Program-made: the position numbers and the translations under genes
Part shown: positions 1-64,000 of the stretch, one piece after another
Numbering within the stretch: position 1 is the first letter of the stretch
Layout of the letters: every line of letters begins with the position of its first letter
DNA from: an uncultured Candidatus Saccharibacteria bacterium
GTDB taxonomy: Bacteria; Patescibacteriota; CAZHWT01
NCBI GenBank assembly: GCA_964554805.1
Contig: CAZKPX010000004.1
Location: 72,439 to 136,438 of the forward strand
DNA: 64,000 nucleotides
Direction of reading: 5' to 3'
Notes under the pieces: model-generated
What the model was told of the DNA's origin: nothing
What the model saw: the letters and a program-made list of their open reading frames with translations, nothing else
Databases searched by the model: none

Positions 1-328
1 CAACACAACCCAAAACAATACAGACAACACCGGTAATGGCTAGTGAGATATGAAATTTGCGATTGGTCCAAATTGACCAATACCAGAATTTATACCAGAC
101 AGCTTGGTTGGTGCGCTTAGAGCGGTTGATTAAAGCGGAGGGAGATTTGGCTTTGGGCGTTTTAGGCCTAGCCGAGGATTCAATAGTAATAGTTTTCATA
201 GACATAATTCGACAGGTTTTAGTATACCAAACGAGCAAGCTTATTTATATGGTTAGTGGTCTCGTGTCTCAATATCCGCCAGCCAAGCTGGCTGCATCGG
301 GGTAATGTAGTTCGCTTGATGAGGGGTT

Positions 329-884
329 GGAAAGGCAAAAATCAAAAGGCAAAGGGCAAAAATTAAAGTTAAAAATCAAAGCCCAAAGTTACAAGTAGTG
401 CCAAGTTAGCCAGTATTCGTCATTGTGAGGATCCGCCAGCTGGCGGAGACGTGGCAATCTAGGAGGATTGATGATTGCCTGTTGGCTTAAGAGTGTCATT
501 ATTGTTTGTCCTGGATTGCCGCTCCGCCGGTTGGCGGATCGCAATGACGTTGCAGGGGGGGGCGTCATTGCTTCTGTTCTGGATTGCCGCTCCGCTTGTT
601 GGGGGATGGCAATCTAGCTGTGACTGATATATTTTTCTCAAGTTACATTCGGCCAAAAGCCATTGTTTTTGTATGTCATTTTTTCACCTCAAATAAACAT
701 TTTTTACTAACCTTTGTGTCTATGGGTAGTATTGAATTTGCTTAGGGGCTCTCCCCGTCAAGCTAGGAGACCAGTATTTGAGGTGAAAGAAATGAATACA
801 AGGGTTTTTATTTAAATGCAGAAGACAGTTGCAGCTACTTTGTATTTTTAACTTTAATCTTTGCCTTTTGACTTTTGCCTTTCC
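329..884 (+). repeat. MITE-like composite repeat, copy a (long form). It has terminal inverted arms, internal palindromic GGATTGCCGCTCCGCC..GGCGG and CGTCATTG..CAATGACG modules, and a hairpin core at about 651-810.
   Basis: The left arm aaaggcaaaaatcaaaaggcaaagggcaaaaattaaagttaaaaatcaaag is inverted at the right end as ctttgtatttttaactttaatctttgccttttgacttttgcctttcc. The core ccaaaagccattgtttttgtatgtcattttttcac..ctaggagaccagtatttgaggtgaaagaaatgaataca is shared with the copies at 29.1, 32.5 and 39.9 kb. No ORF is present. Confidence 0.6.
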
Positions 885-964
885 AATACCCCATCAAGTT
901 GACTGGATTGCCGCTCTGCCAGCTGGCGGGTTAGGCTATCTGCTCTTTTTACCTCCCGCCTAGC

Positions 965-993
965 TTGCATGGGTGGTTGATTACCTGTATAAA
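965..993 (+). promoter_or_regulatory. Candidate sigma70 promoter for the 1032 gene: TTGCAT, 17-nt spacer, TATAAA.
   Basis: ttgcat at 965-970, a 17-nt spacer, and tataaa at 988-993, about 40 nt upstream of the ATG at 1032. Confidence 0.3.
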
Positions 994-1031
994 AAGGATA
1001 CTGATATCACCACTCATGCATACAAAGCTTT

Positions 1032-2672
1032 ATGATAGAAAAATTTTCTAGCCGACTGGCAATTATTATCCCCCATCGACTTAAACCAATCCTAAGAAGG
1101 CTGGTTGAGTTTTATAATAGTCACACTAATTGGCTATGGTATCTAGTCTGCCTGATTGCGATTAGCTTGATGCTGCTCAGTGTACATGCAATTCGGCCGT
1201 ATAATTCCGATGATATTGCAGTGCAAGTCATGCTCCGGCAGATTGACTTGTCTCATCCACTCCAAACATGGGTAGGCCCGCAGACCTTTGTTTTTAAATA
1301 CCCTCTTTTCTGGCTGCTCAATGAAGTCTTGCCATCGACTCGTGCCTCTATTTTGTTGACCGCCTGGCTGCAGGTTGTGATTGGTTTTAGCTTGTACTAC
1401 TGGTCAGCCCTCAGCCTGGCTCGAACATTTAAGCTGCATCTACCAATGTTGCGTTTGGCCATAGCGTGGATGCTGACCAGCTCGACGCTACTTTATACAT
1501 ACCTCAGTAATCCTGACTATAGAAATATGGAGATCGGTATTGTATTTGCCTTCTTGGCTTGGGTATTTAGTCGATTAGCACAGGGTTCTTTTGGCAAGAA
1601 TGGATCATGGAAATGGCAAAGCACCCTATGGATACTTGTCTTAAGCTTGGTGTTGGCCAGCGACGCAATGTTCTTGTTTATGGTTATGGTGCCTTTGGGG
1701 TTGTATCTTTGCTTACGATTGTTATTTAGACGGCAGGAACAGTCAAGCCTGATTATGTTAGGTATCATTGCAGGATCAGTGATGGGCATGGTAATAGTTG
1801 GCAAAGTTATGGCCTTATACGGCATTACTGTTTTGAGCAACAGTGACAGTCTCATTGCCCGGTTGGAAGATATACAGCGTCACACTGAGATAGCCATTCA
1901 TTCAAGCCTAGTGCTATTTGATGCCTATATTTTTGGATTATCTGCTTCCGGCTCAAAGCTGCTACTCATACACAATCTTTTGAATGCCTTGACTATAGCT
2001 TTGGGGGTAATAGCGATTCCGCTTTGGTTGATTAAACGTCCGCGCAATTGGAAAATTTTATGGTTAATCGCCCAGCCCTGGCTGATAGCAGCTATTTTTA
2101 TCGTTAGCACTAGAGTCTTTGGTTATTCCGACCAGTCTCGTTATTACAATTCTATTTACCTTATCCTGATTCCTTTCTATATGCCGTTTTTGGTCAGCTA
2201 CACCTACGGCCACCTCCGACAGATTAAACCACGACTGGCTTTTCTTAGCCTGATGCTAGTAGCCATTATAGTTAGTATAGGCTGGCACATCAGAGTCTTT
2301 GATTTTCAAACATTAGGCCAAAATCCCAACCAACTCGAGCTGGACATGATCGAGATAATACGTGAAGAAGGTTTGACTAAGGGCTACGCAGGGTTTTGGG
2401 AGGCTGGGATTGTGTCTTATTTTAGTGATGATACTCCACTAGTTATTCAGGCCGTCTGCCAGGATGCTCATGCTAACCCACACCTGTGGTATCTCAACCG
2501 AAGCAGATTAATCGCACCTGCCAGTGAGTCTTTTATTATCCATAGCGACAGAAGTAATGAATTTAACTGCAGCCAGGCTGATGTCATGGCTCAATTTGGT
2601 CAACCGGAAAAAATAATCCCGATCAATGATCATATTCGAATTATGATCTATGACCGAGATATTTTTATGTGA
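1032..2672 (+). CDS. Polytopic membrane protein, putative GT-C-fold glycosyltransferase (ArnT/PMT-like).
   Basis: 546 aa with many predicted TM helices. An acidic DD motif (RPYNSDDIA) sits in the first extracytoplasmic loop after TM1, and the C-terminal domain is soluble. The gene is adjacent to the glycan locus. Confidence 0.4.
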   Translation: MIEKFSSRLAIIIPHRLKPILRRLVEFYNSHTNWLWYLVCLIAISLMLLSVHAIRPYNSDDIAVQVMLRQIDLSHPLQTWVGPQTFVFKYPLFWLLNEVLPSTRASILLTAWLQVVIGFSLYYWSALSLARTFKLHLPMLRLAIAWMLTSSTLLYTYLSNPDYRNMEIGIVFAFLAWVFSRLAQGSFGKNGSWKWQSTLWILVLSLVLASDAMFLFMVMVPLGLYLCLRLLFRRQEQSSLIMLGIIAGSVMGMVIVGKVMALYGITVLSNSDSLIARLEDIQRHTEIAIHSSLVLFDAYIFGLSASGSKLLLIHNLLNALTIALGVIAIPLWLIKRPRNWKILWLIAQPWLIAAIFIVSTRVFGYSDQSRYYNSIYLILIPFYMPFLVSYTYGHLRQIKPRLAFLSLMLVAIIVSIGWHIRVFDFQTLGQNPNQLELDMIEIIREEGLTKGYAGFWEAGIVSYFSDDTPLVIQAVCQDAHANPHLWYLNRSRLIAPASESFIIHSDRSNEFNCSQADVMAQFGQPEKIIPINDHIRIMIYDRDIFM

Positions 2673-2697
2673 TTTGCTTACATTTTTAAGATGTAGA

Positions 2698-3438
2698 CTA
2701 GCCTGCTGGCTTTTGCGAGACAGAAAGAACAGATGTGCCTAGGGGGAAATTTACCTTGGTGAGGAGCTTTGTTTCCAGATCCAGCATCTTGGCAAAGGCT
2801 GTATTAATAGGCTTTGGCAGCATCACATAACTGGTTTTTTGTTGGCCTTGGGTGGCTTTTTCTACAACTCTATAGCTGACTACCATTGGAAATGAGAACG
2901 CGACAGCATAGGAGCTTTTAAGAATAGTGTAGCCATGCTTTGTGAGTTGATCTGCCAATGGCTTTCGAGTGTAGCGACGGAAGTGGTGGAGACTAATGTC
3001 ATGACCACTCCATAGCCACTGGTGCGCTGGTACTGTAATAATAAGGATGCCACCAGGTCGCAGGACGCGATACCAGTCTTGGAGAGCTTTATCATCTTCG
3101 TCAATATGCTCTAGCACATCCAAGACTACTGCTACATCAAAGCTGTTATCTTTAAAAGGCAGTTTGCTGCCATCAAAGTGAACAGCATTTTCTATACCGC
3201 GCTGCTTGCAATACTCAATGGCCAGATCGGAAGTATCGACATTGGTAATAGTGCCATGTTTGCGCATTGTGGGGACTGTCCCGCCTGTTCCACAACCGAT
3301 GTTTATAATATCTAGGTGATCTTTGCCCAGTTTCTGCCTGGCTTGTTTGAGCTGGGAATCAACTAAAGCTTTTTTGCCAATATGCCACCAGTAACTCTCC
3401 TCCATTTCAGCCATTTTGTGATACTCTTGTAAATCCAT
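2698..3438 (-). CDS. Class I SAM-dependent methyltransferase.
   Basis: Glycine-rich SAM motif INIGCGTGG and acidic motif VLDVLEHIDEDD. The start is refined to M(DLQEY), with an AAGGAG RBS 5 nt upstream on the minus strand. Confidence 0.7.
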   Translation of the reverse strand: MDLQEYHKMAEMEESYWWHIGKKALVDSQLKQARQKLGKDHLDIINIGCGTGGTVPTMRKHGTITNVDTSDLAIEYCKQRGIENAVHFDGSKLPFKDNSFDVAVVLDVLEHIDEDDKALQDWYRVLRPGGILIITVPAHQWLWSGHDISLHHFRRYTRKPLADQLTKHGYTILKSSYAVAFSFPMVVSYRVVEKATQGQQKTSYVMLPKPINTAFAKMLDLETKLLTKVNFPLGTSVLSVSQKPAG

Positions 3439-3463
3439 AAAGCTCCTTAGGTCGGATTTTCTT

Positions 3464-4129
3464 CTACATTGCACCCTTGCCAGCGACGACTGCCAGCGGT
3501 GTCTTGATTAATATTTTTATATCGTAAAAAATTGATTGGCGTTTGGCATATTCAGCGTCCATGGCTACTCGCTCATCAAAAGTTATGCTGCTGCGGCCGC
3601 CAATTTGCCAAGGTCCGGTTATGCCCGGCTTGACGGTTAATAAGGCCTTAATATTGGGCTTAATGGATGGATAAACATCCATTTGAGTTAGCAGTTCTTT
3701 AGCTAAATAAGCTCTGGGTCCGACCAAACTCATGTCTCCCACAAAAACGTTCCAAAACTGCGGCAATTCATCCAAGCTTGTCTTACGCAGGAACTTACCG
3801 ACACGGGTTACTCGCGGATCATCAGTTAGCTTGTAAAACTTCTTAAACTCTTCCTGCTTATTTGGGTCGCTTAATATTTCTTTTAGAAATTCCTCTGCTT
3901 TATCTCCACCATACTTGACTCCGGCCGAATACTCCAGCTTCATGGAGCGGAATTTTAAGATTCGAAACAGCTGCCCTCTGCGCGTTACTCGCTCATGTAT
4001 ATAAAAAATCGGTCCGCGGGAATCTATTTTTACCGCAATTGCTATGATTAAATATAATGGTGAAAAAATAATTAGCGCAACGATCGATCCTGCAATGTCC
4101 AGGATGCGCTTAGAAAGGTCATAAATCAT
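3464..4129 (-). CDS. Polyprenyl-phosphate sugar phosphotransferase (bacterial sugar transferase family, WbaP/WcaJ C-terminal type), the priming enzyme.
   Basis: An N-terminal TM helix and the characteristic [19 protein letters not shown] motifs. Confidence 0.8.
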
Positions 4130-4183
4130 GTTTAGTTTATTATGCAGTAAAGTGGGTGATGGAGCAAGGTACTTGTACGCTTC

Positions 4184-5335
4184 TTATAGTAAGTCGGATA
4201 GCTGCCGACCAACCTTCTTCCAGCTGTGATTTTGCTTAACATACTCTACTCCTAGCTCACCTATTGCTTGGCATCGCTTAGCGTCATGGAGCAAGTCAAT
4301 GACCGCTTGAGCCATATTTTCGGGAATAGCATCGCATAATACGCTAGCCTGCTCAGCATTTGGCCCCAAACCTTCTAGGGCGTGTTTGGTCAACACCACA
4401 GGCACTCCAACTGCCATGGCTTCTATGACTTTATTTTGCATGCCTGACCCTGACAGCATGGGGGCTATTGAAACTTGCGCCGAGGATATCTCCGCAGACA
4501 TATCCGGTGGATTGGCTACAATGTTTATGCCCTCCCATGAAGCCAACTCTGTCACGTCATGCGGTGGCGTCGCTCCAGTAATTTTTAGACTGGCTTGCGG
4601 AATCGCTTGCTTAATCAAAGGAAAAACGTTTATGGCAAACCAAACAATGGCTTCACGATTGGGAAAGTATTGTAGATTACCGCTAAAGACAATCTGATGC
4701 GGGACTTTGGTGACATTTTGAGAGCTGACTTCAACACCGTTATTAATGACGGCAATAGCCTGATTGCCAATTACCCGTTTGTCCCGCTGGGAGATAATCA
4801 TGGTTTTGTCGAACTTTCGGAGTAAGCGTTTTTCATATTTGGCTAAGAGGTGCCATTCCAGCCAGGCCACCCATTTGACCAGGCCTGTTTCGGAGCTGTA
4901 TCTTTTATACATGTTAAGGGAATAGGCATCCTGAAAATCCAGAATTTTGGCAGTTTTTAAGCCTGAAACATAGGGGGCTGTTCTGACCATCTGGCAGATG
5001 ACGGTGTCATACCGGGTCTGAGCCGTTAATCTATTGATCTGGGCCTGCATCTGTTTGTTGTAAAAGTAGGCTACCTGGAAGGGTTGCAGGGTAAAAAGGG
5101 GCTTGATCAGATTTGTGTATCTTTCAAATCTACCATAGCCACAAATGATTACCTTGTTGAGCTGGGGAGGAAAACTGGCCCAATGGCTATCCGGGCTGAC
5201 TAAATCTTCGGTAGAGCAAACAAAGTCGACCTGATGTCCCAGATCGACTAATTGCTGCAGGAAATTGGCCACTCTTAGTTGGTCACCCTTAGTGGTGGGA
5301 TAGGGGTTGCGGGAGGCCAGGAAGAGTATTTTCAT
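4184..5335 (-). CDS. Glycosyltransferase family 4 (GT-B, group 1).
   Basis: The C-terminal half carries the E-x7-E-like motif of GT4 (VIEAMAVGVPVV). It overlaps neighbours in an ATGA arrangement, consistent with an operon. Confidence 0.7.
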   Translation of the reverse strand: MKILFLASRNPYPTTKGDQLRVANFLQQLVDLGHQVDFVCSTEDLVSPDSHWASFPPQLNKVIICGYGRFERYTNLIKPLFTLQPFQVAYFYNKQMQAQINRLTAQTRYDTVICQMVRTAPYVSGLKTAKILDFQDAYSLNMYKRYSSETGLVKWVAWLEWHLLAKYEKRLLRKFDKTMIISQRDKRVIGNQAIAVINNGVEVSSQNVTKVPHQIVFSGNLQYFPNREAIVWFAINVFPLIKQAIPQASLKITGATPPHDVTELASWEGINIVANPPDMSAEISSAQVSIAPMLSGSGMQNKVIEAMAVGVPVVLTKHALEGLGPNAEQASVLCDAIPENMAQAVIDLLHDAKRCQAIGELGVEYVKQNHSWKKVGRQLSDLL

Positions 5336-6456
5336 GTCGACACCTCCCGATACAGCTTGGCATACTGATCGGCCGTCTGTTGCCAGTCGAACTTTTTGAT
5401 TTGCCGCAGACCGGCTTTGACCAGCTGCTGACGGGATTCCAGGTTACCGGCAAGCAGTGTCATTTGCTGAACCAGTTGTTGGTGATGACCGGTGTCGATA
5501 TACAAGGCCGCTGACCCGCCGATTTCAGGTAAGGCTGTGGTGTTGGTGGTTATGACAGGACAATGACAGGCCATGGCCTGGAGCATGGGCAGGCCAAAAC
5601 CTTCGTAGAGAGAGGGGAATAGTAGGGCTTGGGCTGCGGAAAGCAGCTCGATTAGCTCGGACTTGGCGACGAAGCCGACTAATTTTACTGATGATTCCAG
5701 TTGATGTTGCTGGATCAGTTTTTGAAATGATTGGCTGTCTTTGGCGTTTAAACCGGTAACGACCAGCTGATGCTGCCGGCCGGCGTCAGTATTGATAAAC
5801 TGCTTGAATGCCTCAATAGTGAAGGCTGTTTGCTTGCGGGGATCAATGGCGCCGAGATGGATGAAATAGGGTCGGTCAATACTATATTTCTGCAGAGTTT
5901 GATCCGGGGTGGTGGCTGGTTTAAATTCCTGGCCGACTCCTTCATAGATGACTTTGATCCGGTCAGCTGGAATAGAAAAACCTTCGGCGATATCCTGCTG
6001 GGAGAAGTTGGAGATGGTGGTGACCAGGTTGGCCCGCTTGATGATTAGGCTTGAAATGAGAGCATAATATTTGCGGCCCAGGCGCTGATACCAGGAGACG
6101 GCGGTTGGAATGCGCTGTTTGTCTGACAGGAACATGACGTCGTGGATGGTTAGAATTAGTTTTATTTTGGCAGGCAATAGTAGGGGGGCCGTATTGGTGG
6201 TGGCATGGAAAATATCAATCTTGTCACGTCGCAACAGATAGGGCAGAACGATTTGCTCACTAATGACATAGGAGGCAGGAACCAGTCTGATAACGGCTGA
6301 TGAAGGTAGTTTGACGGCTGACCAGTCGGCCTGTTTGTAGGTGTAGATAACATATTGATGCTGGTCGTCATCAGGCAGATGGGCTATCAGCTGATGGGCA
6401 AATTCGCCCAAACCCCTACCCTTGGCCACCAGGCGGGCATCAATACCTATTTTCAA
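5332..6456 (-). CDS. Glycosyltransferase family 4.
   Basis: EGFGLPMLQAMACHCPVITT motif. A 4-nt overlap with both neighbours. Confidence 0.75.
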   Translation of the reverse strand: MKIGIDARLVAKGRGLGEFAHQLIAHLPDDDQHQYVIYTYKQADWSAVKLPSSAVIRLVPASYVISEQIVLPYLLRRDKIDIFHATTNTAPLLLPAKIKLILTIHDVMFLSDKQRIPTAVSWYQRLGRKYYALISSLIIKRANLVTTISNFSQQDIAEGFSIPADRIKVIYEGVGQEFKPATTPDQTLQKYSIDRPYFIHLGAIDPRKQTAFTIEAFKQFINTDAGRQHQLVVTGLNAKDSQSFQKLIQQHQLESSVKLVGFVAKSELIELLSAAQALLFPSLYEGFGLPMLQAMACHCPVITTNTTALPEIGGSAALYIDTGHHQQLVQQMTLLAGNLESRQQLVKAGLRQIKKFDWQQTADQYAKLYREVST

Positions 6457-7907
6457 GGTGTCCTCCTCAATGGCCAGTGCAAAATCAGCATGGCTCCTAA
6501 TAGGGGTGTCAGATCCATCAGGAAGAGAGCGGTATGGCCGGTGAAGTAGCCCCTAATATAAATCATCAAGCCACCGATTGCGGCAGCATAGATGATAGCG
6601 GCCCATCTATTTGTGGTGTTGGCTTGCCAGATAGTGTAGGCAAAGCGAGTTATGATGCCCATCAGGAACGGGACCAAGGCTATGCCAAACCAGCCGAAGT
6701 TCATATAGGCCTCAGCCAGTAGGGATTGCACTCTGGCATAATTCTTACCTTCATTGAAAATATTGTCCTGATTGGGCAGGGTGATTTCGGGTCTTACTGA
6801 GCCTGGAATAGGCTGTAGAGCTGCCTGCAGATAGCCTAGTCCATATTGGTAGCGCAAAATCTGCGGAGTGTTTTCATAGGTCATCATGGTGGTTCTAACT
6901 GAGTCGAAATAATTATCAATATACCTACTAGCTAATAATTCTTTATCGGATGCTACTTTGCCCAGTTCTTGGCCAAATGCATTTATATACTGCTGTCGAT
7001 CAATAGTCGGCGGCTTGATTGGGGCTGCTGAGGCAGTGCTTTGGATAGTGGAATTTTTGTGTCGCAAATACTCCAGACTGGCTTCAGAGGAGTTGGCTTG
7101 GCACAGATCCGGGGCCACCCAGCTAAAGTTCCGAAACTCGCCCAACACTCCGATAATCAACACTCCCACCAGAGCAATAATTCCGGTCAAGATAAAAATG
7201 TTTATCTTTCTGGCCAGGTAATTAATGACCACTAAAACCTCGAAAATAAATATAACTGCTAGTATTCTGGAGCCCATAAAGGCCACTAACATCAGGGCTG
7301 TTACAAGATAGAACCCTGTTATAGTCCACAACCACCAGGGCCTTGTCTTGGCTTTGAGAAGGTAGGCTAATAGGAGGATGGCTGCTGTCTTGAATAAGAG
7401 TATGCCCCACAAAAAGTAGGTGTTGCCGACCATCAGCTCGTTGGTTTGGCCTAAGTGAGTAAAGTAATAACAGGCTCCACCAACTCGCTCCATTAACAAA
7501 GAGAAGCTGGTTATAGAAATAGCGGTGAAGGCTGCGACTAAGGCTGCCAGTCTTTTGGCAGACCAGTCGGATTGAGGCAGTTTAACTTTCCAGGGCAGTT
7601 TTATTCTGTAGCCCAGGTAAAATGCTATCGCTCCAATGATTGCAAAAACCAGAACTATTCGCAGACTATTGTCAAAATCAGTAACATGAGCGAAATTCTT
7701 AGGTGAAAACAGGTAGTAGATTGAAGGGATGCCAAAATAAAGGAAGTAAACCAGTCTGAAGATGTGTTTGGCTTCGAACAGGTCAAAATCTTTTTTGTGC
7801 TTCCACCACTCAACCAACATGGGAGCAAAGAGCACTGAAAACAGTACCAGCCATAAAAATAAGCCGAAGCCTTGGCTTAGCCAGATTGTATTAAAAAATT
7901 CAGTCAT
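6453..7907 (-). CDS. Wzy-like oligosaccharide repeat-unit polymerase / O-antigen-ligase-like membrane protein.
   Basis: 484 aa with at least 10 TM helices and a large extracytoplasmic loop of about 130 aa between the later helices. It is embedded between GT4 genes. Confidence 0.4.
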   Translation of the reverse strand: MTEFFNTIWLSQGFGLFLWLVLFSVLFAPMLVEWWKHKKDFDLFEAKHIFRLVYFLYFGIPSIYYLFSPKNFAHVTDFDNSLRIVLVFAIIGAIAFYLGYRIKLPWKVKLPQSDWSAKRLAALVAAFTAISITSFSLLMERVGGACYYFTHLGQTNELMVGNTYFLWGILLFKTAAILLLAYLLKAKTRPWWLWTITGFYLVTALMLVAFMGSRILAVIFIFEVLVVINYLARKINIFILTGIIALVGVLIIGVLGEFRNFSWVAPDLCQANSSEASLEYLRHKNSTIQSTASAAPIKPPTIDRQQYINAFGQELGKVASDKELLASRYIDNYFDSVRTTMMTYENTPQILRYQYGLGYLQAALQPIPGSVRPEITLPNQDNIFNEGKNYARVQSLLAEAYMNFGWFGIALVPFLMGIITRFAYTIWQANTTNRWAAIIYAAAIGGLMIYIRGYFTGHTALFLMDLTPLLGAMLILHWPLRRTP

Positions 7908-7908
7908 A

Positions 7909-8973
7909 TTATTTGCGATAAACGGCTACTGTTTGCTGGGCAATGGTGGACCACTTAAATTGAGTGGCCAGCCTGGCAGTTTGCTTGATCAGCTGACTCA
8001 TCAGCTGGCGATCCTCTGCCAACCGGTCAATCGATTCAGCTAACTGGTTGATATGGCCAGGCTGGAAGGTCAGGCAATTCTGCGGCGGCTGGAGATAGTC
8101 AGGCAAATGACCGCCGTCACTGACAATTAAAGGCTTGCTGGCCACAATGGCCTCCAGCAGGGTTGAATTCCTTCTGGTAACCCCTTTAGTGAAAGGCATA
8201 ACCACCACATCGACCGCCTGCAGGTAGTCCAGAATCTGCTGGTCGTCCTGCGGATTTATCCATTTTACCATGTCTGAGATGTTGAGTGATTTGACCTGCT
8301 GGTCCAGAGTTGTATGATGGGGATTTTGTTGGGGATCGAATCTCGTCAGGAAGTAGAGGTTGACCTTTGATTTTAACTGAGCTGCGGCTGATAGAAGATC
8401 TTGCTCTCCTTTGCTGCCGTCCATAAAACCTAAAAAGCCGATGGAGAACTTTGGTAGTCGGGGTGGATTGGGCTTTGCTGAAACCAGCGTTGGGCCCAGG
8501 GTGATATGCTGGATGGCTTTTGTTTTGTGCGGCAGCCAGGCGGCATCCTGGGGGTTGGGCAGGATTATTCTGGAGAAGCCGGTGGCGAGGATGATGTTGC
8601 GGATTTTGCCGAATAGGCTGGCTTCTGACAGTTCATGAAGGGTTAGTGTTGCTTTAAAGCCGTAGCATCGCAGTATCCAAGGCAATAATACTACCGAAAT
8701 GCCGCGTCGATTGAGCTTGGTGGGATATTGGAGGTGGACCATGTCAAATTTGCCTTTGTTGGCACGGGCCCACTTAAGATACTGGAATAGGCCGAATTTG
8801 TTTAATGATGGGTCGAGCTTGAACTGACCGGCTAGGCTTTGGTTATTGGTGTCTAAGGTGACAATGGTTACCTTAGACCCAAGTTGCTGCAGGGCATTGG
8901 CCAGGAAGTAGGCGTGCTTGCCGACACCGCAAGGGTATGGGGGAAGAGTCGCGGAGAAAATGGCGATGTTCAT
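7909..8973 (-). CDS. Glycosyltransferase family 4.
   Basis: GT-B architecture. The N-terminus MNIAIFSATLPPYPCGVGKHAYFLA is typical of GT4. It is the first gene of the minus-strand operon running down to 2698. Confidence 0.6.
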   Translation of the reverse strand: MNIAIFSATLPPYPCGVGKHAYFLANALQQLGSKVTIVTLDTNNQSLAGQFKLDPSLNKFGLFQYLKWARANKGKFDMVHLQYPTKLNRRGISVVLLPWILRCYGFKATLTLHELSEASLFGKIRNIILATGFSRIILPNPQDAAWLPHKTKAIQHITLGPTLVSAKPNPPRLPKFSIGFLGFMDGSKGEQDLLSAAAQLKSKVNLYFLTRFDPQQNPHHTTLDQQVKSLNISDMVKWINPQDDQQILDYLQAVDVVVMPFTKGVTRRNSTLLEAIVASKPLIVSDGGHLPDYLQPPQNCLTFQPGHINQLAESIDRLAEDRQLMSQLIKQTARLATQFKWSTIAQQTVAVYRK

Positions 8974-9008
8974 GTTTGGTGATTATACAGTAATTGGTTG
9001 GGTCTGGT

Positions 9009-9040
9009 GACGAGAACGAGTACGGGAACGAGTACGAGGA
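9009..9040 (+). repeat. Short tandem repeat (AACGAGTACG-type) in the leader of the 8973 operon.
   Basis: gacgagaacgagtacgggaacgagtacgagg. It is related to the GCGACGAGTACGAG tract at 63.7 kb. Confidence 0.5.
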
Positions 9041-9106
9041 TGAAAACAGGAGGCATGAGATGTTGGATGCAAGCTAGGTTGTTGGCTGGCAGATTGAGGG
9101 GGGGGC

Positions 9107-9135
9107 TTGACTTTGGTATAGACATTGTATATACT
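9107..9135 (+). promoter_or_regulatory. Sigma70-like promoter of brnTA: TTGACT, 17 nt, TATACT.
   Basis: ttgact at 9107-9112, a 17-nt spacer, and tatact at 9130-9135, 25 nt upstream of the ATG at 9161. An AGGAG RBS lies at 9141-9145. Confidence 0.5.
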
Positions 9136-9160
9136 TCTCCTAGGAGCTGCCTGATAATGC

Positions 9161-9436
9161 ATGAAAAATATTGTCTGGGATGAGGCCAAGAATGGTTGGC
9201 TAAAAGAACATCGGGGCATTTCGTTTGAAGATGTGGCTACCAGAATTGTTCAGGGCGATGTGTTGGATGTTATTACCCACCCGAATCAAAAAAGATACTT
9301 TAACCAGAGGCAGTTCATCTTGTACTTGCATGATTATGTTTACGCAGTACCTTTTGTTGAAGATGACAATAACCTATTTCTAAAAACAATAATTCCAAGT
9401 CGCAAGGCTAAGAAGAAATATCTCAGCAAGGGCTAG
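9161..9436 (+). CDS. brnT: Type II toxin BrnT (DUF497 family ribonuclease toxin).
   Basis: N-terminal IVWDEAKNGWLKEHRGISFEDV and C-terminal IIPSRKAKKKY match the BrnT family pattern (I.WDE.K...L...RGisFe..; ..iiSaRkA.k.E...Y). Confidence 0.7.
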   Translation: MKNIVWDEAKNGWLKEHRGISFEDVATRIVQGDVLDVITHPNQKRYFNQRQFILYLHDYVYAVPFVEDDNNLFLKTIIPSRKAKKKYLSKG

Positions 9437-9439
9437 TCT

Positions 9440-9766
9440 ATGAAAGATCCACAATTAACTCCCTATGAACAAGATTTACTTGATAGCTTTGAAAAAGGAG
9501 AGTGGGTATCTGTTCCTGATCTAGAAGAAGCCAAGAAGCGCTACGCGGCCTACGCAGCTTATGCTATGCAGAAGCGAGCCAAGACTAAGCCTATCAGTAT
9601 TCGTCTGTCCGAAGATGTGCTGGATGGATTGAAAGAGCAGGCTGGCCGGGAAGGTATCCCCTATCAGACGCTGATTAGCTCTATCTTGCATAAATACCTG
9701 GTCAAGGAAAGACAGGCTGAGTATGGTCAGGTGAACGACAAAGAAGAATCAGCGGACAAGGGATAG
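9440..9766 (+). CDS. brnA: BrnA antitoxin (ribbon-helix-helix / CopG-like).
   Basis: The IRLSEDVLDGLKEQAGREGIPYQTLISSILHKYL segment matches the BrnA_antitoxin signature. The gene starts 3 nt after brnT. Confidence 0.7.
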   Translation: MKDPQLTPYEQDLLDSFEKGEWVSVPDLEEAKKRYAAYAAYAMQKRAKTKPISIRLSEDVLDGLKEQAGREGIPYQTLISSILHKYLVKERQAEYGQVNDKEESADKG

Positions 9767-9881
9767 ACTGACCCGCTAAAGATCGGTCAGCAAGACTCTT
9801 TATCACTTACTCGCTTAGACTGATAATTCTTAGCACTCTCTGAGTATATTATTTACTCTTTGTCTGAGATACCTGCTACTG

Positions 9882-11072
9882 CTAGATGTTAGCACTGTCA
9901 GGCTTCGGCTTGGCTTGAAGATGTAGATCGGAACGTAATTTTTGAACAATCAGCTGCCAGGAGTAATGCTGCTCAACCAGAGCGCGGTTATGTTTTTCTA
10001 ATTGCTGACGGTCTGACAGATTCAGTATCCTAAGAACCTGTTCGGCGAAAGCGGCAGGCTGGTCAGCGATGACCACTCCGTCGGATTGATGCAAACCTTC
10101 GGCTCCGATGGTAGTTGAGACAATGACCTTTTCCATGGCCATGGCTTCTAGAATCTTTAATCTGGTACCGGCACCGGATCGCAAGGGAACAATGGCCATG
10201 GTTGATTTGGCCACCCATTCCCGGACATCATCGACTTGGCCAGTGACGGTGATGGATGGGTCTTTGGCCATGGCCTGAATCGATTTGGTGGGGTTGCGGC
10301 CGACTATGTATAACTGGCATTGTGGCCTGTTTTTGTGAATGATTGGCCAGATCTGATCGACAAACCACTCCATAGCATCGACATTGGGGCGATAATCCAT
10401 CAGGCCGCAGAAAACTAAAGACTCCTGCGATGGTGTAGATTGCTTTGGTTTTTTAAAATAGTCGGTGTCCACACCATTGGAGGCTACAACGATCTTGGCT
10501 GATGGACAGAGCTTCTTCCAGTCGGCAGCCTCTTCTTCTGAGACCGCGACTATGGTATCGATATATTTGTCAGCACTGGCTTCGATCTTCTTTAGGAAGT
10601 AGGCGTATAGGTGTTTGTAGGCTTTTAAGGCTGGATTGGTAGCGTTGCTGGCTATTTTGTGGTGTAGTTGATGTTCTATGTTGTGGGCATCAAGGATGAA
10701 TTTGATGTCGGGGAATTTTTGAGCAGCCTGGTAAATCATGGGCAGGGTGTAGGAAAACTCGACAAAGACCAGATCTGGCTTGGAGTTTTCAAGTACTTTG
10801 ACAAAGTCGTTGGACAGTTTCTGATTGTGATAGATGGAGAACCATGGCATTAATTTCTGCCAGATTAATAGGCGAGGAGCTTCAATAGATCTGACCTGAT
10901 CAACTCCAGATTCAGTTTTTATAGTTGAATCTGAGTAGGGATCTGCCTGGCCTAGATATACAACAAAGACCTGATGAGATTTGCTGAACTGCTTGAGTAA
11001 GTTAAAAACCCTCAATCTGCCACCGGAGTTGGCGGGGTATGGTTTATCTGGAGTTAAGAAGAGGATTTTCAT
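9882..11072 (-). CDS. Glycosyltransferase family 4.
   Basis: GT-B with the GT4 C-terminal motif (ILEAMAMEKVIVSTTIGAEG). It is transcribed divergently from the GT2 gene. Confidence 0.7.
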   Translation of the reverse strand: MKILFLTPDKPYPANSGGRLRVFNLLKQFSKSHQVFVVYLGQADPYSDSTIKTESGVDQVRSIEAPRLLIWQKLMPWFSIYHNQKLSNDFVKVLENSKPDLVFVEFSYTLPMIYQAAQKFPDIKFILDAHNIEHQLHHKIASNATNPALKAYKHLYAYFLKKIEASADKYIDTIVAVSEEEAADWKKLCPSAKIVVASNGVDTDYFKKPKQSTPSQESLVFCGLMDYRPNVDAMEWFVDQIWPIIHKNRPQCQLYIVGRNPTKSIQAMAKDPSITVTGQVDDVREWVAKSTMAIVPLRSGAGTRLKILEAMAMEKVIVSTTIGAEGLHQSDGVVIADQPAAFAEQVLRILNLSDRQQLEKHNRALVEQHYSWQLIVQKLRSDLHLQAKPKPDSANI

Positions 11073-11199
11073 ACCGGAAATAGGTGCTGGCCGAATTAGT
11101 ATGCCTATTGTATCAGAAATGGCCTGATTGCATAGAAGTGTTGTGGTATCTATGCGCGCAACTATTTTATATAATATGGGAGAGACAGGAAGTCAAACT

Positions 11200-12168
11200 A
11201 TGTCAAAACCTACAATCAGTGTTATTGTGCCTGTTTATAAAGTTGAAGCGTATTTGGATCGTTGTGTTTCCAGTATATTAAATCAATCGTTGAAAGATTT
11301 TGAGCTACTATTGGTTGATGACAACTCTCCTGACGCCTGTCCTGCTATGTGCGATGAGTATGCCAAACAGGACACCAGGGTTAAGGTAAATCATTTGTCT
11401 AAAAATGTCGGCTTATCAGAGGCTAGAAATCGAGGACTGGCCGCTGCGCAAGGGGAGTTTATTTCTTTTGTCGATTCTGATGATTGGATTGAAAATAACT
11501 TTTTAAAAACCCTTTTGCATAAGGCCCGAGATACAGACAGCGACCTGGTAGCCTGTTATGTGCATAAAACCACTGGCCCTTCTTTTTCCGGTAATAATTC
11601 AGATATGGAAGATAAGGTTTATAGCACAAATGAGGCGCTGGTCAATATCTTTACCTCGTCTGACGAAATTGGCCATGTGGCCTGGAATAAGTTGTATAAG
11701 AAATCATTGTTTGATAAGGGAGTGACTTATCCCAAAGGGCTACTGCATGAGGATATTTTGACAACCTATAAATTGCTAGCCTATGCCAAACGAATCTGCT
11801 ATACCAAAGCCACTGCATACAATTACTTTCAGAATACGGACAGCATTACAGGTGCCAAGTTTAATGCAAAGCGATTGGAGGCACTTGATCGCTTGGATGA
11901 AATCGAAACGTTTTTGAAGGATGCAGATCAGCCCGCCAGAGAAGCGGCGAGATATTTTGAGTATTCTTATATCCGCTACTTTATCGAGCTGCTGGCGAGG
12001 CAACCAGATTTTGCCAATCAGCGACAAGTCTTGCTTCGGCGCCTATCTGCAAGTCGGCATGAGTTATGGTCAAATGCATATATGAATACAAAAGATCGAT
12101 TGATTGTGCAGGCCATGGCCTATCCCCCACTCTTTAATATGCTGCAATTGCTCAGATTCAAGGCTTGA
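11200..12168 (+). CDS. Glycosyltransferase family 2.
   Basis: SVIVPVYKVEAYLDRCVSSILNQS...LLLVDDNSPD is classic GT2 (the DxD is DDN/DSDD). The start is refined to M(SKPTI), with an AGGAAG RBS 7 nt upstream and a TATAAT at 11170-11175. Confidence 0.75.
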   Translation: MSKPTISVIVPVYKVEAYLDRCVSSILNQSLKDFELLLVDDNSPDACPAMCDEYAKQDTRVKVNHLSKNVGLSEARNRGLAAAQGEFISFVDSDDWIENNFLKTLLHKARDTDSDLVACYVHKTTGPSFSGNNSDMEDKVYSTNEALVNIFTSSDEIGHVAWNKLYKKSLFDKGVTYPKGLLHEDILTTYKLLAYAKRICYTKATAYNYFQNTDSITGAKFNAKRLEALDRLDEIETFLKDADQPAREAARYFEYSYIRYFIELLARQPDFANQRQVLLRRLSASRHELWSNAYMNTKDRLIVQAMAYPPLFNMLQLLRFKA

Positions 12169-12217
12169 GGCGGGCGGGCAGATGTGTACTACCTATTTGT
12201 GTTAGAATCATATTGCT

Positions 12218-13294
12218 TTGCCGAAGCTCTTATCACACCATCCCACAATAATTCCCATGAAAGATCGTTTAACTCTGTGGCTGTTTTTTCTTAATTCTGT
12301 CCGATGCACCCTACTAGCTGGCTTTGGGCAGAAAGTTATTCTTCTTGGTGCGCCTTTCCATTGGAATCTGGGCGACCATGCTCAGACCTATTGCACTGTT
12401 GAGTGGATGAAGGATAATTACCCGAATAAGAAGCTGTTGGTTTACGATACCCGCTCTGCAATTAAGTTTAACTATTTGTTGATGCGAGCCTTGAAGTTTT
12501 TTGCGAATGATAAAGACATTTATATATTGCATAGTGGCTATCACTTGACTGACCTTTATCCACTTGAATTAGATCTGCAGCTAAGAACTATCTCAGATTT
12601 CCCGGACTCAAAAATAATTGTTATGCCCCAAACTATCAACTTGACCACAAAGGAGGTGGAGTCGAGGGTGATAGATTGCTTTAACGAGGCCAAGGACTTG
12701 ACGCTGTTGTGCCGGGACGAGACCTCGTATGAGCTAGCCAAGAAGTTTTTCAGCTGCAAACTACTCCTTTTCCCTGATATTGTTACCAGCATGATCGGAC
12801 AGGAAATGCCAAGAGCCACAACACGGACTTCAATCAATCTTTGCTTACGCAATGACAAAGAGTCGTTATATCGCCAATCTGGCGAGGATCTTCGCATGGT
12901 GAATGAATTATCCAAGATTGATAAAGTGGTGGTTACTGATACCGAGGCAGCTGAAAATCCTTTTTATGTCAGACTAAATCTGGCCAAAGTTTTACAGAAA
13001 TCCTGGTTTGATTTTAGCAGCTATAAAGTAACCATAACCGACCGTTATCATGGCACTATCTTCTCTTTGATTGCCGGCACCCCGGTTGTTGTTATTGCTT
13101 CAACAGACCATAAGTTAATCTCAGGAGTAAAATGGTTTCCCAAGAAGTACTTTAAGGATTATGTTTTTTATGCAAAAGATGCCGATGAGGCAATCTTGTT
13201 AGTCGGCAATATTTATCAAAATAACTACACAAACCGACTTGAACCATACTTTAAGAAGAACTACTATAGCTCTCTAAAAAGTAAGCTTATATAA
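12218..13294 (+). CDS. Polysaccharide pyruvyl-transferase-like protein (CsaB/WcaK-like).
   Basis: An N-terminal glycine-rich loop with NLGD (GAPFHWNLGDHAQ), as in the PS_pyruv_trans family. It sits upstream of an F420H2-DH-beta-like gene, a recurrent pairing. Confidence 0.45.
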   Translation: MPKLLSHHPTIIPMKDRLTLWLFFLNSVRCTLLAGFGQKVILLGAPFHWNLGDHAQTYCTVEWMKDNYPNKKLLVYDTRSAIKFNYLLMRALKFFANDKDIYILHSGYHLTDLYPLELDLQLRTISDFPDSKIIVMPQTINLTTKEVESRVIDCFNEAKDLTLLCRDETSYELAKKFFSCKLLLFPDIVTSMIGQEMPRATTRTSINLCLRNDKESLYRQSGEDLRMVNELSKIDKVVVTDTEAAENPFYVRLNLAKVLQKSWFDFSSYKVTITDRYHGTIFSLIAGTPVVVIASTDHKLISGVKWFPKKYFKDYVFYAKDADEAILLVGNIYQNNYTNRLEPYFKKNYYSSLKSKLI

Positions 13295-13311
13295 TACTTA
13301 AGGATAATTCT

Positions 13312-14730
13312 TTGAAAGACTACGCTGATATTTTTAAAACTGAAATTAGAGAAGGTCTCAGTGTGAATAGTGGTTCGTTCGCCGTAGTTGATGAAAACCT
13401 TCAAATGGTTTTGGATGAATATGGCCAATATAAGGCCGTTATTATTGATCCGAGTAAAACTGCTTCAACGCATGACAGAGAGCTTTCTTTAGTCAGTGCA
13501 ATGTCTGACATAAGCCCTGACGAGGATAGTATTGCAAGAGAGCTTTACTCTACTACGCCAAGGATCAAGCACTCTCAGGCAGTCGGCTATTATTTGGATT
13601 TGTACGCAGGCCACGTTACAGAAGGGAACTTCCGAGAAATAGCTAGTTCCGGAGGCTTTGCCACATGGACTTTGTGTAAGCTCCTCGAAGGAGGCTTAAT
13701 TGACGGTGTCATTCATGTTAAAGAGTCAAATGATGACGATGGCACTCTATTTAAGTATGCCATTTCTAGGACCAAAGAAGATATAATCAACGGATCTAAG
13801 TCAAGATACTATCCCGCAGAGTTTTCTAAGACTATTAAGGAAATTAAAAGGACCAAAGGTTCATACGCTATTGTTGGCATCCCCAGTTTTATCATGGAGA
13901 TTAGACTACTAGCCAAAGTTGATCCCGAGGTTAACCGTGCTATTAAATACACCTTAGGATTAATTTGTGGGCACCAGAAAAGCACTAAATATGCCGAGGC
14001 TCTTGCTTGGCAGCATGGTATTCAACCAGGAGACTTGCAAGCTATTGACTTCAGAAAGAAGACTAATGAGGCTGTTTCTTATAAGTATCTGACCGAGTTC
14101 ACTGGGCAAATTAATGGTAAAAAAACTACATTCACTAAGAAGCAAGATGATTTATTCGCTAGTGACTGGGCTCATGGCTTTTTTAAGACTGCTTTTTCGG
14201 ACTTTACCGACGATGCATTGAATGAGACTGCTGATCTGGCGCTTGGAGACGCCTGGCTGGATGAGTACTACTCTGATAGCGGAGGGAATAATGTATTAAT
14301 TGTTCGACATCCCGATATAGCGCAAATAATTAAAGATGGTATTAAGCATAGCCATATCAAAGTCAATGCAATATCTCCAGCAACCGTACTGCGTTCCCAG
14401 CAAGGGCTTATTCACCACACCCAAGATGAAATCTCATATCGGTTAAGTAAGATTAACAAATCTAAGGGCTGGAAGCCTATTAAGCCACGCCACTCCCCCA
14501 ATCGCATCCCATTTCTCCGCCGAAGAGTTCAGGATCTTAGGCGAGAAATGGCAGTGCAGAGCCATATAGCATACCAAGAGGCAGTTGCTTTAAACAATTG
14601 GCAATATTTTGAAAAGAAGATGTCTCCCTATATCAAGCAGTATAAATTTTGGTATAAAGTGATTGAATATAATAACCTTGGATTAGAAGGATTTGCTAAA
14701 AGAGTTCTCAAGAAATTACGAAAGAAATAA
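13312..14730 (+). CDS. Coenzyme-F420-hydrogenase/dehydrogenase-beta-subunit-like protein, a cysteine-less variant.
   Basis: An SSGG motif (ASSGGFATWTLCKLLEGGLIDGVIHV), as in FrhB_FdhB_N, and a C-terminal LALGDAW block. There are no CxxC iron-sulfur motifs. Confidence 0.45.
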   Translation: MKDYADIFKTEIREGLSVNSGSFAVVDENLQMVLDEYGQYKAVIIDPSKTASTHDRELSLVSAMSDISPDEDSIARELYSTTPRIKHSQAVGYYLDLYAGHVTEGNFREIASSGGFATWTLCKLLEGGLIDGVIHVKESNDDDGTLFKYAISRTKEDIINGSKSRYYPAEFSKTIKEIKRTKGSYAIVGIPSFIMEIRLLAKVDPEVNRAIKYTLGLICGHQKSTKYAEALAWQHGIQPGDLQAIDFRKKTNEAVSYKYLTEFTGQINGKKTTFTKKQDDLFASDWAHGFFKTAFSDFTDDALNETADLALGDAWLDEYYSDSGGNNVLIVRHPDIAQIIKDGIKHSHIKVNAISPATVLRSQQGLIHHTQDEISYRLSKINKSKGWKPIKPRHSPNRIPFLRRRVQDLRREMAVQSHIAYQEAVALNNWQYFEKKMSPYIKQYKFWYKVIEYNNLGLEGFAKRVLKKLRKK

Positions 14731-16137
14731 GGCTCGAGTCCTTGCCTTTGCCCGAGAGGCTAGAGGCAGGATCACTCTGTGGGTAAGTAAGACTGCAATA
14801 ACCAACGCAAGCATAATGCTAAGAATGTTTAATATTGGGTCATTGATGTAGAACAGACTGCCTATTAGCAGATAGGCTCCTGCCAGCTTCAAAAAGATAT
14901 GCCCCGTATAGTCAATAGTTACATACTTCTTGACATCATAATGTCTCCATATAGCCATGGCAAAAAAGGCAATTGCCGAAGAAGCAGCCGCAGCATATAG
15001 GCCAAAGGTCTGAATAAAGATTAAGTTCAGGCACAAACTGATAGCCGCTGCACATATAGAAGTGACTAGTATTTCCCTAGTCATCCTCTTTGCCAGATAG
15101 ATAACGCTGTACATAGCAACATAAATTTGAAATAGAACGCTTATGACTACAATAGGTATATATTGATATGCTTCTTGATATTGCTGGCCAATTATTACTT
15201 TAAATAGTACCGGTGTCACCGCTATTAAACATAATCCAATTACTCCGAATACCCTAAAACTGGCATTATGCACTTCAGAGAAATACTTGTCCCTGTCTTT
15301 GCTATTGATATGAGTGGAGGCAGATTCCGTCCAAGCTAAGTCAAAAATTGAATAGATCGCCAGAAAAATTAGAGAGTATTTGCTGGCTGCGGCATAGATA
15401 CCGTTGGCTGCCGCGCCAAGAACTAAGACAATTATAGTTCTGTCTGAAGCTCGAATGAACCACCATGAAATTGCACTTGGTACAAGTGGCCACGAGAAGG
15501 ACAGCAGCTGGCCCTGAACTTTTCTCTTGACGCCTGACACAGAGAGATAGTCTAGCAAATTTAGCTTCCAGAATAAAAAAATGAAGGTTGTCGCATTGGA
15601 AAAGATAAGCGACCATAACACCCCTGCAGCGCCCATCTTCAAAACTACCACCAATACCAAGGTAAGAATTAAAGTGACTCCAGCCGCCATAATGTTTGCT
15701 ATGGCATATAGTTTATTCTGCCCAAATCCCCGCGCAAACTGTGAGGCTAGCATTGATAGGATAGTTGCTAATACAGAGATGGCAATCAGATTGGCATAAG
15801 GAATGCTTAGGAGGTGACTGATCGCTATGAATATAATTCCAGCTAAAACAACGAGAGGTGCAATGATAGCCAGGGCGCTTGAGATGACCTGGGTAATTTT
15901 TTCCTTATCTCCCCTTGCATCAATTAAGTCTCTAAAAACTGCTCTATCCAGTTGAATTATCAGGAGTGGTGAGAGCAATACTATGTATGTTAAGATCAGA
16001 TCAATTAGACCGTATACTTCTGGCTCCAGAAAATAAGTATAAAGTGGTAGTAAGAGAAATGAGATAAATTGTGATGCAATCCTACCCACACTCAGGATTA
16101 TAGTATTTTTGACTAGCTCGTTTTTCTTATCCATCAA
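14716..16137 (-). CDS. Wzx-type oligosaccharide flippase (polysaccharide biosynthesis protein, MOP superfamily).
   Basis: 473 aa with about 12-14 TM helices. The N-terminus LVKNTIILSVGRIASQFISFLLLPLYTYFL is typical of Wzx proteins. Confidence 0.65.
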   Translation of the reverse strand: MMDKKNELVKNTIILSVGRIASQFISFLLLPLYTYFLEPEVYGLIDLILTYIVLLSPLLIIQLDRAVFRDLIDARGDKEKITQVISSALAIIAPLVVLAGIIFIAISHLLSIPYANLIAISVLATILSMLASQFARGFGQNKLYAIANIMAAGVTLILTLVLVVVLKMGAAGVLWSLIFSNATTFIFLFWKLNLLDYLSVSGVKRKVQGQLLSFSWPLVPSAISWWFIRASDRTIIVLVLGAAANGIYAAASKYSLIFLAIYSIFDLAWTESASTHINSKDRDKYFSEVHNASFRVFGVIGLCLIAVTPVLFKVIIGQQYQEAYQYIPIVVISVLFQIYVAMYSVIYLAKRMTREILVTSICAAAISLCLNLIFIQTFGLYAAAASSAIAFFAMAIWRHYDVKKYVTIDYTGHIFLKLAGAYLLIGSLFYINDPILNILSIMLALVIAVLLTHRVILPLASRAKARTRALFLS

Positions 16138-16171
16138 ATACTTCTTCTATCCTGACCGCTATGATTTACCC

Positions 16172-17044
16172 TCACTGGGATATCACCTTGTCTTCAATAA
16201 ACATCTGGGCCAGATTTTTGTAATGATTTATAAAGAAGTTTAAGTGCTCTGAGTCTTTGTGGACCAGCCAGACTTCCCAGTAGATACCTTTTTTGCCCCA
16301 ATCAGACTCGGTAAAGGGTTGGCCGGTGAATTGGAATAGGTGGTAGCCTAATTCTTCAAAATAGGCGAAGAACTGTTGCTTGGTGTATCCGTATATATCC
16401 GCGGCGAATTGCATTCCATTTTCGAATACAACGACTGGCTTGTGCTTGGTGAGGATATCCTTGGCACCGAGAAGTGCGTCAAAATCTCCGCCTTCAACAT
16501 CAACTTTTATAAAAGAGACCCTATTTGCATTCTTGTTCTTGTGGTGGGAAAGTTCTTGATCAATGGTGGTTGTGGCTACGGTGATTTTTTGCCCGATGTC
16601 GTTTACATGGGCTCTGGCTTTTATGCCAGAATAGCCATCCTGCTTCGGATAATAGGTGAACTGGATTTCTTTGGTGCTCTTGACTACTTTAGGACTGGTC
16701 ACGGCTTTGTTGATTAGTTCGATATTGTCTATGGTTGAGCTTTGCTGGATATCTGAGGCATGGGCTGCTACGGCCTCAAAGGCCACCACCTTGCCCTGAC
16801 TACCCGCCAGCCTGCTCAAGGGGCCGGTATGAATACCATGATTGGCGCCGACATCAATCACCCAGTCCCCTTCTTTAACCAACAAACTGTAGACGTATTT
16901 CATGAATATTTCAGATTCATTGCTGTTAGCCGAAAAAAAGCTATACAAATCATCATAATTGCCTTGGGCTGACGGGCGCAATCTTCTGATACTAAAGCCT
17001 GACTTTCTGACCGTACTTTTTACTATATTTTTTAGTGCAGACAT
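16172..17044 (-). CDS. FkbM-family methyltransferase.
   Basis: The VIDVGANHGIHT motif is characteristic of the FkbM family of SAM methyltransferases. Confidence 0.65.
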   Translation of the reverse strand: MSALKNIVKSTVRKSGFSIRRLRPSAQGNYDDLYSFFSANSNESEIFMKYVYSLLVKEGDWVIDVGANHGIHTGPLSRLAGSQGKVVAFEAVAAHASDIQQSSTIDNIELINKAVTSPKVVKSTKEIQFTYYPKQDGYSGIKARAHVNDIGQKITVATTTIDQELSHHKNKNANRVSFIKVDVEGGDFDALLGAKDILTKHKPVVVFENGMQFAADIYGYTKQQFFAYFEELGYHLFQFTGQPFTESDWGKKGIYWEVWLVHKDSEHLNFFINHYKNLAQMFIEDKVISQ

Positions 17045-17307
17045 GGATTAATCCTTACCGGTATTTATTTTGTAATACTTCTACGCCTATATGATGAACC
17101 ATAGTCACTATATATTTCATCCGAGCCATTCTGGCTTGATCCAGGATTTTGCGATGGAGATATCTCTAGAAATTATACAGAAGGTGGTAGTCTAAATCTA
17201 CTGGACATTCGAAAGAAATATGCTAACCAATGGCGATGATTAGCTCAAAACTATTGTTGATTGCAGCGGCTAAAGGCTTGAATAGTCCTCAGACAATTGT
17301 AATGTGT

Positions 17308-18930
17308 TTACATGCCTGCGGCAGGCTGATGGTACAAGCGGTCAGTAATATCTACTAGATCGAATAGCTTTTTAGAATCTTTGAAGCCATAGACCTTTGT
17401 CTCCAGCGGCGACATGGGGATGTTGAAATATTGATCAAAAACGGTGCGGAAAGCATTAATGGATGACATATCATCTGATAGCCGAGCATAGTCCTGGTCG
17501 GGGAAATAGTAGGCGGTTAAGACGTTGGCCCGCTCGTGCAAGGCTTGATCTGAAGTGCTGACCCAGTTGTTACTCTTTTTGACTTGACTGTACTTTGAAG
17601 AACTGGCTCCCTCATCGGCTACCATCACTATAATGGCATTACCTTGGGTAGAGGCTTTTATGTACGAGATGATTTCCTGGGCTGTCCTGGTGGCACATTT
17701 AAGATGTTCGAGATACCCTTGATCATTACTCAGTCTGTCCAACTGAGTCGGGTCATATTGACAATCCTGGTTGAATATATAAGGCCCATGTGGCAATAGG
17801 ATGTGAGCCATAACGAACTTAGGGCTGGGCATATCTACGACAGTTTTGTAGGTGCTTAATTGATACTGGGTGTAGACCTTGTGGGCAATAAGGCTGTCGG
17901 CGGTGTTATCAGCAGTAAACAGGCTGACGATCGGCATGGCCATGGTGGCGGAAATTATTTCACGGACATAAGGATCCTTCAACCAGAACATTGGCGCATA
18001 CTGAAAAACCCGGTTATTACCTCCCTCTTGAGCTGTGGGCCAATACCAAGATGCTAATGAATAGTTTTTGTATCCTAGATCATGAAAGGTCTGTTGAGTA
18101 GCATTGTTTTTAAAAAGCGGAATAATATCAGACCCCTCAGTCGGCTGGCGGCCTTGCCAATCCTGGCTGTCATGATACTGCATATTAAGAGTGGCAGACA
18201 TGGAAAATGAGGTTTTAAGATAGTTCGACAGCGCATTTTCCGCTACAAAAAAGTTTTCGCTCCTTAACCAACTATAAAACTGACTGTTGTCGTATCCGTA
18301 GCTATCGAGCAATACATTGTTGGCAGCATAGCGATCAAACACCAGATAGTAGACATCTGGTTTGGATGCGGTGTAGTCGGGCAGATCGGTGGAGGCTAAG
18401 ACATTGCTGGCTGATGACAGGCTGGTATCTGCAACCTGCTCAACTCCCAGTTTGCCGCGCTCCGCCAAGCCTACCTGCCAAACTACCATGACTACTAATA
18501 TAATTGATACAACATTCATTATGGGTGTCAATATTCGACCAGAGTGAGAGGATCTTTTCCAATACCAGAATCCAGCCATCAGCAAAAGACTAACTACAGG
18601 AAAGACTGCTTTATCCGGGCCAATTATAAAATTGCCAACTCTGGCAAGCTCGTCAGGCAATGGATTTACCAAGGACCCATAGAGAGAAAACACAATAACA
18701 AATAAGCCCAGAGCTGCGGCAGCTTTGGGCCAGGACTTGTATATAAAATTGGAGATAAAGAAGAGCAGGCAGGTGACGATTATAACAAGTAGTAGTGGAA
18801 TATATACTACATCGAGGGTCAATTCCTGGACGTTGTGACTGTAGATAAAAATGACGGGATAAATGGCCAGCAATAACGGGTAAAATGGTTCACTACCGAC
18901 TTTGCTGAAAAATTGCCTAGCTTTATTCAT
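17308..18930 (-). CDS. Membrane-anchored alkaline-phosphatase-superfamily protein (LtaS/sulfatase/phosphotransferase-like), paralog 1.
   Basis: Five N-terminal TM helices, then a roughly 400-aa ectodomain. Conserved blocks are shared with the next gene (YYLVFDRYA, LLPHGPY, AYYFPDQ-Y, N-FRTVFDQYFN). Confidence 0.4.
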   Translation of the reverse strand: MNKARQFFSKVGSEPFYPLLLAIYPVIFIYSHNVQELTLDVVYIPLLLVIIVTCLLFFISNFIYKSWPKAAAALGLFVIVFSLYGSLVNPLPDELARVGNFIIGPDKAVFPVVSLLLMAGFWYWKRSSHSGRILTPIMNVVSIILVVMVVWQVGLAERGKLGVEQVADTSLSSASNVLASTDLPDYTASKPDVYYLVFDRYAANNVLLDSYGYDNSQFYSWLRSENFFVAENALSNYLKTSFSMSATLNMQYHDSQDWQGRQPTEGSDIIPLFKNNATQQTFHDLGYKNYSLASWYWPTAQEGGNNRVFQYAPMFWLKDPYVREIISATMAMPIVSLFTADNTADSLIAHKVYTQYQLSTYKTVVDMPSPKFVMAHILLPHGPYIFNQDCQYDPTQLDRLSNDQGYLEHLKCATRTAQEIISYIKASTQGNAIIVMVADEGASSSKYSQVKKSNNWVSTSDQALHERANVLTAYYFPDQDYARLSDDMSSINAFRTVFDQYFNIPMSPLETKVYGFKDSKKLFDLVDITDRLYHQPAAGM

Positions 18931-19001
18931 TGGCCTTATCTTTCAGGTATGCTACTAGAGTAACGTCTCAATTTAAAACGGTCAAGCCTCATAGATCAGC
19001 C

Positions 19002-20600
19002 CTATGGCGCGAGATAAAAATCGAACAAATGATCCTTGTCGGGCCAGAGGTAGGTTTGGTCTTCTAGGTTGGGGAGGTCGTAGTTGAAGTATTGGCGGAA
19101 GACGGTGCGGAAGGAGTTGACGGGGGTGATGGTGGGGTAGAGTTGGCTGTAGTTCTGGTCGGGGAAGTAGTAGGCGTTGAGGATTTGAGTGCGTTCTTGG
19201 ATAGCAGTGTCGGAGGCACCATCAAATTTCCAGTGGTGGCCGGTGGGGCTGATCATGGCTTCGGGGCCCTCATCGCTCTGGAGAATGATAATGGGTGGTT
19301 GGGTTGAGTTGGCTAGAATAGTGTCGATGGCCTGCATGGCCCTACTGTTGGCGCATTTGACCTGTTCGATGTAATTGGCCGGGCTGATTTCCCAGCGCTG
19401 CAGAGGTTGCTGGAGTAGATTGCAATCAGCATCATAGACGTAGGGGTCATGAGGCATAAGCAGGTGGGTCATGACAAATTTTTGCCCTGTTTGCTTGGTT
19501 GCTTGCAGGAGTTGCTGCTGGCCGAAGTCTGCCCAGCGATAATGCTGATCAAAGCCTAGCCCGAGTGGGTAATTAGTGGTTAATCCAGCTAATTCTGGAT
19601 AGTAGGATGTCTCGAGGAGTTGCCTGGTGAAGCTACTGGTGGTTATAAAATCTGACCAGTTGGCCATGATGTTGGTGTCGGCTACCTCGATGTTGCTGGC
19701 TAGCTCGTAATAATTGCCAACGTGGAAATAGGTGTAGCCAAGCGACTTGAAGATTTGGCCGGCCTTGTGATTTCTCATTAAGACTGAAGCGGTATCGGTG
19801 TCAGAGACACCGTCGGCCTGAGTATCGACCAGGCTTTGCAGATAATCTAGATTGAGGGTTGAGGAAAGTGAAAACAGGGTTTTGGGGTAGTTGGTGTTGG
19901 AATCAGTGGCTAGATAGAACTGCTTTTGAGCCAGATAATCGATTAGCTGTTGGTTATCATAGTCATAGTATTCAGCTTGAGTTTTGGGTGAGGCGTAACG
20001 ATCGAGGACGATGTAATAGATATCGGGTTGACTTGCAGCGACAAGCGATGAGTGATGAGCGACAGGGAGGACTTGGGTGGCCTGAAGTGCTTGCTGTCTG
20101 GCCTCGGAGCTGGCAAATAAGCCTGGAACAATTTGGATGAGAGGGCCGACAAGAAGAATAATGCCGACGAGGCTAATTAGTTTAATAAAACGTATCGATG
20201 GCCAGGTAGTCTGCCGACCGGCAGATTTCATAGCCATGACGACCAGCACTATTGCCACAAGTATATACAATAGCCAGACAGCGACTTTGGCTTGATCGGC
20301 TTCCAGCCACTGACCAAAAATCACAGTCAGGCTATTGAAGCTAAAGAATGTGACAACCAGCGTCAGGCTGATTAGAGCGGCAAAGGTTGGTTTTTTGGTT
20401 AAGAATGCCAAACCTATTTGGATAACTACGACGACAAAGGTTGTAAAAAGGAGCGGTTCAATCACCTGGTTTATAGTGGTGCCGTGAATATTGGTGGCGA
20501 ACAAGCTGAGAATTGCGAACCAGCTGAAGAGAATGGCTGGGGCTAGGCTTAGGAGCGACGAGCGACGAGCGACGAGCGACGAGGTGAATCGGTTGAGCAT
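19002..20600 (-). CDS. Membrane-anchored alkaline-phosphatase-superfamily protein, paralog 2. It carries a heptamer SSR in codons 7-17.
   Basis: Same architecture as 17308-18930 (IYYIVLDRYA, LLMPHDPY, AYYFPDQNY, NSFRTVFRQYFN). The N-terminal SSLVARRSSLL is encoded by (GAGCGAC)x4. Confidence 0.4.
   Translation of the reverse strand: MLNRFTSSLVARRSSLLSLAPAILFSWFAILSLFATNIHGTTINQVIEPLLFTTFVVVVIQIGLAFLTKKPTFAALISLTLVVTFFSFNSLTVIFGQWLEADQAKVAVWLLYILVAIVLVVMAMKSAGRQTTWPSIRFIKLISLVGIILLVGPLIQIVPGLFASSEARQQALQATQVLPVAHHSSLVAASQPDIYYIVLDRYASPKTQAEYYDYDNQQLIDYLAQKQFYLATDSNTNYPKTLFSLSSTLNLDYLQSLVDTQADGVSDTDTASVLMRNHKAGQIFKSLGYTYFHVGNYYELASNIEVADTNIMANWSDFITTSSFTRQLLETSYYPELAGLTTNYPLGLGFDQHYRWADFGQQQLLQATKQTGQKFVMTHLLMPHDPYVYDADCNLLQQPLQRWEISPANYIEQVKCANSRAMQAIDTILANSTQPPIIILQSDEGPEAMISPTGHHWKFDGASDTAIQERTQILNAYYFPDQNYSQLYPTITPVNSFRTVFRQYFNYDLPNLEDQTYLWPDKDHLFDFYLAP
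20553..20583 (+). repeat. Heptamer microsatellite (GAGCGAC)x4 inside the N-terminal coding region of the 19002-20600 gene.
   Basis: gagcgacgagcgacgagcgacgagcgacgag. A 7-nt unit in an ORF means a gain or loss of one unit shifts the frame. Confidence 0.8.
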
Positions 20601-20603
20601 AAC

Positions 20604-22046
20604 TTACTTCTTTTCTAGTAGGTATAGGATCCGGTGGCTATCTTTGATTGGGGTGGCTTTGGTAATTTTGAAATATTGACCAAAAGCAGCCTCAAATCCC
20701 TCCTTGGTGTAGTCAGTGAAAATATCCTGCCGGGTAGCTAACAGAATCTGGACTTGGGAATCCTGTTTGGGGATGAATTCAACGATGGCTCCCTTATGCG
20801 ACAACTGGTGGAACAACAGGGCAATCTTGGCTAAGGGGATGTTGAGAGGGATAGCCAGGTGATGGACGACCGCCAGTCCCATAATGGCATCGGCTTGAAT
20901 ACGATCCAGAATAGCCCGACGCTCGGTATTGTGCCAGCCAATGCCTGGGCTGGGGTTGGCAATGTCTGACACCAAAGGCAGGATACTGCCTTTGGTGGAG
21001 CGACTAGCGACGGGCGACGAGCGACGAGCTTCTGATTTGAGGTATTGGTAGAGGCTGTCGACTGCTAAGGGGTCGATGTCGAGGGCGATGGTTTGGATGC
21101 CTTGATCTGCCGCAACCATGCTAAATAAGCCGGTATTGGCACCGATGTCTGTGGCTGATTTTGCTTTGAGTTGCTTGAGATAGTCCCCCACTAATTGCTG
21201 CTTGTGTTGGAGGGCTTGGTCGACATAGTTGTTGTTATTGATGTAATAGCTGGCCCACTCGGTGTTTTGGCCTTTGGCTTTGAGCTTTTTGACTGCTGAC
21301 TCTAGACTATCCAACATGCCCAGCAATGATTGCAGACTGACTTGACCAACAGATGTAGATTGAGAAGCGGCTTGGAGATTTTTTGAGGCATCGGAAGCAT
21401 GACTGACTTGGTTCTTACCGTGAAGATGGATATGGATTAGCAGGCCGGGTCGGAGACGAGAAGCTGGGGGCAGGAGACGGGAGGCTAGGTCTAGAGGGAT
21501 GCCGTCAATATTCGTCTGGAGTAATTGCTGCAGGCGGAGATCGGTATGGGCCATTAAGGCTAGCGGGGCCAGGAAATGTTGGCAGAATTGTTTGTAGGCA
21601 ACCCAGGGCTTTGGCTGGTAGGCTTCAAAAGACAAGGTGTCAATTAAAACTGGCTGATTGGCCACAAATTGGATATTGTAAGCCGTTGCATCTTTGAGAC
21701 TCATGCCATGTTTGAGGGCTGTTTTTTGAAGATGAAGGGTTAGGAGCGCCGCATCTTGCAGCTGGCTAAATGACCATTCATACGGATAGGATATGACCGG
21801 AATATGCTCAGGTTTAATAATTTTATAGGCCTGCTGAAAGGGGTGGTTTGTTAACTTGACCTCTTGATGAGCTACCATAGCTTGCTGGTCAACAAGAGTC
21901 TGATATAGGCCGGAGCTGTGTAGCAGGTCATAGTTTTTCTGGTATGAATCAGAAACTGCCCGATAGATGGTGTCGTCTTGGTAAAAGACAGTGCCGCTGG
22001 GATCGCGGAAGGATGAAGATTCAAGCTTGGTAGTGTCTTTAGGCAT
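20604..22046 (-). CDS. Two-domain protein with a C-terminal class I SAM-dependent methyltransferase. It carries a GCGACGR heptamer tract in the coding sequence.
   Basis: DIGANTGLFSMVAADQG..ALDIDPLAVD is a SAM-binding fold. EARRSSPVASRSTKG is encoded by the gcgactagcgacgggcgacgagcgacgag tract at 21000-21028. Confidence 0.5.
   Translation of the reverse strand: MPKDTTKLESSSFRDPSGTVFYQDDTIYRAVSDSYQKNYDLLHSSGLYQTLVDQQAMVAHQEVKLTNHPFQQAYKIIKPEHIPVISYPYEWSFSQLQDAALLTLHLQKTALKHGMSLKDATAYNIQFVANQPVLIDTLSFEAYQPKPWVAYKQFCQHFLAPLALMAHTDLRLQQLLQTNIDGIPLDLASRLLPPASRLRPGLLIHIHLHGKNQVSHASDASKNLQAASQSTSVGQVSLQSLLGMLDSLESAVKKLKAKGQNTEWASYYINNNNYVDQALQHKQQLVGDYLKQLKAKSATDIGANTGLFSMVAADQGIQTIALDIDPLAVDSLYQYLKSEARRSSPVASRSTKGSILPLVSDIANPSPGIGWHNTERRAILDRIQADAIMGLAVVHHLAIPLNIPLAKIALLFHQLSHKGAIVEFIPKQDSQVQILLATRQDIFTDYTKEGFEAAFGQYFKITKATPIKDSHRILYLLEKK
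21000..21028 (+). repeat. Heptamer microsatellite (GCGACKR)x4 inside the methyltransferase-domain gene.
   Basis: gcgactagcgacgggcgacgagcgacgag. Confidence 0.7.
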
Positions 22047-22287
22047 CTTTTTTCTCCTGAGATTGGTCAGGAGTAGGCGAAGATTTACCTAGTAACTTAA
22101 GCACAAATGTCTTAACTTGCAGCCAGTATATCTTGAGGGCAAATAAGGCACCAAACAATCCGGCTAAGGCCATTTGAAAGAGATAGCTGCCGGTTCCTGG
22201 ATCGAGATAGGCATAAGCGGGTTGAGTGGCTGCGGACCAAATAGCGGCAAATGCTAGCATAATTGCTAATAGTGAGAAACGGTTCAT
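22039..22287 (-). CDS. Small membrane protein with a signal peptide and one TM helix.
   Basis: 82 aa with a hydrophobic N-terminus, AYAYLDPGTGSYLFQ, and a second hydrophobic helix. It overlaps the upstream gene by 8 nt. Confidence 0.3.
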   Translation of the reverse strand: MNRFSLLAIMLAFAAIWSAATQPAYAYLDPGTGSYLFQMALAGLFGALFALKIYWLQVKTFVLKLLGKSSPTPDQSQEKKDA

Positions 22288-22377
22288 GTAAAATAACTCC
22301 GATTGTGGGATTTGAGGTTGACGCTACCTAGTTTAGACTAGTTTTTAGGATAGGTCAAAATCTTTCTATGAAATACC

Positions 22378-23913
22378 TTAGATTTTGTCTTTGAGCTTCT
22401 GCGGTAATGGTAGTAGGCTGAGTGAGTGTTCGATGATGTCTGATGGAAGAATTTTGGCCCAGTAAATGAGAATACCGTAGATGATCAGGGCCAAGGCGGC
22501 AATAAGGCTGAGGTCTAAAAAATTGCTGACTAAACTGGTGTCAGTCGCGAGTTGATTAAGATTGCTTAGGCCCAATAAAACCAGAACTACCGCAGCCAAG
22601 CCCATACTCTTGGCCGCCGTGCTTAAATTCAGTTTCATGCTGAAACGATACCAGATGATGATGAGGAGGCTCACCAGGATAATGGTTTCTGTGACAGCTG
22701 CTGCGATGGCTGGGGCAAAATAGCTAAGGTTGCCCAAGAGTCCGAGGTTAAGGAAAATATTGATAGCTATGGCTGCAACTAGTGTGTAGACAACGAGTCG
22801 CTGTTGCCTGGTAGCAACTAGGTATGATTGGAATAATCCATAAATGAAACTACTAAATATCGCCACCGTTAATACTTGTAGGACTGCAATTGACTGAGGA
22901 TATTGGCTATTACCGAAGATGGAGATGATCTGCGGGGCGCCATAAAAGGTAATAACACAGATAATAGCGGCTGTCATGACGAGGAAGTTGAAGGATTTTT
23001 GGATGGCCTGGCTGAGACGAGCTGGCTCGGTGGCGGCATATCGACTCAATAAAGGGTAGACGGAGGCCAGGAATAGAGGGGGGAGGGTAATGATAACCTC
23101 CATAAAACGTCGGGATAGAGCAAAAACAGCCACATCTTCTTCGGATTTAAAATGACTTAGCATGATGTAGCCAATTTGGGTGTGTATAACTATTAAGATA
23201 CCCATAACCCACAGCGGCCAAGAATCGCGAGCCAATTCAATCAGTGTTGCCCGGTTGGGCCTGAGATCTATCCGAACTTTCATATATTTGGTGGCCCAAT
23301 ATACAAAACAAATCAGGATAATTACGGCGGGGAGAATGGTTGCGACGAGAGCCAAGGCGGAAGTGGTGGCAGTGACATGAAGTTGGCCGGTAGTAAATAG
23401 CCAAACCAGAATTATGGTCAGAACGGTGGTGACGACTTTGGCAATAACTTCGGCTGCGGTTAGCAAATAGGCTTTCAGATTGTACTGAATGGCTGAGTAA
23501 AAACCTGACTGGGCAGCGCTGAAGAAGACGCCGATTAATGAAATATAGGCTGTCGTTTTGACTATGGCCGAGTAATCGCCAAGCCAAATCCAGATAGACA
23601 CACCGACAACTACCATTAGCGACACTAGCATTTTGAGAATTGTCGATTGATTGATTAGTAAATTGTATCTTTGCTCATCTTCGGCAATATCACGAACAGC
23701 CACCTGCTCGACTTTAATCTCGGTTAAACTAACGGCGGTGATAAAAATAATACTGAAAATAATGCTGAATTCGCCAAACTGGGCTTTTGGCAAACTGCCG
23801 GCCACCATAGCTAATGAAACCATTGATAAGGCCATGGTTATCGCTTTGCCTATAAATTGATACATGGTGTTGCGGGCCACTATAGCGGTGGTACTTGGGG
23901 TGGATTGATTCAT
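22378..23913 (-). CDS. Second Wzx/MOP-type polysaccharide flippase.
   Basis: 511 aa with at least 12 TM helices, in the polysaccharide biosynthesis protein family style. Confidence 0.6.
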   Translation of the reverse strand: MNQSTPSTTAIVARNTMYQFIGKAITMALSMVSLAMVAGSLPKAQFGEFSIIFSIIFITAVSLTEIKVEQVAVRDIAEDEQRYNLLINQSTILKMLVSLMVVVGVSIWIWLGDYSAIVKTTAYISLIGVFFSAAQSGFYSAIQYNLKAYLLTAAEVIAKVVTTVLTIILVWLFTTGQLHVTATTSALALVATILPAVIILICFVYWATKYMKVRIDLRPNRATLIELARDSWPLWVMGILIVIHTQIGYIMLSHFKSEEDVAVFALSRRFMEVIITLPPLFLASVYPLLSRYAATEPARLSQAIQKSFNFLVMTAAIICVITFYGAPQIISIFGNSQYPQSIAVLQVLTVAIFSSFIYGLFQSYLVATRQQRLVVYTLVAAIAINIFLNLGLLGNLSYFAPAIAAAVTETIILVSLLIIIWYRFSMKLNLSTAAKSMGLAAVVLVLLGLSNLNQLATDTSLVSNFLDLSLIAALALIIYGILIYWAKILPSDIIEHSLSLLPLPQKLKDKI

Positions 23914-24000
23914 TATTAAAGCTGCTTATACTACAGAGATATTATACGCTATTGCACCATAGATCATGGCCAAGGCGCTGTTTTTGCTATCAACTACGTC

Positions 24001-24792
24001 TCATGATTGCAACGAGCCGGGTGGTGGGATTAATCGGTTGCGCCATTTACTGGCCGTGGCAAAGATGGCTAAATAGAGTCGGTGAGACCAACGATTGTAA
24101 AGAGCTGAGTGACGACTGTGTAATAGCACTTCCAATTCAGCGCGATGCTGAAGGGCTGGGCCATTGCGACCATCACCATGGAGACGGTAGAAAAATAAAA
24201 CCTGAGGTACATAGACGCCCGTCCAGCCTTGCTCAGCCAGGGATAACCACAGATCCCAGTCTTCAAAGCTAGCTGTCTGATTTACCTCAGTTGAAAATCC
24301 ACCAACACTATCAAAGGCTTGTTTGGTCATGATAGATGTGATTGATAGATAGTTTCGATAGAGCAACTTGGGGACATTCCAGGAGCAGGCCGGAATAATG
24401 GCTTGGCTATGACCAACATATTGCTGATCGCAATAGGCGATGGCGGCCTGAGGATTGGTTTGTTGAGCCTGGATCAAGGCCGATATAAGTTGTTCGACAA
24501 ACTGCGGATGTATATAGTCATCAGCATCAAGGAAGAATATGTAGTCTGAGGTTGAACGCTTGGCGCCAGCGTTGCGGGCCACCACTACCCCGCTATTGGT
24601 TTGCTGCACAAAGGCGACTTGGTCACGGTAGGGCTTAACTATTTGAGCTGAGTCATCAGTAGACCCATCATCAATAACAATTACCTCAATATTGGGGTAG
24701 GTTTGGTGTAAGACACTATCGATAGCTTGATCTAAAAAATGGCCATAATTATAATTTGTAATTATGCAGCTCACAAATGGTTGACTGGGCAT
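24001..24792 (-). CDS. Glycosyltransferase family 2.
   Basis: SCIITNYNYGHFLDQAIDSVLHQTYPNIEVIVIDDGSTDDS, with a DAD/DxD motif in FLDADDY. Confidence 0.75.
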   Translation of the reverse strand: MPSQPFVSCIITNYNYGHFLDQAIDSVLHQTYPNIEVIVIDDGSTDDSAQIVKPYRDQVAFVQQTNSGVVVARNAGAKRSTSDYIFFLDADDYIHPQFVEQLISALIQAQQTNPQAAIAYCDQQYVGHSQAIIPACSWNVPKLLYRNYLSITSIMTKQAFDSVGGFSTEVNQTASFEDWDLWLSLAEQGWTGVYVPQVLFFYRLHGDGRNGPALQHRAELEVLLHSRHSALYNRWSHRLYLAIFATASKWRNRLIPPPGSLQS

Positions 24793-24798
24793 AGGAAT

Positions 24799-25830
24799 TT
24801 AAAGACTGAAGATATCATCATCCAGTGATGGTTGGTCGGGTAATTGGGCGAAAGGTTGTTGGAGTTTTTCCCACCACTGCGGGTTATCTTCGTACCATTT
24901 GACAGCGCTGGCAATACCTTTATGAAAATCTACAGCCGGCTGCCAACCCAAGCGATTGAGCTTGGATGTATCCACTGCCTGTTGTCCAGGCATGCCTGAT
25001 TCTATAACTGATAGTAGTTCTCGCGGCCTATCCAGGAAATGCAGCAGCAAGTCTACAACTTCTATCTCTGACCGAACATGTCCGCTACCAAGATTATAGG
25101 TCTGCGCATCAACATCGCCAGCTCGGGCATGGATGAGGGTATCGATGGCAGTGCAAAAATCATCGACATGCAGCCAATCGTGCTCTACTCTGCCTGCCAG
25201 TTCCAATTCTACCGGTTGTCGCTGGATTGCTTTGGTGATCCAGGAGGCCATTAGCTGATTGGGGTATTGGTGAGGTCCATAGATAGACGATGGACGAACC
25301 ATGGTGATGGGTAAGTTGGCTGAGGTGGTGTAAGAGTAAGCCAGACGTTCGGCGCCTATTTTGGAAGCAGCTTGCGGAGAGGCTGGCTGAAGCTCGTCGC
25401 CTTCGTAGACCGGGCGTTTTTGCAAGCCTTGGGTTGAGGCGGGACCATAGCCTGCTGCCGTAGAGATATGCAAGAATCGAGAAACGCGATAGGCTTTGGC
25501 AGCTTCACATAAGACATAGGTGCCGTAGAGGTCTGTCCTAATAAAGCGCGAGGGGTCTACTTCTTCAGGATTCGGGTATGGTTCTGAGGCTAGGTGAATG
25601 ACAGTATCTATACCTTGACTCATCAGGGCATCCACTTCAACTTCATTGCAGATATCACCTTGGACAAAGTGGTAGGTGGGGAGATGAGCCAGGTCGGTTA
25701 AATTTTCGAGGTTGCCGGAATAGGTCAGTCGATCCAGATTAATGATTGTATAACCTGGATATTTCTTCAGCAGGTAGCGGATAAGATTGGAGCCAATAAA
25801 ACCAGCGCCACCGGTGACTAGGATTTTCAT
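24799..25830 (-). CDS. rfbB: dTDP-glucose 4,6-dehydratase.
   Basis: The MKILVTGGAGFIGSN Rossmann motif, DRLTYSGNLENL (as in RmlB DKLTYAGNLESL), and a catalytic YxxxK region (YSYTTSA..). Confidence 0.7.
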   Translation of the reverse strand: MKILVTGGAGFIGSNLIRYLLKKYPGYTIINLDRLTYSGNLENLTDLAHLPTYHFVQGDICNEVEVDALMSQGIDTVIHLASEPYPNPEEVDPSRFIRTDLYGTYVLCEAAKAYRVSRFLHISTAAGYGPASTQGLQKRPVYEGDELQPASPQAASKIGAERLAYSYTTSANLPITMVRPSSIYGPHQYPNQLMASWITKAIQRQPVELELAGRVEHDWLHVDDFCTAIDTLIHARAGDVDAQTYNLGSGHVRSEIEVVDLLLHFLDRPRELLSVIESGMPGQQAVDTSKLNRLGWQPAVDFHKGIASAVKWYEDNPQWWEKLQQPFAQLPDQPSLDDDIFSL

Positions 25831-25868
25831 ACACTATTTAGGTTACAGGGGTAATAGGCAAGCGTCAA

Positions 25869-25887
25869 GCGTCAAGCATAGGAGGAA
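25869..25887 (+). repeat. GCGTCAA heptamer repeat in the leader of the rfbB operon.
   Basis: ggcaagcgtcaagcgtcaagc. Confidence 0.6.
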
Positions 25888-25963
25888 GGGGTTACTGGTC
25901 GTTTCGAATCACCGGTGCTTCGCGCCTTACTATCTTGAACCTATCGCATGAATTTTTAGAACA

Positions 25964-25984
25964 GGCGACGGGCGACGGGCGACA
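25964..25984 (+). repeat. GGCGACG heptamer x3 in the leader of the rfbB operon.
   Basis: ggcgacgggcgacgggcgaca. Confidence 0.7.
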
Positions 25985-26050
25985 TGTGGAGACCAGTTCG
26001 ATGGGAAAGGAATGAATGAAGGAGACTGAGGCACCTTTGGTGGCGGATAT

Positions 26051-26156
26051 CGAGACAGGAGACGCGGGACAGGAGGATTGTCAGTAATCTTTGATTTTTG
26101 ATTTTAATTTTTGCCTTTTGCCCTTTGCCTTTTTCCTTTTGCCCTTTGCCCTTTGC
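26051..26156 (+). repeat. Solo right arm of the MITE-like element (copy b): GGAGACAGGA tract plus TIR.
   Basis: cgagacaggagacgcgggacaggaggattgtcagtaatctttgatttttgattttaatttttgccttttgccctttgcc.. The last about 50 nt are read as the C-terminus of the Mur-ligase ORF (..[17 protein letters not shown]). Confidence 0.6.
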
Positions 26157-27411
26157 CGAGCGCTTTCTCTACAGCTGTTTGGTCTGACCAGGGGATTTCT
26201 TGGCCTTGGATGGCTAGGCTTTGTTCGTGGCCTTTGCCGGTAATTAATACTACGTCTCCCTTTTGAGCCATGGCGATGGCTTGGTTTATGGCTTGTTGTC
26301 GATCGTCGAGGCGCTGCCACTGTTTGCCCTGTACTCTACCCTGTTGAGTAAGACCATCGATGATCATTGATTGTATTGTATCCAAAGACTCAAAGCGGGG
26401 GTCCTCCATGGTGAGGATGGAGAAATCTGCCCATTGGCCGGACAGCTGACCGAAGGTTGAGCGCTTGGATTGATCACGTTGAGCTGCTGAGCCAAAAACA
26501 TGAATTAATGCGCCGTTGCCTGTGACTAATTTTTTAGCTTGAGGCAGTACTTGAGCTAAGGATTGTGGCGTATGGGCGAAGTCAATAATGATGGTGTATG
26601 GTGTAGTTTGGACTACCTGCCAGCGACCATCGACCGCTTTGACCGCTGCCAAGCCTTGTCTAATGGCTGACTCAGAAACTTCGAGGCATACCGCGATAGC
26701 GGTTGCTGCTAAGGCATTTGAAACATTGTATTCACCCGGTAAGAAGACTTGCAAGTCTTGGATCGACTTGGTTTTGCTTAATTTGGGAGAAATTTTACTA
26801 TTGAAAGTCGTTGATTGATCGGTTTGCTGCGTAATCGTGCCGAGTAAATCGGCTGGCTGAGACTGGCTAATAGTCAGGAGCGAGGGGTGGGTGGATATAA
26901 GCTGGGTCAATGGTGGACTGTCTATATTTATGATTGTGTGCTGCGACTGCTTGATAATCATGGCTTTGGCTTGAAGGTATTTATCCATAGTGCGGTGATA
27001 ATCGAGATGTTCCGGGCTCAGGTTGGTAATTAGTCCAACCCTAAAATTAAGACCAAAGGTTCGATATTGGTCCAGGCCATGTGAGGTAGTCTCAATAACG
27101 ACATGGCTGACACCTGCCTGTTTCATCTGATGCAACATAGCATATATTTCGGTTGGACCGGGTGTTGAGGTATGAAGGCCAGTTTGGAGATGTTGGCCGT
27201 TGATCTGCGCACCTAGGGTTGAGATGTGGCCGACTGTATGACCAGCCTGCTCCAATATGCTGGAGACAAGATGGGTGGTGGTGGTTTTGCCATCGGTGCC
27301 GGTAATACCAATCAAAATTAAATGTTTGTGTGGCTGGCGGAAGCGAATCATTGCTGCTGCGCTTAAGAGTATATTGATCAGTCGACGGGCAAGAATTCTG
27401 AGATGAATCAT
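26104..27411 (-). CDS. Mur-ligase-family protein (MurT/MurE-like central and C-terminal domains).
   Basis: P-loop GITGTDGKTTT and a Mur ligase middle-domain block, TSHGLDQYRTFGLNFRVGLITNLSPEHLDYHRTMDKYLQAKAMI. The N-terminus MIHLRILARRL resembles the MurT N-terminus. There is no Zn-ribbon. The C-terminal about 16 aa derive from the repeat. Confidence 0.55.
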   Translation of the reverse strand: MIHLRILARRLINILLSAAAMIRFRQPHKHLILIGITGTDGKTTTTHLVSSILEQAGHTVGHISTLGAQINGQHLQTGLHTSTPGPTEIYAMLHQMKQAGVSHVVIETTSHGLDQYRTFGLNFRVGLITNLSPEHLDYHRTMDKYLQAKAMIIKQSQHTIINIDSPPLTQLISTHPSLLTISQSQPADLLGTITQQTDQSTTFNSKISPKLSKTKSIQDLQVFLPGEYNVSNALAATAIAVCLEVSESAIRQGLAAVKAVDGRWQVVQTTPYTIIIDFAHTPQSLAQVLPQAKKLVTGNGALIHVFGSAAQRDQSKRSTFGQLSGQWADFSILTMEDPRFESLDTIQSMIIDGLTQQGRVQGKQWQRLDDRQQAINQAIAMAQKGDVVLITGKGHEQSLAIQGQEIPWSDQTAVEKALGKGQRAKGKRQRAKGKN

Positions 27412-27986
27412 GTGCTTGGAAATAACTCAGGGAATTTTCGCTGAGCCATCAGTATAGCTGTGATGGCCTGGCCGTTGGTCAATTGGCCCGATTCAATAAG
27501 CTGATTGATTTGTTTTAGGGTGAATTTTTTAACTTGCGATACCTCATTGGTATCGGTGTGAGGCTGTTGCTGCACCTGTTGTGCCACAAAATAGATGGCC
27601 TGTTCATCTGAGACGGAGGGGCATGGATGAATACGAGCCAATTTGGACCATTGTTGCGCTTTGAGTCCAGCCTCTTCCAATAACTCACGCTGGGCTGCTA
27701 CTAAGGGCGATTCGTCTGCTGATTCTATGCCTCCCATTGGAATTTCCCAGGCAAAGCGCTGTATGGGATAACGCCAGACTTCGACTAGATAGATACCGCC
27801 ATCCCGATCGACCGGCACAATTGCGACCGACTTGGATAAGGATCTATAAGAATAGACACCTGGCCGACCATCAGGATGAATAATCTGATCTTCGACAATG
27901 GTCATAAATTGGTTTTGGTACGCTATCTTGCTATCGACAGTGGTATACGGTGAGTCAGGTGCTGGCTTAGTCATGATTATAGCCAT
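27408..27986 (-). CDS. NUDIX hydrolase (ADP-ribose/nucleotide-sugar pyrophosphatase-like).
   Basis: NUDIX box GGIESADESPLVAAQRELLEEAGL. The start is refined to an internal Met so that it overlaps the galE stop by only a few nt. Confidence 0.7.
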   Translation of the reverse strand: MAIIMTKPAPDSPYTTVDSKIAYQNQFMTIVEDQIIHPDGRPGVYSYRSLSKSVAIVPVDRDGGIYLVEVWRYPIQRFAWEIPMGGIESADESPLVAAQRELLEEAGLKAQQWSKLARIHPCPSVSDEQAIYFVAQQVQQQPHTDTNEVSQVKKFTLKQINQLIESGQLTNGQAITAILMAQRKFPELFPST

Positions 27987-28959
27987 TTGGATGTGCTGCA
28001 TGCCATTGCCAAGCTGATTTAATAATATCTTCGAGTTGACTATGCTGGGGTTGCCAGTTGAGTTTTTGCTGCAGTTTTTCTGATGAGGCAATCAGCTGAT
28101 CGGGGTCGCCCGGGCGGCGCTGACCATACTCAACTGTAAAATCTTTGGCGGTGACTTGTTTGACCATATCCACTACCTGTTGATTGGAGTATCCTTGGCC
28201 GGTTCCGACATTGAATTGATCAGAAACTCCGCCGGCGACTAAATATTCCATGGCTTTGAGATGAGCGCTCGCTAGATCGGCGATGTGAATATAATCTCTG
28301 ACACAAGTACCATCGGGAGTATTGTAGTCTTGACCAAAGATAGTAATATGTGGACGTTGGCCTGTGGCTGCCTGAATAACTAATGGAATAAGGTGTGATT
28401 CGGGCTGATGAGCTTCGCCGCGACTACCGTCTAGCGCTGCACCGGAGGCGTTGAAATAACGGAGGCAGACACTGGTCAGGCCGTGAGCTTGATCCATCCA
28501 TTTCAGCATGTCTTCCATCATTAATTTGCTTGCACCATAGGGATTGGTGGGGACTTTGGGATCGTCTTCTTGGATTGGCACTTGGACTGGATTGCCGTAG
28601 ACTGCAGCGGTCGAGGAGAAGACGACATGTTTGATGCCATGATCATGGATGGCCTTGAACAGAACCAGCGAGCCCGCTACATTGTTTGAAAAATACTTGG
28701 CTGGCTGCTCGACAGATTCGCCGACTTGAATGTAGGCTGCAAAATGGATTAAACCATCAAATGCTTGGTCTGTTAAAAGACTGTCTAATAATTGTCGATC
28801 ATCGATTCGACCTGTGACTAATGTAACCGAGTCAGGCAAGGCCTGAGCATGGCCGAATTCTAACGAGTCTAAAACGGTCACTTGATGACCGGATTCCACT
28901 AAGTGGTTGACTGTTTCTGAGCCAATATAACCTGCTCCACCGGTGACGAGAATATTCAT
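27967..28959 (-). CDS. galE: UDP-glucose 4-epimerase.
   Basis: MNILVTGGAGYIGSETVNHL, a YxxxK motif (YGASKLMMEDMLKW), 330 aa, and a GalE-like C-terminus. Confidence 0.8.
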   Translation of the reverse strand: MNILVTGGAGYIGSETVNHLVESGHQVTVLDSLEFGHAQALPDSVTLVTGRIDDRQLLDSLLTDQAFDGLIHFAAYIQVGESVEQPAKYFSNNVAGSLVLFKAIHDHGIKHVVFSSTAAVYGNPVQVPIQEDDPKVPTNPYGASKLMMEDMLKWMDQAHGLTSVCLRYFNASGAALDGSRGEAHQPESHLIPLVIQAATGQRPHITIFGQDYNTPDGTCVRDYIHIADLASAHLKAMEYLVAGGVSDQFNVGTGQGYSNQQVVDMVKQVTAKDFTVEYGQRRPGDPDQLIASSEKLQQKLNWQPQHSQLEDIIKSAWQWHAAHPNGYNHD

Positions 28960-28994
28960 GTCTTTAGCTTAAATGTCTGGAGACGTAGCGTCAA

Positions 28995-29395
28995 GGGGAA
29001 GGGGGAGGCAAAAGGCAAAGGTCAAAAGGCAGAAATTAAAGTTAAAAATCAAAGGTTGCTTACGACTATGACATTGCGATCTGACGGCAAACGAAGTCAT
29101 AGCGGCAATCTTGTTTGATTATATTGCTGGCCCGGCAAAATGCATTCGGCCAAAAGCCACGTTTTTGTATGTCATTTTTTCACATCAAATAAACATGCCC
29201 TAGTATGGATAGATAATTTGGGTGAGGATATACTTATTTACTAGCTCTCCTTGGTCAGGCTAGGAGACCAGTATTTAATGTGAAAGAAATGAATACAGGG
29301 GGTTTATTAAATGCAGAAGGCAGAAGGCAGTCGCAGTTACTTTGTATTTTTGACTTTAATTTCTGCCTTTTGATTTTTGCCTTTTAACTTTAATT
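28995..29395 (+). repeat. MITE-like composite element, full copy c (TIR arms plus hairpin core at about 29148-29310).
   Basis: The left arm ggcaaaaggcaaaggtcaaaaggcagaaattaaagttaaaaatcaaag is inverted at the right as ctttgtatttttgactttaatttctgccttttgatttttgcc. The core ccaaaagccacgtttttgtatgtcattttttcacatcaaataaaca..ctaggagaccagtatttaatgtgaaagaaatgaataca is present. Confidence 0.65.
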
Positions 29396-30073
29396 GACTG
29401 GCCTAGCTGAAGGGGTAGCTGATTGGGTTGACTGGGGGGTGGGGGTAGGTCGGATTTTGTGTTCGCCAAGAATAACTCTATCGGCTTGTTTCTGAAACGC
29501 TACAACTTGGGTTGGTTGAACTTGCAAGAGCGAGGTGACTCGACTGCGGATATCGGCATCTGTAACCTTTTGTTCAACAAAGTCTTCTAAGGCTTTTTGG
29601 ATGCCTATTTGCTGTTCAAGCTTATCCAGATAGGGCTGCATGTCAACATTATCAAGCTGAAGAGTGTTGAGATAATCAGACAACTCCTGCTGTTGTTGTT
29701 GATATTTAGTTAGGGCATCGACAGCCGCCTGAGGATTGTTGTCTTGAATAGCCTGATAGCCTTCGGCTAGTCGCTGCTGACTAAAATCAAGCAGCAGCTG
29801 AGTGCGACTCTCTGGAGTTGAGGCTAATATATATTGAATCTGCTCAATGATGCTTTTGAACCAGTAGGTAAAGCTGCCGGGGATAGCATAAACTGAAGGG
29901 AGTTGAATGAGAGCAGAAGCAGATGACTGAGAGGGGTCGACGGCCACTTCGATACCCAGCGACTGAAGAGTCTCCTCGGCAGTAACAGCAAGGATTGTTG
30001 CTGGCTTGAGCGCCAAGCAGGCAATAAGGCCAAAGACAATGAGACAGGATTTTACCATATGTCTAGGGTACAC
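29390..30073 (-). CDS. Secreted or lipoprotein-like hypothetical protein (signal peptide, Q-rich helical region).
   Basis: An N-terminal hydrophobic signal (SCLIVFGLIACLALKPATILA). No recognisable catalytic motif. Confidence 0.35.
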   Translation of the reverse strand: MYPRHMVKSCLIVFGLIACLALKPATILAVTAEETLQSLGIEVAVDPSQSSASALIQLPSVYAIPGSFTYWFKSIIEQIQYILASTPESRTQLLLDFSQQRLAEGYQAIQDNNPQAAVDALTKYQQQQQELSDYLNTLQLDNVDMQPYLDKLEQQIGIQKALEDFVEQKVTDADIRSRVTSLLQVQPTQVVAFQKQADRVILGEHKIRPTPTPQSTQSATPSARPVN

Positions 30074-30197
30074 CTGTTGCCTGCTTCTAGTCCAGCCTTG
30101 CTACCTGGACCATGTATGACGAACCTCGGAGGTTCTCTGGGATGAGAACCTCCGAGGTTGGAATAGGTCGATTGTTTTTTTGGGCTGGTTTTTTGGC

Positions 30198-31235
30198 TTA
30201 CTTGATTGACTCTGTCTTTAGAGAGTCAGTCATTGATTGGGCTGCTTTGGCCAGGTTGTCGCCTGCGCGAAGGCGGCCGAAGGACAATTTGAAATATGAA
30301 ATTGCACCAATAATAGTTACTGGCACAACCTGAGTGATGTGGAGTATGACGGCATAAGCGGCTGCTTGATTAGTGTCAACGCCAAGCAGGCCCAAACAGA
30401 TGACAACAATGCCATGGAACGTGCCAATACCAGCTGGGCCCGAGGGGATGCTGGTGCCTAGATTGGACAAAGAAACCAGGAATAACCATTCCATCGGTGA
30501 AAGTACCAAGCCAAAAGCTTGGCCAACTAGGAAATAGACTAGACTCTCGCATAGCCATATGAAGATACTATTAGTGATCGTAATGGCTAATAAGCGCTTT
30601 GAGCGCAGTGGCAACAACCCCTCACGAAACCGTTGCAATTGAGTTATGCCCCATGCAATAGCCTTATCGGCCCAAGCAGGTGCCAGATTTTCCAGAAATC
30701 GTCGGACCTGAGATAAATGCTCATCTTTGCCGATAACAAGCCAAATGAGCGCTGCCATAACCAGGCCGAAAACAACAAATCCGATGGTTAGAATTTGGAT
30801 TACCCAACTAGGAAAAGGCAGGAACGAGATTGTGAGCAGTAGTATGCTGAGCAGGACTAACCCATCTATAACTCTGCCCAAGAGAGTCACCGCTAGCGAC
30901 GAGCTAACTGGAATACCTTCGTTTTGTCGAACCACATATGATAACAAAACCTCACCTGCTCGGGCAGGCAAGACATTGTTGGCCATGTAGTTAATAGTAA
31001 TATATTGATAACTTCGGCCCAGTGAGAAGGCTTTTAATGAGGCTAAAATCTTCCGGAATCTTTGGGCCCTAAATACGAAACTGAACAGAGAAACGGCTAT
31101 GGCTGGAACAAGCCACCAATAGGCAGCCTCGGATAGTGCTTTGAGGACATTTTCCAGATGAAGCGAGCTGGCCAATAAAATTATAAAGGCTACGCTTAGC
31201 GCCATGCCGAGGATAGGAGTAATTTTCGATTTCAT
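30198..31235 (-). CDS. Lysylphosphatidylglycerol-synthase-TM-region family protein (flippase-like domain protein).
   Basis: 345 aa with about 8 TM helices. The basic motif FRAQRFRKIL after TM2 is typical of the LPG_synthase_TM / UPF0104 family. Confidence 0.5.
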   Translation of the reverse strand: MKSKITPILGMALSVAFIILLASSLHLENVLKALSEAAYWWLVPAIAVSLFSFVFRAQRFRKILASLKAFSLGRSYQYITINYMANNVLPARAGEVLLSYVVRQNEGIPVSSSLAVTLLGRVIDGLVLLSILLLTISFLPFPSWVIQILTIGFVVFGLVMAALIWLVIGKDEHLSQVRRFLENLAPAWADKAIAWGITQLQRFREGLLPLRSKRLLAITITNSIFIWLCESLVYFLVGQAFGLVLSPMEWLFLVSLSNLGTSIPSGPAGIGTFHGIVVICLGLLGVDTNQAAAYAVILHITQVVPVTIIGAISYFKLSFGRLRAGDNLAKAAQSMTDSLKTESIK

Positions 31236-31332
31236 ACTTGATAAGGATACAGGAAATTATTGAACGATTCTAGATTCCAGAATCCAGACTATAGCTAAGA
31301 CTCATATGTATATGCTATCAATCGTTATAGGC

Positions 31333-31635
31333 TTACAGAACCTTGCCTTGACTGTCTGCAGGGAGTTGCTGGCGCAGTATTTGAGCTGGCCCCGAAGCTT
31401 GGGGGTGAGTAATAAAATCTTCAACTGCTAATGGTGTAGTGGATGGAATAAGCGGGTTGAGTTGACGCTGTTGCTGTTCTTCTATCTGGCGCAAATCATT
31501 ATGACGAAAATCCCAAGTCTCTTGCAGGCTCAAGACTGTAGGCTGATTTATAAATAAATAAATTATGATGGCGTCAAAGACAAGCAGGCCGAAGGTAATG
31601 GCCCACATGCGCAGCGGCGTAAAGAAAGTACCCAT
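31333..31635 (-). CDS. Small membrane protein.
   Basis: 100 aa with an N-terminal TM helix. No homology recognised. Confidence 0.3.
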   Translation of the reverse strand: MGTFFTPLRMWAITFGLLVFDAIIIYLFINQPTVLSLQETWDFRHNDLRQIEEQQQRQLNPLIPSTTPLAVEDFITHPQASGPAQILRQQLPADSQGKVL

Positions 31636-31690
31636 ATAGTCTATTATATCATACTATGGGCTACTTGTCAAGATTGTGGGATGCGGATGG

Positions 31691-31938
31691 GAAGGCAAAG
31701 GGCAAAGGGCAAAAGGTAAAAATTAAAGTAGAAAATCAAAAATTACATATGCGCCACTGTGAGCCCTGATTGGATCGGGATAAACTCCGTGCGGCAATCG
31801 GGGAGATATCCTAGATTGCCACGTCATTTCATTCCTCGCAATGACGAATACTGGCTAACTTAGCACTACAGCACTACTTGTAACTTTGGGTTTTAACTTT
31901 TAACTGTAATTTTGCCTTTTGCCTTTTGATTTTTGCCT
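31691..31938 (+). repeat. MITE-like element, short symmetric copy d (TIR arms plus a central palindromic module, no hairpin core).
   Basis: ggcaaagggcaaagggcaaaaggtaaaaattaaagtagaaaatcaaa ... tcctcgcaatgacgaatactggctaacttagcactacagcactacttgtaactttggg (the reverse complement of the 383-433 module of copy a) ... ttttgccttttgccttttgatttttgcc. Confidence 0.6.
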
Positions 31939-31942
31939 TGGT

Positions 31943-32278
31943 CTACCCGATGTTGGGTGGGGAGCTGTAGATTGGTTCTACGGATTGACCGATGGGCAGA
32001 CTGTTGACTGGTAGTTGTAAAGCCAGGCCAAGTGCATTGGCTACGGCAACGCCAACTCTTGTGCCAGTGAATGAACCAGGGCCAGGATTGACTTCGATGG
32101 CTTGCAGATTATCCATTGATAAATCTTGGCTGCCTAGTAATTCTTCAATGGACGGCAAGAGGATTTGCGCATGATTGCGCGTTTCCATTTTTGTTAATTC
32201 GGCAACAAGTTGGCCATCGGGCTGCTGTAAGCGAAGAACGAGTTGTTGTCTATCAGTGGTGTTTATATAAAGTATCAT
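31943..32278 (-). CDS. tsaB: TsaB/YeaZ N-terminal domain only (truncated t6A protein).
   Basis: The conserved motif EVNPGPGSFTGTRVGVAVANALGLAL is present. Only about 112 aa run from the plausible Met to the stop, against about 230 aa for the canonical protein. The ORF is flanked on both sides by MITE-like copies. Confidence 0.5.
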   Translation of the reverse strand: MILYINTTDRQQLVLRLQQPDGQLVAELTKMETRNHAQILLPSIEELLGSQDLSMDNLQAIEVNPGPGSFTGTRVGVAVANALGLALQLPVNSLPIGQSVEPIYSSPPNIG

Positions 32279-32420
32279 ATGCAGATGGCTACCATTCAGC
32301 TGGCTATGACCTTTATTATACAACCAACACATGGGCAAAACTACAAGCAAGCATAGGGGAAGGGTGAGAGGCTGAAGGCAGGGGGATTGTGTATCTTTAT
32401 CTGGCATAGCTGTAAGTGTA

Positions 32421-32745
32421 GGGCGGCAATCTAGTATGGGTTTATTATTCACACACAAGAATGCAATCGACCAAAAGCCATTGTTTTTGTATGTCATTTT
32501 TTCTTGCCAAATAAACACGACTTACTAGCTAATGAATGCCGGGATGAGTTTTTACATGATCTACTAGATCTTCTTGCCTAGGCTAGGAGACCAGTATTTA
32601 GCAAGAAACAAATGAATACAGGGTTATATAAAATGCAGGAGACAAGAGACAGGAGGCAGGAGACGCGGGACGCGACGGCGGGGATTGTCAGTAATCTTTG
32701 ATTTTTGACTTTAATTTTTACCTTTTGCCTTTTGATTTTTGCCTT
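32421..32745 (+). repeat. MITE-like element copy e (hairpin core at about 32470-32640, GACAAGA/GGCAGGA heptamer tract, right TIR arm).
   Basis: ccaaaagccattgtttttgtatgtcattttttcttgccaaataaaca ... ctaggagaccagtatttagcaagaaacaaatgaataca ... gacaagagacaggaggcaggagacgcgggacgcg ... ttgtcagtaatctttgatttttgactttaatttttaccttttgccttttgatttttgcc. The right arm supplies the cmk C-terminal tail. Confidence 0.65.
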
Positions 32746-33460
32746 GTCTTTCCAAGTACTTATCAATATAGCGAGATATTTGCTCGACCGTCTGGTTGAT
32801 GGTGTTGTTTGTACTGTCGATAACAACTGCCCCTTCGGCCAGACGTAGGGCTGAATAAGCCCGTTCAGTATCGCGTCGATCTCGCTCAGCTATCTCTGAA
32901 TAGACTTGCTCAAACGAAATATCCTGACCCGCGTCGATATAATCAACATGGCGCCTCTGGGCTCTGACCTCTACTGATGAAGTCAGAAAAAACTTCATAT
33001 CAGCTTCGGGATACACCGTAGAACCAGTATCGCGCCCTTCCAAGACTGCTCCGTTTTTAGTCTGCTTTACCAATTGGCGCTGATAGTCTTTCATTAGCTG
33101 TCGGACTGGCAGCAATGTGCCGGCCAAGGAAGCTGCTTCTGCAACTTGAGAGTTGCGGATATGGTCGGTAACATCCTGATCCCCTACTTTAATATAACTT
33201 TTTGGGCCAGTGTCTTGAGGATTGGCAGTGAAGGTGATGGGGAACTTGTTTAACAGTTCAACAAGTTGGGCAACAGATTGTTCGTTTAAACGTATATTGT
33301 GCTGCAAGGCTAGCCAGGCTACAGCCCGGTAGCAGGCACCGCTGTCGATATTATCTAAACCATACCTTCGAGCTACCAGATATGAAATAGTTCCTTTGCC
33401 CGAGCCGGCTGGACCATCTATCGTAATGACTAAGCGTCGCTGAGTCATTGCGAGGGACAT
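32711..33460 (-). CDS. cmk: Cytidylate kinase.
   Basis: ITIDGPAGSGKGT P-loop and YLVARRYGLDNIDSGACYRAVAW. The start is set at M(TQRRLV). The last about 12 aa (GKNQKAKGKN) are encoded by the repeat arm. Confidence 0.8.
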   Translation of the reverse strand: MSLAMTQRRLVITIDGPAGSGKGTISYLVARRYGLDNIDSGACYRAVAWLALQHNIRLNEQSVAQLVELLNKFPITFTANPQDTGPKSYIKVGDQDVTDHIRNSQVAEAASLAGTLLPVRQLMKDYQRQLVKQTKNGAVLEGRDTGSTVYPEADMKFFLTSSVEVRAQRRHVDYIDAGQDISFEQVYSEIAERDRRDTERAYSALRLAEGAVVIDSTNNTINQTVEQISRYIDKYLERQGKNQKAKGKN

Positions 33461-33512
33461 AGGAGATGGGATATTGGATATAGTTTTGTTGTTGTTAGCC
33501 ATATTCAATATT

Positions 33513-35180
33513 CTATCTTTTATCCCCACCAGCTTGGCTGGCGGCGGCGATAAAGTCGCGGAATAGCGGATGGGCTTGGGTGGGCCGGGACAGAAACTCG
33601 GGATGGAATTGGACTCCGATAAAGAAGGGGTGATTGGGTATTTCGACCATTTCAACAAGCTGACCATCTGGCGAGGTGCCGCTAATTATCATGCCGGCTT
33701 CTTCTAATGGCTGTCTGTAGACATTATTAAACTCATAGCGATGGCGATGGCGCTCATGAATAGCACTTTGTTGGTACGCTTGATACGCCAACGTGCTGGG
33801 CTTAACTTTGCAGGCCCAATCTCCCAAACGCATACTACCACCGTACTCCTGCTTGAGCAGCTTCTTTTGTTGGTCGGGCATGATGTGAACAATGGGATGC
33901 TTGGTTTTTGGGTCTACCTCGGTTGAATTGGCATTTTTGAGACCTGCTACATTTCTGGCAAACTCGATGGTGGCCATCTGCATGCCGTAGCATAACCCAA
34001 GATATGGCTTATTGTGCTGACGAGCGAATTTGACTGCAGCTATCATGCCTTCAATGCCCCGAGAACCGAAGCCTCCCGGCACGCAAATACCATCCATTTC
34101 GGCCAGTTTGTCAGTCCCTTCTTGTTCAATCTTTTCGGCATCCACCCAAAATAACTGGGGATCTAGGCCATGATGCCAGGCAGCATGCTTCAGGGCTTCG
34201 ATAACCGATACATAAACATCTTCCAGAACGAAATCTCCGGTAGCAAAGTATTTGCCGATTAGCCCGATTTTGACTGGCTTTTTGGCTTTGGCGATCGTTT
34301 TGTTGAGGGCAACCCAATCATCTAAGTTCTTGTCTTTGACCGGTAAGCCCATCTTTTCCAGTAACCGCTCGGCGACGTGCTGTTTGTCTAGAATTAGCGG
34401 CACCTGATAAATGCTATCGACATCGGGATTAGAAATGACATCTTCTGCCTGAACATTGGTGAAAAGTGAAATCTTCTCACGGCGGGTTTTATCGATACTG
34501 GCCGTTGATCGACCAACGATCATATCTGGCTGAATACCCATTGAATTGAGGGCGCGAACCGACTGCTGAATTGGCTTGGATTTCATTTCTCCCAAGGTAC
34601 CAGGAATGGGCAAATAGCCAAGATGAAGCTGGAAGACATCATGCGGATTCTTGAGCTTCATAATGCGCGAAGCTTCTAAAAATAACACATTCTCATAATC
34701 CCCTACTGTGCCACCCAGCTCGATGATAACGACATCGGCTTTATGACGACGGCCGGCCGCTTTGACTCTGTCGATAATTTCATTAGTAATGTGAGGGATG
34801 GGCTGGACCGTTATGCCTTGATATTCAAAGGCTCGCTCTTTTTTGAGAACAGTGTCGTAGAGCATGCCATTGGTGAGATAGTTGGCTCTGTCGAGGTCCA
34901 TGCCAAGGAAACGTTCGTAATTACCAAGATCTTGATCTGTCTCTAAGCCGTCTTGGGTAACAAAGACTTCGCCGTGCTCTTGGGGTCGCAAGGTGCCAGC
35001 GTCCATGTTGAAGTACATATCTATCTTCATGGGCGAGACTGTATAGCCCGAGGCTTTTAGTAATAAGCCGATTGAAGCCGAGGTTATTCCTTTGCCAATT
35101 CCTGAGATAACACCACCGGTAACGAATAAATACTTTGTTGGCATAGTTCCCCCTTTATAGTGACGAGCGACAAGCGACAA
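33513..35180 (-). CDS. pyrG: CTP synthase.
   Basis: KYLFVTGGVISGIGKGI at the N-terminus and a glutamine amidotransferase domain (GLCYGMQ, HPEF). 555 aa. Confidence 0.95.
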   Translation of the reverse strand: MSLVARHYKGGTMPTKYLFVTGGVISGIGKGITSASIGLLLKASGYTVSPMKIDMYFNMDAGTLRPQEHGEVFVTQDGLETDQDLGNYERFLGMDLDRANYLTNGMLYDTVLKKERAFEYQGITVQPIPHITNEIIDRVKAAGRRHKADVVIIELGGTVGDYENVLFLEASRIMKLKNPHDVFQLHLGYLPIPGTLGEMKSKPIQQSVRALNSMGIQPDMIVGRSTASIDKTRREKISLFTNVQAEDVISNPDVDSIYQVPLILDKQHVAERLLEKMGLPVKDKNLDDWVALNKTIAKAKKPVKIGLIGKYFATGDFVLEDVYVSVIEALKHAAWHHGLDPQLFWVDAEKIEQEGTDKLAEMDGICVPGGFGSRGIEGMIAAVKFARQHNKPYLGLCYGMQMATIEFARNVAGLKNANSTEVDPKTKHPIVHIMPDQQKKLLKQEYGGSMRLGDWACKVKPSTLAYQAYQQSAIHERHRHRYEFNNVYRQPLEEAGMIISGTSPDGQLVEMVEIPNHPFFIGVQFHPEFLSRPTQAHPLFRDFIAAASQAGGDKR

Positions 35181-35187
35181 GAACGAG
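35161..35187 (+). repeat. GCGACAA-type heptamer repeat at the pyrG start.
   Basis: tgacgagcgacaagcgacaagaacgagc. Confidence 0.6.
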
Positions 35188-35332
35188 CATATGCAATGAT
35201 AAGCACGAAATGATAGAGGCCCGTTCAGGCCCGAAAGCTAGATTATGTTTTTTTGAGGGGATTAAAGAGAAGTTAATAGAGTGCCCTTCTAAGAATACTG
35301 GCTTAACGGCTGCGCCGTCAAGCGCGACGGGC

Positions 35333-35430
35333 GACAAGCGACAGGCGACCAGCATTTGTTCAGTATTCAATTTGAACTGAATTTCCTCGTCGCACGTCGC
35401 TTGTCGCTTGTCACTATCGCTAAGCGATAA
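35333..35430. repeat. Inverted arrays of GCGACRR heptamers in the tsaC-pyrG intergenic leader, a large palindrome.
   Basis: gcgcgacgggcgacaagcgacaggcgacc .. ttcagtattcaatttgaactgaa .. gtcgcacgtcgcttgtcgcttgtc, followed by the palindrome ctatcgctaagcgatag. Confidence 0.7.
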
Positions 35431-36052
35431 CGCGTTCAATATCAAACATGGGCACTGCGCCGGCCCGGAGGATGCGAGGGCGATCTCCTTGAGTAAGATC
35501 AATAACTGTTGAGCCGACTTCTCCACCAGCTTCACCTGCCACTACTCCACCAGTATGACTAATAAAGGCGCCATCGATAGCCTCAAACGTTGACGGGGCA
35601 AGTTCGCCACTAAAACAGGCCGACGACTGAATTAGCGGGCCGGTATGGCGAATCAGTTCCATGGCAATAGGATGATTGGGAATCCGGACACTAATAGTCG
35701 GCTCAGGCCATAAACAATGGAGTGGCTTGTTGGGCCAAGGCAGGACTAGGCTGACACTGCCGGGCCAGAAAGACTTTATTAGTTTGACCATGGCTCGGTG
35801 CTGTTGAGGATGAAGTGCATCAAAATCAATGCCTAGCTCTTCTAAATCGCTGAGCGTTGCAATAAGAATACCTAAGGGCTCTTCGACTGGGCGTTGTTTG
35901 GCTTGGTAGAGTGCGCCGACAGCTTTGGCATTTTTCCAACGAGCTCCGACTCCCCAGACCGTGTCTGTGGGGAAGATGACGGCTCCACCAGCTAGAAGGC
36001 GGGCCTTGCCTTCAACGATTGATAGTAATTTTTCGCGTTTGTTGATCAACAT
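35420..36052 (-). CDS. tsaC: L-threonylcarbamoyladenylate synthase (YrdC/Sua5 family).
   Basis: LLAGGAVIFPTDTVWGVGA is the classic YrdC motif. About 210 aa from M(LINKRE). Confidence 0.7.
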   Translation of the reverse strand: MLINKREKLLSIVEGKARLLAGGAVIFPTDTVWGVGARWKNAKAVGALYQAKQRPVEEPLGILIATLSDLEELGIDFDALHPQQHRAMVKLIKSFWPGSVSLVLPWPNKPLHCLWPEPTISVRIPNHPIAMELIRHTGPLIQSSACFSGELAPSTFEAIDGAFISHTGGVVAGEAGGEVGSTVIDLTQGDRPRILRAGAVPMFDIERVIA

Positions 36053-36845
36053 AGTCGAGATAAAGATGCATTGTTTGGTCTGGTAATAGTTCAGGGGCTC
36101 GGTCGGGCCATTCAATAATGATTATACCATCTGCGCGTTCAATTACCTCGGTTATGCCGAGTTGCTCTACTTCGCGACTGTCCGATAAACGATACCAATC
36201 GTAGTGATAGAGTGTCTGACCACTTGGTAGTGGATATTGCTTTGAAATGGTGTAGGTAGGGCTAGAAATCTTTTTAGGTATACCAAACGCCTTGGCCAGA
36301 TGAGAAACTAATGTGGTTTTGCCTGCCCCAAGATCGCCATGCAGAGCCAGCACTTGTCCAGGTTGTAGAGTTTGAGCAAGTCGGGTTGTGAAATACGGCA
36401 ATTGACTCAGTGTAACAAAAACCTCACCGCCCTGCCAGATTTGCTCGTATTGAGGAGGTTTGGTAACCTGGCGCCACCATTCCAACCATCCGACAACTGC
36501 CAGTCCTAGTCCTATGCCCAGGCTATTAATGGCAACGTCAGTAACTACTCCGTGCCGGGTGGGCACCATAGACTGGTGGACTTCATCGAAGATGGCGTAG
36601 AGCAGGCTTATTAGGAACGCCCTGATGGCTACGGGTCGACTCAAGGTTAAGCGGGTTGTTTGTTGAAGCCCCAAAAATACCGTTACACACAGGACCATAT
36701 AGACCAAAACATGAGAGATCTTACGTAGGAAAAAATCTGCTGACCCATAGGTAAAAGCCAGATTGGGGATGGATGACAGAAGAAAGATTACGGATGCCCA
36801 GACCAAGGCTGGCAGCCAATACAGGAGACGGATAACGACGGACAT
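36012..36845 (-). CDS. tsaE: Fusion protein: an N-terminal VanZ-like membrane domain and a C-terminal TsaE (YjeE) P-loop ATPase.
   Basis: The VanZ signature FDEVHQSMVPTRHGVVTDVAINSLGIGLG lies in a 4-TM region. The TsaE motifs LALHGDLGAGKTT...YHYDWYRL follow. Confidence 0.6.
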   Translation of the reverse strand: MSVVIRLLYWLPALVWASVIFLLSSIPNLAFTYGSADFFLRKISHVLVYMVLCVTVFLGLQQTTRLTLSRPVAIRAFLISLLYAIFDEVHQSMVPTRHGVVTDVAINSLGIGLGLAVVGWLEWWRQVTKPPQYEQIWQGGEVFVTLSQLPYFTTRLAQTLQPGQVLALHGDLGAGKTTLVSHLAKAFGIPKKISSPTYTISKQYPLPSGQTLYHYDWYRLSDSREVEQLGITEVIERADGIIIIEWPDRAPELLPDQTMHLYLDYVDQQTRKITINR

Positions 36846-36937
36846 AAAGATATTATAGCAGAGGATAGTATGACATATAGCCCACTTACTGCTGGGTTAT
36901 CTATATCTATACATCACACCGAGAAGAGTCGGATGTT

Positions 36938-38137
36938 TTATTTAGAAACTGCTCCATTTACATGAGCAAAGACTGTCATTGTGCCATCATTGTGGTAGAC
37001 CCAGACCTCTTTTTGATCAGTCTTTGCATAAACTTTAACCCATTGACCATTATCATTAGTGTAACCGCACCATCCTTGAGAATTTATCACTGATTTTGGT
37101 ATAACTTTCAATTTTGCATTGCCTGCCTTAGCATTGTACAAAGGCCTGTTTTCGGCCACTCCTATATCTAACCCGTTATGAGCACCACCATACCATTGGG
37201 TAACTATTCGAGACCCTGAATCACCAGGCCAGCCGATTGCACCGCTTTGTATGAGAGGCCAGGGATTAATATCTGATCGTGTATTGCTTGCTGATTGATA
37301 GTACCCAAAATGAACATGTGGGCCAGTTGAGCAGCCTGTGCCACCAGCATAAGCTATTAAATCTCCTCTGTTAAAATACCCTAGATTCTGTCCATTAACC
37401 CCAGATAAATAAAGCATTGCGGCGACACGAGCCTCATTGCCCGCTAAAAGTCGCCCATACCTTGATTCTTCATTCTTAGATTGACTTAATAAAGATGCTC
37501 GCTGTTCCATATTGCTGCTTAATTCATCTTGTTTGACCTGAATTGAATTATTTTTTTCAACTAATTGTTTCTGTAGCGACTCTTTTTCATTTTTTAGATT
37601 CTCTAGATTAGCTTTTTGTGATTCATAATTCTTTTTTGCTGTAACCATTTCTGCTAAAATTCGATCGTCTTCTTCTTTAGCTTTTTTTAGATATTCAAGG
37701 TTGCGCATCATAGCCTGGAAGTCTTCTGCAGTAAGCACGCTAACTATATTTGAGGTGCGACTATTTTTATACGACTGACGCAATCGAGCATTGGCAGAGG
37801 CCTGAGTTTGATCCATAACTTGAGCAAGATTTGAAAGCTTTTGGTTAACATCGCTAATCTGACCGTTAGTTTGAATAATATGAGCTTGAGTGCTTTGGAT
37901 TTGTCCTTGAATATCTTGAACTTCTAGCTCATTGAGCCGGACCTGATTATCAAGCCTAGCAACTTCTTCATTCAAGGTTCGAGTCTGATTTTTGGTTTCA
38001 TTTAACTTTTTTCTCAGTTCTTGCTGCTCATTTAATAATTCTTGAACAGACTGGGCCTTAGCTCCTGGCAAAGGGATAGCAAAGGCTAGCCCTAAAGAGA
38101 CGACCAATAATAAACAGATTATTATTCTAAATTTCAT
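36938..38137 (-). CDS. M23 (LytM-type) peptidoglycan metalloendopeptidase with an N-terminal coiled-coil, an EnvC-like FtsEX-associated activator.
   Basis: A signal peptide and about 230 aa of coiled-coil. The M23 domain has HxH (GCSTGPHVHFGYY) and HNGLDIG motifs. The gene is immediately downstream of ftsEX. Confidence 0.75.
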   Translation of the reverse strand: MKFRIIICLLLVVSLGLAFAIPLPGAKAQSVQELLNEQQELRKKLNETKNQTRTLNEEVARLDNQVRLNELEVQDIQGQIQSTQAHIIQTNGQISDVNQKLSNLAQVMDQTQASANARLRQSYKNSRTSNIVSVLTAEDFQAMMRNLEYLKKAKEEDDRILAEMVTAKKNYESQKANLENLKNEKESLQKQLVEKNNSIQVKQDELSSNMEQRASLLSQSKNEESRYGRLLAGNEARVAAMLYLSGVNGQNLGYFNRGDLIAYAGGTGCSTGPHVHFGYYQSASNTRSDINPWPLIQSGAIGWPGDSGSRIVTQWYGGAHNGLDIGVAENRPLYNAKAGNAKLKVIPKSVINSQGWCGYTNDNGQWVKVYAKTDQKEVWVYHNDGTMTVFAHVNGAVSK

Positions 38138-38153
38138 GACTACCTCCTGAACC

Positions 38154-47506: not shown

Positions 47507-47807
47507 TTTCTAGATAGCGTTGGCGAAAATCAATTAATGATTTCTGAGTCAGTTGATCCAGATGGGGAATTTTTTGTTGTAAAAATTGTTGTACTTGGAC
47601 TACTTCAGGATTTGTTTGGGTTAAAGATTGATACTGATCAAGATCTTCTTCAGAAAGCTGCTCAATGGCTTGCGAAACCAAATAGGCATTGAGTTGTTCC
47701 GCCAAAATTTCTAACATCTTTTGGTGCAGCTCTGGAGTCATATCCTGCTGATCAGATTGCTGGATAATTGTTTCAAGATAGGCTGCGATTTCTGGAGAAA
47801 TATTCAT
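47499..47807 (-). CDS. Small acidic hypothetical protein.
   Basis: 102 aa, with a start overlapping the giant gene's start region. No homology recognised. Confidence 0.3.
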   Translation of the reverse strand: MNISPEIAAYLETIIQQSDQQDMTPELHQKMLEILAEQLNAYLVSQAIEQLSEEDLDQYQSLTQTNPEVVQVQQFLQQKIPHLDQLTQKSLIDFRQRYLENE

Positions 47808-48076
47808 AAGATATATGTAATAGACTTAATAGTAATGGTTGTCTGATTATAAAGTCAACCCATGTTGGGCTATACTCCTTTAACACCCCTTCCGGGTGTG
47901 CATCTCGGAACACCTCTGCTTGCCAGGTCAATGCAATTAATTTTCCACAGACTGCTAACAATCCTATCTGAGATAAAGCGGTCAGAAGTATGAGAGAGTG
48001 CTAATGTGGAAAGTGAGCCGGATGCCATTTTGCTCGAACACCCGCCAGAGGGCTGGAGGATTTAGGAATAAAACTG

Positions 48077-48111
48077 AAAAAAAATTACCCGCAGTTTGTG
48101 GCTGCGGGTAA
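48077..48111 (-). terminator. Rho-independent terminator of the FKBP gene.
   Basis: A perfect 10-bp stem ttacccgcag / ctgcgggtaa with a 7-nt loop, preceded on the plus strand by A8 (T8 on the minus strand after the stem). Confidence 0.7.
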
Positions 48112-48126
48112 TTAGGGGGGGGGATG

Positions 48127-48453
48127 TTAACCTACCTTAATCAATTCGACTTCAAAGAGAAGGTCTGAATTGGCGGGGATTGAGCCGACGCTGCGGCTGC
48201 CATAGCCTTTGGCGGCAGGGATGGTGAGCTTGCGCTTGCCGCCTTCTTTCATGCCAGGGATGCCTTCGATCCAACCATCGATCAGTGAGCCAGGATTAAG
48301 AGCAAAGGCAATTGGTTCGCCACGATCGTAGGAGGAATCGAACTTTGTTCCATCCGTAAGCGTGCCGAGATAGTGGACCGTTATGGATGAGCCGACAGTA
48401 GCTTCTGCGCCTTGTCCGACATTTACTTCTTCAATACTTACTTGATCATTCAT
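48127..48453 (-). CDS. FKBP-type peptidyl-prolyl cis-trans isomerase (soluble).
   Basis: FKBP domain blocks VHYLGTLTDGTKFDSSYDRGEPIAF and GWIEGIPGMKEGGKRKLTIPAAKGYG. Confidence 0.8.
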   Translation of the reverse strand: MNDQVSIEEVNVGQGAEATVGSSITVHYLGTLTDGTKFDSSYDRGEPIAFALNPGSLIDGWIEGIPGMKEGGKRKLTIPAAKGYGSRSVGSIPANSDLLFEVELIKVG

Positions 48454-48515
48454 AATACTTCTCCTTTATTTGTGTTGTCTGATTTACTATACCTTTTGAT
48501 GATCGCTTCGAAGGG

Positions 48516-48983
48516 CTACGGAATGCTGATCAGCTCAATCTCAAATACCAAGTCGGCATTGGGAGGTATGGATCCACTACCTGAAGCGCCATAGCCTTTG
48601 GCGGCAGGGATGGTGAGCTTGCGCTTGCCGCCAACCTTCATGCCAGGAATACCTTCAACCCAACCATCAATAAGCTGACCCTTGGCCAATACGAAGGTAG
48701 CTGGCTGCCCTTTGTCATAGGAGGATTCAAACTGTGTGCCATCTGCCAAACTCCCGATGTAGTGAACGGTGATGGTGTCTCCTTCTTTGGCCTCAGTGCC
48801 TGTACCGACGACAATATCTTCAATCCCAACAGGCTCATTGGTTGTTGTTTGCTCAGTAGTTGTACTGCTGCTCTGATCGCCTTTGCTGAGATTGCTGCCT
48901 GCCTGCTGTTTGGCAACAATGACCACAACGACGCAGATAATTATTATGCCCACGACTAGGGCTACGATGGTATTTTTGTTCAT
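48516..48983 (-). CDS. FKBP-type peptidyl-prolyl isomerase with an N-terminal membrane anchor.
   Basis: An N-terminal TM helix (IVALVVGIIIICVVVVIVA), an S/T-rich linker and an FKBP domain paralogous to the downstream gene. Confidence 0.8.
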   Translation of the reverse strand: MNKNTIVALVVGIIIICVVVVIVAKQQAGSNLSKGDQSSSTTTEQTTTNEPVGIEDIVVGTGTEAKEGDTITVHYIGSLADGTQFESSYDKGQPATFVLAKGQLIDGWVEGIPGMKVGGKRKLTIPAAKGYGASGSGSIPPNADLVFEIELISIP

Positions 48984-49066
48984 GTGAGGTAGTTTACAGA
49001 GAATGTCTATTGGGTGTCAAACTGCAACAACCAAGCTTATTGACACTTTGAAGCTGCCGCGATACC

Positions 49067-49378
49067 ATGAATACAGTATATATATCTGAACTGCCCATGC
49101 CCGAAATTCCATATACCCCAGGCCAAACCCACGAAGCGTTTGCTTTCAGCAGAGCGAATACTCCAGGAACGATTGAAAGCCCCGGGGCTAGTGCGCCGAG
49201 CGAGTCGCAATTTGATTTAACACCTGAGGCAGCGCAAAATTTGCTAGATAATCGAGGTTACATTCTGCATTTGGATCAACAATATCCAATTGGATCTGAG
49301 ACCACCGTTATTCCAAACTATGCCGCCACCATACAGGAAGACAGAGTACAAATACCACACCTACCAAAACTAACCTAG
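49067..49378 (+). CDS. Hypothetical protein.
   Basis: 103 aa. Its start context ctgcccatgcccgaa is duplicated at the next gene (ctgcccatgcctgaa). Confidence 0.3.
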   Translation: MNTVYISELPMPEIPYTPGQTHEAFAFSRANTPGTIESPGASAPSESQFDLTPEAAQNLLDNRGYILHLDQQYPIGSETTVIPNYAATIQEDRVQIPHLPKLT

Positions 49379-49386
49379 GACTGCCC

Positions 49387-50730
49387 ATGCCTGAATCATC
49401 CGCCACACAATTTAAACTAACTGATGTTGTTTATCAGCAGCAAGATGCAACCGTCTTTAATGGGGCCGTCATTCCTTCCATTGCCGGCAGTGCTGAAGCA
49501 TTTATTATTTTCTATCTGTCTCGAGAAGACGAGCAGAATGGCTATGGGACCGTTATTCAATTGGATAATGAGACTAAGCAGGCTGCAATTTTTGCAGATC
49601 TTAATCCAGAATATAGCTATTTATTTTTCAAAGATGAACAAGGCGCACTCCAAACTTTGTTGTGGTGCATCGAATTTGCTACTCGGACTGCTGACGGGCT
49701 ATTTGTAACTCAAGCAAAAGTTTACGGTCGAGGAATCAGTGAGCAGGAGCTCAAAAATCTAGCTCAACCTGCTGCTCAGCAGCCGTATGAATTACGCGAG
49801 CCGGTATCCCCGATTGCTCAGGCTCCAACGACTGCTCCTCCACCCCAGATGCCAGCTCAACAACCTGCGGTATCGCCTCGCCCGCAACCAACACCGACAC
49901 CTGCCGCGCCTCCTCTGCAAACGCCTTCTACGCCGCATTCTTCGCCACAACCTCCTCAATCAGTTGCACCGATGGCTGAACCAGCGCGCCAAACCTCAAC
50001 TCCTCAGCCGTTACCTTCAACTCAAGCGCTACCAATGGAGTCGGCGGCGGCTTGGTCAGAACCTGTCGTGAGCCAGCAACCTAAGCCCCAATCATCAGCT
50101 AGCCAAACGGCCAATGCCGGAGAGTTAAATCTACCTCATCTTCCAGAACTACCGTCTTTGCCAGCTATGCCTGCTTCTAATTGGTCGCCCGCCGCAACAA
50201 GCACTACGCCAGCCCCAACAATAGATCCATCGTCGCAGAATTCACGGCTCGAATTGCCGCCTCTGCCAGCCCTGCCGGATTTACCACAGGTTCCACCAGT
50301 CCAACCAGCTATGCCTCAGCAGCCTAGCCAGCCCTCAGCATCCGCGCCTGCAGCTCAACCTGCGGCTGAATCTAGCGCACCAGTCAATCAATCTCCTCGC
50401 CAGCCAGTTGGTCGTCCTCCAAAACCGTTGATCCAAGATCGCTTATGGATGATATCGGCCGAAGATTTTACATGGCTCAAGACTATCAGCCGTGATCCTA
50501 TTGATGCTAATAAAGAATTGCTTCGCCAGAAGATAATTGGCCAAATTCGACTTAACCAACCAAACTTAATTGAGGACTGGCAATTCTTGGGACAGTTCGA
50601 GCAAGCCTTCGCAGCTATATGCATGACTTATGATTTGGTGCCTGGTTTACGCCATGATCTTCTAAAATCACTCCTAAATGGCCGGGTTGTTGATGGTGTA
50701 GTTAAGCAACATCAACACCGCGGTCGCTAG
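49387..50730 (+). CDS. Proline-rich hypothetical protein with N- and C-terminal globular regions.
   Basis: 447 aa. The central P/Q/S/A-rich low-complexity region contains LPxLPxxP repeats. The C-terminus is an approximately 100-aa folded domain. Confidence 0.4.
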   Translation: MPESSATQFKLTDVVYQQQDATVFNGAVIPSIAGSAEAFIIFYLSREDEQNGYGTVIQLDNETKQAAIFADLNPEYSYLFFKDEQGALQTLLWCIEFATRTADGLFVTQAKVYGRGISEQELKNLAQPAAQQPYELREPVSPIAQAPTTAPPPQMPAQQPAVSPRPQPTPTPAAPPLQTPSTPHSSPQPPQSVAPMAEPARQTSTPQPLPSTQALPMESAAAWSEPVVSQQPKPQSSASQTANAGELNLPHLPELPSLPAMPASNWSPAATSTTPAPTIDPSSQNSRLELPPLPALPDLPQVPPVQPAMPQQPSQPSASAPAAQPAAESSAPVNQSPRQPVGRPPKPLIQDRLWMISAEDFTWLKTISRDPIDANKELLRQKIIGQIRLNQPNLIEDWQFLGQFEQAFAAICMTYDLVPGLRHDLLKSLLNGRVVDGVVKQHQHRGR

Positions 50731-50795
50731 GCAGCAACCAGCTTTGCGCCTCATTGTGGGGCAATATCTGGCTATATTAGTCTATCTTTGTTACC

Positions 50796-51275
50796 ATGGC
50801 TGCTATGGATGAAATCATAAATCTATCCCCCCAACAACCAAAATCTTCCAAAAAGGGCTCGATCCTTGTCGTTAGTTTGGTTGCGCTCATCGGTATTTGT
50901 GTAATGGTGATTGCATTTTTTGGACTTGGCCCTATGCTGGCTAAGCCGGTAAGCCCCATTACCACAAAAAACCAAGATGTCAGTGATGTGCTTGGTCTGA
51001 ATAAGCCCTCAGAAGCCATATCCGGAGCTCAAGTCCTGACCAAAGAGCAGACCGAACAATTGTTGCAGGCAATTTCTCAGCAGGTTGAGTTGCCACAGAA
51101 AAACAGCGTCTTGGCCTATCAAATAACTGACATTAGTTCGTTTCAATCATCTGATTTTTTTAGCAAAGCGGTGATAGGTGATATTTTTATTACCTTTGAG
51201 CCATCAAAAATGGCTCTGCTGTATAGCAGGCTGCAAGGGCAGATAATTAATCAAGGACAGATGAGCGGGAAATAG
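50796..51275 (+). CDS. Membrane-anchored hypothetical protein.
   Basis: 159 aa with one N-terminal TM helix. Confidence 0.35.
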   Translation: MAAMDEIINLSPQQPKSSKKGSILVVSLVALIGICVMVIAFFGLGPMLAKPVSPITTKNQDVSDVLGLNKPSEAISGAQVLTKEQTEQLLQAISQQVELPQKNSVLAYQITDISSFQSSDFFSKAVIGDIFITFEPSKMALLYSRLQGQIINQGQMSGK

Positions 51276-51363
51276 CTGCCTGGGGTAGCGGATATCTGTC
51301 CTGCAGCCAGGGATTCGAGACTCGGATATTGGATATTGTAAAATATATAGGCAGAGCTTCATT

Positions 51364-51388
51364 AAAAAGGAGGGTTGCGCCCTCCTTT

Positions 51389-51390
<2 letters not shown>
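51364..51390. terminator. Bidirectional rho-independent terminator between the convergent 50796-51275 gene and secA.
   Basis: aaaaaggaggg ttgcg ccctccttttt is a perfect 11-bp stem flanked by A5 and T5. It overlaps the secA stop. Confidence 0.7.
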
Positions 51391-54133
<2,743 letters not shown>

Positions 54134-54249
54134 CATAACCTCGATTCTGTACATTTATCCAGGGCAGATTATATACCACTTCGGAAGCCATATCAAACCA
54201 CCTAGGCTATATAACGACTATTGACAGGCCAGACTGCCACCGATACTCT

Positions 54250-55638
54250 TTGAATATGCATCGTATTTTACACATATCTCGCCAGTGGCTGGCTCGTTTG
54301 GGGCAATGGGTAATTGCTCATAAATACACAGTGGCTATTTTTGGCCTAGCATTGTTGTCTTATGTATGGATTTCTGTGTATCGCCATTTGTCTTATTCGT
54401 CGAATGCCTTTGATTTGGCAATATTCTCCCAAACTTCCTACTTATTAAGTCACTGGCAAGAGCCGTACTCTACCGTGCGTATGATCTTTGCTCCGGCTGA
54501 TCACTTTGGGCCAACCTATTATTTGTTGTCGCTTGGATACGGTCTGTTTGATTCGCCTGTTTATTTACTGTTATGCCAAATCGCTTCGGCTTTATTTGGT
54601 GGTGTTGCAGTCTGGCTGCTATCAAGGGAGGTTTTGTCTTCAAAGACGGCTGCCAATTTTTTGCTGATTGGCTTTTTCTTTCAATTGGCATTGGTGCGGT
54701 CGATTAATTTTGATTTTTCTACAACTGCTTTGAGTGTCGGCTTCACTGCTTGGGCGATTTACTTTTGGTATAAACAACGCTTCTGGCCGTATGTGGCAAT
54801 GATGGTGCTGGCTATTGGTTGCAAAGAAGATATGCCGGTATTATTTGGGGCATTCTCGCTGTATATGGCGTACAAACGCCAATGGAAGTGGTTCTTGGTG
54901 ACACTGCTCTACTCTATGGCTTGGTATGTTGGGGTGATTTATATGTTGGTGCCGCATGTATTTAATGAGTCGTACAGTTACGCAAAACTAGCTAATCCTC
55001 TGAAAGATTTGGGGATGAAGCAGACTGGCTTGCAGGAGATTATGATTCAAAATCTTGGCCTCGCTTTGGCCAATCCGCTGGGCTTGCTTTTTGCAGGGGC
55101 TAATTATGTGACTCGCTTCTTCAAGAATGGCCAGGGGTATTGGTTGAATGAATTTCATTACGGGGCCAATATTGCTGCACCGCTGATCATGTCGACGGCC
55201 TTTAGTATTCGCTATTTTGTCAGTCGAACCAACATCGATAAGCGAACCGCCACCATTCTGCTGAGCATGGCCGTAGCGGTGGTGACGCTATATACGACCG
55301 GACCGGTACTCGGTTATACTCCAAGACCGGTTTTGGAGCGATCGGTGGTTGACTCTTTCTTGCGTCAAATACCTGAGAACGCTTCGGTATCGGCCCAGAA
55401 TAATTTGGTGCCGCATTTGACTAATCGCAAAGATATTTATCTTTTCCCTCGCACCAGCCTCAGGTGTTCTGATGGCCAAACCTGCGGTCAGGTTGACTAT
55501 GTTGTTTTATCTCTAGCCCATAACGCCTGGCCACTGACTAGGGCTGAATTTGCTGAGCGACTGGAGGCGTTGCGCAGTGACAGTGGTTATGAGCAGGTCG
55601 CTGAAAAAGATGGTTTGCTGCTGTTTAAGAAACTGTAG
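54250..55638 (+). CDS. Polytopic membrane protein, DUF2079-like (GT-C-like).
   Basis: 462 aa with at least 10 TM helices. The conserved FDLAIF and PADHFGP blocks lie near the N-terminus. Confidence 0.35.
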   Translation: MNMHRILHISRQWLARLGQWVIAHKYTVAIFGLALLSYVWISVYRHLSYSSNAFDLAIFSQTSYLLSHWQEPYSTVRMIFAPADHFGPTYYLLSLGYGLFDSPVYLLLCQIASALFGGVAVWLLSREVLSSKTAANFLLIGFFFQLALVRSINFDFSTTALSVGFTAWAIYFWYKQRFWPYVAMMVLAIGCKEDMPVLFGAFSLYMAYKRQWKWFLVTLLYSMAWYVGVIYMLVPHVFNESYSYAKLANPLKDLGMKQTGLQEIMIQNLGLALANPLGLLFAGANYVTRFFKNGQGYWLNEFHYGANIAAPLIMSTAFSIRYFVSRTNIDKRTATILLSMAVAVVTLYTTGPVLGYTPRPVLERSVVDSFLRQIPENASVSAQNNLVPHLTNRKDIYLFPRTSLRCSDGQTCGQVDYVVLSLAHNAWPLTRAEFAERLEALRSDSGYEQVAEKDGLLLFKKL

Positions 55639-55642
55639 GTGA

Positions 55643-57187
55643 CTAGTGCACATTAAAATTGTGATTGTCGTCATTAGCATCGCTGTGCCCTGTCAGTGAA
55701 TGCAGTCCGTAATAGTCAGCCATGCACCGATTGAGCCAGTGACGAGGATCATCAGTTGCATCTTCCAGGCCATAGATCTTGCCGAAACTATATACTGACA
55801 CTTGCTCATGTCCCAGATTGCGCTGGTTGATTAGATAGTTGTGCCGGTGATCCTGTTGTTGTGCATATGATTGTAGACGAGGCAGCTGTTGTTGCAGCTG
55901 TTTGCTGACTGGGATGGCTTGATTTGCGACTAAATGAACAAAAACTACAAGAACTATTGCAACGCCAGCGGTTTGATGCGAGACTCGATTTGACAGCAGG
56001 CGATGATCTATATAATGGCGCGCAAATATATAGCCAAGGTATATGGCTAAGGCAGATAAGGTGAAGGGTATAGAAGAAATTATGCGTTGACCGGGTGGAA
56101 AATGCTGCATGTAAAAAGACGGTATGTGCACCACTACGCAAAGACCATAGGCAGTTATAATGGCTGCTATGACAGCGCGAAATAGGCTAGCAGTCGTTGA
56201 GGAATTTGTTTTTGCAGCATTTGGCCATACTAGTAAATAAAAAGCGGCTGTGGCTAGAAAAAGGTAGACAAACCAAATATATTGCTGTGATTGCAATATA
56301 TACTCGTTGGTGGCTGTTATAGCAAATTGAAGCGTCTCGACAAGACTGGGGTGAGGCGGGTAGTTGCTGGCCCTGACAGTATTGCCCGGCGCAAGATACA
56401 TGATGGTTGTCGATAGTAGGCTCGCCATGATGAGCACACTCATGGCTGCTAGGTATATTTTGGAATACCTGCTTTTCTTAAAAAATCTATACAGCAAGCC
56501 CAATAAGCCAGCTAGGAGAAGCATAACCAGCTGATATAGAGCGAAGGTTTCGTTTAATGCAGCCGCCACAAACACTGTTATTGCGGCAGCTATCAGCCAT
56601 GCCAGAGAAGGTGTAGGCCAAAGCCGAATGTCTTTAGTTGGCAATTGTTTCACGGCGGTTAGATATTTTAAGACAAAATAGATACTCCAAGACAGCAATA
56701 CTAGCGGCAAGGTATAGGTAATATTGCCGGTTAGCCAGTAAAAGCTTTGACTTGAGCCTGGATTTGCCATCACAAACGCAACTGCCGTACCGATAGCTAA
56801 AAATATGGCTGGAGTCAATGCGTGAAGAGAGATGCCAACCAGCTTAGCCAGAGCTTTATACAGAAGGGTCAGACCGACTATCCACACGAGAAGGATGGCC
56901 GGCCCAATGATCTGAGCTACTATTAGGCCCAGTGTTTCCAGAGCAGTAATTGCAGCCGTAAAACTGAATCGACCACTCCAGTTGCTGTACCAGTATTGCT
57001 GAGCTTGCCACCAACCAAGATCATATAGACTGGCCGTGGTGCAGTAATCATCGGCTACATAGCGAGTGTGCCAACTTACTGTCACGATATAGGCAACAAT
57101 AGGCATGACCGCCAAAATACCGACCAGACTCAGCCAGTTGCTGGGACGGTAGAGATACTGGCGAATAAGCAGCATTGGATGAGACAT
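55643..57187 (-). CDS. Polytopic membrane protein, putative GT-C-fold glycosyltransferase.
   Basis: At least 12 TM helices, and a DD motif (YVADDYC) in the first extracytoplasmic loop. The start is set at an internal Met. Confidence 0.35.
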   Translation of the reverse strand: MSHPMLLIRQYLYRPSNWLSLVGILAVMPIVAYIVTVSWHTRYVADDYCTTASLYDLGWWQAQQYWYSNWSGRFSFTAAITALETLGLIVAQIIGPAILLVWIVGLTLLYKALAKLVGISLHALTPAIFLAIGTAVAFVMANPGSSQSFYWLTGNITYTLPLVLLSWSIYFVLKYLTAVKQLPTKDIRLWPTPSLAWLIAAAITVFVAAALNETFALYQLVMLLLAGLLGLLYRFFKKSRYSKIYLAAMSVLIMASLLSTTIMYLAPGNTVRASNYPPHPSLVETLQFAITATNEYILQSQQYIWFVYLFLATAAFYLLVWPNAAKTNSSTTASLFRAVIAAIITAYGLCVVVHIPSFYMQHFPPGQRIISSIPFTLSALAIYLGYIFARHYIDHRLLSNRVSHQTAGVAIVLVVFVHLVANQAIPVSKQLQQQLPRLQSYAQQQDHRHNYLINQRNLGHEQVSVYSFGKIYGLEDATDDPRHWLNRCMADYYGLHSLTGHSDANDDNHNFNVH

Positions 57188-57484
57188 TAGTTGATTATGC
57201 CACAGGGTTAGCTTGACTGGCCAGACATAAGCCAGCCTTGCTGGCGGATATGGAGCATTGGATATCGAGGCGAAGGATACCAGGCGGCAGGCGGGAGGAA
57301 TATTTTCTTCTTCTGCCAATTCGAGCGCAGCCGAGAAAATCTTCTAGACCCCTAGAGCCCCAAGATCTCTCCGCTGTGGTCGAGATGACCAGGGTAACGG
57401 CTGCAGGCTTGGCTTTTGTGAATGAATCAGAATGGTATTACCTATATTTGCCAATTAGCGAGTTGCTTGCATGCTGCTGGTACA

Positions 57485-58366
57485 ATGAAGGCTATGGAAA
57501 TTACGTATGTACATAAGTTTTTAGCTGATGCTGGTATGGGTTCACGGCGCAAGATGGTCGAAGCCATGAAAGAGGGTAAGGTTAAGGTGAATGGCAAAAC
57601 TACCCAAGATCCTCGATTTACCATTGATCCAGCTCAGGATGAAGTTAAATTATTAAATCAGATTGTTGTCGTTCGGCCTGCAAAAATTTATTTAATGCTC
57701 CATAAGCCAGTCGGCGTAATTACTACGGCTGACGATGAGCAAAATCGAAAGACTGTTGTTGATTTGCTGCCTTCTCGCTATAAAGAATTGCGGTTATTCC
57801 CGATTGGCCGGCTGGATCAGGATACTGAAGGACTTTTGATATTAACCAATGACGGAGAATTGGCTTATAAATTAACTCACCCTAAATTTGAGCATGAAAA
57901 AGAGTACGAGGTGACAATTGGGGCAGCTTTGACTACTCAACAGCTAAAGGATGTTCGCATTGGGATGTTGCTGGAAGATGGGAGAACCGCTCCTGCTCGC
58001 ATCAAACAGATTCATGTTTCACAGCATGTAACCTATTCAATGACCATCCACGAGGGGCGCAAGCGTCAAATTCGACGGATGTTTGAGCGGCTCGGCTTTA
58101 GGGTTATTCGACTTAAGCGTATTCGGATCGGCGGCTTGATACTCGATCGGAATCTTAAGGCCGGCTGGGTGCGTGAATTATCCGCAACCGAGCTAGAGCA
58201 ACTTCAGCAAATTAATGGCAAGAAGCGCACCCTTAAAAAGGCTGACAAAAAGCTGCCTGTTCAATCAAGCCGACAAGCCATCAAAAGTGGCAAGTTGAAA
58301 GTAGCTAGCAAAACCGGCAAAACAACTGCTCGGCGCAAAGTTAGCTACAAAGCACGAGCTAAATAG
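57485..58366 (+). CDS. rluB: RsuA/RluB-family 23S rRNA pseudouridine synthase (S4 domain plus catalytic domain plus K-rich tail).
   Basis: S4 domain FLADAGMGSRRKMVEAMKEGKVKVNG. The catalytic motif GRLDQDTEGLLILTNDGEL contains the catalytic Asp. Confidence 0.75.
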   Translation: MKAMEITYVHKFLADAGMGSRRKMVEAMKEGKVKVNGKTTQDPRFTIDPAQDEVKLLNQIVVVRPAKIYLMLHKPVGVITTADDEQNRKTVVDLLPSRYKELRLFPIGRLDQDTEGLLILTNDGELAYKLTHPKFEHEKEYEVTIGAALTTQQLKDVRIGMLLEDGRTAPARIKQIHVSQHVTYSMTIHEGRKRQIRRMFERLGFRVIRLKRIRIGGLILDRNLKAGWVRELSATELEQLQQINGKKRTLKKADKKLPVQSSRQAIKSGKLKVASKTGKTTARRKVSYKARAK

Positions 58367-58424
58367 CTCCTTAGCTCGTGCACCTAAAGCCCCACTATAA
58401 CCGCTATCTGCGAGATTGCACTCA

Positions 58425-58460
58425 CCCCTCCGGACAGGTGTCTGACGGGGTTATTTTTTC
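58425..58460 (+). terminator. Probable rho-independent terminator of rluB.
   Basis: The GC-rich imperfect stem cccctccggacagg..tctgacgggg is followed by ttatttttt. Confidence 0.4.
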
Positions 58461-58478
58461 TAGTAACGACAATTAATA

Positions 58479-58679
58479 TTATTCGGGCGCAACCTCATCG
58501 TCTTCAATCAAACCTTCATCGAGTTGGCTTTCTGCAGGATCATCTTCGGAGTCCTCGGGTAATCCGGCTATATCCTCTTTAGAAATCTGCCCCGAGCCAG
58601 GATAGCGTTTGATACCGATCTCCTCGTCCTCTACCCCACCGACAACTTCTAGTTCTGTGTCAAAATCTTGTGGATTCAT
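58479..58679 (-). CDS. Small highly acidic hypothetical protein.
   Basis: 66 aa, D/E-rich and likely disordered. Confidence 0.3.
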   Translation of the reverse strand: MNPQDFDTELEVVGGVEDEEIGIKRYPGSGQISKEDIAGLPEDSEDDPAESQLDEGLIEDDEVAPE

Positions 58680-58823
58680 CAGGACCCTCCTTCGATTATT
58701 GATTATGTCTCTATACTATATTGTTATACTCTTACTGTCAATATATGTGCCATGTCATTCCTCACAATGACACTAAGGGGAGATGTCTCGTGTCTTCGGT
58801 TTTGTGTCTTGAGTGCGAGATGA

Positions 58824-60152
58824 TTAGGCTAGTTTGTTGGGAGTGAGGGTGTTCTGGCCAATCCAAGGTCGGAGGGCTTCGGGAACGGTGACTGTGCCGT
58901 CTGGTTGCTGATAGTTATCAAGAATGGCTGCCACCATACGACCTAGAGCCACACCAGTGTCATTGACCGTATGAGCTAGTTGTTTGGTTTGTCCATCATC
59001 GACTTTAATATTTAAGCGACGAGACTGGTAATCGGTGGCGTGGGTATCGGTCATTGTTTCCATATACTGTTGCTGCGAGGGCATCCAAACTTCTACATCA
59101 AACTGATCATAGGTAGCTAGATATCCGCAGTCGCCAGTGCATTTATGGATAATATGGTACGACAATCCAAGTTGCTGCAACAGCCATTCGTTATAGTCGA
59201 GCAGTTGAGCAAAGATGGCGTCGGACTGGTCAGGAGTCGCGATGACATCCATTTCTAACTTCGTGAACTGATGAACTCTCTTGATGCCTCGAACGTCCTT
59301 GCCCCATGAACCAACTTCACTGCGGAAGCATGGCGTGACCGCAAACATCTTGAGTGGTAACTGGTCGGCGGTAAATGTCCTATCCATGCCGAAGGCGAAC
59401 AGCGAAGGCTCGCTAGACCCCACCAGGAAAAGTTGCTGACCTTCTTCAACATTGTCGCCTTTTATCTCATAGACCTGATCGCGCTGTTCTGGAAAATGAC
59501 TGGTACCATAGAGGGCCGGTTCTTTGACTAAAACTGGTGGGTCAACCCACATAAAGCCATCCTGACGTAATTTTTGACTGAGCAGTTGGGTAATGGCGTT
59601 TTCAAGGACGGCTGCACCATCAACTAGATAGGCGAAACGGCTGCCGGATACTTTGGCGGCTTGCTTCATATCAACGATTCCTAAGCCTTCGGCTACATCG
59701 AGGTGGTGCTTGGCTTCAAAGGACGGCTTTGGCATAAATTGGGCCGAGTGAGCGTTTTGGCCCAGCTTATCTTGCGACAAATAGCCTTGTCCGGCAATCC
59801 AGGCTTTGGTTTCGACATTATCTTCTTCGCCCTGGCCAATTGGCATATTGGGGGATGATTGATTAGGTAAAAAATCTGTCTGAGATTTTAGGTCAGCTTC
59901 GATTTGGGTCAGCTGCTGCTCTTTGTCTTTGATATCTTGGCCGAGTTGACGAAGCTGAACAATTGTATCAGCATCAGGTTTTTGCTTAGAAGCAGCATTG
60001 AGTTGCTGGCGCATCGCCTCGACTTGACCACTTACATCCAGGCGCTGATCATCCAGCTGAATAAGTAATGGCAGGTCAACTTTGGCTTTACGATTCATAA
60101 TATTGGCCGCAACTTCATCTTGGTTTTGTCGTACATATTTTAGGTCAAGCAT
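58824..60152 (-). CDS. serS: Seryl-tRNA synthetase.
   Basis: An N-terminal coiled-coil arm and class II motifs (FRSEVGSWGKDVRGIKRVHQFTKLE; GVALGRMVAAILDNYQ). The start is set at M(LDLKYV). Confidence 0.9.
   Translation of the reverse strand: MLDLKYVRQNQDEVAANIMNRKAKVDLPLLIQLDDQRLDVSGQVEAMRQQLNAASKQKPDADTIVQLRQLGQDIKDKEQQLTQIEADLKSQTDFLPNQSSPNMPIGQGEEDNVETKAWIAGQGYLSQDKLGQNAHSAQFMPKPSFEAKHHLDVAEGLGIVDMKQAAKVSGSRFAYLVDGAAVLENAITQLLSQKLRQDGFMWVDPPVLVKEPALYGTSHFPEQRDQVYEIKGDNVEEGQQLFLVGSSEPSLFAFGMDRTFTADQLPLKMFAVTPCFRSEVGSWGKDVRGIKRVHQFTKLEMDVIATPDQSDAIFAQLLDYNEWLLQQLGLSYHIIHKCTGDCGYLATYDQFDVEVWMPSQQQYMETMTDTHATDYQSRRLNIKVDDGQTKQLAHTVNDTGVALGRMVAAILDNYQQPDGTVTVPEALRPWIGQNTLTPNKLA

Positions 60153-64000: not shown

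What the first reader, a model, noticed from the sequence alone, without database searches (positions are those of the whole stretch)
28995..31938. MITE-like copies sit exactly at operon boundaries and bracket small gene blocks.
Copy c fills the gap between the end of the 29390-30073 gene and the galE operon start at 28959. Copy f replaces the entire divergent ftsE/prfB promoter region (39757-40313). Copy d lies between the tsaB stop and the start of the 31333-31635 gene. Copy e lies between the cmk stop and the tsaB start. Copy a lies upstream of the 1032 gene, and the solo arm b sits at the Mur-ligase stop upstream of the rfbB promoter.

Promoters and terminators of several essential operons (ftsEX, prfB, galE-nudix-mur) must therefore reside in, or be shaped by, these elements. 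Copies c and d bracket a three-gene block (secreted protein, LPG-synthase-TM-like protein, small membrane protein), and copies d and e bracket a truncated tsaB. These look like composite-transposon-like or recombination-prone segments.
Basis: partly seen in the sequence, partly recalled or inferred. Interest (0 to 1): 0.7.

Follow-up and report, generated by a model that had tools for sequence, protein, structure and literature searches.

The report
Intergenic palindromic repeats in a Patescibacteria genome
Six copies of a previously unseen, transposase-less palindromic repeat sit in the tiny gaps between genes of a streamlined candidate-phyla-radiation bacterium, but they left the native promoters, gene order and the short tsaB gene intact, so they look like ordinary selfish passengers, not operon-shaping or gene-moving devices.

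Summary
The repeats are real. There are six related copies in the window: a, c and f are full, e and b are 5'-truncated, and d lacks the core. They are built from modules: 47-81 nt inverted arms ending in variable heptamer tracts (GGCAAAR)n, a small hairpin unit ("U"), and a ~190 nt core that is itself a 27-bp-stem palindrome. No transposase, Rfam family or tRNA is present.

The host is a Patescibacteria (CPR) bacterium. Seven relatives keep the same gene array and lack this family, so the copies are lineage-specific insertions.

- The ftsE, galE, rfbB and small-membrane-protein promoters and the tsaB -10 box are conserved in element-free relatives. They lie just outside the elements.
- The block "bracketed" by c and d is ancestral and stays in place in all relatives.
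- tsaB is 111 aa here and mostly 107-119 aa in relatives, so it is not truncated.

What survives is that the elements fill the short spacers between a stop codon and the next -35 box. The arms also supply the last residues and the stop codon (…AKGKN*) of cmk and a MurE-like gene. Two relatives carry their own, unrelated heptamer/hairpin repeats in the same kinds of spacer.

Verdict: a new member of the MITE/REP-like class. Interest is modest.

The parts
313..898 (+). Copy a, the longest. It has a left arm (313-381), a module shared with d (382-431), an inverted doublet of U hairpin units (417-462 on +, 509-547 on -, and a partial third at 564-612), the core (646-827) and a right arm (838-898). 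A further U-like half-unit lies at 899-937, just outside.
   Evidence: the ends are approximate
25985..26157 (+). Copy b, 5'-truncated. It has a remnant of the core's 3' inner arm (GGAGACCAGT..GAAAGGAATGAATGAAGG), (GAGACRN) heptamers and a right arm with about 7 TTTGCCY units. Positions 26104-26157 encode the last 17 residues and the stop ([17 protein letters not shown]) of the MurE-like gene.
29000..29395 (+). Copy c, full length. It has a left arm (29000-29056), a U unit (29070-29110), the core (29141-29322) and a right arm (29334-29395). The TAA stop of the DUF5667 gene (29390-29392) lies in an AATTAAAG motif of the arm.
31685..31940 (-). Copy d, without a core. It has two arms (31685-31746 and 31885-31940) around a U unit (31814-31845, minus strand) and the module shared with a. 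It is inverted relative to a: 332-431 matches 31939-31833 at 85%. The right arm ends 3 nt from the tsaB stop.
32355..32750 (+). Copy e. It has a degenerate G-rich left end, the tail of a U unit (about 32418-32432), the core (32464-32644) carrying a compensatory 5-nt block change in its inner stem, (GAGACRR) heptamers and a right arm (32680-32750). Positions 32711-32743 encode the cmk tail GKNQKAKGKN*.
39835..40241 (+). Copy f, full length. It has a left arm (39835-39898), a U remnant (39906-39925), the core (39922-40103), (AGACAAG) repeated about 4.7 times, and a right arm with about 8 TTTGCCC units (40143-40241).
28966..28994 (-). Native galE promoter, outside copy c: (CCCC)TTGACG-17-TAAGCT. 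The -10 box ends 6 nt before the ATG at 28959. The -35 context is conserved in element-free L004.
31643..31671 (-). Native promoter of the 100-aa membrane-protein gene, outside copy d: TTGACA-17-TATAAT, a 12/12 match with a TG. The same box is present in L004 and L018.
39800..39832 (-). Native ftsE promoter, outside copy f: CCCCTTGACC-17-TAACTTAGAAGAGT. It is conserved in L004.
25840..25875 (-). Native rfbB-like promoter: TTGACGCTTGACG..TAACCT. It is conserved in L004 and lies about 110 nt from copy b.
32315..32320 (-). TATAAT box upstream of tsaB, between copy e and the ATG at 32278. It is invariant in the window, L004, L005 and L018.
40255..40283 (+). Promoter-like site for prfB (TTTTCA-17-TATACT with TG), 14 nt beyond the right end of f. 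It cannot be aligned with L004, so its native status is inferred from position only.

Best explanation
The window comes from a Patescibacteria (CPR) genome colonised by a lineage-specific family of non-autonomous, modular, nested-palindrome repeats (MITE-like).

Anatomy. A full unit has five parts in order: a left arm, (GGCAAAR)n plus AATTAAAGTTAAAAATCAAAG; an optional U hairpin unit, CGTCATTGCGA..GGCAATCTAG; a ~190-nt core that is itself a hairpin with a 27-bp stem; an (AGACAAG)n tract; and an inverted right arm. Copies differ by internal deletions and by the number of heptamers.

History (shown). The copies were inserted after the split from the sampled relatives. In this compact genome the only sites where a 250-600 nt insertion is tolerated are the 10-70 nt spacers between a stop codon and the next promoter. 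The surviving copies are therefore flush with stop codons on one side and with -35 boxes on the other.

Consequences. The native promoters still drive the downstream genes (inferred from conservation, not from transcript mapping). Two side effects follow. First, the last residues and stop codons of cmk and the MurE-like gene are now encoded by the arm. Second, transcripts that read into an element would carry a long hairpin of -83 to -142 kcal/mol (the fold is predicted; read-through itself is inferred).

Mobility. The copies are most likely selfish or neutral passengers. Their mobilising enzyme is unknown, and hairpin-dependent mobilisation is only a guess.

They do not carry the operon promoters, do not form composite transposons, and did not truncate tsaB.
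For: - The repeat family is real and non-random.
- It has a modular nested palindrome. The arms are 47-81 nt and 73-94% complementary. The core's inner stem has 27 bp, 99% paired, with 4 adjacent compensatory pairs. Folding z-scores are -6 to -9.
- No transposase or other mobile-element domain was found in 46 ORFs. There is no Rfam family or tRNA. The six-frame translations are full of stops.
- The host is a Patescibacteria bacterium.
- BLAST found no similarity to the elements in seven syntenic relatives, apart from one 26-nt low-complexity match in L018.
- In clean relatives the orthologous spacers are only 13-70 nt.
- The promoters are conserved outside the elements.
- The tsaB and DUF5667 C-termini are intact, cmk is extended by an arm-encoded tail, and the MurE tail is identical, AKGKN*.
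- Short-read contigs of the same organism break at the elements, as expected for multi-copy repeats.
Against: - No target-site duplication could be defined.
- No autonomous partner or other mobilising gene is in the window.
- Only 64 kb of the genome could be searched, so copy number and genome-wide distribution are unknown.
- Copies differ by 10-29%, so recent mobility is not shown.
- No strain-level empty site was available. The closest relative has only 75% Cmk identity.
- Some features hint at more than passive survival. All 5 core-bearing copies have the same orientation. Both exact CCCCTTGAC boxes in the window have an element 5-6 nt from the -35 hexamer. Relatives L018 and L015 carry unrelated heptamer/hairpin repeats in the same kinds of spacer.
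Confidence: 0.7

Rival explanations
1. The elements are selected, functional boundary modules. Their long hairpins would act as bidirectional terminators or insulators, or as RNase III processing and mRNA-stabilising sites, between transcription units. Alternatively the heptamer tracts next to -35 boxes could tune promoter strength, like an UP element or through length variation.
For: - Every copy sits between a stop codon and the next promoter.
- In either direction of transcription the RNA starts purine-rich and ends U-rich, and it folds strongly.
- Compensatory changes keep the inner stem intact.
- L018 and L015 have evolved or acquired different heptamer/hairpin repeats in the same kinds of spacer, ending about 20 nt before the -35 box.
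- Heptamer numbers differ between copies.
Against: - Five relatives (L004, L005, L007, L010, L017) run the same gene array with no such elements.
- The consensus scan finds no canonical intrinsic terminator in the arms.
- Copies are variously truncated (b, d, e), which fits decay better than selection.
- The placement is fully explained by the lack of any other tolerated site.
- With 4-6 copies the covariation evidence is thin. One template-switch event in copy e could explain all four compensatory pairs.
Confidence: 0.15
2. The elements carry the promoters and terminators of the flanking essential operons. Pairs of copies make the enclosed genes (the 100-aa/LPG-synthase/DUF5667 block, and tsaB) composite-transposon-like or recombination-prone cassettes, one of which holds a truncated tsaB.
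For: - Copies do flank those genes.
- A MurE-like gene that relatives lack at this position ends in copy b.
- Single-gene inversions do occur in this array among relatives.
Against: - The promoters are conserved outside the elements.
- The bracketed genes are in the same place in seven element-free relatives.
- The inversions are found in element-free genomes, while in these segments the window keeps the orientation of the distant relatives.
- tsaB is full length for this lineage.
- No transposase domain was found.
Confidence: 0.03
3. The ~190-nt core is a gene for a structured small RNA or a cis-regulatory RNA. It was copied to several loci, and the arms are only its vehicle.
For: - The core is the best conserved module and always has the same orientation.
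- It has a 27-bp stem with compensatory changes and a conserved apical hairpin, CTCTCC..GGAGAC.
Against: - No Rfam match was found.
- No convincing promoter or terminator is conserved within the core.
- Copy d lacks the core and copy b keeps only a stub.
- No homologue was found in any relative or collection.
- The stem pairs equally well on both strands, as expected for a DNA palindrome.
Confidence: 0.05
4. The copies did not spread by transposition. They spread by recombination, gene conversion or slippage seeded at pre-existing heptamer tracts and U hairpins that are native to this clade's intergenic spacers.
For: - Heptamer tracts and U units also occur outside the elements and in relatives.
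- No target-site duplication was found.
- The elements are mosaics with variable module content.
Against: - Non-homologous flanks at six loci still require some insertion mechanism.
- The element-free relatives show no tract at the orthologous sites that could seed such events.
Confidence: 0.07

Closest known systems
Bacterial MITEs (for example Correia/NEMIS elements of Neisseria, Nezha and other cyanobacterial MITEs)
   Same: Small (256-590 nt) and without an ORF. They have terminal inverted repeats, dispersed intergenic copies and internally deleted variants, and they fold into long hairpins. They sit beside promoters and gene ends. In Correia elements, co-transcription and RNase III cleavage are known; this is from my own knowledge and was not tested here.
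   Different: No target-site duplication and no cognate IS were found. The arms are unusually long (47-81 nt) and end in variable tandem heptamer tracts. The element is a palindrome within a palindrome. Here the promoters are native, not element-borne. The host is a CPR bacterium. A full-text search found no report of MITEs in CPR bacteria.
REP/BIME elements and REPINs (Bertels & Rainey 2011, PMC3116915)
   Same: The 27-46 nt U units (GTCATTGCGA-hairpin-GGCAATC) are short imperfect palindromes outside genes. They occur singly and as inverted doublets (window 417-462 with 509-547; L018 2657-2740). They are shared by at least two lineages of this clade.
   Different: No RAYT (Y1 transposase) gene could be looked for because no whole genome was available. 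The U units here are embedded in a larger composite. Few copies were seen (4 strict in the window, 7 in L018).
Intergenic heptanucleotide tandem repeats (cyanobacterial STRR; the GGGAATC and GGGGAYT repeats of Xanthomonas and Nostoc, Rehm et al. 2015, PMC4692102)
   Same: Tandem 7-nt units, mostly intergenic, that vary in number and sequence. They lie very close to the 3' end of the upstream ORF; that paper reports an average of 28 nt.
   Different: The host phylum and unit sequences are different. Here the tracts form the outer part of inverted arms and are not free-standing. They are A/T-rich and do not form G-quadruplexes.
BOX, RUP and SPRITE elements of Streptococcus pneumoniae, and ERIC/IRU of enterobacteria
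   Same: Modular intergenic repeats whose modules vary in number and which are predicted to form stable RNA hairpins.
   Different: There is no sequence relationship and the module logic differs. This comparison rests on my own knowledge only and was not tested.
Rickettsia palindromic elements (RPE)
   Same: Palindromic repeats that end up translated as part of host proteins. Here the arm encodes the C-terminal tails of Cmk and the MurE-like protein.
   Different: RPEs insert in frame inside genes. Here only the last 10-17 codons and the stop codon are replaced.

Membership tests
MITE | Terminal inverted repeats | tested here: met
   The arms are 47-81 nt and 73-94% complementary in a, c, d and f. 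Copies e and b keep only the right arm.
MITE | Small size and no transposase ORF | tested here: met
   The copies are 173-590 nt. All six reading frames are broken by stops. The translated core has no relative among 5.8 billion proteins.
MITE | Target-site duplication flanking each copy | tested here: inconclusive
   The flanks were inspected and the ends were anchored on L004. No consistent direct repeat was seen. The exact termini are blurred by degenerate heptamers.
MITE | A cognate autonomous IS with matching ends in the same genome | not testable with these tools
   No transposase domain was found in the 46 ORFs of the window. The rest of the genome (a 137.8-kb NCBI contig and beyond) could not be retrieved.
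MITE | Many dispersed copies, and presence/absence at orthologous sites | tested here: met
   There are six loci within 40 kb. The family is absent from the orthologous spacers of seven relatives. The genome-wide copy number and strain-level polymorphism are unknown.
Composite transposon | Two IS copies that encode a transposase and flank the cargo | tested here: not met
   The flanking copies have no ORFs, and no transposase is in the window.
Composite transposon | Cargo that is absent or located elsewhere in relatives | tested here: not met
   The small-protein/LPG-synthase/DUF5667 block and tsaB lie between cmk and galE in L004, L005, L007, L010, L015, L017 and L018.
REP/REPIN (for the U units only) | Short imperfect palindromes outside genes, occurring as inverted doublets | tested here: met
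REP/REPIN (for the U units only) | An associated RAYT (Y1 transposase) gene | not testable with these tools
   No whole genome of this organism or of L018 was accessible.
Intrinsic (rho-independent) terminator | A short G+C-rich stem followed by a T-run | tested here: not met
   The consensus scan finds none in the arms. There is only one weak site, in the core of c, and it is not conserved in other copies.
Promoter-bearing insertion element (outward -35/-10) | The promoter hexamers of the neighbouring gene lie within the element | tested here: not met
   The -35 and -10 boxes of ftsE, galE, rfbB and the small gene, and the tsaB -10 box, are outside the elements and are conserved in element-free relatives. 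TSS were not mapped.
Known RNA family (Rfam 15) | A match at or above the gathering score | tested here: not met
   No match was found in the whole window. The only hits on a and f are plant and animal miRNA models far below threshold.

The most novel reading that the evidence does not exclude
One clade of Patescibacteria may repeatedly recruit heptamer-tract-plus-hairpin repeat modules into the spacer between a stop codon and the next -35 box. The sequences differ in each lineage but the architecture and placement are the same. The modules would then work as transcription-unit insulators, bidirectional terminators or RNA-processing sites, or as length-tunable elements upstream of promoters. 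That would be a compact-genome solution to separating tightly packed transcription units. The window's arms and core would be the most elaborate version.
Probability: 0.12. Interest if true: 0.6.

Novelty: new member of a known kind. Interest (0 to 1): 0.3.

Why it matters
CPR/Patescibacteria genomes are usually described as small, streamlined and poor in repeats. Here repeats make up about 3.5% of a 64-kb stretch, and a quarter of its non-coding DNA. They are absent from several close relatives but paralleled by unrelated repeats in two others.

This shows that small mobile or expandable repeats can invade such genomes unevenly. It also shows where insertions are tolerated: only between a stop codon and the next promoter. 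The elements rewrite protein C-termini and break short-read assemblies, which matters for MAG quality.

The result also removes a tempting but wrong inference, that essential operons here depend on element-borne promoters or sit on mobile cassettes.

Tried and rejected
- Exact scan of 185,579 species genomes with the core 18-mer: 2 chance hits in Acidobacteriota and Actinomycetota.
- Scan of JGI metagenome contigs with a degenerate arm pattern: 1 chance hit inside a coding region.
- Viral contigs, phage records and plasmid records: nothing related.
- Search of the 5.8-billion-protein collection with the six-frame translations of the four cores, hoping to catch spurious ORF calls on other copies: no hit at E <= 10.
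- Attempts to retrieve the source NCBI contig (137,844 bp) or sequence beyond the window. Only short Logan contigs of the same organism were found, and they end at the elements. One contig runs 1.3 kb past the right edge of the window and holds no further copy.
- Rfam at gathering and at permissive thresholds: nothing meaningful. ARAGORN: no tRNA.
- A small peptide starting at the AGGAG..ATG inside the core: rejected because the frame and the stop are not conserved between copies.
- An outward-facing -35 box (CCCCTTGAC) at the left end of c and f: rejected because the same box is present at the orthologous promoters of element-free L004.
- Element-driven inversions. DUF5667 and tsaB differ in orientation between genomes, but the derived states are in the element-free relatives L004 and L005.
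- Literature search for MITEs in CPR/Patescibacteria and for the U motif: nothing relevant.
Full report

Yes. A repeat search over the window finds inverted and direct repeats at six loci. A multiple alignment shows that they are related.
- An 18-mer from the core (GCTAGGAGACCAGTATTT) occurs exactly four times against 0.06 expected.
- A 26-mer from the arm occurs seven times with at most 3 mismatches against 0 expected.
- A sensitive self-BLAST finds no other dispersed family in the window.

The copies account for 2.25 kb, which is 3.5% of the window and about 25% of its non-coding DNA. All lie in gaps between genes, and only about 100 nt overlap the 3' ends of genes.

**2. Anatomy**

A full unit (a, c, f) has these parts, in order:
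- A left arm: degenerate G-rich heptamers, then (GGCAAAR) repeated 3-5 times, then AATTAAAGTTAAAAATCAAAG.
- An optional filler that includes a small hairpin unit, "U": CGTCATTGCGA, a variable hairpin, then GGCAATCTAG.
- A core of about 190 nt.
- An (AGACAAG)-type heptamer tract.
- An inverted right arm ending in 3-8 (TTTGCCY) units.

The core is itself a palindrome. TTTTTGTATGTCATTTTTTCACMTCAAATA pairs with TATTTGAGGTGAAAGAAATGAATACA in a 27-bp stem that is 99% paired across copies. Copy e carries a 5-nt block change on both sides that keeps four of those pairs complementary.

Whole elements fold at -83 to -142 kcal/mol, with z-scores of -6 to -9.

The other copies are partial:
- Copy e lacks the inner left arm.
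- Copy b is not a bare arm. It keeps about 40 nt of the core's 3' side plus the inner heptamers.
- Copy d has both arms but no core. Judged by the module it shares with a, it is inverted relative to a.

Shared modules are 71-90% identical between copies. This is an old or heterogeneous family, not a fresh burst.

There is no ORF of note, no transposase or integrase domain in 46 ORFs, no Rfam family and no tRNA.

**3. Host and relatives**

The best named hits for PyrG are Patescibacteria (Woykebacteria, Doudnabacteria, "Patescibacteria group") at 62-66% identity. The gene content fits that assignment: a half-length TsaB, a VanZ-TsaE fusion and DUF5667.

The source appears to be a 137.8-kb NCBI contig that could not be retrieved. 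Short-read Logan contigs of the same organism end inside the elements, as expected for multi-copy repeats.

Seven relatives were recovered through Cmk or PyrG:

| Locus | Identity to the window |
|---|---|
| L004 | Cmk 75% |
| L005 | Cmk 58% |
| L007 | Cmk 51% |
| L010 | Cmk 47% |
| L015 | PyrG 78% |
| L017 | PyrG 76% |
| L018 | PyrG 74% |

Together they show the array prfB-ftsEX-M23-tsaE-sua5-pyrG-cmk-tsaB-small protein-(HisKA)-LPG synthase-DUF5667-galE-(nudix)-rfbB; each contig covers as much of it as its length allows. BLAST detects no similarity to the window's elements in any of them, apart from one 26-nt low-complexity match in L018. No collection that could be scanned holds the family either. 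The copies are therefore insertions specific to this lineage.

**4. The promoter claim**

In element-free L004 the upstream regions of four genes align with the window right up to the element boundary and then diverge:

| Gene | Conserved promoter |
|---|---|
| ftsE | CCCCTTGACC-17-TAACTTAGAAGAGT, 83% column identity through to the ATG |
| galE | CCCCTTGAC..TAAGCT |
| rfbB | TTGACGCTTGACG..TAACCT |
| 100-aa gene | TTGACA-17-TATAAT, 12/12 |

The last of these is also present in L018. The TATAAT box upstream of tsaB is invariant in four lineages.

From the coordinates, the distances from element ends to these boxes are:
- The left ends of c and f lie 5-6 nt from a -35 hexamer.
- The left end of d lies 13 nt from a -35 hexamer.
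- Copy e lies about 35 nt from the tsaB -10 box.
- Copy b lies about 110 nt from the rfbB -35.

The prfB side of f cannot be aligned with L004. Its promoter-like site lies 14 nt outside the arm.

So f does not replace the divergent promoter region, and the promoters are native. This rests on sequence conservation. No TSS data exist.

**5. The cassette and truncation claims**

TsaB is 111 aa here and in the two closest relatives, with the same C-terminus (PPNIG* against PPTIG*). It is 107-119 aa in most of the others and 91 aa in L007. It scores above the TsaB equivalog cut-off while covering only profile positions 1-89 of 212. The short form is a trait of the lineage.

The block between c and d is in place in all seven relatives.

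Orientation differences do exist among relatives:
- prfB in the window and L004.
- tsaB in L004.
- DUF5667 in L004 and L005.
- LPG synthase in L018.

For tsaB and DUF5667 the derived states are in element-free genomes. In the bracketed segments the window keeps the orientation of the distant relatives L007, L010 and L017.

The only gene gained next to an element is a MurE-like ligase without an N-terminal domain (26104-27411). At this position it is absent from L004, L007, L010, L015 and L017.

**6. What the elements demonstrably changed**

Cmk ends …YLERQGKNQKAKGKN*, against …YLSQKSSA* in L004. The MurE-like protein ends …[17 protein letters not shown]. Both tails and their TAA stops are read from the right arm. 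The DUF5667 stop lies in an AATTAAAG motif of copy c, with the protein length unchanged. Copy d ends 3 nt after the tsaB stop.

**7. Why "exactly at the boundaries"?**

In the clean relatives these spacers are 13-70 nt and already contain a promoter. Any tolerated insertion must therefore touch both the stop codon and the -35 box. Placement by survivorship is sufficient, and I take it as the main explanation.

Three hints of something more are recorded but cannot be evaluated with six copies:
- All 5 cores have the same orientation (two-sided p = 0.06).
- Both exact CCCCTTGAC boxes in the window have an element 5-6 nt from the -35 hexamer.
- L018 and L015 carry their own repeats in the same kinds of spacer.

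The repeats in those two relatives include the following:
- In L018, a 98-nt hairpin module, a GTCATTCTGGAACGAAGC..GATAGAATC module and (CACAGTC) repeated 9 times fill the gap between tsaB and the small gene, ending about 20 nt before the -35 box.
- In L018, the same module plus (TAAAGTC)3(CACAGTC)8 precedes rfbB.
- In L015, (TAATCGC)n with a CCCCGATTAAATCGGGG hairpin precedes pyrG and tsaB.

The U unit is shared by the window and L018, and in both it occurs as an inverted doublet like a REPIN. Five other relatives have none of this.

**8. Comparison with known kinds**

Structurally these are MITE-like elements. The embedded U units are REP/REPIN-like and the tracts are STRR-like heptamers.

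Two defining MITE features could not be met: a target-site duplication (inconclusive) and a cognate IS (not testable). I therefore file them as "MITE-like non-autonomous repeats" and not as proven MITEs.

Intergenic heptamer repeats lying close to the upstream ORF are described for Xanthomonas and Nostoc (PMC4692102). REPINs are described in PMC3116915 (listed; the comparison rests on my knowledge of it, since I did not read it here). I found no report of such elements in CPR bacteria, but that library is incomplete.

**9. Verdict**

The sequence observation is sound. The functional interpretation is largely refuted. The remaining finding is a new, apparently private family of modular palindromic repeats in a streamlined CPR genome, of modest interest. 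A low-probability but more interesting possibility is that such modules serve as boundary elements across the clade.

Noticed in passing
L018:12602-12943, 17689-17795, 20757-20954, 9257-9354, 2657-2740; L015:1-109, 3101-3183: Two relatives carry their own intergenic repeat modules. These are long perfect heptamer tracts, (CACAGTC)9, (CAAAGTC)8, (CAGTAGA)9 and (TAATCGC)5-8, plus hairpin units. They occupy the same kinds of stop-to-promoter spacer as the window's copies d, e and b. They have no sequence similarity to the window's arms or core.
   Followed up: partly
window 417-462, 509-547, 29070-29110, 31814-31845; L018 7 sites: A small hairpin unit (GTCATTGCGA, variable stem-loop, GGCAATC; 27-46 nt) is shared by the window and L018. 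It occurs as inverted doublets, like REP/REPIN sequences. Whether a RAYT-type gene exists in these genomes could not be checked.
   Followed up: partly
window 26104-27411 (-): A MurE-like ligase lacks the N-terminal domain (it matches TIGR01085 positions 70-471). It overlaps the nudix gene by 4 nt. At this position it is absent from all five relatives whose contigs cover it (nudix or galE is followed directly by rfbB). Its last 17 codons come from copy b.
   Followed up: partly
L004:8256-8591, 10302-10976; L005:3852-4499; L018:16421-17422; window 40314-41396: Single genes (tsaB, DUF5667, LPG synthase, prfB) are flipped in some genomes of the clade, within an otherwise collinear array and without flanking repeats.
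   Followed up: partly
window 28959-28971 and 31635-31648: The -10 boxes of galE and of the 100-aa gene end only 6-7 nt before the ATG. The same holds in L004 and L018. This suggests leaderless mRNAs.
   Followed up: no
window 31943-32278 and 36012-36845: TsaB is half-length (111 aa, covering only the first 89 of 212 profile positions) throughout the clade. TsaE is fused to a VanZ-like domain here and in L004 and L010, but the two are separate genes in L007, L017 and L018.
   Followed up: partly
window 20553-20583, 20998-21029, 25964-25983, 35324-35353, 63690-63709: Further heptamer tracts of the (GAGCGAC)/(GGCGACG) type lie outside the elements, mostly at gene boundaries. One perfect 4.4-unit tract lies at the junction of two ORFs.
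   Followed up: no
window 41438-47506 (-): A 2022-aa ORF contains a perfect 255-nt tandem duplication (43528-44037) and a long, G+C-rich stretch of degenerate short repeats (42431-43300) that gives a local GC-skew peak.
   Followed up: no
window 9161-9766 (+): Two small ORFs (91 aa and 108 aa) lie on the opposite strand inside a glycosyltransferase cluster. From the sequence (MKNIVWDEAKN…) they look like a BrnT/BrnA-type toxin-antitoxin pair. They were not run against a family library.
   Followed up: no
window 48127-48453 and 48516-48983 (-): Two tandem FKBP-type paralogues. Segments 48199-48386 and 48588-48775 are 76% identical, with a 90%-identical core.
   Followed up: no
L001, L014 (Logan SRR16798008, SRR16797978): Short-read assemblies of the same organism break at or near the arms of copies b, c and e, giving contigs of about 3 kb. 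This is a practical sign that these repeats fragment MAGs of this lineage. Copy c's left part and b's arm are 100% identical in the second sample.
   Followed up: yes
L018:4036-4428: A gene for a 23S-rRNA-intervening-sequence-type four-helix-bundle protein is inserted, on the opposite strand, between prfB and ftsE in this relative only.
   Followed up: no

What the first reader, a model, noticed from the sequence alone, without database searches (positions are those of the whole stretch)
32470..32640. Compensatory base changes in the core hairpin of copy e imply selection on secondary structure.
In copies a, c and f the left arm reads ttttttcACATCaaata (CACCTC in copy a) and the right arm tatttGAGGTGaaag. 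In copy e the left arm reads ttttttcTTGCCaaata and the right arm tatttAGCAAGaaac. Four adjacent positions changed on both arms, and pairing is preserved apart from one C-A. The flanking stem (tgtatgtcatttttt / aaagaaatgaataca) is constant.

This covariation points to an RNA, or a cruciform or ssDNA hairpin, under structural constraint. The left arm also spells a mini-ORF (ATG TCA TTT TTT CAC ATC AAA TAA, giving MSFFHIK, or MSFFLAK in copy e). The covarying positions are exactly its variable codons, so a leader-peptide or attenuator role cannot be excluded.
Basis: seen in the sequence. Interest (0 to 1): 0.8.

Follow-up and report, generated by a model that had tools for sequence, protein, structure and literature searches.

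The report
Palindromic intergenic repeat with matched arm variants
The "compensatory" change is real, but it lies in the long hairpin of a small dispersed repeat that has invaded gene spacers of one uncultured Patescibacteria-like bacterium, a known kind of selfish palindromic DNA, and four copies cannot tell selection on structure from a copying-type mutation.

Summary
Copy e (32488-32620) does carry a 4-base block changed on both arms of a 25-26 bp stem, with pairing kept (CTTGCC/AGCAAG against CACCTC/GAGGTG). It also missed uncompensated states: A.G in copy f, C.A in copies c and e, and a decayed copy b.

The stem belongs to a ~180-nt core module. Four full copies sit on the same strand, nested in 300-600-nt composite intergenic elements bounded by heptamer arrays and long inverted repeats. 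The host looks like an uncultured Patescibacteria (CPR) bacterium. Four relatives keep this gene neighbourhood without the core; in two with the same gene orientation the cmk-tsaB spacer is 53 and 111 nt, against about 430 nt here. The elements are therefore lineage-specific insertions, not an ancient RNA gene.

All variation in the stem sits in the hexamer (9 of 12 columns vary). The other 40 paired columns have 1 variable column, at a predicted bulge. The 64-nt interior is about 73% variable.

Best reading: a non-autonomous REPIN/MITE/bcr1-like palindromic repeat whose hairpin must stay paired. The block change probably arose by templated mutation. There is no Rfam match, no conserved ORF, no promoter or terminator, and no transposase in the window. 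The leader-peptide idea is rejected. It is a new member of a known kind, of modest interest.

The parts
32462..32467 (+). Copy e: 5' half of an outer short helix (TGCAAT; consensus TGCATT). It pairs with AATGCA at 32632-32637.
   Evidence: RNAalifold and pair counts. This helix is weak: 83-89% of cells are paired and there is no covariation.
32470..32487 (+). Copy e: conserved, non-palindromic left flank (ACCAAAAGCCATTGTTTT).
   Evidence: Alignment of the four copies.
32488..32513 (+). Copy e: left arm of the long stem. The variable hexamer CTTGCC is at 32503-32508. A bulged G is at 32493.
32514..32581 (+). Copy e: interior. It begins with the invariant AACA and is otherwise highly variable between copies. 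It contains a second copy of TTCTTGCC (32571-32578) and the 5' half of a small hairpin (TCTTCT, pairing with AGGAGA).
   Evidence: 47 of 64 interior columns vary. TTCTTGCC occurs only 3 times on the + strand of the window. Small hairpin.
32582..32594 (+). Copy e: invariant block GCTAGGAGACCAG. GGAGA is the 3' half of the small hairpin; the rest is unpaired.
   Evidence: 0 of 13 columns vary. The 18-mer including it occurs exactly 4 times against 0.06 expected.
32595..32620 (+). Copy e: right arm of the long stem. The variable hexamer AGCAAG is at 32600-32605. The bulge position 32609 is C here and G in the other copies.
32632..32664 (+). Copy e: 3' half of the outer helix (AATGCA, 32632-32637), running into a purine-rich heptamer array (CAGGAGA, about 4 units). 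The number of units differs between copies.
32682..32745 (+). Copy e: right outer repeat (TTGTCAGTAATCTTTGATTTTTGACTTTAATTT plus TTTTGCC heptamers). On the minus strand it encodes the last residues (NQKAKGKN) and the stop codon of cmk.
   Evidence: Self-BLAST, TRF, Cmk alignment with relatives.
652..815 (+). Copy a core. Arms at 670-695 and 775-800; hexamers CACCTC/GAGGTG, fully paired. It lies inside a composite element of about 305-905.
29148..29310 (+). Copy c core. Arms at 29166-29191 and 29272-29297; hexamers CACATC/AATGTG, with one C.A. It lies inside a composite element at 29006-29385.
39930..40100 (+). Copy f core. Arms at 39948-39973 and 40054-40079; hexamers CACATC/GAGGTG, with one uncompensated A.G. 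It lies inside a composite element at 39837-40240.
25892..26025 (+). Copy b: a decayed core. The right-arm motif GGAGACCAGT..GGGAAAGGAATGAAT and CTTACTA are retained, but the arms are no longer complementary. An intact right outer repeat follows at 26073-26157.
31692..31940 (+). Element d: the same outer inverted repeats and heptamer arrays enclose a different interior, with no core hairpin. This shows that the outer repeats and the core are separable modules.

Best explanation
The hairpin is the central palindrome of a small, non-coding, non-autonomous dispersed repeat, of the same kind as REPINs, MITEs, bcr1, ERIC and Correia elements. It has spread into intergenic spacers of one uncultured Patescibacteria-like lineage.

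Each core is about 180 nt and has these parts:
- two 26-nt arms that form a 25-26 bp, A/T-rich stem with one conserved bulge on each side;
- a closed interior of about 80 nt that evolves freely;
- invariant unpaired blocks (AACA, GCTAGGAGACCAG) and conserved flanks.

Inferred mechanism. The invariant parts are what a trans-acting protein, encoded elsewhere in the genome, reads sequence-specifically. The six-base segment in the middle of the stem is not read by sequence but must stay paired for the folded form to be used. That folded form could be single-stranded DNA during mobilisation or the co-transcribed RNA. Lineages of the element that keep the arms matched are the ones that persist and spread.

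The e variant is one such lineage. A 4-base block was replaced on both arms, most likely by one or two templated (template-switch or arm-to-arm copying) events rather than by eight point mutations.

Shown here: the anatomy, the insertion status, the distribution of variation, and the pairing.

Inferred: the need for the fold, the trans-acting protein, and the templated origin of the block change.
For: Dispersed repeat:
- Four full copies and one decayed copy lie within 40 kb, all in intergenic DNA and all on the + strand.
- The cores are nested with other repeat modules and heptamer arrays.

Insertion, not an ancient gene:
- Relatives L006 (LPG-synthase protein 79% identical), L007 (68%), and L018 and L021 (PyrG 79% and 76% identical) keep this gene neighbourhood, with local inversions, and carry no core or outer-repeat sequence.
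- The cmk-tsaB spacer is 53 nt in L007 and 111 nt in L021 (same gene orientation), 37 nt in L006 where the two genes converge, and 323 nt of unrelated repeats in L018, against about 430 nt in the window.
- The window's Cmk gains a repeat-encoded tail.

Non-autonomous and non-coding:
- No transposase, integrase or reverse transcriptase is among 40 ORFs scanned.
- No reading frame is conserved across the copies.

Fold:
- The same long stem is the minimum-energy structure in all four copies, on both strands, as RNA and as DNA, with z = -2.1 to -5.4.
- Each arm pairs well with its own partner. For copy e, cognate arms give -18.9 (+ strand) and -23.2 (- strand) kcal/mol, against -9.4 to -14.8 with the arms of other copies.

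Pattern of constraint:
- Hexamer: 9 of 12 columns vary. Rest of the stem: 1 of 40, at a predicted bulge. Interior: 47 of 64. Invariant block: 0 of 13.

Precedent:
- Compensatory changes are 'common' in REPIN hairpins, where the conserved ends are read by a transposase (PMC3116915).
- bcr1 repeats show compensatory changes that maintain a double-stranded structure (PMC3184786).

Templated origin:
- The changed positions form one adjacent block.
- TTCTTGCC occurs twice inside copy e, 70 nt apart, but only 3 times on the + strand of the whole window.
- Template switching is documented to make multi-base compensatory changes in one event (PMC8794818).
- Copy f carries the left hexamer of copy c and the right hexamer of copy a. 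This points to exchange between copies.
Against: - Only four copies and about two independent events are available, so no proper covariation statistic is possible.
- No further copy was found in any collection searched. The rest of the source genome could not be read.
- No cognate transposase, target-site duplication or clean element terminus was identified. The 26-nt arms are internal, not terminal.
- The uniform orientation (5 of 5) is not significant (two-sided p about 0.06).
- The near-perfect identity of the arms could reflect recent spread or gene conversion rather than protein recognition.
- Transcription is unknown.
Confidence: 0.5

Rival explanations
1. Purely mutational concerted change. 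The arms stay matched only because palindromes correct themselves by intrastrand template switching or arm-to-arm gene conversion during replication or repair. Pairing has no function and is not selected.
For: - The compensated positions are one contiguous 4-base block.
- An 8-mer containing the new hexamer is duplicated inside copy e.
- Mosaic copy f shows that sequence is exchanged between copies.
- Template switching can fix stems in one event (PMC8794818).
- Decayed copy b shows that a copy can lose pairing at its locus without apparent harm.
Against: - This does not explain why 40 other stem columns and 13 unpaired columns are invariant while the 64-nt interior between the arms is 73% variable. 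Arm-to-arm copying keeps the arms alike within a copy, not identical between copies.
- The two conserved bulges have not been 'corrected' in any copy.
- A second, independent compensated pair exists (copy a C-G, copy c A-T).
Confidence: 0.2
2. A host-useful structured RNA. The element is transcribed, most plausibly on the minus strand together with the flanking genes. Its 26-bp stem then acts in cis, for example as an RNase III-type processing or stability site, as reported for Correia and ERIC elements. Alternatively it is a small RNA gene.
For: - In copies b, c and e the element lies between co-oriented minus-strand genes that are nearly contiguous in L007 and L021. Read-through transcription is therefore likely.
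- On the minus strand the C.A mismatches of copies c and e, and an A.C in the outer helix of copy a, become G.U. The stem is 99% paired there, against 97% on the plus strand. Minus-strand z-scores are slightly better for copies c and e.
- ERIC and bcr1 repeats are co-transcribed and affect mRNA stability (PMC3184786). RNase III processing of Correia elements is from my own knowledge.
Against: - No Rfam family matches, even at E = 10.
- The matching spacers of four related loci lack the core, so no conserved host function is needed there.
- No promoter-like or terminator-like feature recurs across copies.
- Orientation relative to the neighbouring genes is not uniform. Copy a lies upstream of a plus-strand gene and copy f lies in a divergent promoter region.
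- Other wobble pairs favour the plus strand instead (U.G in the small hairpin of copy e).
- The interior is unconstrained.
Confidence: 0.15
3. Each arm is a site-specific recombination site: two protein-binding half-sites around a 6-bp crossover region that must be identical in the partner sites. Two such sites in inverted orientation would make the ~85-nt interior invertible. A related possibility is a folded single-strand site read like an integron attC, with the bulged bases marking the strand.
For: - The layout invariant-15 / free-but-matched-6 / invariant-5(+4) is what a recombinase core site looks like. The need for matching crossover regions in tyrosine-recombinase sites is established knowledge.
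- The bulges are conserved.
- The window holds a polysaccharide-synthesis cluster. In Bacteroides such clusters are controlled by invertible promoters (my own knowledge).
Against: - The hexamers are identical between the arms in only one of four copies (a). Copies c, e and f each have one difference.
- No promoter was found in the interior, which is not conserved.
- Copies also sit next to housekeeping genes (tsaB, ftsE/prfB).
- No recombinase is in the window.
- There are no attC core motifs (GTTRRRY/RYYYAAC) by inspection of the arms.
- The flanking genes are syntenic housekeeping genes, not cassettes.
Confidence: 0.07
4. The left arm encodes a 7-residue leader peptide (MSFFHIK / MSFFLAK) whose translation controls an attenuator formed by the stem.
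For: An ATG...TAA mini-ORF is present in all four copies, and its variable codons are the hexamer.
Against: - There is no Shine-Dalgarno sequence upstream (ccattgtttttgtATG).
- In copies b, c and e the flanking genes are all on the opposite strand.
- No terminator-like hairpin with a T-run or alternative pairing is shared by the copies.
- The same 'leader' would have to serve unrelated genes.
- The ATG and TAA lie in invariant arm sequence mirrored on the right arm. The ORF is a by-product of the palindrome.
- A comparable ATG on the right arm opens frames that differ in every copy.
Confidence: 0.02

Closest known systems
REPINs (REP doublets forming hairpins, mobilised by RAYT Y1 transposases; PMC3116915)
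   Same: - Two highly conserved inverted repeats are separated by a less conserved spacer, and the whole folds into a long hairpin in ssDNA or mRNA.
- The elements are dispersed in extragenic space and are non-autonomous.
- Compensatory changes across the hairpin are common.
- Decayed singlets occur (compare copy b).
   Different: - REPs are short, G+C-rich and individually palindromic. REPINs are about 70-110 nt.
- Here the arms are A/T-rich and not self-palindromic. The hairpin is about 135 nt, with an ~80-nt interior and conserved non-palindromic flanks.
- No RAYT gene has been seen. Copy number per genome is unknown.
bcr1 repeats of the Bacillus cereus group, and ERIC and Correia elements (MITE-like intergenic palindromes; PMC3184786)
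   Same: - Size is about 100-180 bp.
- They are intergenic, and their distribution is not conserved between related strains.
- They fold into a long imperfect stem. In bcr1, base-pair compensatory changes maintain the structure.
- They are often co-transcribed with neighbouring genes.
   Different: - Those elements have defined termini with direct-repeat duplications (5 bp for bcr1, TA for ERIC and Correia). None was found here.
- There is no sequence similarity.
- The host is a different phylum.
- Here the core is embedded in a larger composite bounded by heptamer arrays.
STRR heptanucleotide arrays and Nezha-type MITEs of heterocystous cyanobacteria
   Same: - Tandem heptamer arrays in inverted orientation flank intergenic palindromic modules.
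- The sequence looks cyanobacterial at first reading.
   Different: - The organism is not a cyanobacterium by its proteins.
- There are no HIP1 sites.
- The heptamer sequences differ.
- The resemblance to STRR rests on my own knowledge and was not tested.
Integron attC sites
   Same: - An imperfect palindrome is read as a folded single strand.
- The stem has conserved extrahelical bases, and the terminal structure varies in length and sequence.
- The arm sequences co-vary.
   Different: - There are no R/L core motifs and no integrase.
- The flanking genes are syntenic housekeeping genes rather than cassettes.

Membership tests
MITE (non-autonomous DDE-transposon derivative) | Small, non-coding, present in multiple dispersed copies | tested here: met
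   Four full copies plus one decayed copy in 40 kb. No reading frame is conserved.
MITE (non-autonomous DDE-transposon derivative) | Presence/absence polymorphism against related genomes | tested here: met
   The core is absent from the syntenic loci L006, L007, L018 and L021. Their matching spacers are short (37-111 nt) except in L018, which holds its own unrelated repeats.
MITE (non-autonomous DDE-transposon derivative) | Inverted repeats at the very termini | tested here: inconclusive
   The 26-nt arms are internal, because conserved sequence continues outside them. The outer 50-70-bp inverted repeats with heptamer arrays could be the true termini, but they are missing on the left of copies b and e.
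MITE (non-autonomous DDE-transposon derivative) | Target-site duplication flanking the element | tested here: not met
   No direct repeat was seen at the core or composite boundaries by inspection. Empty-site DNA of the relatives is too diverged to fix the boundaries.
MITE (non-autonomous DDE-transposon derivative) | A parent insertion sequence with the same ends | not testable with these tools
   There is no transposase in the window.
REPIN / REP-RAYT system | Two conserved inverted repeats plus a variable spacer, forming a hairpin with compensatory changes | tested here: met
REPIN / REP-RAYT system | Each repeat is a short G+C-rich imperfect palindrome (REP) | tested here: not met
   The arms are A/T-rich (4-6 G-C pairs out of 26) and are not self-complementary.
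REPIN / REP-RAYT system | A cognate RAYT (Y1 transposase) gene in the genome, flanked by the repeats | not testable with these tools
   None is in the window. The remaining genome was not available.
Described structured RNA family (Rfam) | A match to a curated covariance model | tested here: not met
   No match at gathering score over the whole window. No match at E <= 10 over 32380-32780.
Integron attC | R''/R' core motifs, an adjacent cassette array and intI | tested here: not met
   No GTTRRRY/RYYYAAC in the arms by inspection. The neighbours are syntenic housekeeping genes. No integrase.
Invertible promoter (inverton) | An inverted-repeat pair around a promoter, with both orientations present in the population | tested here: inconclusive
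   The inverted-repeat pair is present. No recurrent promoter-like site lies in the interior. Orientation heterogeneity needs read mapping, which was not possible. The Logan contigs L002 and L005 agree with the window's orientation.
Leader peptide / attenuator | A ribosome-binding site, a position upstream of and on the same strand as the regulated gene, and alternative terminator pairing | tested here: not met
   There is no SD sequence. In copies b, c and e the flanking genes are all on the opposite strand. No terminator-like partner was found.

The most novel reading that the evidence does not exclude
The 6-bp matched but sequence-free segment, flanked by invariant sequence and conserved bulges, is a specificity or crossover spacer of a recombination site used by an unknown Patescibacteria enzyme. 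Each copy would then be either a small invertible switch or an attC-like folded single-strand site. Variant spacers such as that of copy e would define mutually incompatible sub-families.
Probability: 0.07. Interest if true: 0.6.

Novelty: new member of a known kind. Interest (0 to 1): 0.3.

Why it matters
Patescibacteria (CPR) genomes are usually described as small and compact. Here a member of that group has short gene spacers (about 50-110 nt in its relatives) inflated to 300-450 nt by nested palindromic repeats and heptamer arrays. These repeats even rewrite the C-termini of Cmk and a Mur ligase.

As a case study, it shows that an apparently textbook 'compensatory change' can sit in selfish, recently inserted DNA and can be produced in one mutational step. 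It is a caution against reading structure-based selection, or a functional RNA, from a few copies.

If the full genome holds tens of copies, the family would be a clean system for asking whether hairpin pairing is selected. The stem has one free segment inside an otherwise invariant sequence.

Tried and rejected
Searches for more copies, all negative:
- Exact gapped patterns found nothing in GTDB species genomes (one chance hit). The same was true of JGI metagenomes (two chance hits, read) and IMG/VR (hits read were all chance).
- blastn against plasmids found nothing.
- An nhmmer profile of the core, run against every fetched locus, matched only Logan contigs of the same genome.
- Ten spurious ORFs from the repeats are not in the protein collection.
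- A multi-probe peptide query made from the core's open frames found no protein sharing three 5-residue words.

Ideas rejected:
- Cyanobacterial origin. This was my first impression from the STRR-like repeats. The protein neighbours are Patescibacteria, and there are no HIP1 sites.
- Conserved small protein on the right arm. GAGGTG-N6-ATG looks like an RBS plus start codon in copies a and f. The motif is lost in copies c and e, and the frames differ.
- Promoter or terminator cassette.
- The hexamer as a guide that matches flanking DNA. No copy has its hexamer or the complement elsewhere nearby, apart from the internal duplicate in copy e.
- Choice of strand from wobble pairs. The signals conflict.
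- Replication-strand bias. GC skew has a single sign over almost all of the window, so 5 of 5 copies sharing one orientation is only suggestive.

Full report
**1. The observation**

The sequence at 32470-32640 reads as the first-stage reader described for copy e.
- The left arm is tgtatgtcattttttCTTGCCaaata (32488-32513).
- The right arm is tatttAGCAAGaaacaaatgaataca (32595-32620).

Pattern searches and self-comparison find four full copies of the unit, all on the + strand:
- a at 652-815;
- c at 29148-29310;
- e at 32470-32640;
- f at 39930-40100.

A fifth, decayed copy, b (about 25892-26025), keeps only the right-arm motif and a short internal motif. Its arms no longer pair.

The hexamers in the middle of the arms are:

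| Copy | Left hexamer | Right hexamer | Pairing |
|---|---|---|---|
| a | CACCTC | GAGGTG | fully paired |
| c | CACATC | AATGTG | one C.A |
| f | CACATC | GAGGTG | one A.G |
| e | CTTGCC | AGCAAG | one C.A |

Copy c carries its own compensated pair (A-T where copy a has C-G).
- copy f has an uncompensated mismatch;
- copies c and e share the same C.A;
- the 'constant' outer stem differs in copy e at one base, G to C at 32609, which is a predicted bulge.

**2. Is it more than chance?**

Four changed positions all being complementary on the other arm has p about 0.004-0.012 if the arms varied independently.

On the four-copy alignment, 4 pairs show changes on both sides. At most 4 of 500 column shuffles reach that number, and slid registers give 0-1.

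In every copy, on either strand, with RNA or DNA parameters, the minimum-energy fold contains the same 25-26 bp stem with one bulge per side. The z-scores run from -2.1 to -5.4. The longer 171-nt stretch given in the finding was not exceptional, with z about -1.

Cognate arms pair much better than swapped arms. For copy e the values are -18.9 kcal/mol (+ strand) and -23.2 kcal/mol (- strand), against -9.4 to -14.8 kcal/mol with the arms of other copies.

The complementarity is real. However, the four compensated pairs are one contiguous block plus one further position. That amounts to roughly two events in four sequences.

**3. Anatomy**

The core unit has these parts, from left to right:
- a weak outer helix (TGCATT with AATGCA);
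- a conserved non-palindromic left flank (GCCAAAAGCCATTGTTTT);
- the left arm;
- an invariant AACA;
- a highly variable interior of about 64 nt;
- a small hairpin (UCUCC/GGAGA);
- an invariant block GCTAGGAGACCAG;
- the right arm;
- a conserved right flank.

The distribution of variation is the most informative result:

| Region | Variable columns |
|---|---|
| Hexamers | 9 of 12 |
| Rest of the paired stem | 1 of 40 (the bulge-side change in copy e) |
| Invariant block | 0 of 13 |
| Interior | 47 of 64 |

The hexamer differs from the rest of the stem (p = 6e-7) but not from the interior (p = 1.0).

So most of the stem is constrained in sequence, not merely in pairing. One six-base segment is free in sequence but matched between the arms.

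**4. The core is nested in larger composites**

Each core lies in a 300-600-nt intergenic element. These composites are bounded by long inverted repeats (AAATTAAAGTTAAAAATCAAAG and its complement) and by GGCAAAG/TTTGCCC heptamer arrays. A purine-rich heptamer array of variable length lies between the core and the right outer repeat.

Element d (31692-31940) has the same outer repeats around a different interior. Copies b and e lack the left outer repeat. The modules are therefore separable and shuffled.

Copy f combines the left hexamer of copy c with the right hexamer of copy a. The interiors group a with f and c with e, whereas the right outer repeats group a with c and b, e and f together. 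This mosaic pattern indicates exchange between copies.

**5. Organism and context**

The repeats look cyanobacterial (STRR-like), but the proteins say otherwise.
- CTP synthase is 63-66% identical to named Patescibacteria (Woykebacteria, Doudnabacteria).
- It is 73-79% identical to a handful of unnamed metagenome sequences.
- There are no HIP1 sites.

Assigning the organism to Patescibacteria is an inference from the best named hits.

The window holds housekeeping genes and a polysaccharide-synthesis cluster. In the 24-42 kb stretch around copies b-f the genes are almost all on the minus strand. No transposase, integrase or reverse transcriptase is among the 40 ORFs scanned.

Four related loci keep this gene neighbourhood (ftsE ... 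pyrG-cmk-tsaB-small ORF-LPG synthase-DUF5667-epimerases), with local inversions, but lack the core and outer repeats.

The cmk-tsaB spacer compares as follows:

| Locus | cmk-tsaB spacer |
|---|---|
| L006 | 37 nt (genes convergent) |
| L007 | 53 nt |
| L021 | 111 nt |
| L018 | 323 nt (its own unrelated heptamer arrays and hairpin repeat) |
| Window | about 430 nt |

In the window, Cmk ends in a repeat-encoded NQKAKGKN* tail that L006 and L007 lack. A Mur ligase gains [17 protein letters not shown] in the same way.

The elements are therefore lineage-specific insertions. L018 has its own, unrelated heptamer arrays and hairpin repeat in the same spacers. Fast-turnover intergenic repeats thus seem to be a habit of part of this clade.

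No further copy of the core was found in any searchable collection.

**6. What it most likely is and how it works**

The best-supported reading, at about 0.5, is a non-autonomous palindromic dispersed repeat of the REPIN/MITE/bcr1/ERIC kind.

Shown:
- multiple copies;
- intergenic position;
- absence from related genomes;
- no coding capacity;
- a long hairpin with a free interior;
- a decayed copy.

Inferred:
- The invariant arms, bulges, unpaired blocks and flanks are read sequence-specifically by a protein encoded elsewhere.
- The central six base pairs are not contacted but must pair in the folded form, either single-stranded DNA during mobilisation or co-transcribed RNA.
- Only lineages with matched arms persist.

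For REPINs, the conserved ends are thought to be read by a transposase. [quoted passage not shown]

The 4-base block change of copy e is more economically explained by one or two templated events than by eight point mutations. Template switching is documented to make multi-base compensatory changes in a single event (PMC8794818). Copy e also carries a second TTCTTGCC 70 nt downstream of the left arm, an 8-mer seen only three times on that strand in 64 kb. That last point is post hoc and only suggestive.

**7. Rivals**

*A purely mutational explanation, with no selection for pairing (0.2).* It fits the block nature of the change and the decayed copy b. It does not explain why arms and unpaired blocks are identical between copies while the interior is about 73% variable. 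It also does not explain why the two bulges are never 'corrected'.

*A host-useful RNA (0.15).*
- For: likely read-through transcription, and three C.A or A.C mismatches that become G.U on the minus strand.
- Against: the element's absence from relatives, the lack of any Rfam match, the lack of recurrent promoter or terminator features, non-uniform orientation relative to genes, and a counter-example wobble on the plus strand.

*Paired recombination sites with a 6-bp crossover region, or an attC-like folded site (0.07).* This reading fits the invariant / free-but-matched / invariant layout and the conserved bulges. Against it, the hexamers are identical between arms in only one of four copies, no promoter or recombinase is present, and the neighbours are housekeeping genes.

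*The leader-peptide idea (0.02).* There is no ribosome-binding site, the flanking genes of copies b, c and e are all on the opposite strand, and there is no terminator partner. The ATG and TAA are by-products of the palindrome.

**8. Verdict**

- The feature is a new member of a known kind of element, in a little-sampled lineage.
- Interest is modest (0.3).
- The decisive work is to recover the rest of the genome, collect all copies, test covariation properly, look for the mobilising enzyme, and map reads for inversion or excision.

Noticed in passing
window 331-361, 860-882, 20553-20583, 20998-21029, 25859-25983, 26109-26157, 29006-29031, 31692-31721, 31910-31939, 32716-32745, 35162-35412, 39837-39883, 40180-40237; L018 1-76, 2026-2129, 2945-2963, 3115-3148: Tandem heptanucleotide arrays are frequent: 28 period-7 rows in TRF output over 64 kb. 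They mostly lie in non-coding DNA, often as inverted pairs around intergenic repeats. A relative (L018, GCA_964536215.1) has different heptamers in the same spacers. This resembles the STRR repeats of heterocystous cyanobacteria, but the lineage looks like Patescibacteria.
   Followed up: partly
window 32711-32745 (cmk 3' end); 26104-26160 (Mur ligase 3' end): The outer repeat supplies the last residues and the stop codon of two real genes: Cmk ends ...RQGKNQKAKGKN* and the Mur ligase ends ...[18 protein letters not shown]006 and L007 Cmk lack the tail.
   Followed up: partly
window 32501-32508 and 32571-32578: TTCTTGCC, which contains the variant hexamer of copy e, occurs twice inside copy e, 70 nt apart. 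It occurs only 3 times on the + strand of the whole window. This may be a footprint of templated mutation.
   Followed up: partly
window 31692-31940 and 380-480: Element d has the same outer inverted repeats but a different interior, with a CGTCATT...AATGACG hairpin and GGCAATC motifs. That interior recurs in inverted orientation in the left part of composite a. Related motifs (CATTGCGA, GGCAATC) occur in composites c, e and f.
   Followed up: partly
window 31943-32278; L006 8256-8591; window 29390-30073: The TsaB-like gene is only 111 aa in the window, L006 and L007 (108 aa in L018, 91 aa in L021), matching just part of the TsaD Pfam domain. It is inverted in L006 relative to the window, L007, L018 and L021. 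The DUF5667 gene is co-oriented with the LPG-synthase gene in the window, L018 and L021 but inverted relative to it in L006 and L007. So single-gene inversions occur next to these repeat-rich spacers.
   Followed up: no
window 26104-27411: A Mur-ligase-family gene lies between the NUDIX and epimerase genes. It is absent at that place in L006 and L021. It is followed by decayed copy b.
   Followed up: no
window 43528-44037, within ORF 41438-47506: A perfect 255-nt tandem duplication, together with many degenerate Gly/Ser/Pro-type repeats, lies inside a 2022-aa ORF.
   Followed up: no
window 48199-48285 and 48588-48674: An 87-nt direct repeat, 90% identical and 389 nt apart. The second copy lies inside the FKBP-type isomerase ORF 48516-48983. 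This may be a tandem paralogue or a remnant.
   Followed up: no
L018 80-100 and about 3150-3180: The relative's spacers carry their own repeated hairpin (CCCCGATTAAATCGGGG followed by TAAACGAA) next to ATCGCTA heptamer arrays. It is unrelated in sequence to the window's core.
   Followed up: no

What the first reader, a model, noticed from the sequence alone, without database searches (positions are those of the whole stretch)
35333..35430. GCGACRR heptamer arrays, including a large palindrome, in the leaders of the pyrG, greA, rfbB and GT4-operon transcripts.
Tracts lie at 35161-35187 and 35333-35430 (inverted arrays around ttcagtattcaatttgaactgaa, plus ctatcgctaagcgatag) between tsaC and pyrG. 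Others lie at 63686-63719 upstream of greA, at 25869-25887 and 25964-25984 upstream of rfbB, and at 9009-9040 upstream of the 8973 operon.

All are in the same plus-strand orientation and all lie in 5' leaders of minus-strand operons. They could be slippage-prone spacers that tune promoter strength, binding sites for a repeat-recognising regulator, or attenuator-type structures. The last is a real possibility for pyrG, whose leader is regulatory in several bacteria.
Basis: partly seen in the sequence, partly recalled or inferred. Interest (0 to 1): 0.6.

Follow-up and report, generated by a model that had tools for sequence, protein, structure and literature searches.

The report
Seven-base repeat tracts between genes
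The GCGAC repeats are real, but they are one family of seven-base "microsatellite" tracts and hairpin-forming repeat elements that have invaded the gaps between genes in this one lineage of ultra-small (CPR) bacteria; they are not a dedicated control element for pyrG, greA or rfbB.

Summary
The GCGACRR tracts exist and are far beyond chance: 53 hits against 17±3.6 expected, and 11 tandem pairs against 0 in 200 shuffles.

Period-7 arrays are the dominant short repeat in the window. A second family (TTTGCCY/RGGCAAA) forms the inverted ends of a 250-560 bp dispersed hairpin element, "X", with 5-6 copies. Two GCGAC arrays lie inside ORFs. The tract at 9010-9038 is a hexamer.

The genome is Patescibacteria (CPR). 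Ten genomes share the same gene order. Four have heptamer arrays, each with its own heptamers, and six have none.

All ten keep the pyrG promoter and a conserved start of the transcript (GGGCAC in eight, GGCA in two). In the window this core lies between the arrays. The 94-nt GCGAC palindrome sits between the tsaC stop codon and the pyrG -35 box, so it is outside pyrG's own transcript. At greA, rfbB and the GT4 operon the arrays lie upstream of or over the promoter, and rfbB and GT4 look leaderless.

Best reading: these are lineage-specific heptanucleotide simple-sequence repeats plus MITE-like hairpin insertions. They are a new instance of a known phenomenon. Probable side effects are 3'-end hairpins, and possibly frameshift switches where arrays lie in ORFs.

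The parts
35157..35181 (+). Array A: ATAGTGAC + GAGCGAC AAGCGAC AAG. It lies in the pyrG 5' UTR, directly upstream of the Shine-Dalgarno sequence (AAAGGGGG). It is a near copy of the reverse complement of array C.
   Evidence: I2: 22 nt, 95% complementary to 35396-35417, including the non-repeat 8-mer ATAGTGAC/GTCACTAT
35324..35352 (+). Array B: GCGACGG GCGACAA GCGACAG GCGAC. It is the left arm of the palindrome and ends 2 nt from the pyrG -35 box.
35353..35385 (.). Tip of the hairpin, with its own small palindrome TTCAGT-ATTCAATTTGA-ACTGAA (35359-35381).
   Evidence: (unique in the window)
35386..35417 (-). Array C: inverted GCGAC-type heptamers forming the right arm of the palindrome. It ends 3 nt from the tsaC stop codon (35420-35422).
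   Evidence: B-C folds at -50.9 kcal/mol as RNA (z = -6.6) and at -26.1 kcal/mol as DNA (z = -4.75).
35292..35321 (-). pyrG promoter TTGACG-18-TATTCT. It is native and conserved in relatives.
35255..35286 (-). Conserved start of the pyrG transcript: GGGCAC (35286-35281), then the C-rich tract CCCCUC (35260-35255). It is independent of the arrays.
   Evidence: Compared with the B. subtilis pyrG initially transcribed region GGGCTC (PMC7039003).
63686..63719 (+). GCGACGG x2.9 array with degenerate flanks. It lies between the stop codon of the upstream gene (~63784) and the greA promoter.
63626..63654 (-). greA promoter TTGACA-17-TATAAT (12 of 12 matches). The greA ATG is at 63540.
25964..25984 (+). 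GGCGACG x2.9 array at the left border of the partial X5 element, 134 nt upstream of the rfbB-like ATG.
25859..25877 (+). CAAGCGT x2.7. On the - strand it reads TTGACGC TTGACGC TTGCCT, i.e. a 7-bp duplication of the -35 box of the rfbB-like promoter (TTGACG-17-TAACCT-9 nt-ATG).
   Evidence: The orthologous promoter in L003 reads TTGAACcTTGCCT...TAACCT.
9010..9038 (+). ACGAGN hexamer/12-mer array over the -35 region of the probably leaderless GT4 operon (TATAAT, 8 nt, ATG). It is not a GCGACRR heptamer array.
20553..20583 (+). GAGCGAC x4.4, perfect. It occupies codons 6-16 of a 532-aa membrane ORF in the polysaccharide cluster. Adding or removing one unit gives a stop within 14-49 codons.
20998..21029 (+). 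GAGCGAC-type x4.6 array inside a 480-aa SAM-methyltransferase-like ORF. It encodes a loop (aa 340-350) just after motif I.
315..900 (+). X1: full copy of the dispersed hairpin element. It has inverted RGGCAAA/TTTGCCY arrays at both ends.
29006..29387 (+). X2: full copy. Its right end abuts the stop codon at 29390. Its left end is 12 nt from a TTGACG -35 box.
39837..40237 (+). X3: full copy between ftsE and prf. It lies at an inversion breakpoint relative to the related genomes.
32460..32745 (+). X4: core plus right end. It supplies the last codons and the stop codon of cmk.
25985..26157 (+). X5: right part only. It supplies the last codons and the stop codon of the Mur-ligase gene.
31692..31939 (+). 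X6: both X ends around a different, REP-like interior. It is inserted between the tsaB stop codon and a conserved leaderless promoter.

Best explanation
The GCGACRR tracts are one sub-family of heptanucleotide simple-sequence repeats (7-bp microsatellites, comparable to cyanobacterial STRRs). These repeats have proliferated in the non-coding DNA of this particular Patescibacteria (CPR) lineage.

How they arise and where they survive:
- They arise by 7-bp duplication or slippage. The rfbB -35 box, with one extra TTGACGC unit, shows this directly.
- They persist where a compact genome tolerates them: between an upstream stop codon and the -35 box of the next gene, in UTRs, and in protein loops or N-termini.

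Link to hairpin elements:
- Inverted arrays form the arms of non-coding, hairpin-forming repeat elements.
- The X family is 250-560 bp long, has TTTGCCY/RGGCAAA ends, and carries internal RRG[A/C]GAC arrays that differ from GCGACAA by one base.
- The 94-nt B-C palindrome behind tsaC looks like a miniature member of this class.
- These elements are lineage-specific insertions into spacers that are short in syntenic relatives. They are MITE-like, but their means of spreading is not established.

What they are not: the conserved regulators of pyrG, greA or rfbB. The native pyrG promoter and transcript start sit between the arrays and are conserved without them.

Inferred, not shown:
- In transcripts reading out of tsaC, the B-C hairpin (and its pairing with array A) forms a very stable 3' structure. 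This could terminate, insulate or be processed.
- The perfect in-ORF array at 20553-20583 could switch that gene on and off by frameshifting.
For: 1. Period 7 dominates the short tandem repeats. My strict scan finds 13 arrays, against 0-3 for every other period from 4 to 12; TRF lists more.
2. Of 24 period-7 arrays, 20 touch the 10% of the window that is non-coding (p = 8e-17).
3. The heptamer sequence differs between species. L002 has TAATCGC and CGAATAA. L003 has TCCACAG, TCCAAAG and CAGTAGA. L165 has AGAAACG and AATACAG.
4. Distribution is patchy. Among ten genomes with the same gene order (PyrG 72-79% identical), four are array-rich and six have no arrays in 6.8-21.7 kb each.
5. Orthologous spacers are much longer in the window than in L162-L164. 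cmk-tsaB is 433 nt against 13-112. tsaB to the next gene is 307 against 58-70. DUF5667-epimerase is 430 against 22-110. For tsaC-pyrG the window has 275 nt and L162-L164 and L166 have about 130-200. The native promoters downstream are retained.
6. The self-comparison and the alignment define the X copies, which are 78-95% identical. Their ends are 73-87% complementary.
7. The X core has a 25-bp stem that is 99% paired, with 4 compensatory pairs.
8. The X-internal arrays (- strand GTCTCTT, GTCCCGC, GTCGCG) are one mismatch from array B (GTCGCTT). The string caaatRctggtcKcc followed by cTTGACGg is shared by the X core and the pyrG spacer.
9. The pyrG promoter and transcript start are invariant across the aligned relatives.
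10. The B-C hairpin folds at -50.9 kcal/mol (z = -6.6).
11. No Rfam family matches any of this.
12. Over-representation of heptamer simple-sequence repeats in some bacteria, including inverted arrays that form stem-loops, is documented (PMC4692102; PMC4679880).
Against: - No target-site duplication was recognisable at the X ends, and no transposase is encoded in the window. Transposition is therefore unproven.
- All X copies have the same orientation, which is unusual for a freely transposing MITE.
- Array lengths are identical in two independent read-set assemblies. The tsaC-pyrG spacer matches 281 of 281 nt in L001. The X3 left end is identical in L169. High slippage rates are therefore not demonstrated, although the samples are probably the same population.
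- The homology of the B-C hairpin to X rests on short matches, which would be expected by chance about 0.2 times (my estimate).
- A function for the hairpins is inferred from position and stability only.
Confidence: 0.65

Rival explanations
1. Contingency (phase-variation) repeats. Gain or loss of 7-bp units switches or tunes expression, either by frameshifting ORFs or by changing promoter-upstream geometry.
For: The most perfect array (GAGCGAC x4.4) occupies codons 6-16 of a membrane ORF in the polysaccharide cluster. A second array sits in the adjacent methyltransferase-like ORF. Adding or removing one unit gives premature stops. This is the classical layout of phase-variable surface-structure genes. 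Heptamer simple-sequence repeats drive phase variation at the Haemophilus hmw promoters (PMC12721329 and PMC8262952, listed).
Against: No intergenic array lies between a -35 and a -10 box. No length variation was seen between the two sample assemblies that cover arrays. Most arrays are imperfect, at 75-90% identity, which lowers slippage. The same repeats occur throughout non-coding DNA.
Confidence: 0.12
2. Binding sites for a repeat-recognising protein, either a DNA-binding regulator or nucleoid protein, or a ring-shaped RNA-binding protein of the HutP or TRAP kind. This protein would coordinate the flagged operons.
For: The arrays are regularly spaced, mostly in one orientation, and often lie directly upstream of -35 boxes. 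MacGregor proposed a post-transcriptional regulator for TAACTGA heptamer repeats (PMC4679880).
Against: Several unrelated heptamers coexist in one genome, and each species has its own. Six syntenic relatives lack arrays yet keep the same promoters. Arrays also occur inside ORFs and at 3' ends of genes. The genes next to the arrays have no common function.
Confidence: 0.1
3. A pyrG attenuator or riboregulator. Alternative pairing of array C with B or with A would control read-through or Shine-Dalgarno access in response to pyrimidines.
For: Array C can pair with B (27 nt, 81%) or with A (22 nt, 95%). The whole spacer folds at -98 kcal/mol with z = -4.96. pyrG leaders are regulatory in Bacillus (PMC7039003).
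Against: B and C lie upstream of the conserved pyrG promoter. The UTR transcribed from that promoter has no unusual structure (z = -0.23). No U-tract follows the hairpin. Relatives keep the promoter and the transcript start but have no arrays. The conserved GGGC start and C-rich tract are the better candidate for CTP control.
Confidence: 0.06
4. An invertible promoter switch. The inverted repeats A and C (and the X ends) would be recombination sites that flip the enclosed promoter.
For: The 22-nt, 95% inverted repeats, which include the non-repeat 8-mer ATAGTGAC/GTCACTAT, flank 217 bp that contain the pyrG promoter. One X copy sits at an inversion breakpoint relative to related genomes.
Against: No invertase or recombinase is encoded in the window. 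The orientation is the same in the independent assembly L001. All X copies have one orientation. Switching pyrG off is an odd thing to evolve.
Confidence: 0.04

Closest known systems
Heptanucleotide simple-sequence repeats in bacteria. These include the cyanobacterial STRRs (Calothrix/Nostoc), GGGAATC in Xanthomonas and GGGGAYT in Nostoc (Rehm et al. 2015, PMC4692102). Heptamer over-representation was noted by Mrazek et al. 2007, as cited in Rehm et al.
   Same: The unit is 7 nt and arrays have 2-8 or more copies. They are strongly intergenic. Length and sequence vary between related genomes. Some occur as inverted pairs able to form stem-loops. The RGGCAAA arrays, such as GGGCAAA repeats, even have G-quadruplex-type spacing.
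   Different: The host is a CPR/Patescibacteria genome, with no HIP1 octamer (0 GCGATCGC in 64 kb). The heptamer sequences are different. Several families coexist, and they are built into a dispersed hairpin element. My literature searches found no report for CPR.
TAACTGA direct repeats of Beggiatoaceae, Cyanobacteria and Bacteroidetes (MacGregor 2015, PMC4679880)
   Same: These are heptamer direct repeats in intergenic DNA, close to gene starts, with occasional copies inside ORFs. Their function is unknown and their phylogenetic distribution is patchy.
   Different: That case involves one conserved heptamer shared across phyla, mostly a few nucleotides upstream of start codons. Here the heptamers are species-specific and mostly lie upstream of promoters or behind stop codons.
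Bacterial MITE-like hairpin repeats: Correia elements in Neisseria, ERIC, RUP, pneumococcal BOX, and the small dispersed repeats embedded in heptamer repeats in Nostoc (Elhai et al. 2008). This comparison rests on my own knowledge. A MITE review (PMC10969869) is listed.
   Same: They are non-coding, 100-600 bp long, and have terminal inverted repeats. They occur as multiple dispersed copies in intergenic spacers next to promoters and gene ends. They can form long hairpins. They can supply stop codons and C-terminal tails. They are present or absent at orthologous sites.
   Different: The termini here are tandem heptamer arrays of variable copy number rather than a fixed inverted repeat. No target-site duplication and no partner transposase were found. 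All copies seen have one orientation.
Bacillus subtilis pyrG attenuation by CTP-sensitive reiterative transcription (PMC7039003)
   Same: The pyrG transcripts of this clade are predicted to start with GGGC(A), followed by a C/U-rich tract. This is conserved in 8 of the 10 genomes (GGC in the other two).
   Different: This concerns the conserved leader core, not the heptamer arrays. A terminator hairpin is evident only in some relatives (L004, L164). Nothing has been tested experimentally.

Membership tests
Heptanucleotide intergenic simple-sequence repeats (STRR-like) | Head-to-tail direct repeats of a 7-nt unit, at least 2-3 copies | tested here: met
   TRF and my own period scan. There are 11 exact GCGACRR pairs 7 nt apart, against 0 in 200 shuffles.
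Heptanucleotide intergenic simple-sequence repeats (STRR-like) | Period 7 over-represented relative to other unit lengths | tested here: met
   13 arrays of period 7, against 0-3 for each other period from 4 to 12. The same holds in L002 and L003.
Heptanucleotide intergenic simple-sequence repeats (STRR-like) | Concentrated in non-coding DNA | tested here: met
   20 of 24 arrays touch the 10.1% of the window that is non-coding (p = 8e-17).
Heptanucleotide intergenic simple-sequence repeats (STRR-like) | Length or sequence varies between related genomes at orthologous spacers | tested here: met
   Each species has different heptamers, and six syntenic relatives have none. Between two samples of the same population the arrays are identical.
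Cyanobacterial STRR proper (STRR1-3) | Cyanobacterial host and STRR consensus heptamers | tested here: not met
   The closest genomes are Patescibacteria metagenome-assembled genomes. HIP1 is absent. The heptamers are different.
MITE | Short non-coding element with terminal inverted repeats | tested here: met
   The X ends are 39-81 nt long and 73-87% complementary. No ORF is conserved (frames differ between copies).
MITE | Multiple dispersed copies | tested here: met
   There are 5-6 X copies in 64 kb. The B-C hairpin itself is single-copy in the window.
MITE | Target-site duplication flanking each copy | tested here: inconclusive
   Inspecting the flanks of X1-X6 showed no common direct repeat, but the variable-length arrays blur the ends.
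MITE | Empty orthologous sites (presence/absence) | tested here: met
   The spacers that hold X2, X4 and X6 are 13-112 nt in L162-L164.
MITE | Cognate transposase with matching inverted repeats elsewhere in the genome | not testable with these tools
   No transposase is encoded in the window. The rest of the source genome was not retrievable.
Transcription attenuator of pyrG | Lies between the transcription start and the start codon | tested here: not met
   B and C lie upstream of the conserved promoter at 35321..35292. Only array A is in the UTR.
Transcription attenuator of pyrG | Terminator hairpin with a U-tract and an alternative structure | tested here: not met
   No U-tract follows B-C. 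The UTR fold has z = -0.23.
Transcription attenuator of pyrG | Conserved among relatives | tested here: not met
   Six syntenic relatives have no arrays, while the promoter and the GGGCAC or GGCA transcript start are conserved.
Phase-variable simple-sequence-repeat locus | Repeat inside an ORF, or between the -35 and -10 boxes, so that a change in unit number switches expression | tested here: met
   Met for the two in-ORF arrays, where one unit more or less gives premature stops. Not met for the intergenic arrays.
Phase-variable simple-sequence-repeat locus | Unit number varies within or between populations | not testable with these tools
   Only assemblies are available. The Logan contig L170 breaks at the 20553-20583 array, which is expected because the repeat recurs at 20998.

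The most novel reading that the evidence does not exclude
The heptamer arrays may be the working termini of a previously undescribed kind of small mobile hairpin element in CPR bacteria. It would insert precisely between a stop codon and the next -35 box. Its ends would be made, or extended, as tandem 7-bp units by a lineage-specific enzyme present only in the array-rich genomes. As a by-product, the same repeats would create frameshift (phase-variation) switches in surface-polysaccharide genes of these epibiotic bacteria.
Probability: 0.15. Interest if true: 0.6.

Novelty: new member of a known kind. Interest (0 to 1): 0.35.

Why it matters
CPR/Patescibacteria genomes are regarded as small and streamlined. 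This one nevertheless carries dense heptamer microsatellites and 250-560 bp hairpin elements. They roughly double to twenty-fold lengthen spacers, supply stop codons and Lys/Gly tails to two genes, and sit at an inversion breakpoint. Such repeats are therefore an active force in CPR genome evolution.

There is also a practical point. Assemblies break at these arrays, as at the ends of the L002, L001 and L170 contigs.

For the original question, the result is a warning. A striking repeat next to pyrG is not its regulator. The conserved GGGC start of the transcript is the better candidate for that role.

The in-ORF arrays in a glycan cluster give a concrete, testable candidate for phase variation in an uncultured epibiont.

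Tried and rejected
- Cyanobacterial STRR/HIP1 origin. This was my first guess. I rejected it because there is no GCGATCGC in 64 kb and the relatives are Patescibacteria.
- Known RNA families. Rfam found nothing at gathering thresholds. In the E<=1 scan the only hit was a spurious plant miRNA match on the X3 array.
- A small ORF in X (MNTG...). Rejected because the frames and stops differ between copies.
- X in relatives, viruses or phages. There was no match in 168 fetched loci, in IMG/VR for an exact 34-mer, or in phage records by blastn.
- Strain-level variation. No PyrG closer than 79% exists in the collections. Two Logan contigs from sister samples are identical over the arrays. A third breaks at the array. 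One look-up found nothing.
- Strand of the X hairpin. The - strand gives 18 G.U pairs and 8 mismatches, against 1 and 25 on the + strand. However, that structure was predicted on the - strand. Consensus folds are similar on both strands, -31.0 against -26.9 kcal/mol. I left this undecided.
- -35-like reading of the heptamers. On the gene strand they read TTGTCGC, TTGCCYT and TTGTCTC. I dropped this as a general explanation because the heptamers of L002 and L003 are not -35-like.
Full report

Yes. The sequence at 35161-35187 and 35324-35417 reads as described. GCGACRR occurs 53 times in the window against 17.0 +/- 3.6 in shuffles. Eleven hits are followed by another exactly 7 nt downstream. All eleven are on the + strand, and none occurred in 200 shuffles. 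The palindrome arms 35326-35352 and 35386-35412 are 27 nt long and 81% complementary.

Some details are wrong:
- 9010-9038 is a hexamer/12-mer array (ACGAGN) with no GCGAC.
- 25859-25877 is CAAGCGT.
- The two cleanest GCGAC arrays, 20553-20583 (4.4 perfect copies) and 20998-21029, were missed. Both lie inside ORFs.

**2. The wider repeat landscape**

Tandem repeats of period 7 are the dominant short repeat. My strict scan finds 13 arrays, against 0-3 for every other period from 4 to 12. TRF lists about two dozen. Twenty of 24 touch the 10% of the window that is non-coding (p = 8e-17).

A second and more abundant family is TTTGCCY and its complement RGGCAAA. Smaller families are AGACAAG, CAGGAGA and GCAGAAG.

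A self-comparison and an alignment (A1) show that the TTTGCCY/RGGCAAA arrays are the inverted ends of a dispersed non-coding element, which I call X:
- X1 at 315-900, X2 at 29006-29387 and X3 at 39837-40237 are full copies.
- X4 at 32460-32745 and X5 at 25985-26157 are partial.
- X6 at 31692-31939 has both ends around a different interior.

The ends are 39-81 nt long and 73-87% complementary. The conserved core contains a 25-bp stem that is 99% paired across four copies, with four compensatory pairs. Both strands fold similarly, so whether the hairpin acts as DNA or RNA is open.

Before its right end, X carries internal heptamer arrays. On the gene strand these read GTCTCTT, GTCCCGC and GTCGCG, one mismatch from array B (GTCGCTT). 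The X core string caaatactggtctcc...gcTTGACGgg is mirrored in the pyrG spacer as caaatgctggtcgcc-[array B]-cTTGACGg. I therefore regard GCGACRR as a variant of the X-internal family RRG[A/C]GAC. I regard the 94-nt B-C palindrome as a probable miniature relative of X. This last point rests on short matches and is an inference.

**3. Organism and relatives**

The window is 46% G+C and has no HIP1 octamer. Its PyrG is closest (79% and 74%) to two metagenome-assembled genomes labelled Candidatus Saccharibacteria, then to Woykebacteria and Doudnabacteria. It is therefore a CPR/Patescibacteria genome.

A protein search found a clade of PyrG proteins 72-79% identical. I fetched nine of their loci. 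They share the gene order prf-ftsE-ftsX-M23-(vanZ)tsaE-tsaC-pyrG-cmk-tsaB-....

Heptamer arrays are dense in L002 (5 in 11.9 kb) and L003 (10 in 21.3 kb) and present in L165. Each has its own heptamers. Arrays are absent from L162, L163, L164, L166, L167 and L168. On a single-protein NJ tree the window, L003 and L165 cluster together.

In 78 more distant Patescibacteria loci, period 7 is only mildly enriched: 47 arrays against 16-24 for periods 6, 8 and 9, in 1.3 Mb.

**4. Anatomy at pyrG**

The consensus scan finds one promoter, TTGACG-18-TATTCT, at 35321..35292 on the gene strand. The same TTGACA-N18-TAnnnT-tAGAAGGGCAC, followed by a CCCC tract, is present upstream of pyrG in every relative. 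It is invariant in a 7-genome alignment (A2).

It follows that:
- Array B abuts the -35 box from upstream.
- The B-C hairpin fills the space between the tsaC stop codon (3 nt away) and the promoter.
- Only array A is in the 5' UTR, next to the Shine-Dalgarno sequence.

As RNA, B-C folds at -50.9 kcal/mol (z = -6.6). The UTR made from pyrG's own promoter is no more structured than shuffled sequence (z = -0.23). In four array-free relatives (L162-L164, L166) the tsaC-pyrG spacer is about 130-200 nt, against 275 in the window.

Array A is a near copy of the reverse complement of C, including the non-repeat 8-mer ATAGTGAC. In read-through RNA from tsaC, C can therefore pair partly with A and partly with B. 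The whole spacer folds at -98 kcal/mol (z = -4.96).

**5. The other sites**

- greA: a perfect TTGACA-17-TATAAT promoter lies at 63654..63626 and the ATG is at 63540. The array lies 32-65 nt upstream of the -35 box, between the stop codon of the upstream gene and the promoter.
- rfbB-like gene: on the gene strand the sequence reads TTGACGcTTGACGcTTGCCT...TAACCT, then 9 nt, then ATG. The L003 ortholog has TTGAACcTTGCCT...TAACCT. The 'array' is thus a single 7-bp duplication of the -35 heptamer, which is a direct example of how such tracts begin.
- GT4 operon: TATAAT sits 8 nt before the ATG, with no Shine-Dalgarno sequence. The gene is probably leaderless, as are several others in the window, and the hexamer array covers the -35 region.
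- In-ORF arrays: one encodes codons 6-16 of a 532-aa membrane protein. The other encodes a loop after SAM-binding motif I of a methyltransferase-like protein. One unit more or less creates early stops.

**6. X elements as insertions**

Comparison with L162-L164 shows that the spacers holding X2, X4 and X6 are 13-112 nt in relatives, against 307-433 nt here. The native promoters just downstream are conserved. An example is TTGACA-17-TATAAT, 7 nt, ATG after tsaB, with the shared string cccatagt.

The right end of X abuts or overlaps the upstream stop codon. It gives Cmk and the Mur ligase the same tail ...AKGKN*.

X3 lies where the prf gene is inverted relative to all relatives.

No target-site duplication and no transposase could be found. 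X has no match in the other loci, in IMG/VR or in phage records.

**7. Mechanism**

Shown:
- The tracts are 7-bp tandem repeats of several families.
- They are overwhelmingly non-coding.
- They are lineage-specific and species-specific.
- They are often arranged as inverted arms of hairpin elements inserted between stop codons and promoters.

Inferred:
- They arise by slippage or duplication. The literature suggests that the 7-nt preference reflects the polymerase footprint (PMC4692102).
- They spread with the hairpin elements.
- Their main molecular effect is a stable hairpin at the 3' end of the upstream transcript, acting as terminator, insulator or processing site.

Rivals are phase variation, a repeat-binding protein, a pyrG attenuator and an invertible promoter. 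Each is weighed in its own section. The strongest is phase variation, and only for the two in-ORF arrays.

**8. Comparison with known systems**

The closest known phenomenon is the heptameric intergenic simple-sequence repeat. Examples are cyanobacterial STRRs, Xanthomonas GGGAATC, Nostoc GGGGAYT and Beggiatoaceae TAACTGA. The function of all of these is still unknown.

The X elements resemble MITE-like hairpin repeats such as Correia, ERIC and BOX, and the Nostoc small dispersed repeats embedded in heptamer arrays. That comparison is from my own knowledge.

The features that define heptamer simple-sequence repeats are met. Membership of STRR proper is not met. MITE membership is incomplete, because target-site duplication and a transposase are unresolved.

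I found no report of such repeats in CPR genomes. This is only the absence of a hit in the searchable library.

**9. Verdict**

This is a real and statistically strong feature, but it is a new host lineage for a known kind of repeat. Interest is moderate to low. The interesting residue is the hairpin element with heptamer-array ends, and the candidate frameshift switches in the glycan cluster.

Noticed in passing
window 35255-35321 (- strand); L002 120-215; L003 9355-9450; L162 9840-9935; L163-L168: The pyrG promoter and transcript start, TTGACA-N18-TAnnnT-tAGAAGGGCAC followed by a CCCC/U-rich tract, are conserved across the clade. GGGC is present in 8 of 10 genomes and GGC in the other two. 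L004 (Woykebacteria) has GGGCCC followed by a canonical terminator, CCCCGCaatcGCGGGGTTTTGTTTTTT. This resembles the B. subtilis pyrG GGGCTC reiterative-transcription attenuator (PMC7039003). It may be the real CTP sensor.
   Followed up: partly
window 315-900, 29006-29387, 39837-40237, 32460-32745, 25985-26157, 31692-31939: Dispersed non-coding hairpin element 'X'. It has heptamer-array termini, a conserved core (ttcggccaaaagccattgtttttgtatgtcattttttcacatcaaataaaca ... gctaggagaccagtatttgaggtgaaagaaatgaatacaggg) and a 25-bp inner stem with compensatory changes. All copies have one orientation.
   Followed up: yes
window 26104-26160 and 32711-32750: The Mur-ligase-like gene and cmk both end in an element-encoded Lys/Gly tail (...[11 protein letters not shown] and ...RQGKNQKAKGKN*). 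The stop codon is supplied by the right end of X.
   Followed up: yes
window 39756-40360, compared with L162-L164 4200-5500: The release-factor gene (prf) is divergent from ftsE in the window but co-oriented with it in all syntenic relatives. The inversion breakpoint coincides with X3.
   Followed up: partly
window 7909-8981, 24799-25839, 27967-28965, 30198-31243, 31333-31642, 48516-48990, 50789-50798: Several genes have a -10-like hexamer (TAnnnT, often TATAAT) 6-9 nt before the ATG and no Shine-Dalgarno sequence. This suggests frequent leaderless mRNAs. The promoter after tsaB (TTGACA-17-TATAAT, 7 nt, ATG) is conserved in relatives.
   Followed up: partly
window 419-620, 900-935, 29070-29110, 31790-31850, 32420-32430, 39905-39925, 58750-58775; L003 9180-9340, 12640-12830, 17690-17740, 19440-19480, 20770-20830: REP-like palindromic motifs of the type GTCATTGCGA...TCGCAATGAC, GATTGCCGC...GCGGCAATC and CCGCCAGCTGGCGG recur in spacers of the window and of several relatives. 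They are often next to heptamer arrays.
   Followed up: no
L002 79-95 (variant near 3150); L003 19533-19549; L165 7615-7631: A small hairpin, CCCCGATTAAATCGGGG, occurs only in the three other array-rich genomes. It is absent from the other 165 loci and from the window. In L002 and L165 it lies in the tsaC-pyrG spacer next to the arrays.
   Followed up: partly
window 43528-44056: A perfect 255-bp tandem duplication (2.1 copies, 100% identity) lies inside the 2022-aa ORF 41438-47506. That ORF has no Pfam match. Other 15-18 nt in-frame repeats lie at 42493-42864.
   Followed up: no
window 9158-9766: A BrnA/CopG-type antitoxin gene (9440-9766) is preceded by a small ORF. This is a probable BrnT/BrnA toxin-antitoxin pair, transcribed divergently from the GT4 operon from the promoter TTGACT-17-TATACT at 9107-9135.
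   Followed up: no
window 48127-48453 and 48516-48983: Two adjacent FKBP-type prolyl isomerase paralogues share an 81-nt stretch at 91% identity.
   Followed up: no
window 30198-31635, compared with L162-L164, L166, L167: The HisKA-domain gene that sits between the small gene after tsaB and the LPG-synthase gene in the relatives is missing from the window.
   Followed up: no
L002 1-53; L001 3152-3172; L170 1: Public contigs end inside heptamer arrays. These repeats therefore fragment short-read assemblies of these genomes.
   Followed up: partly
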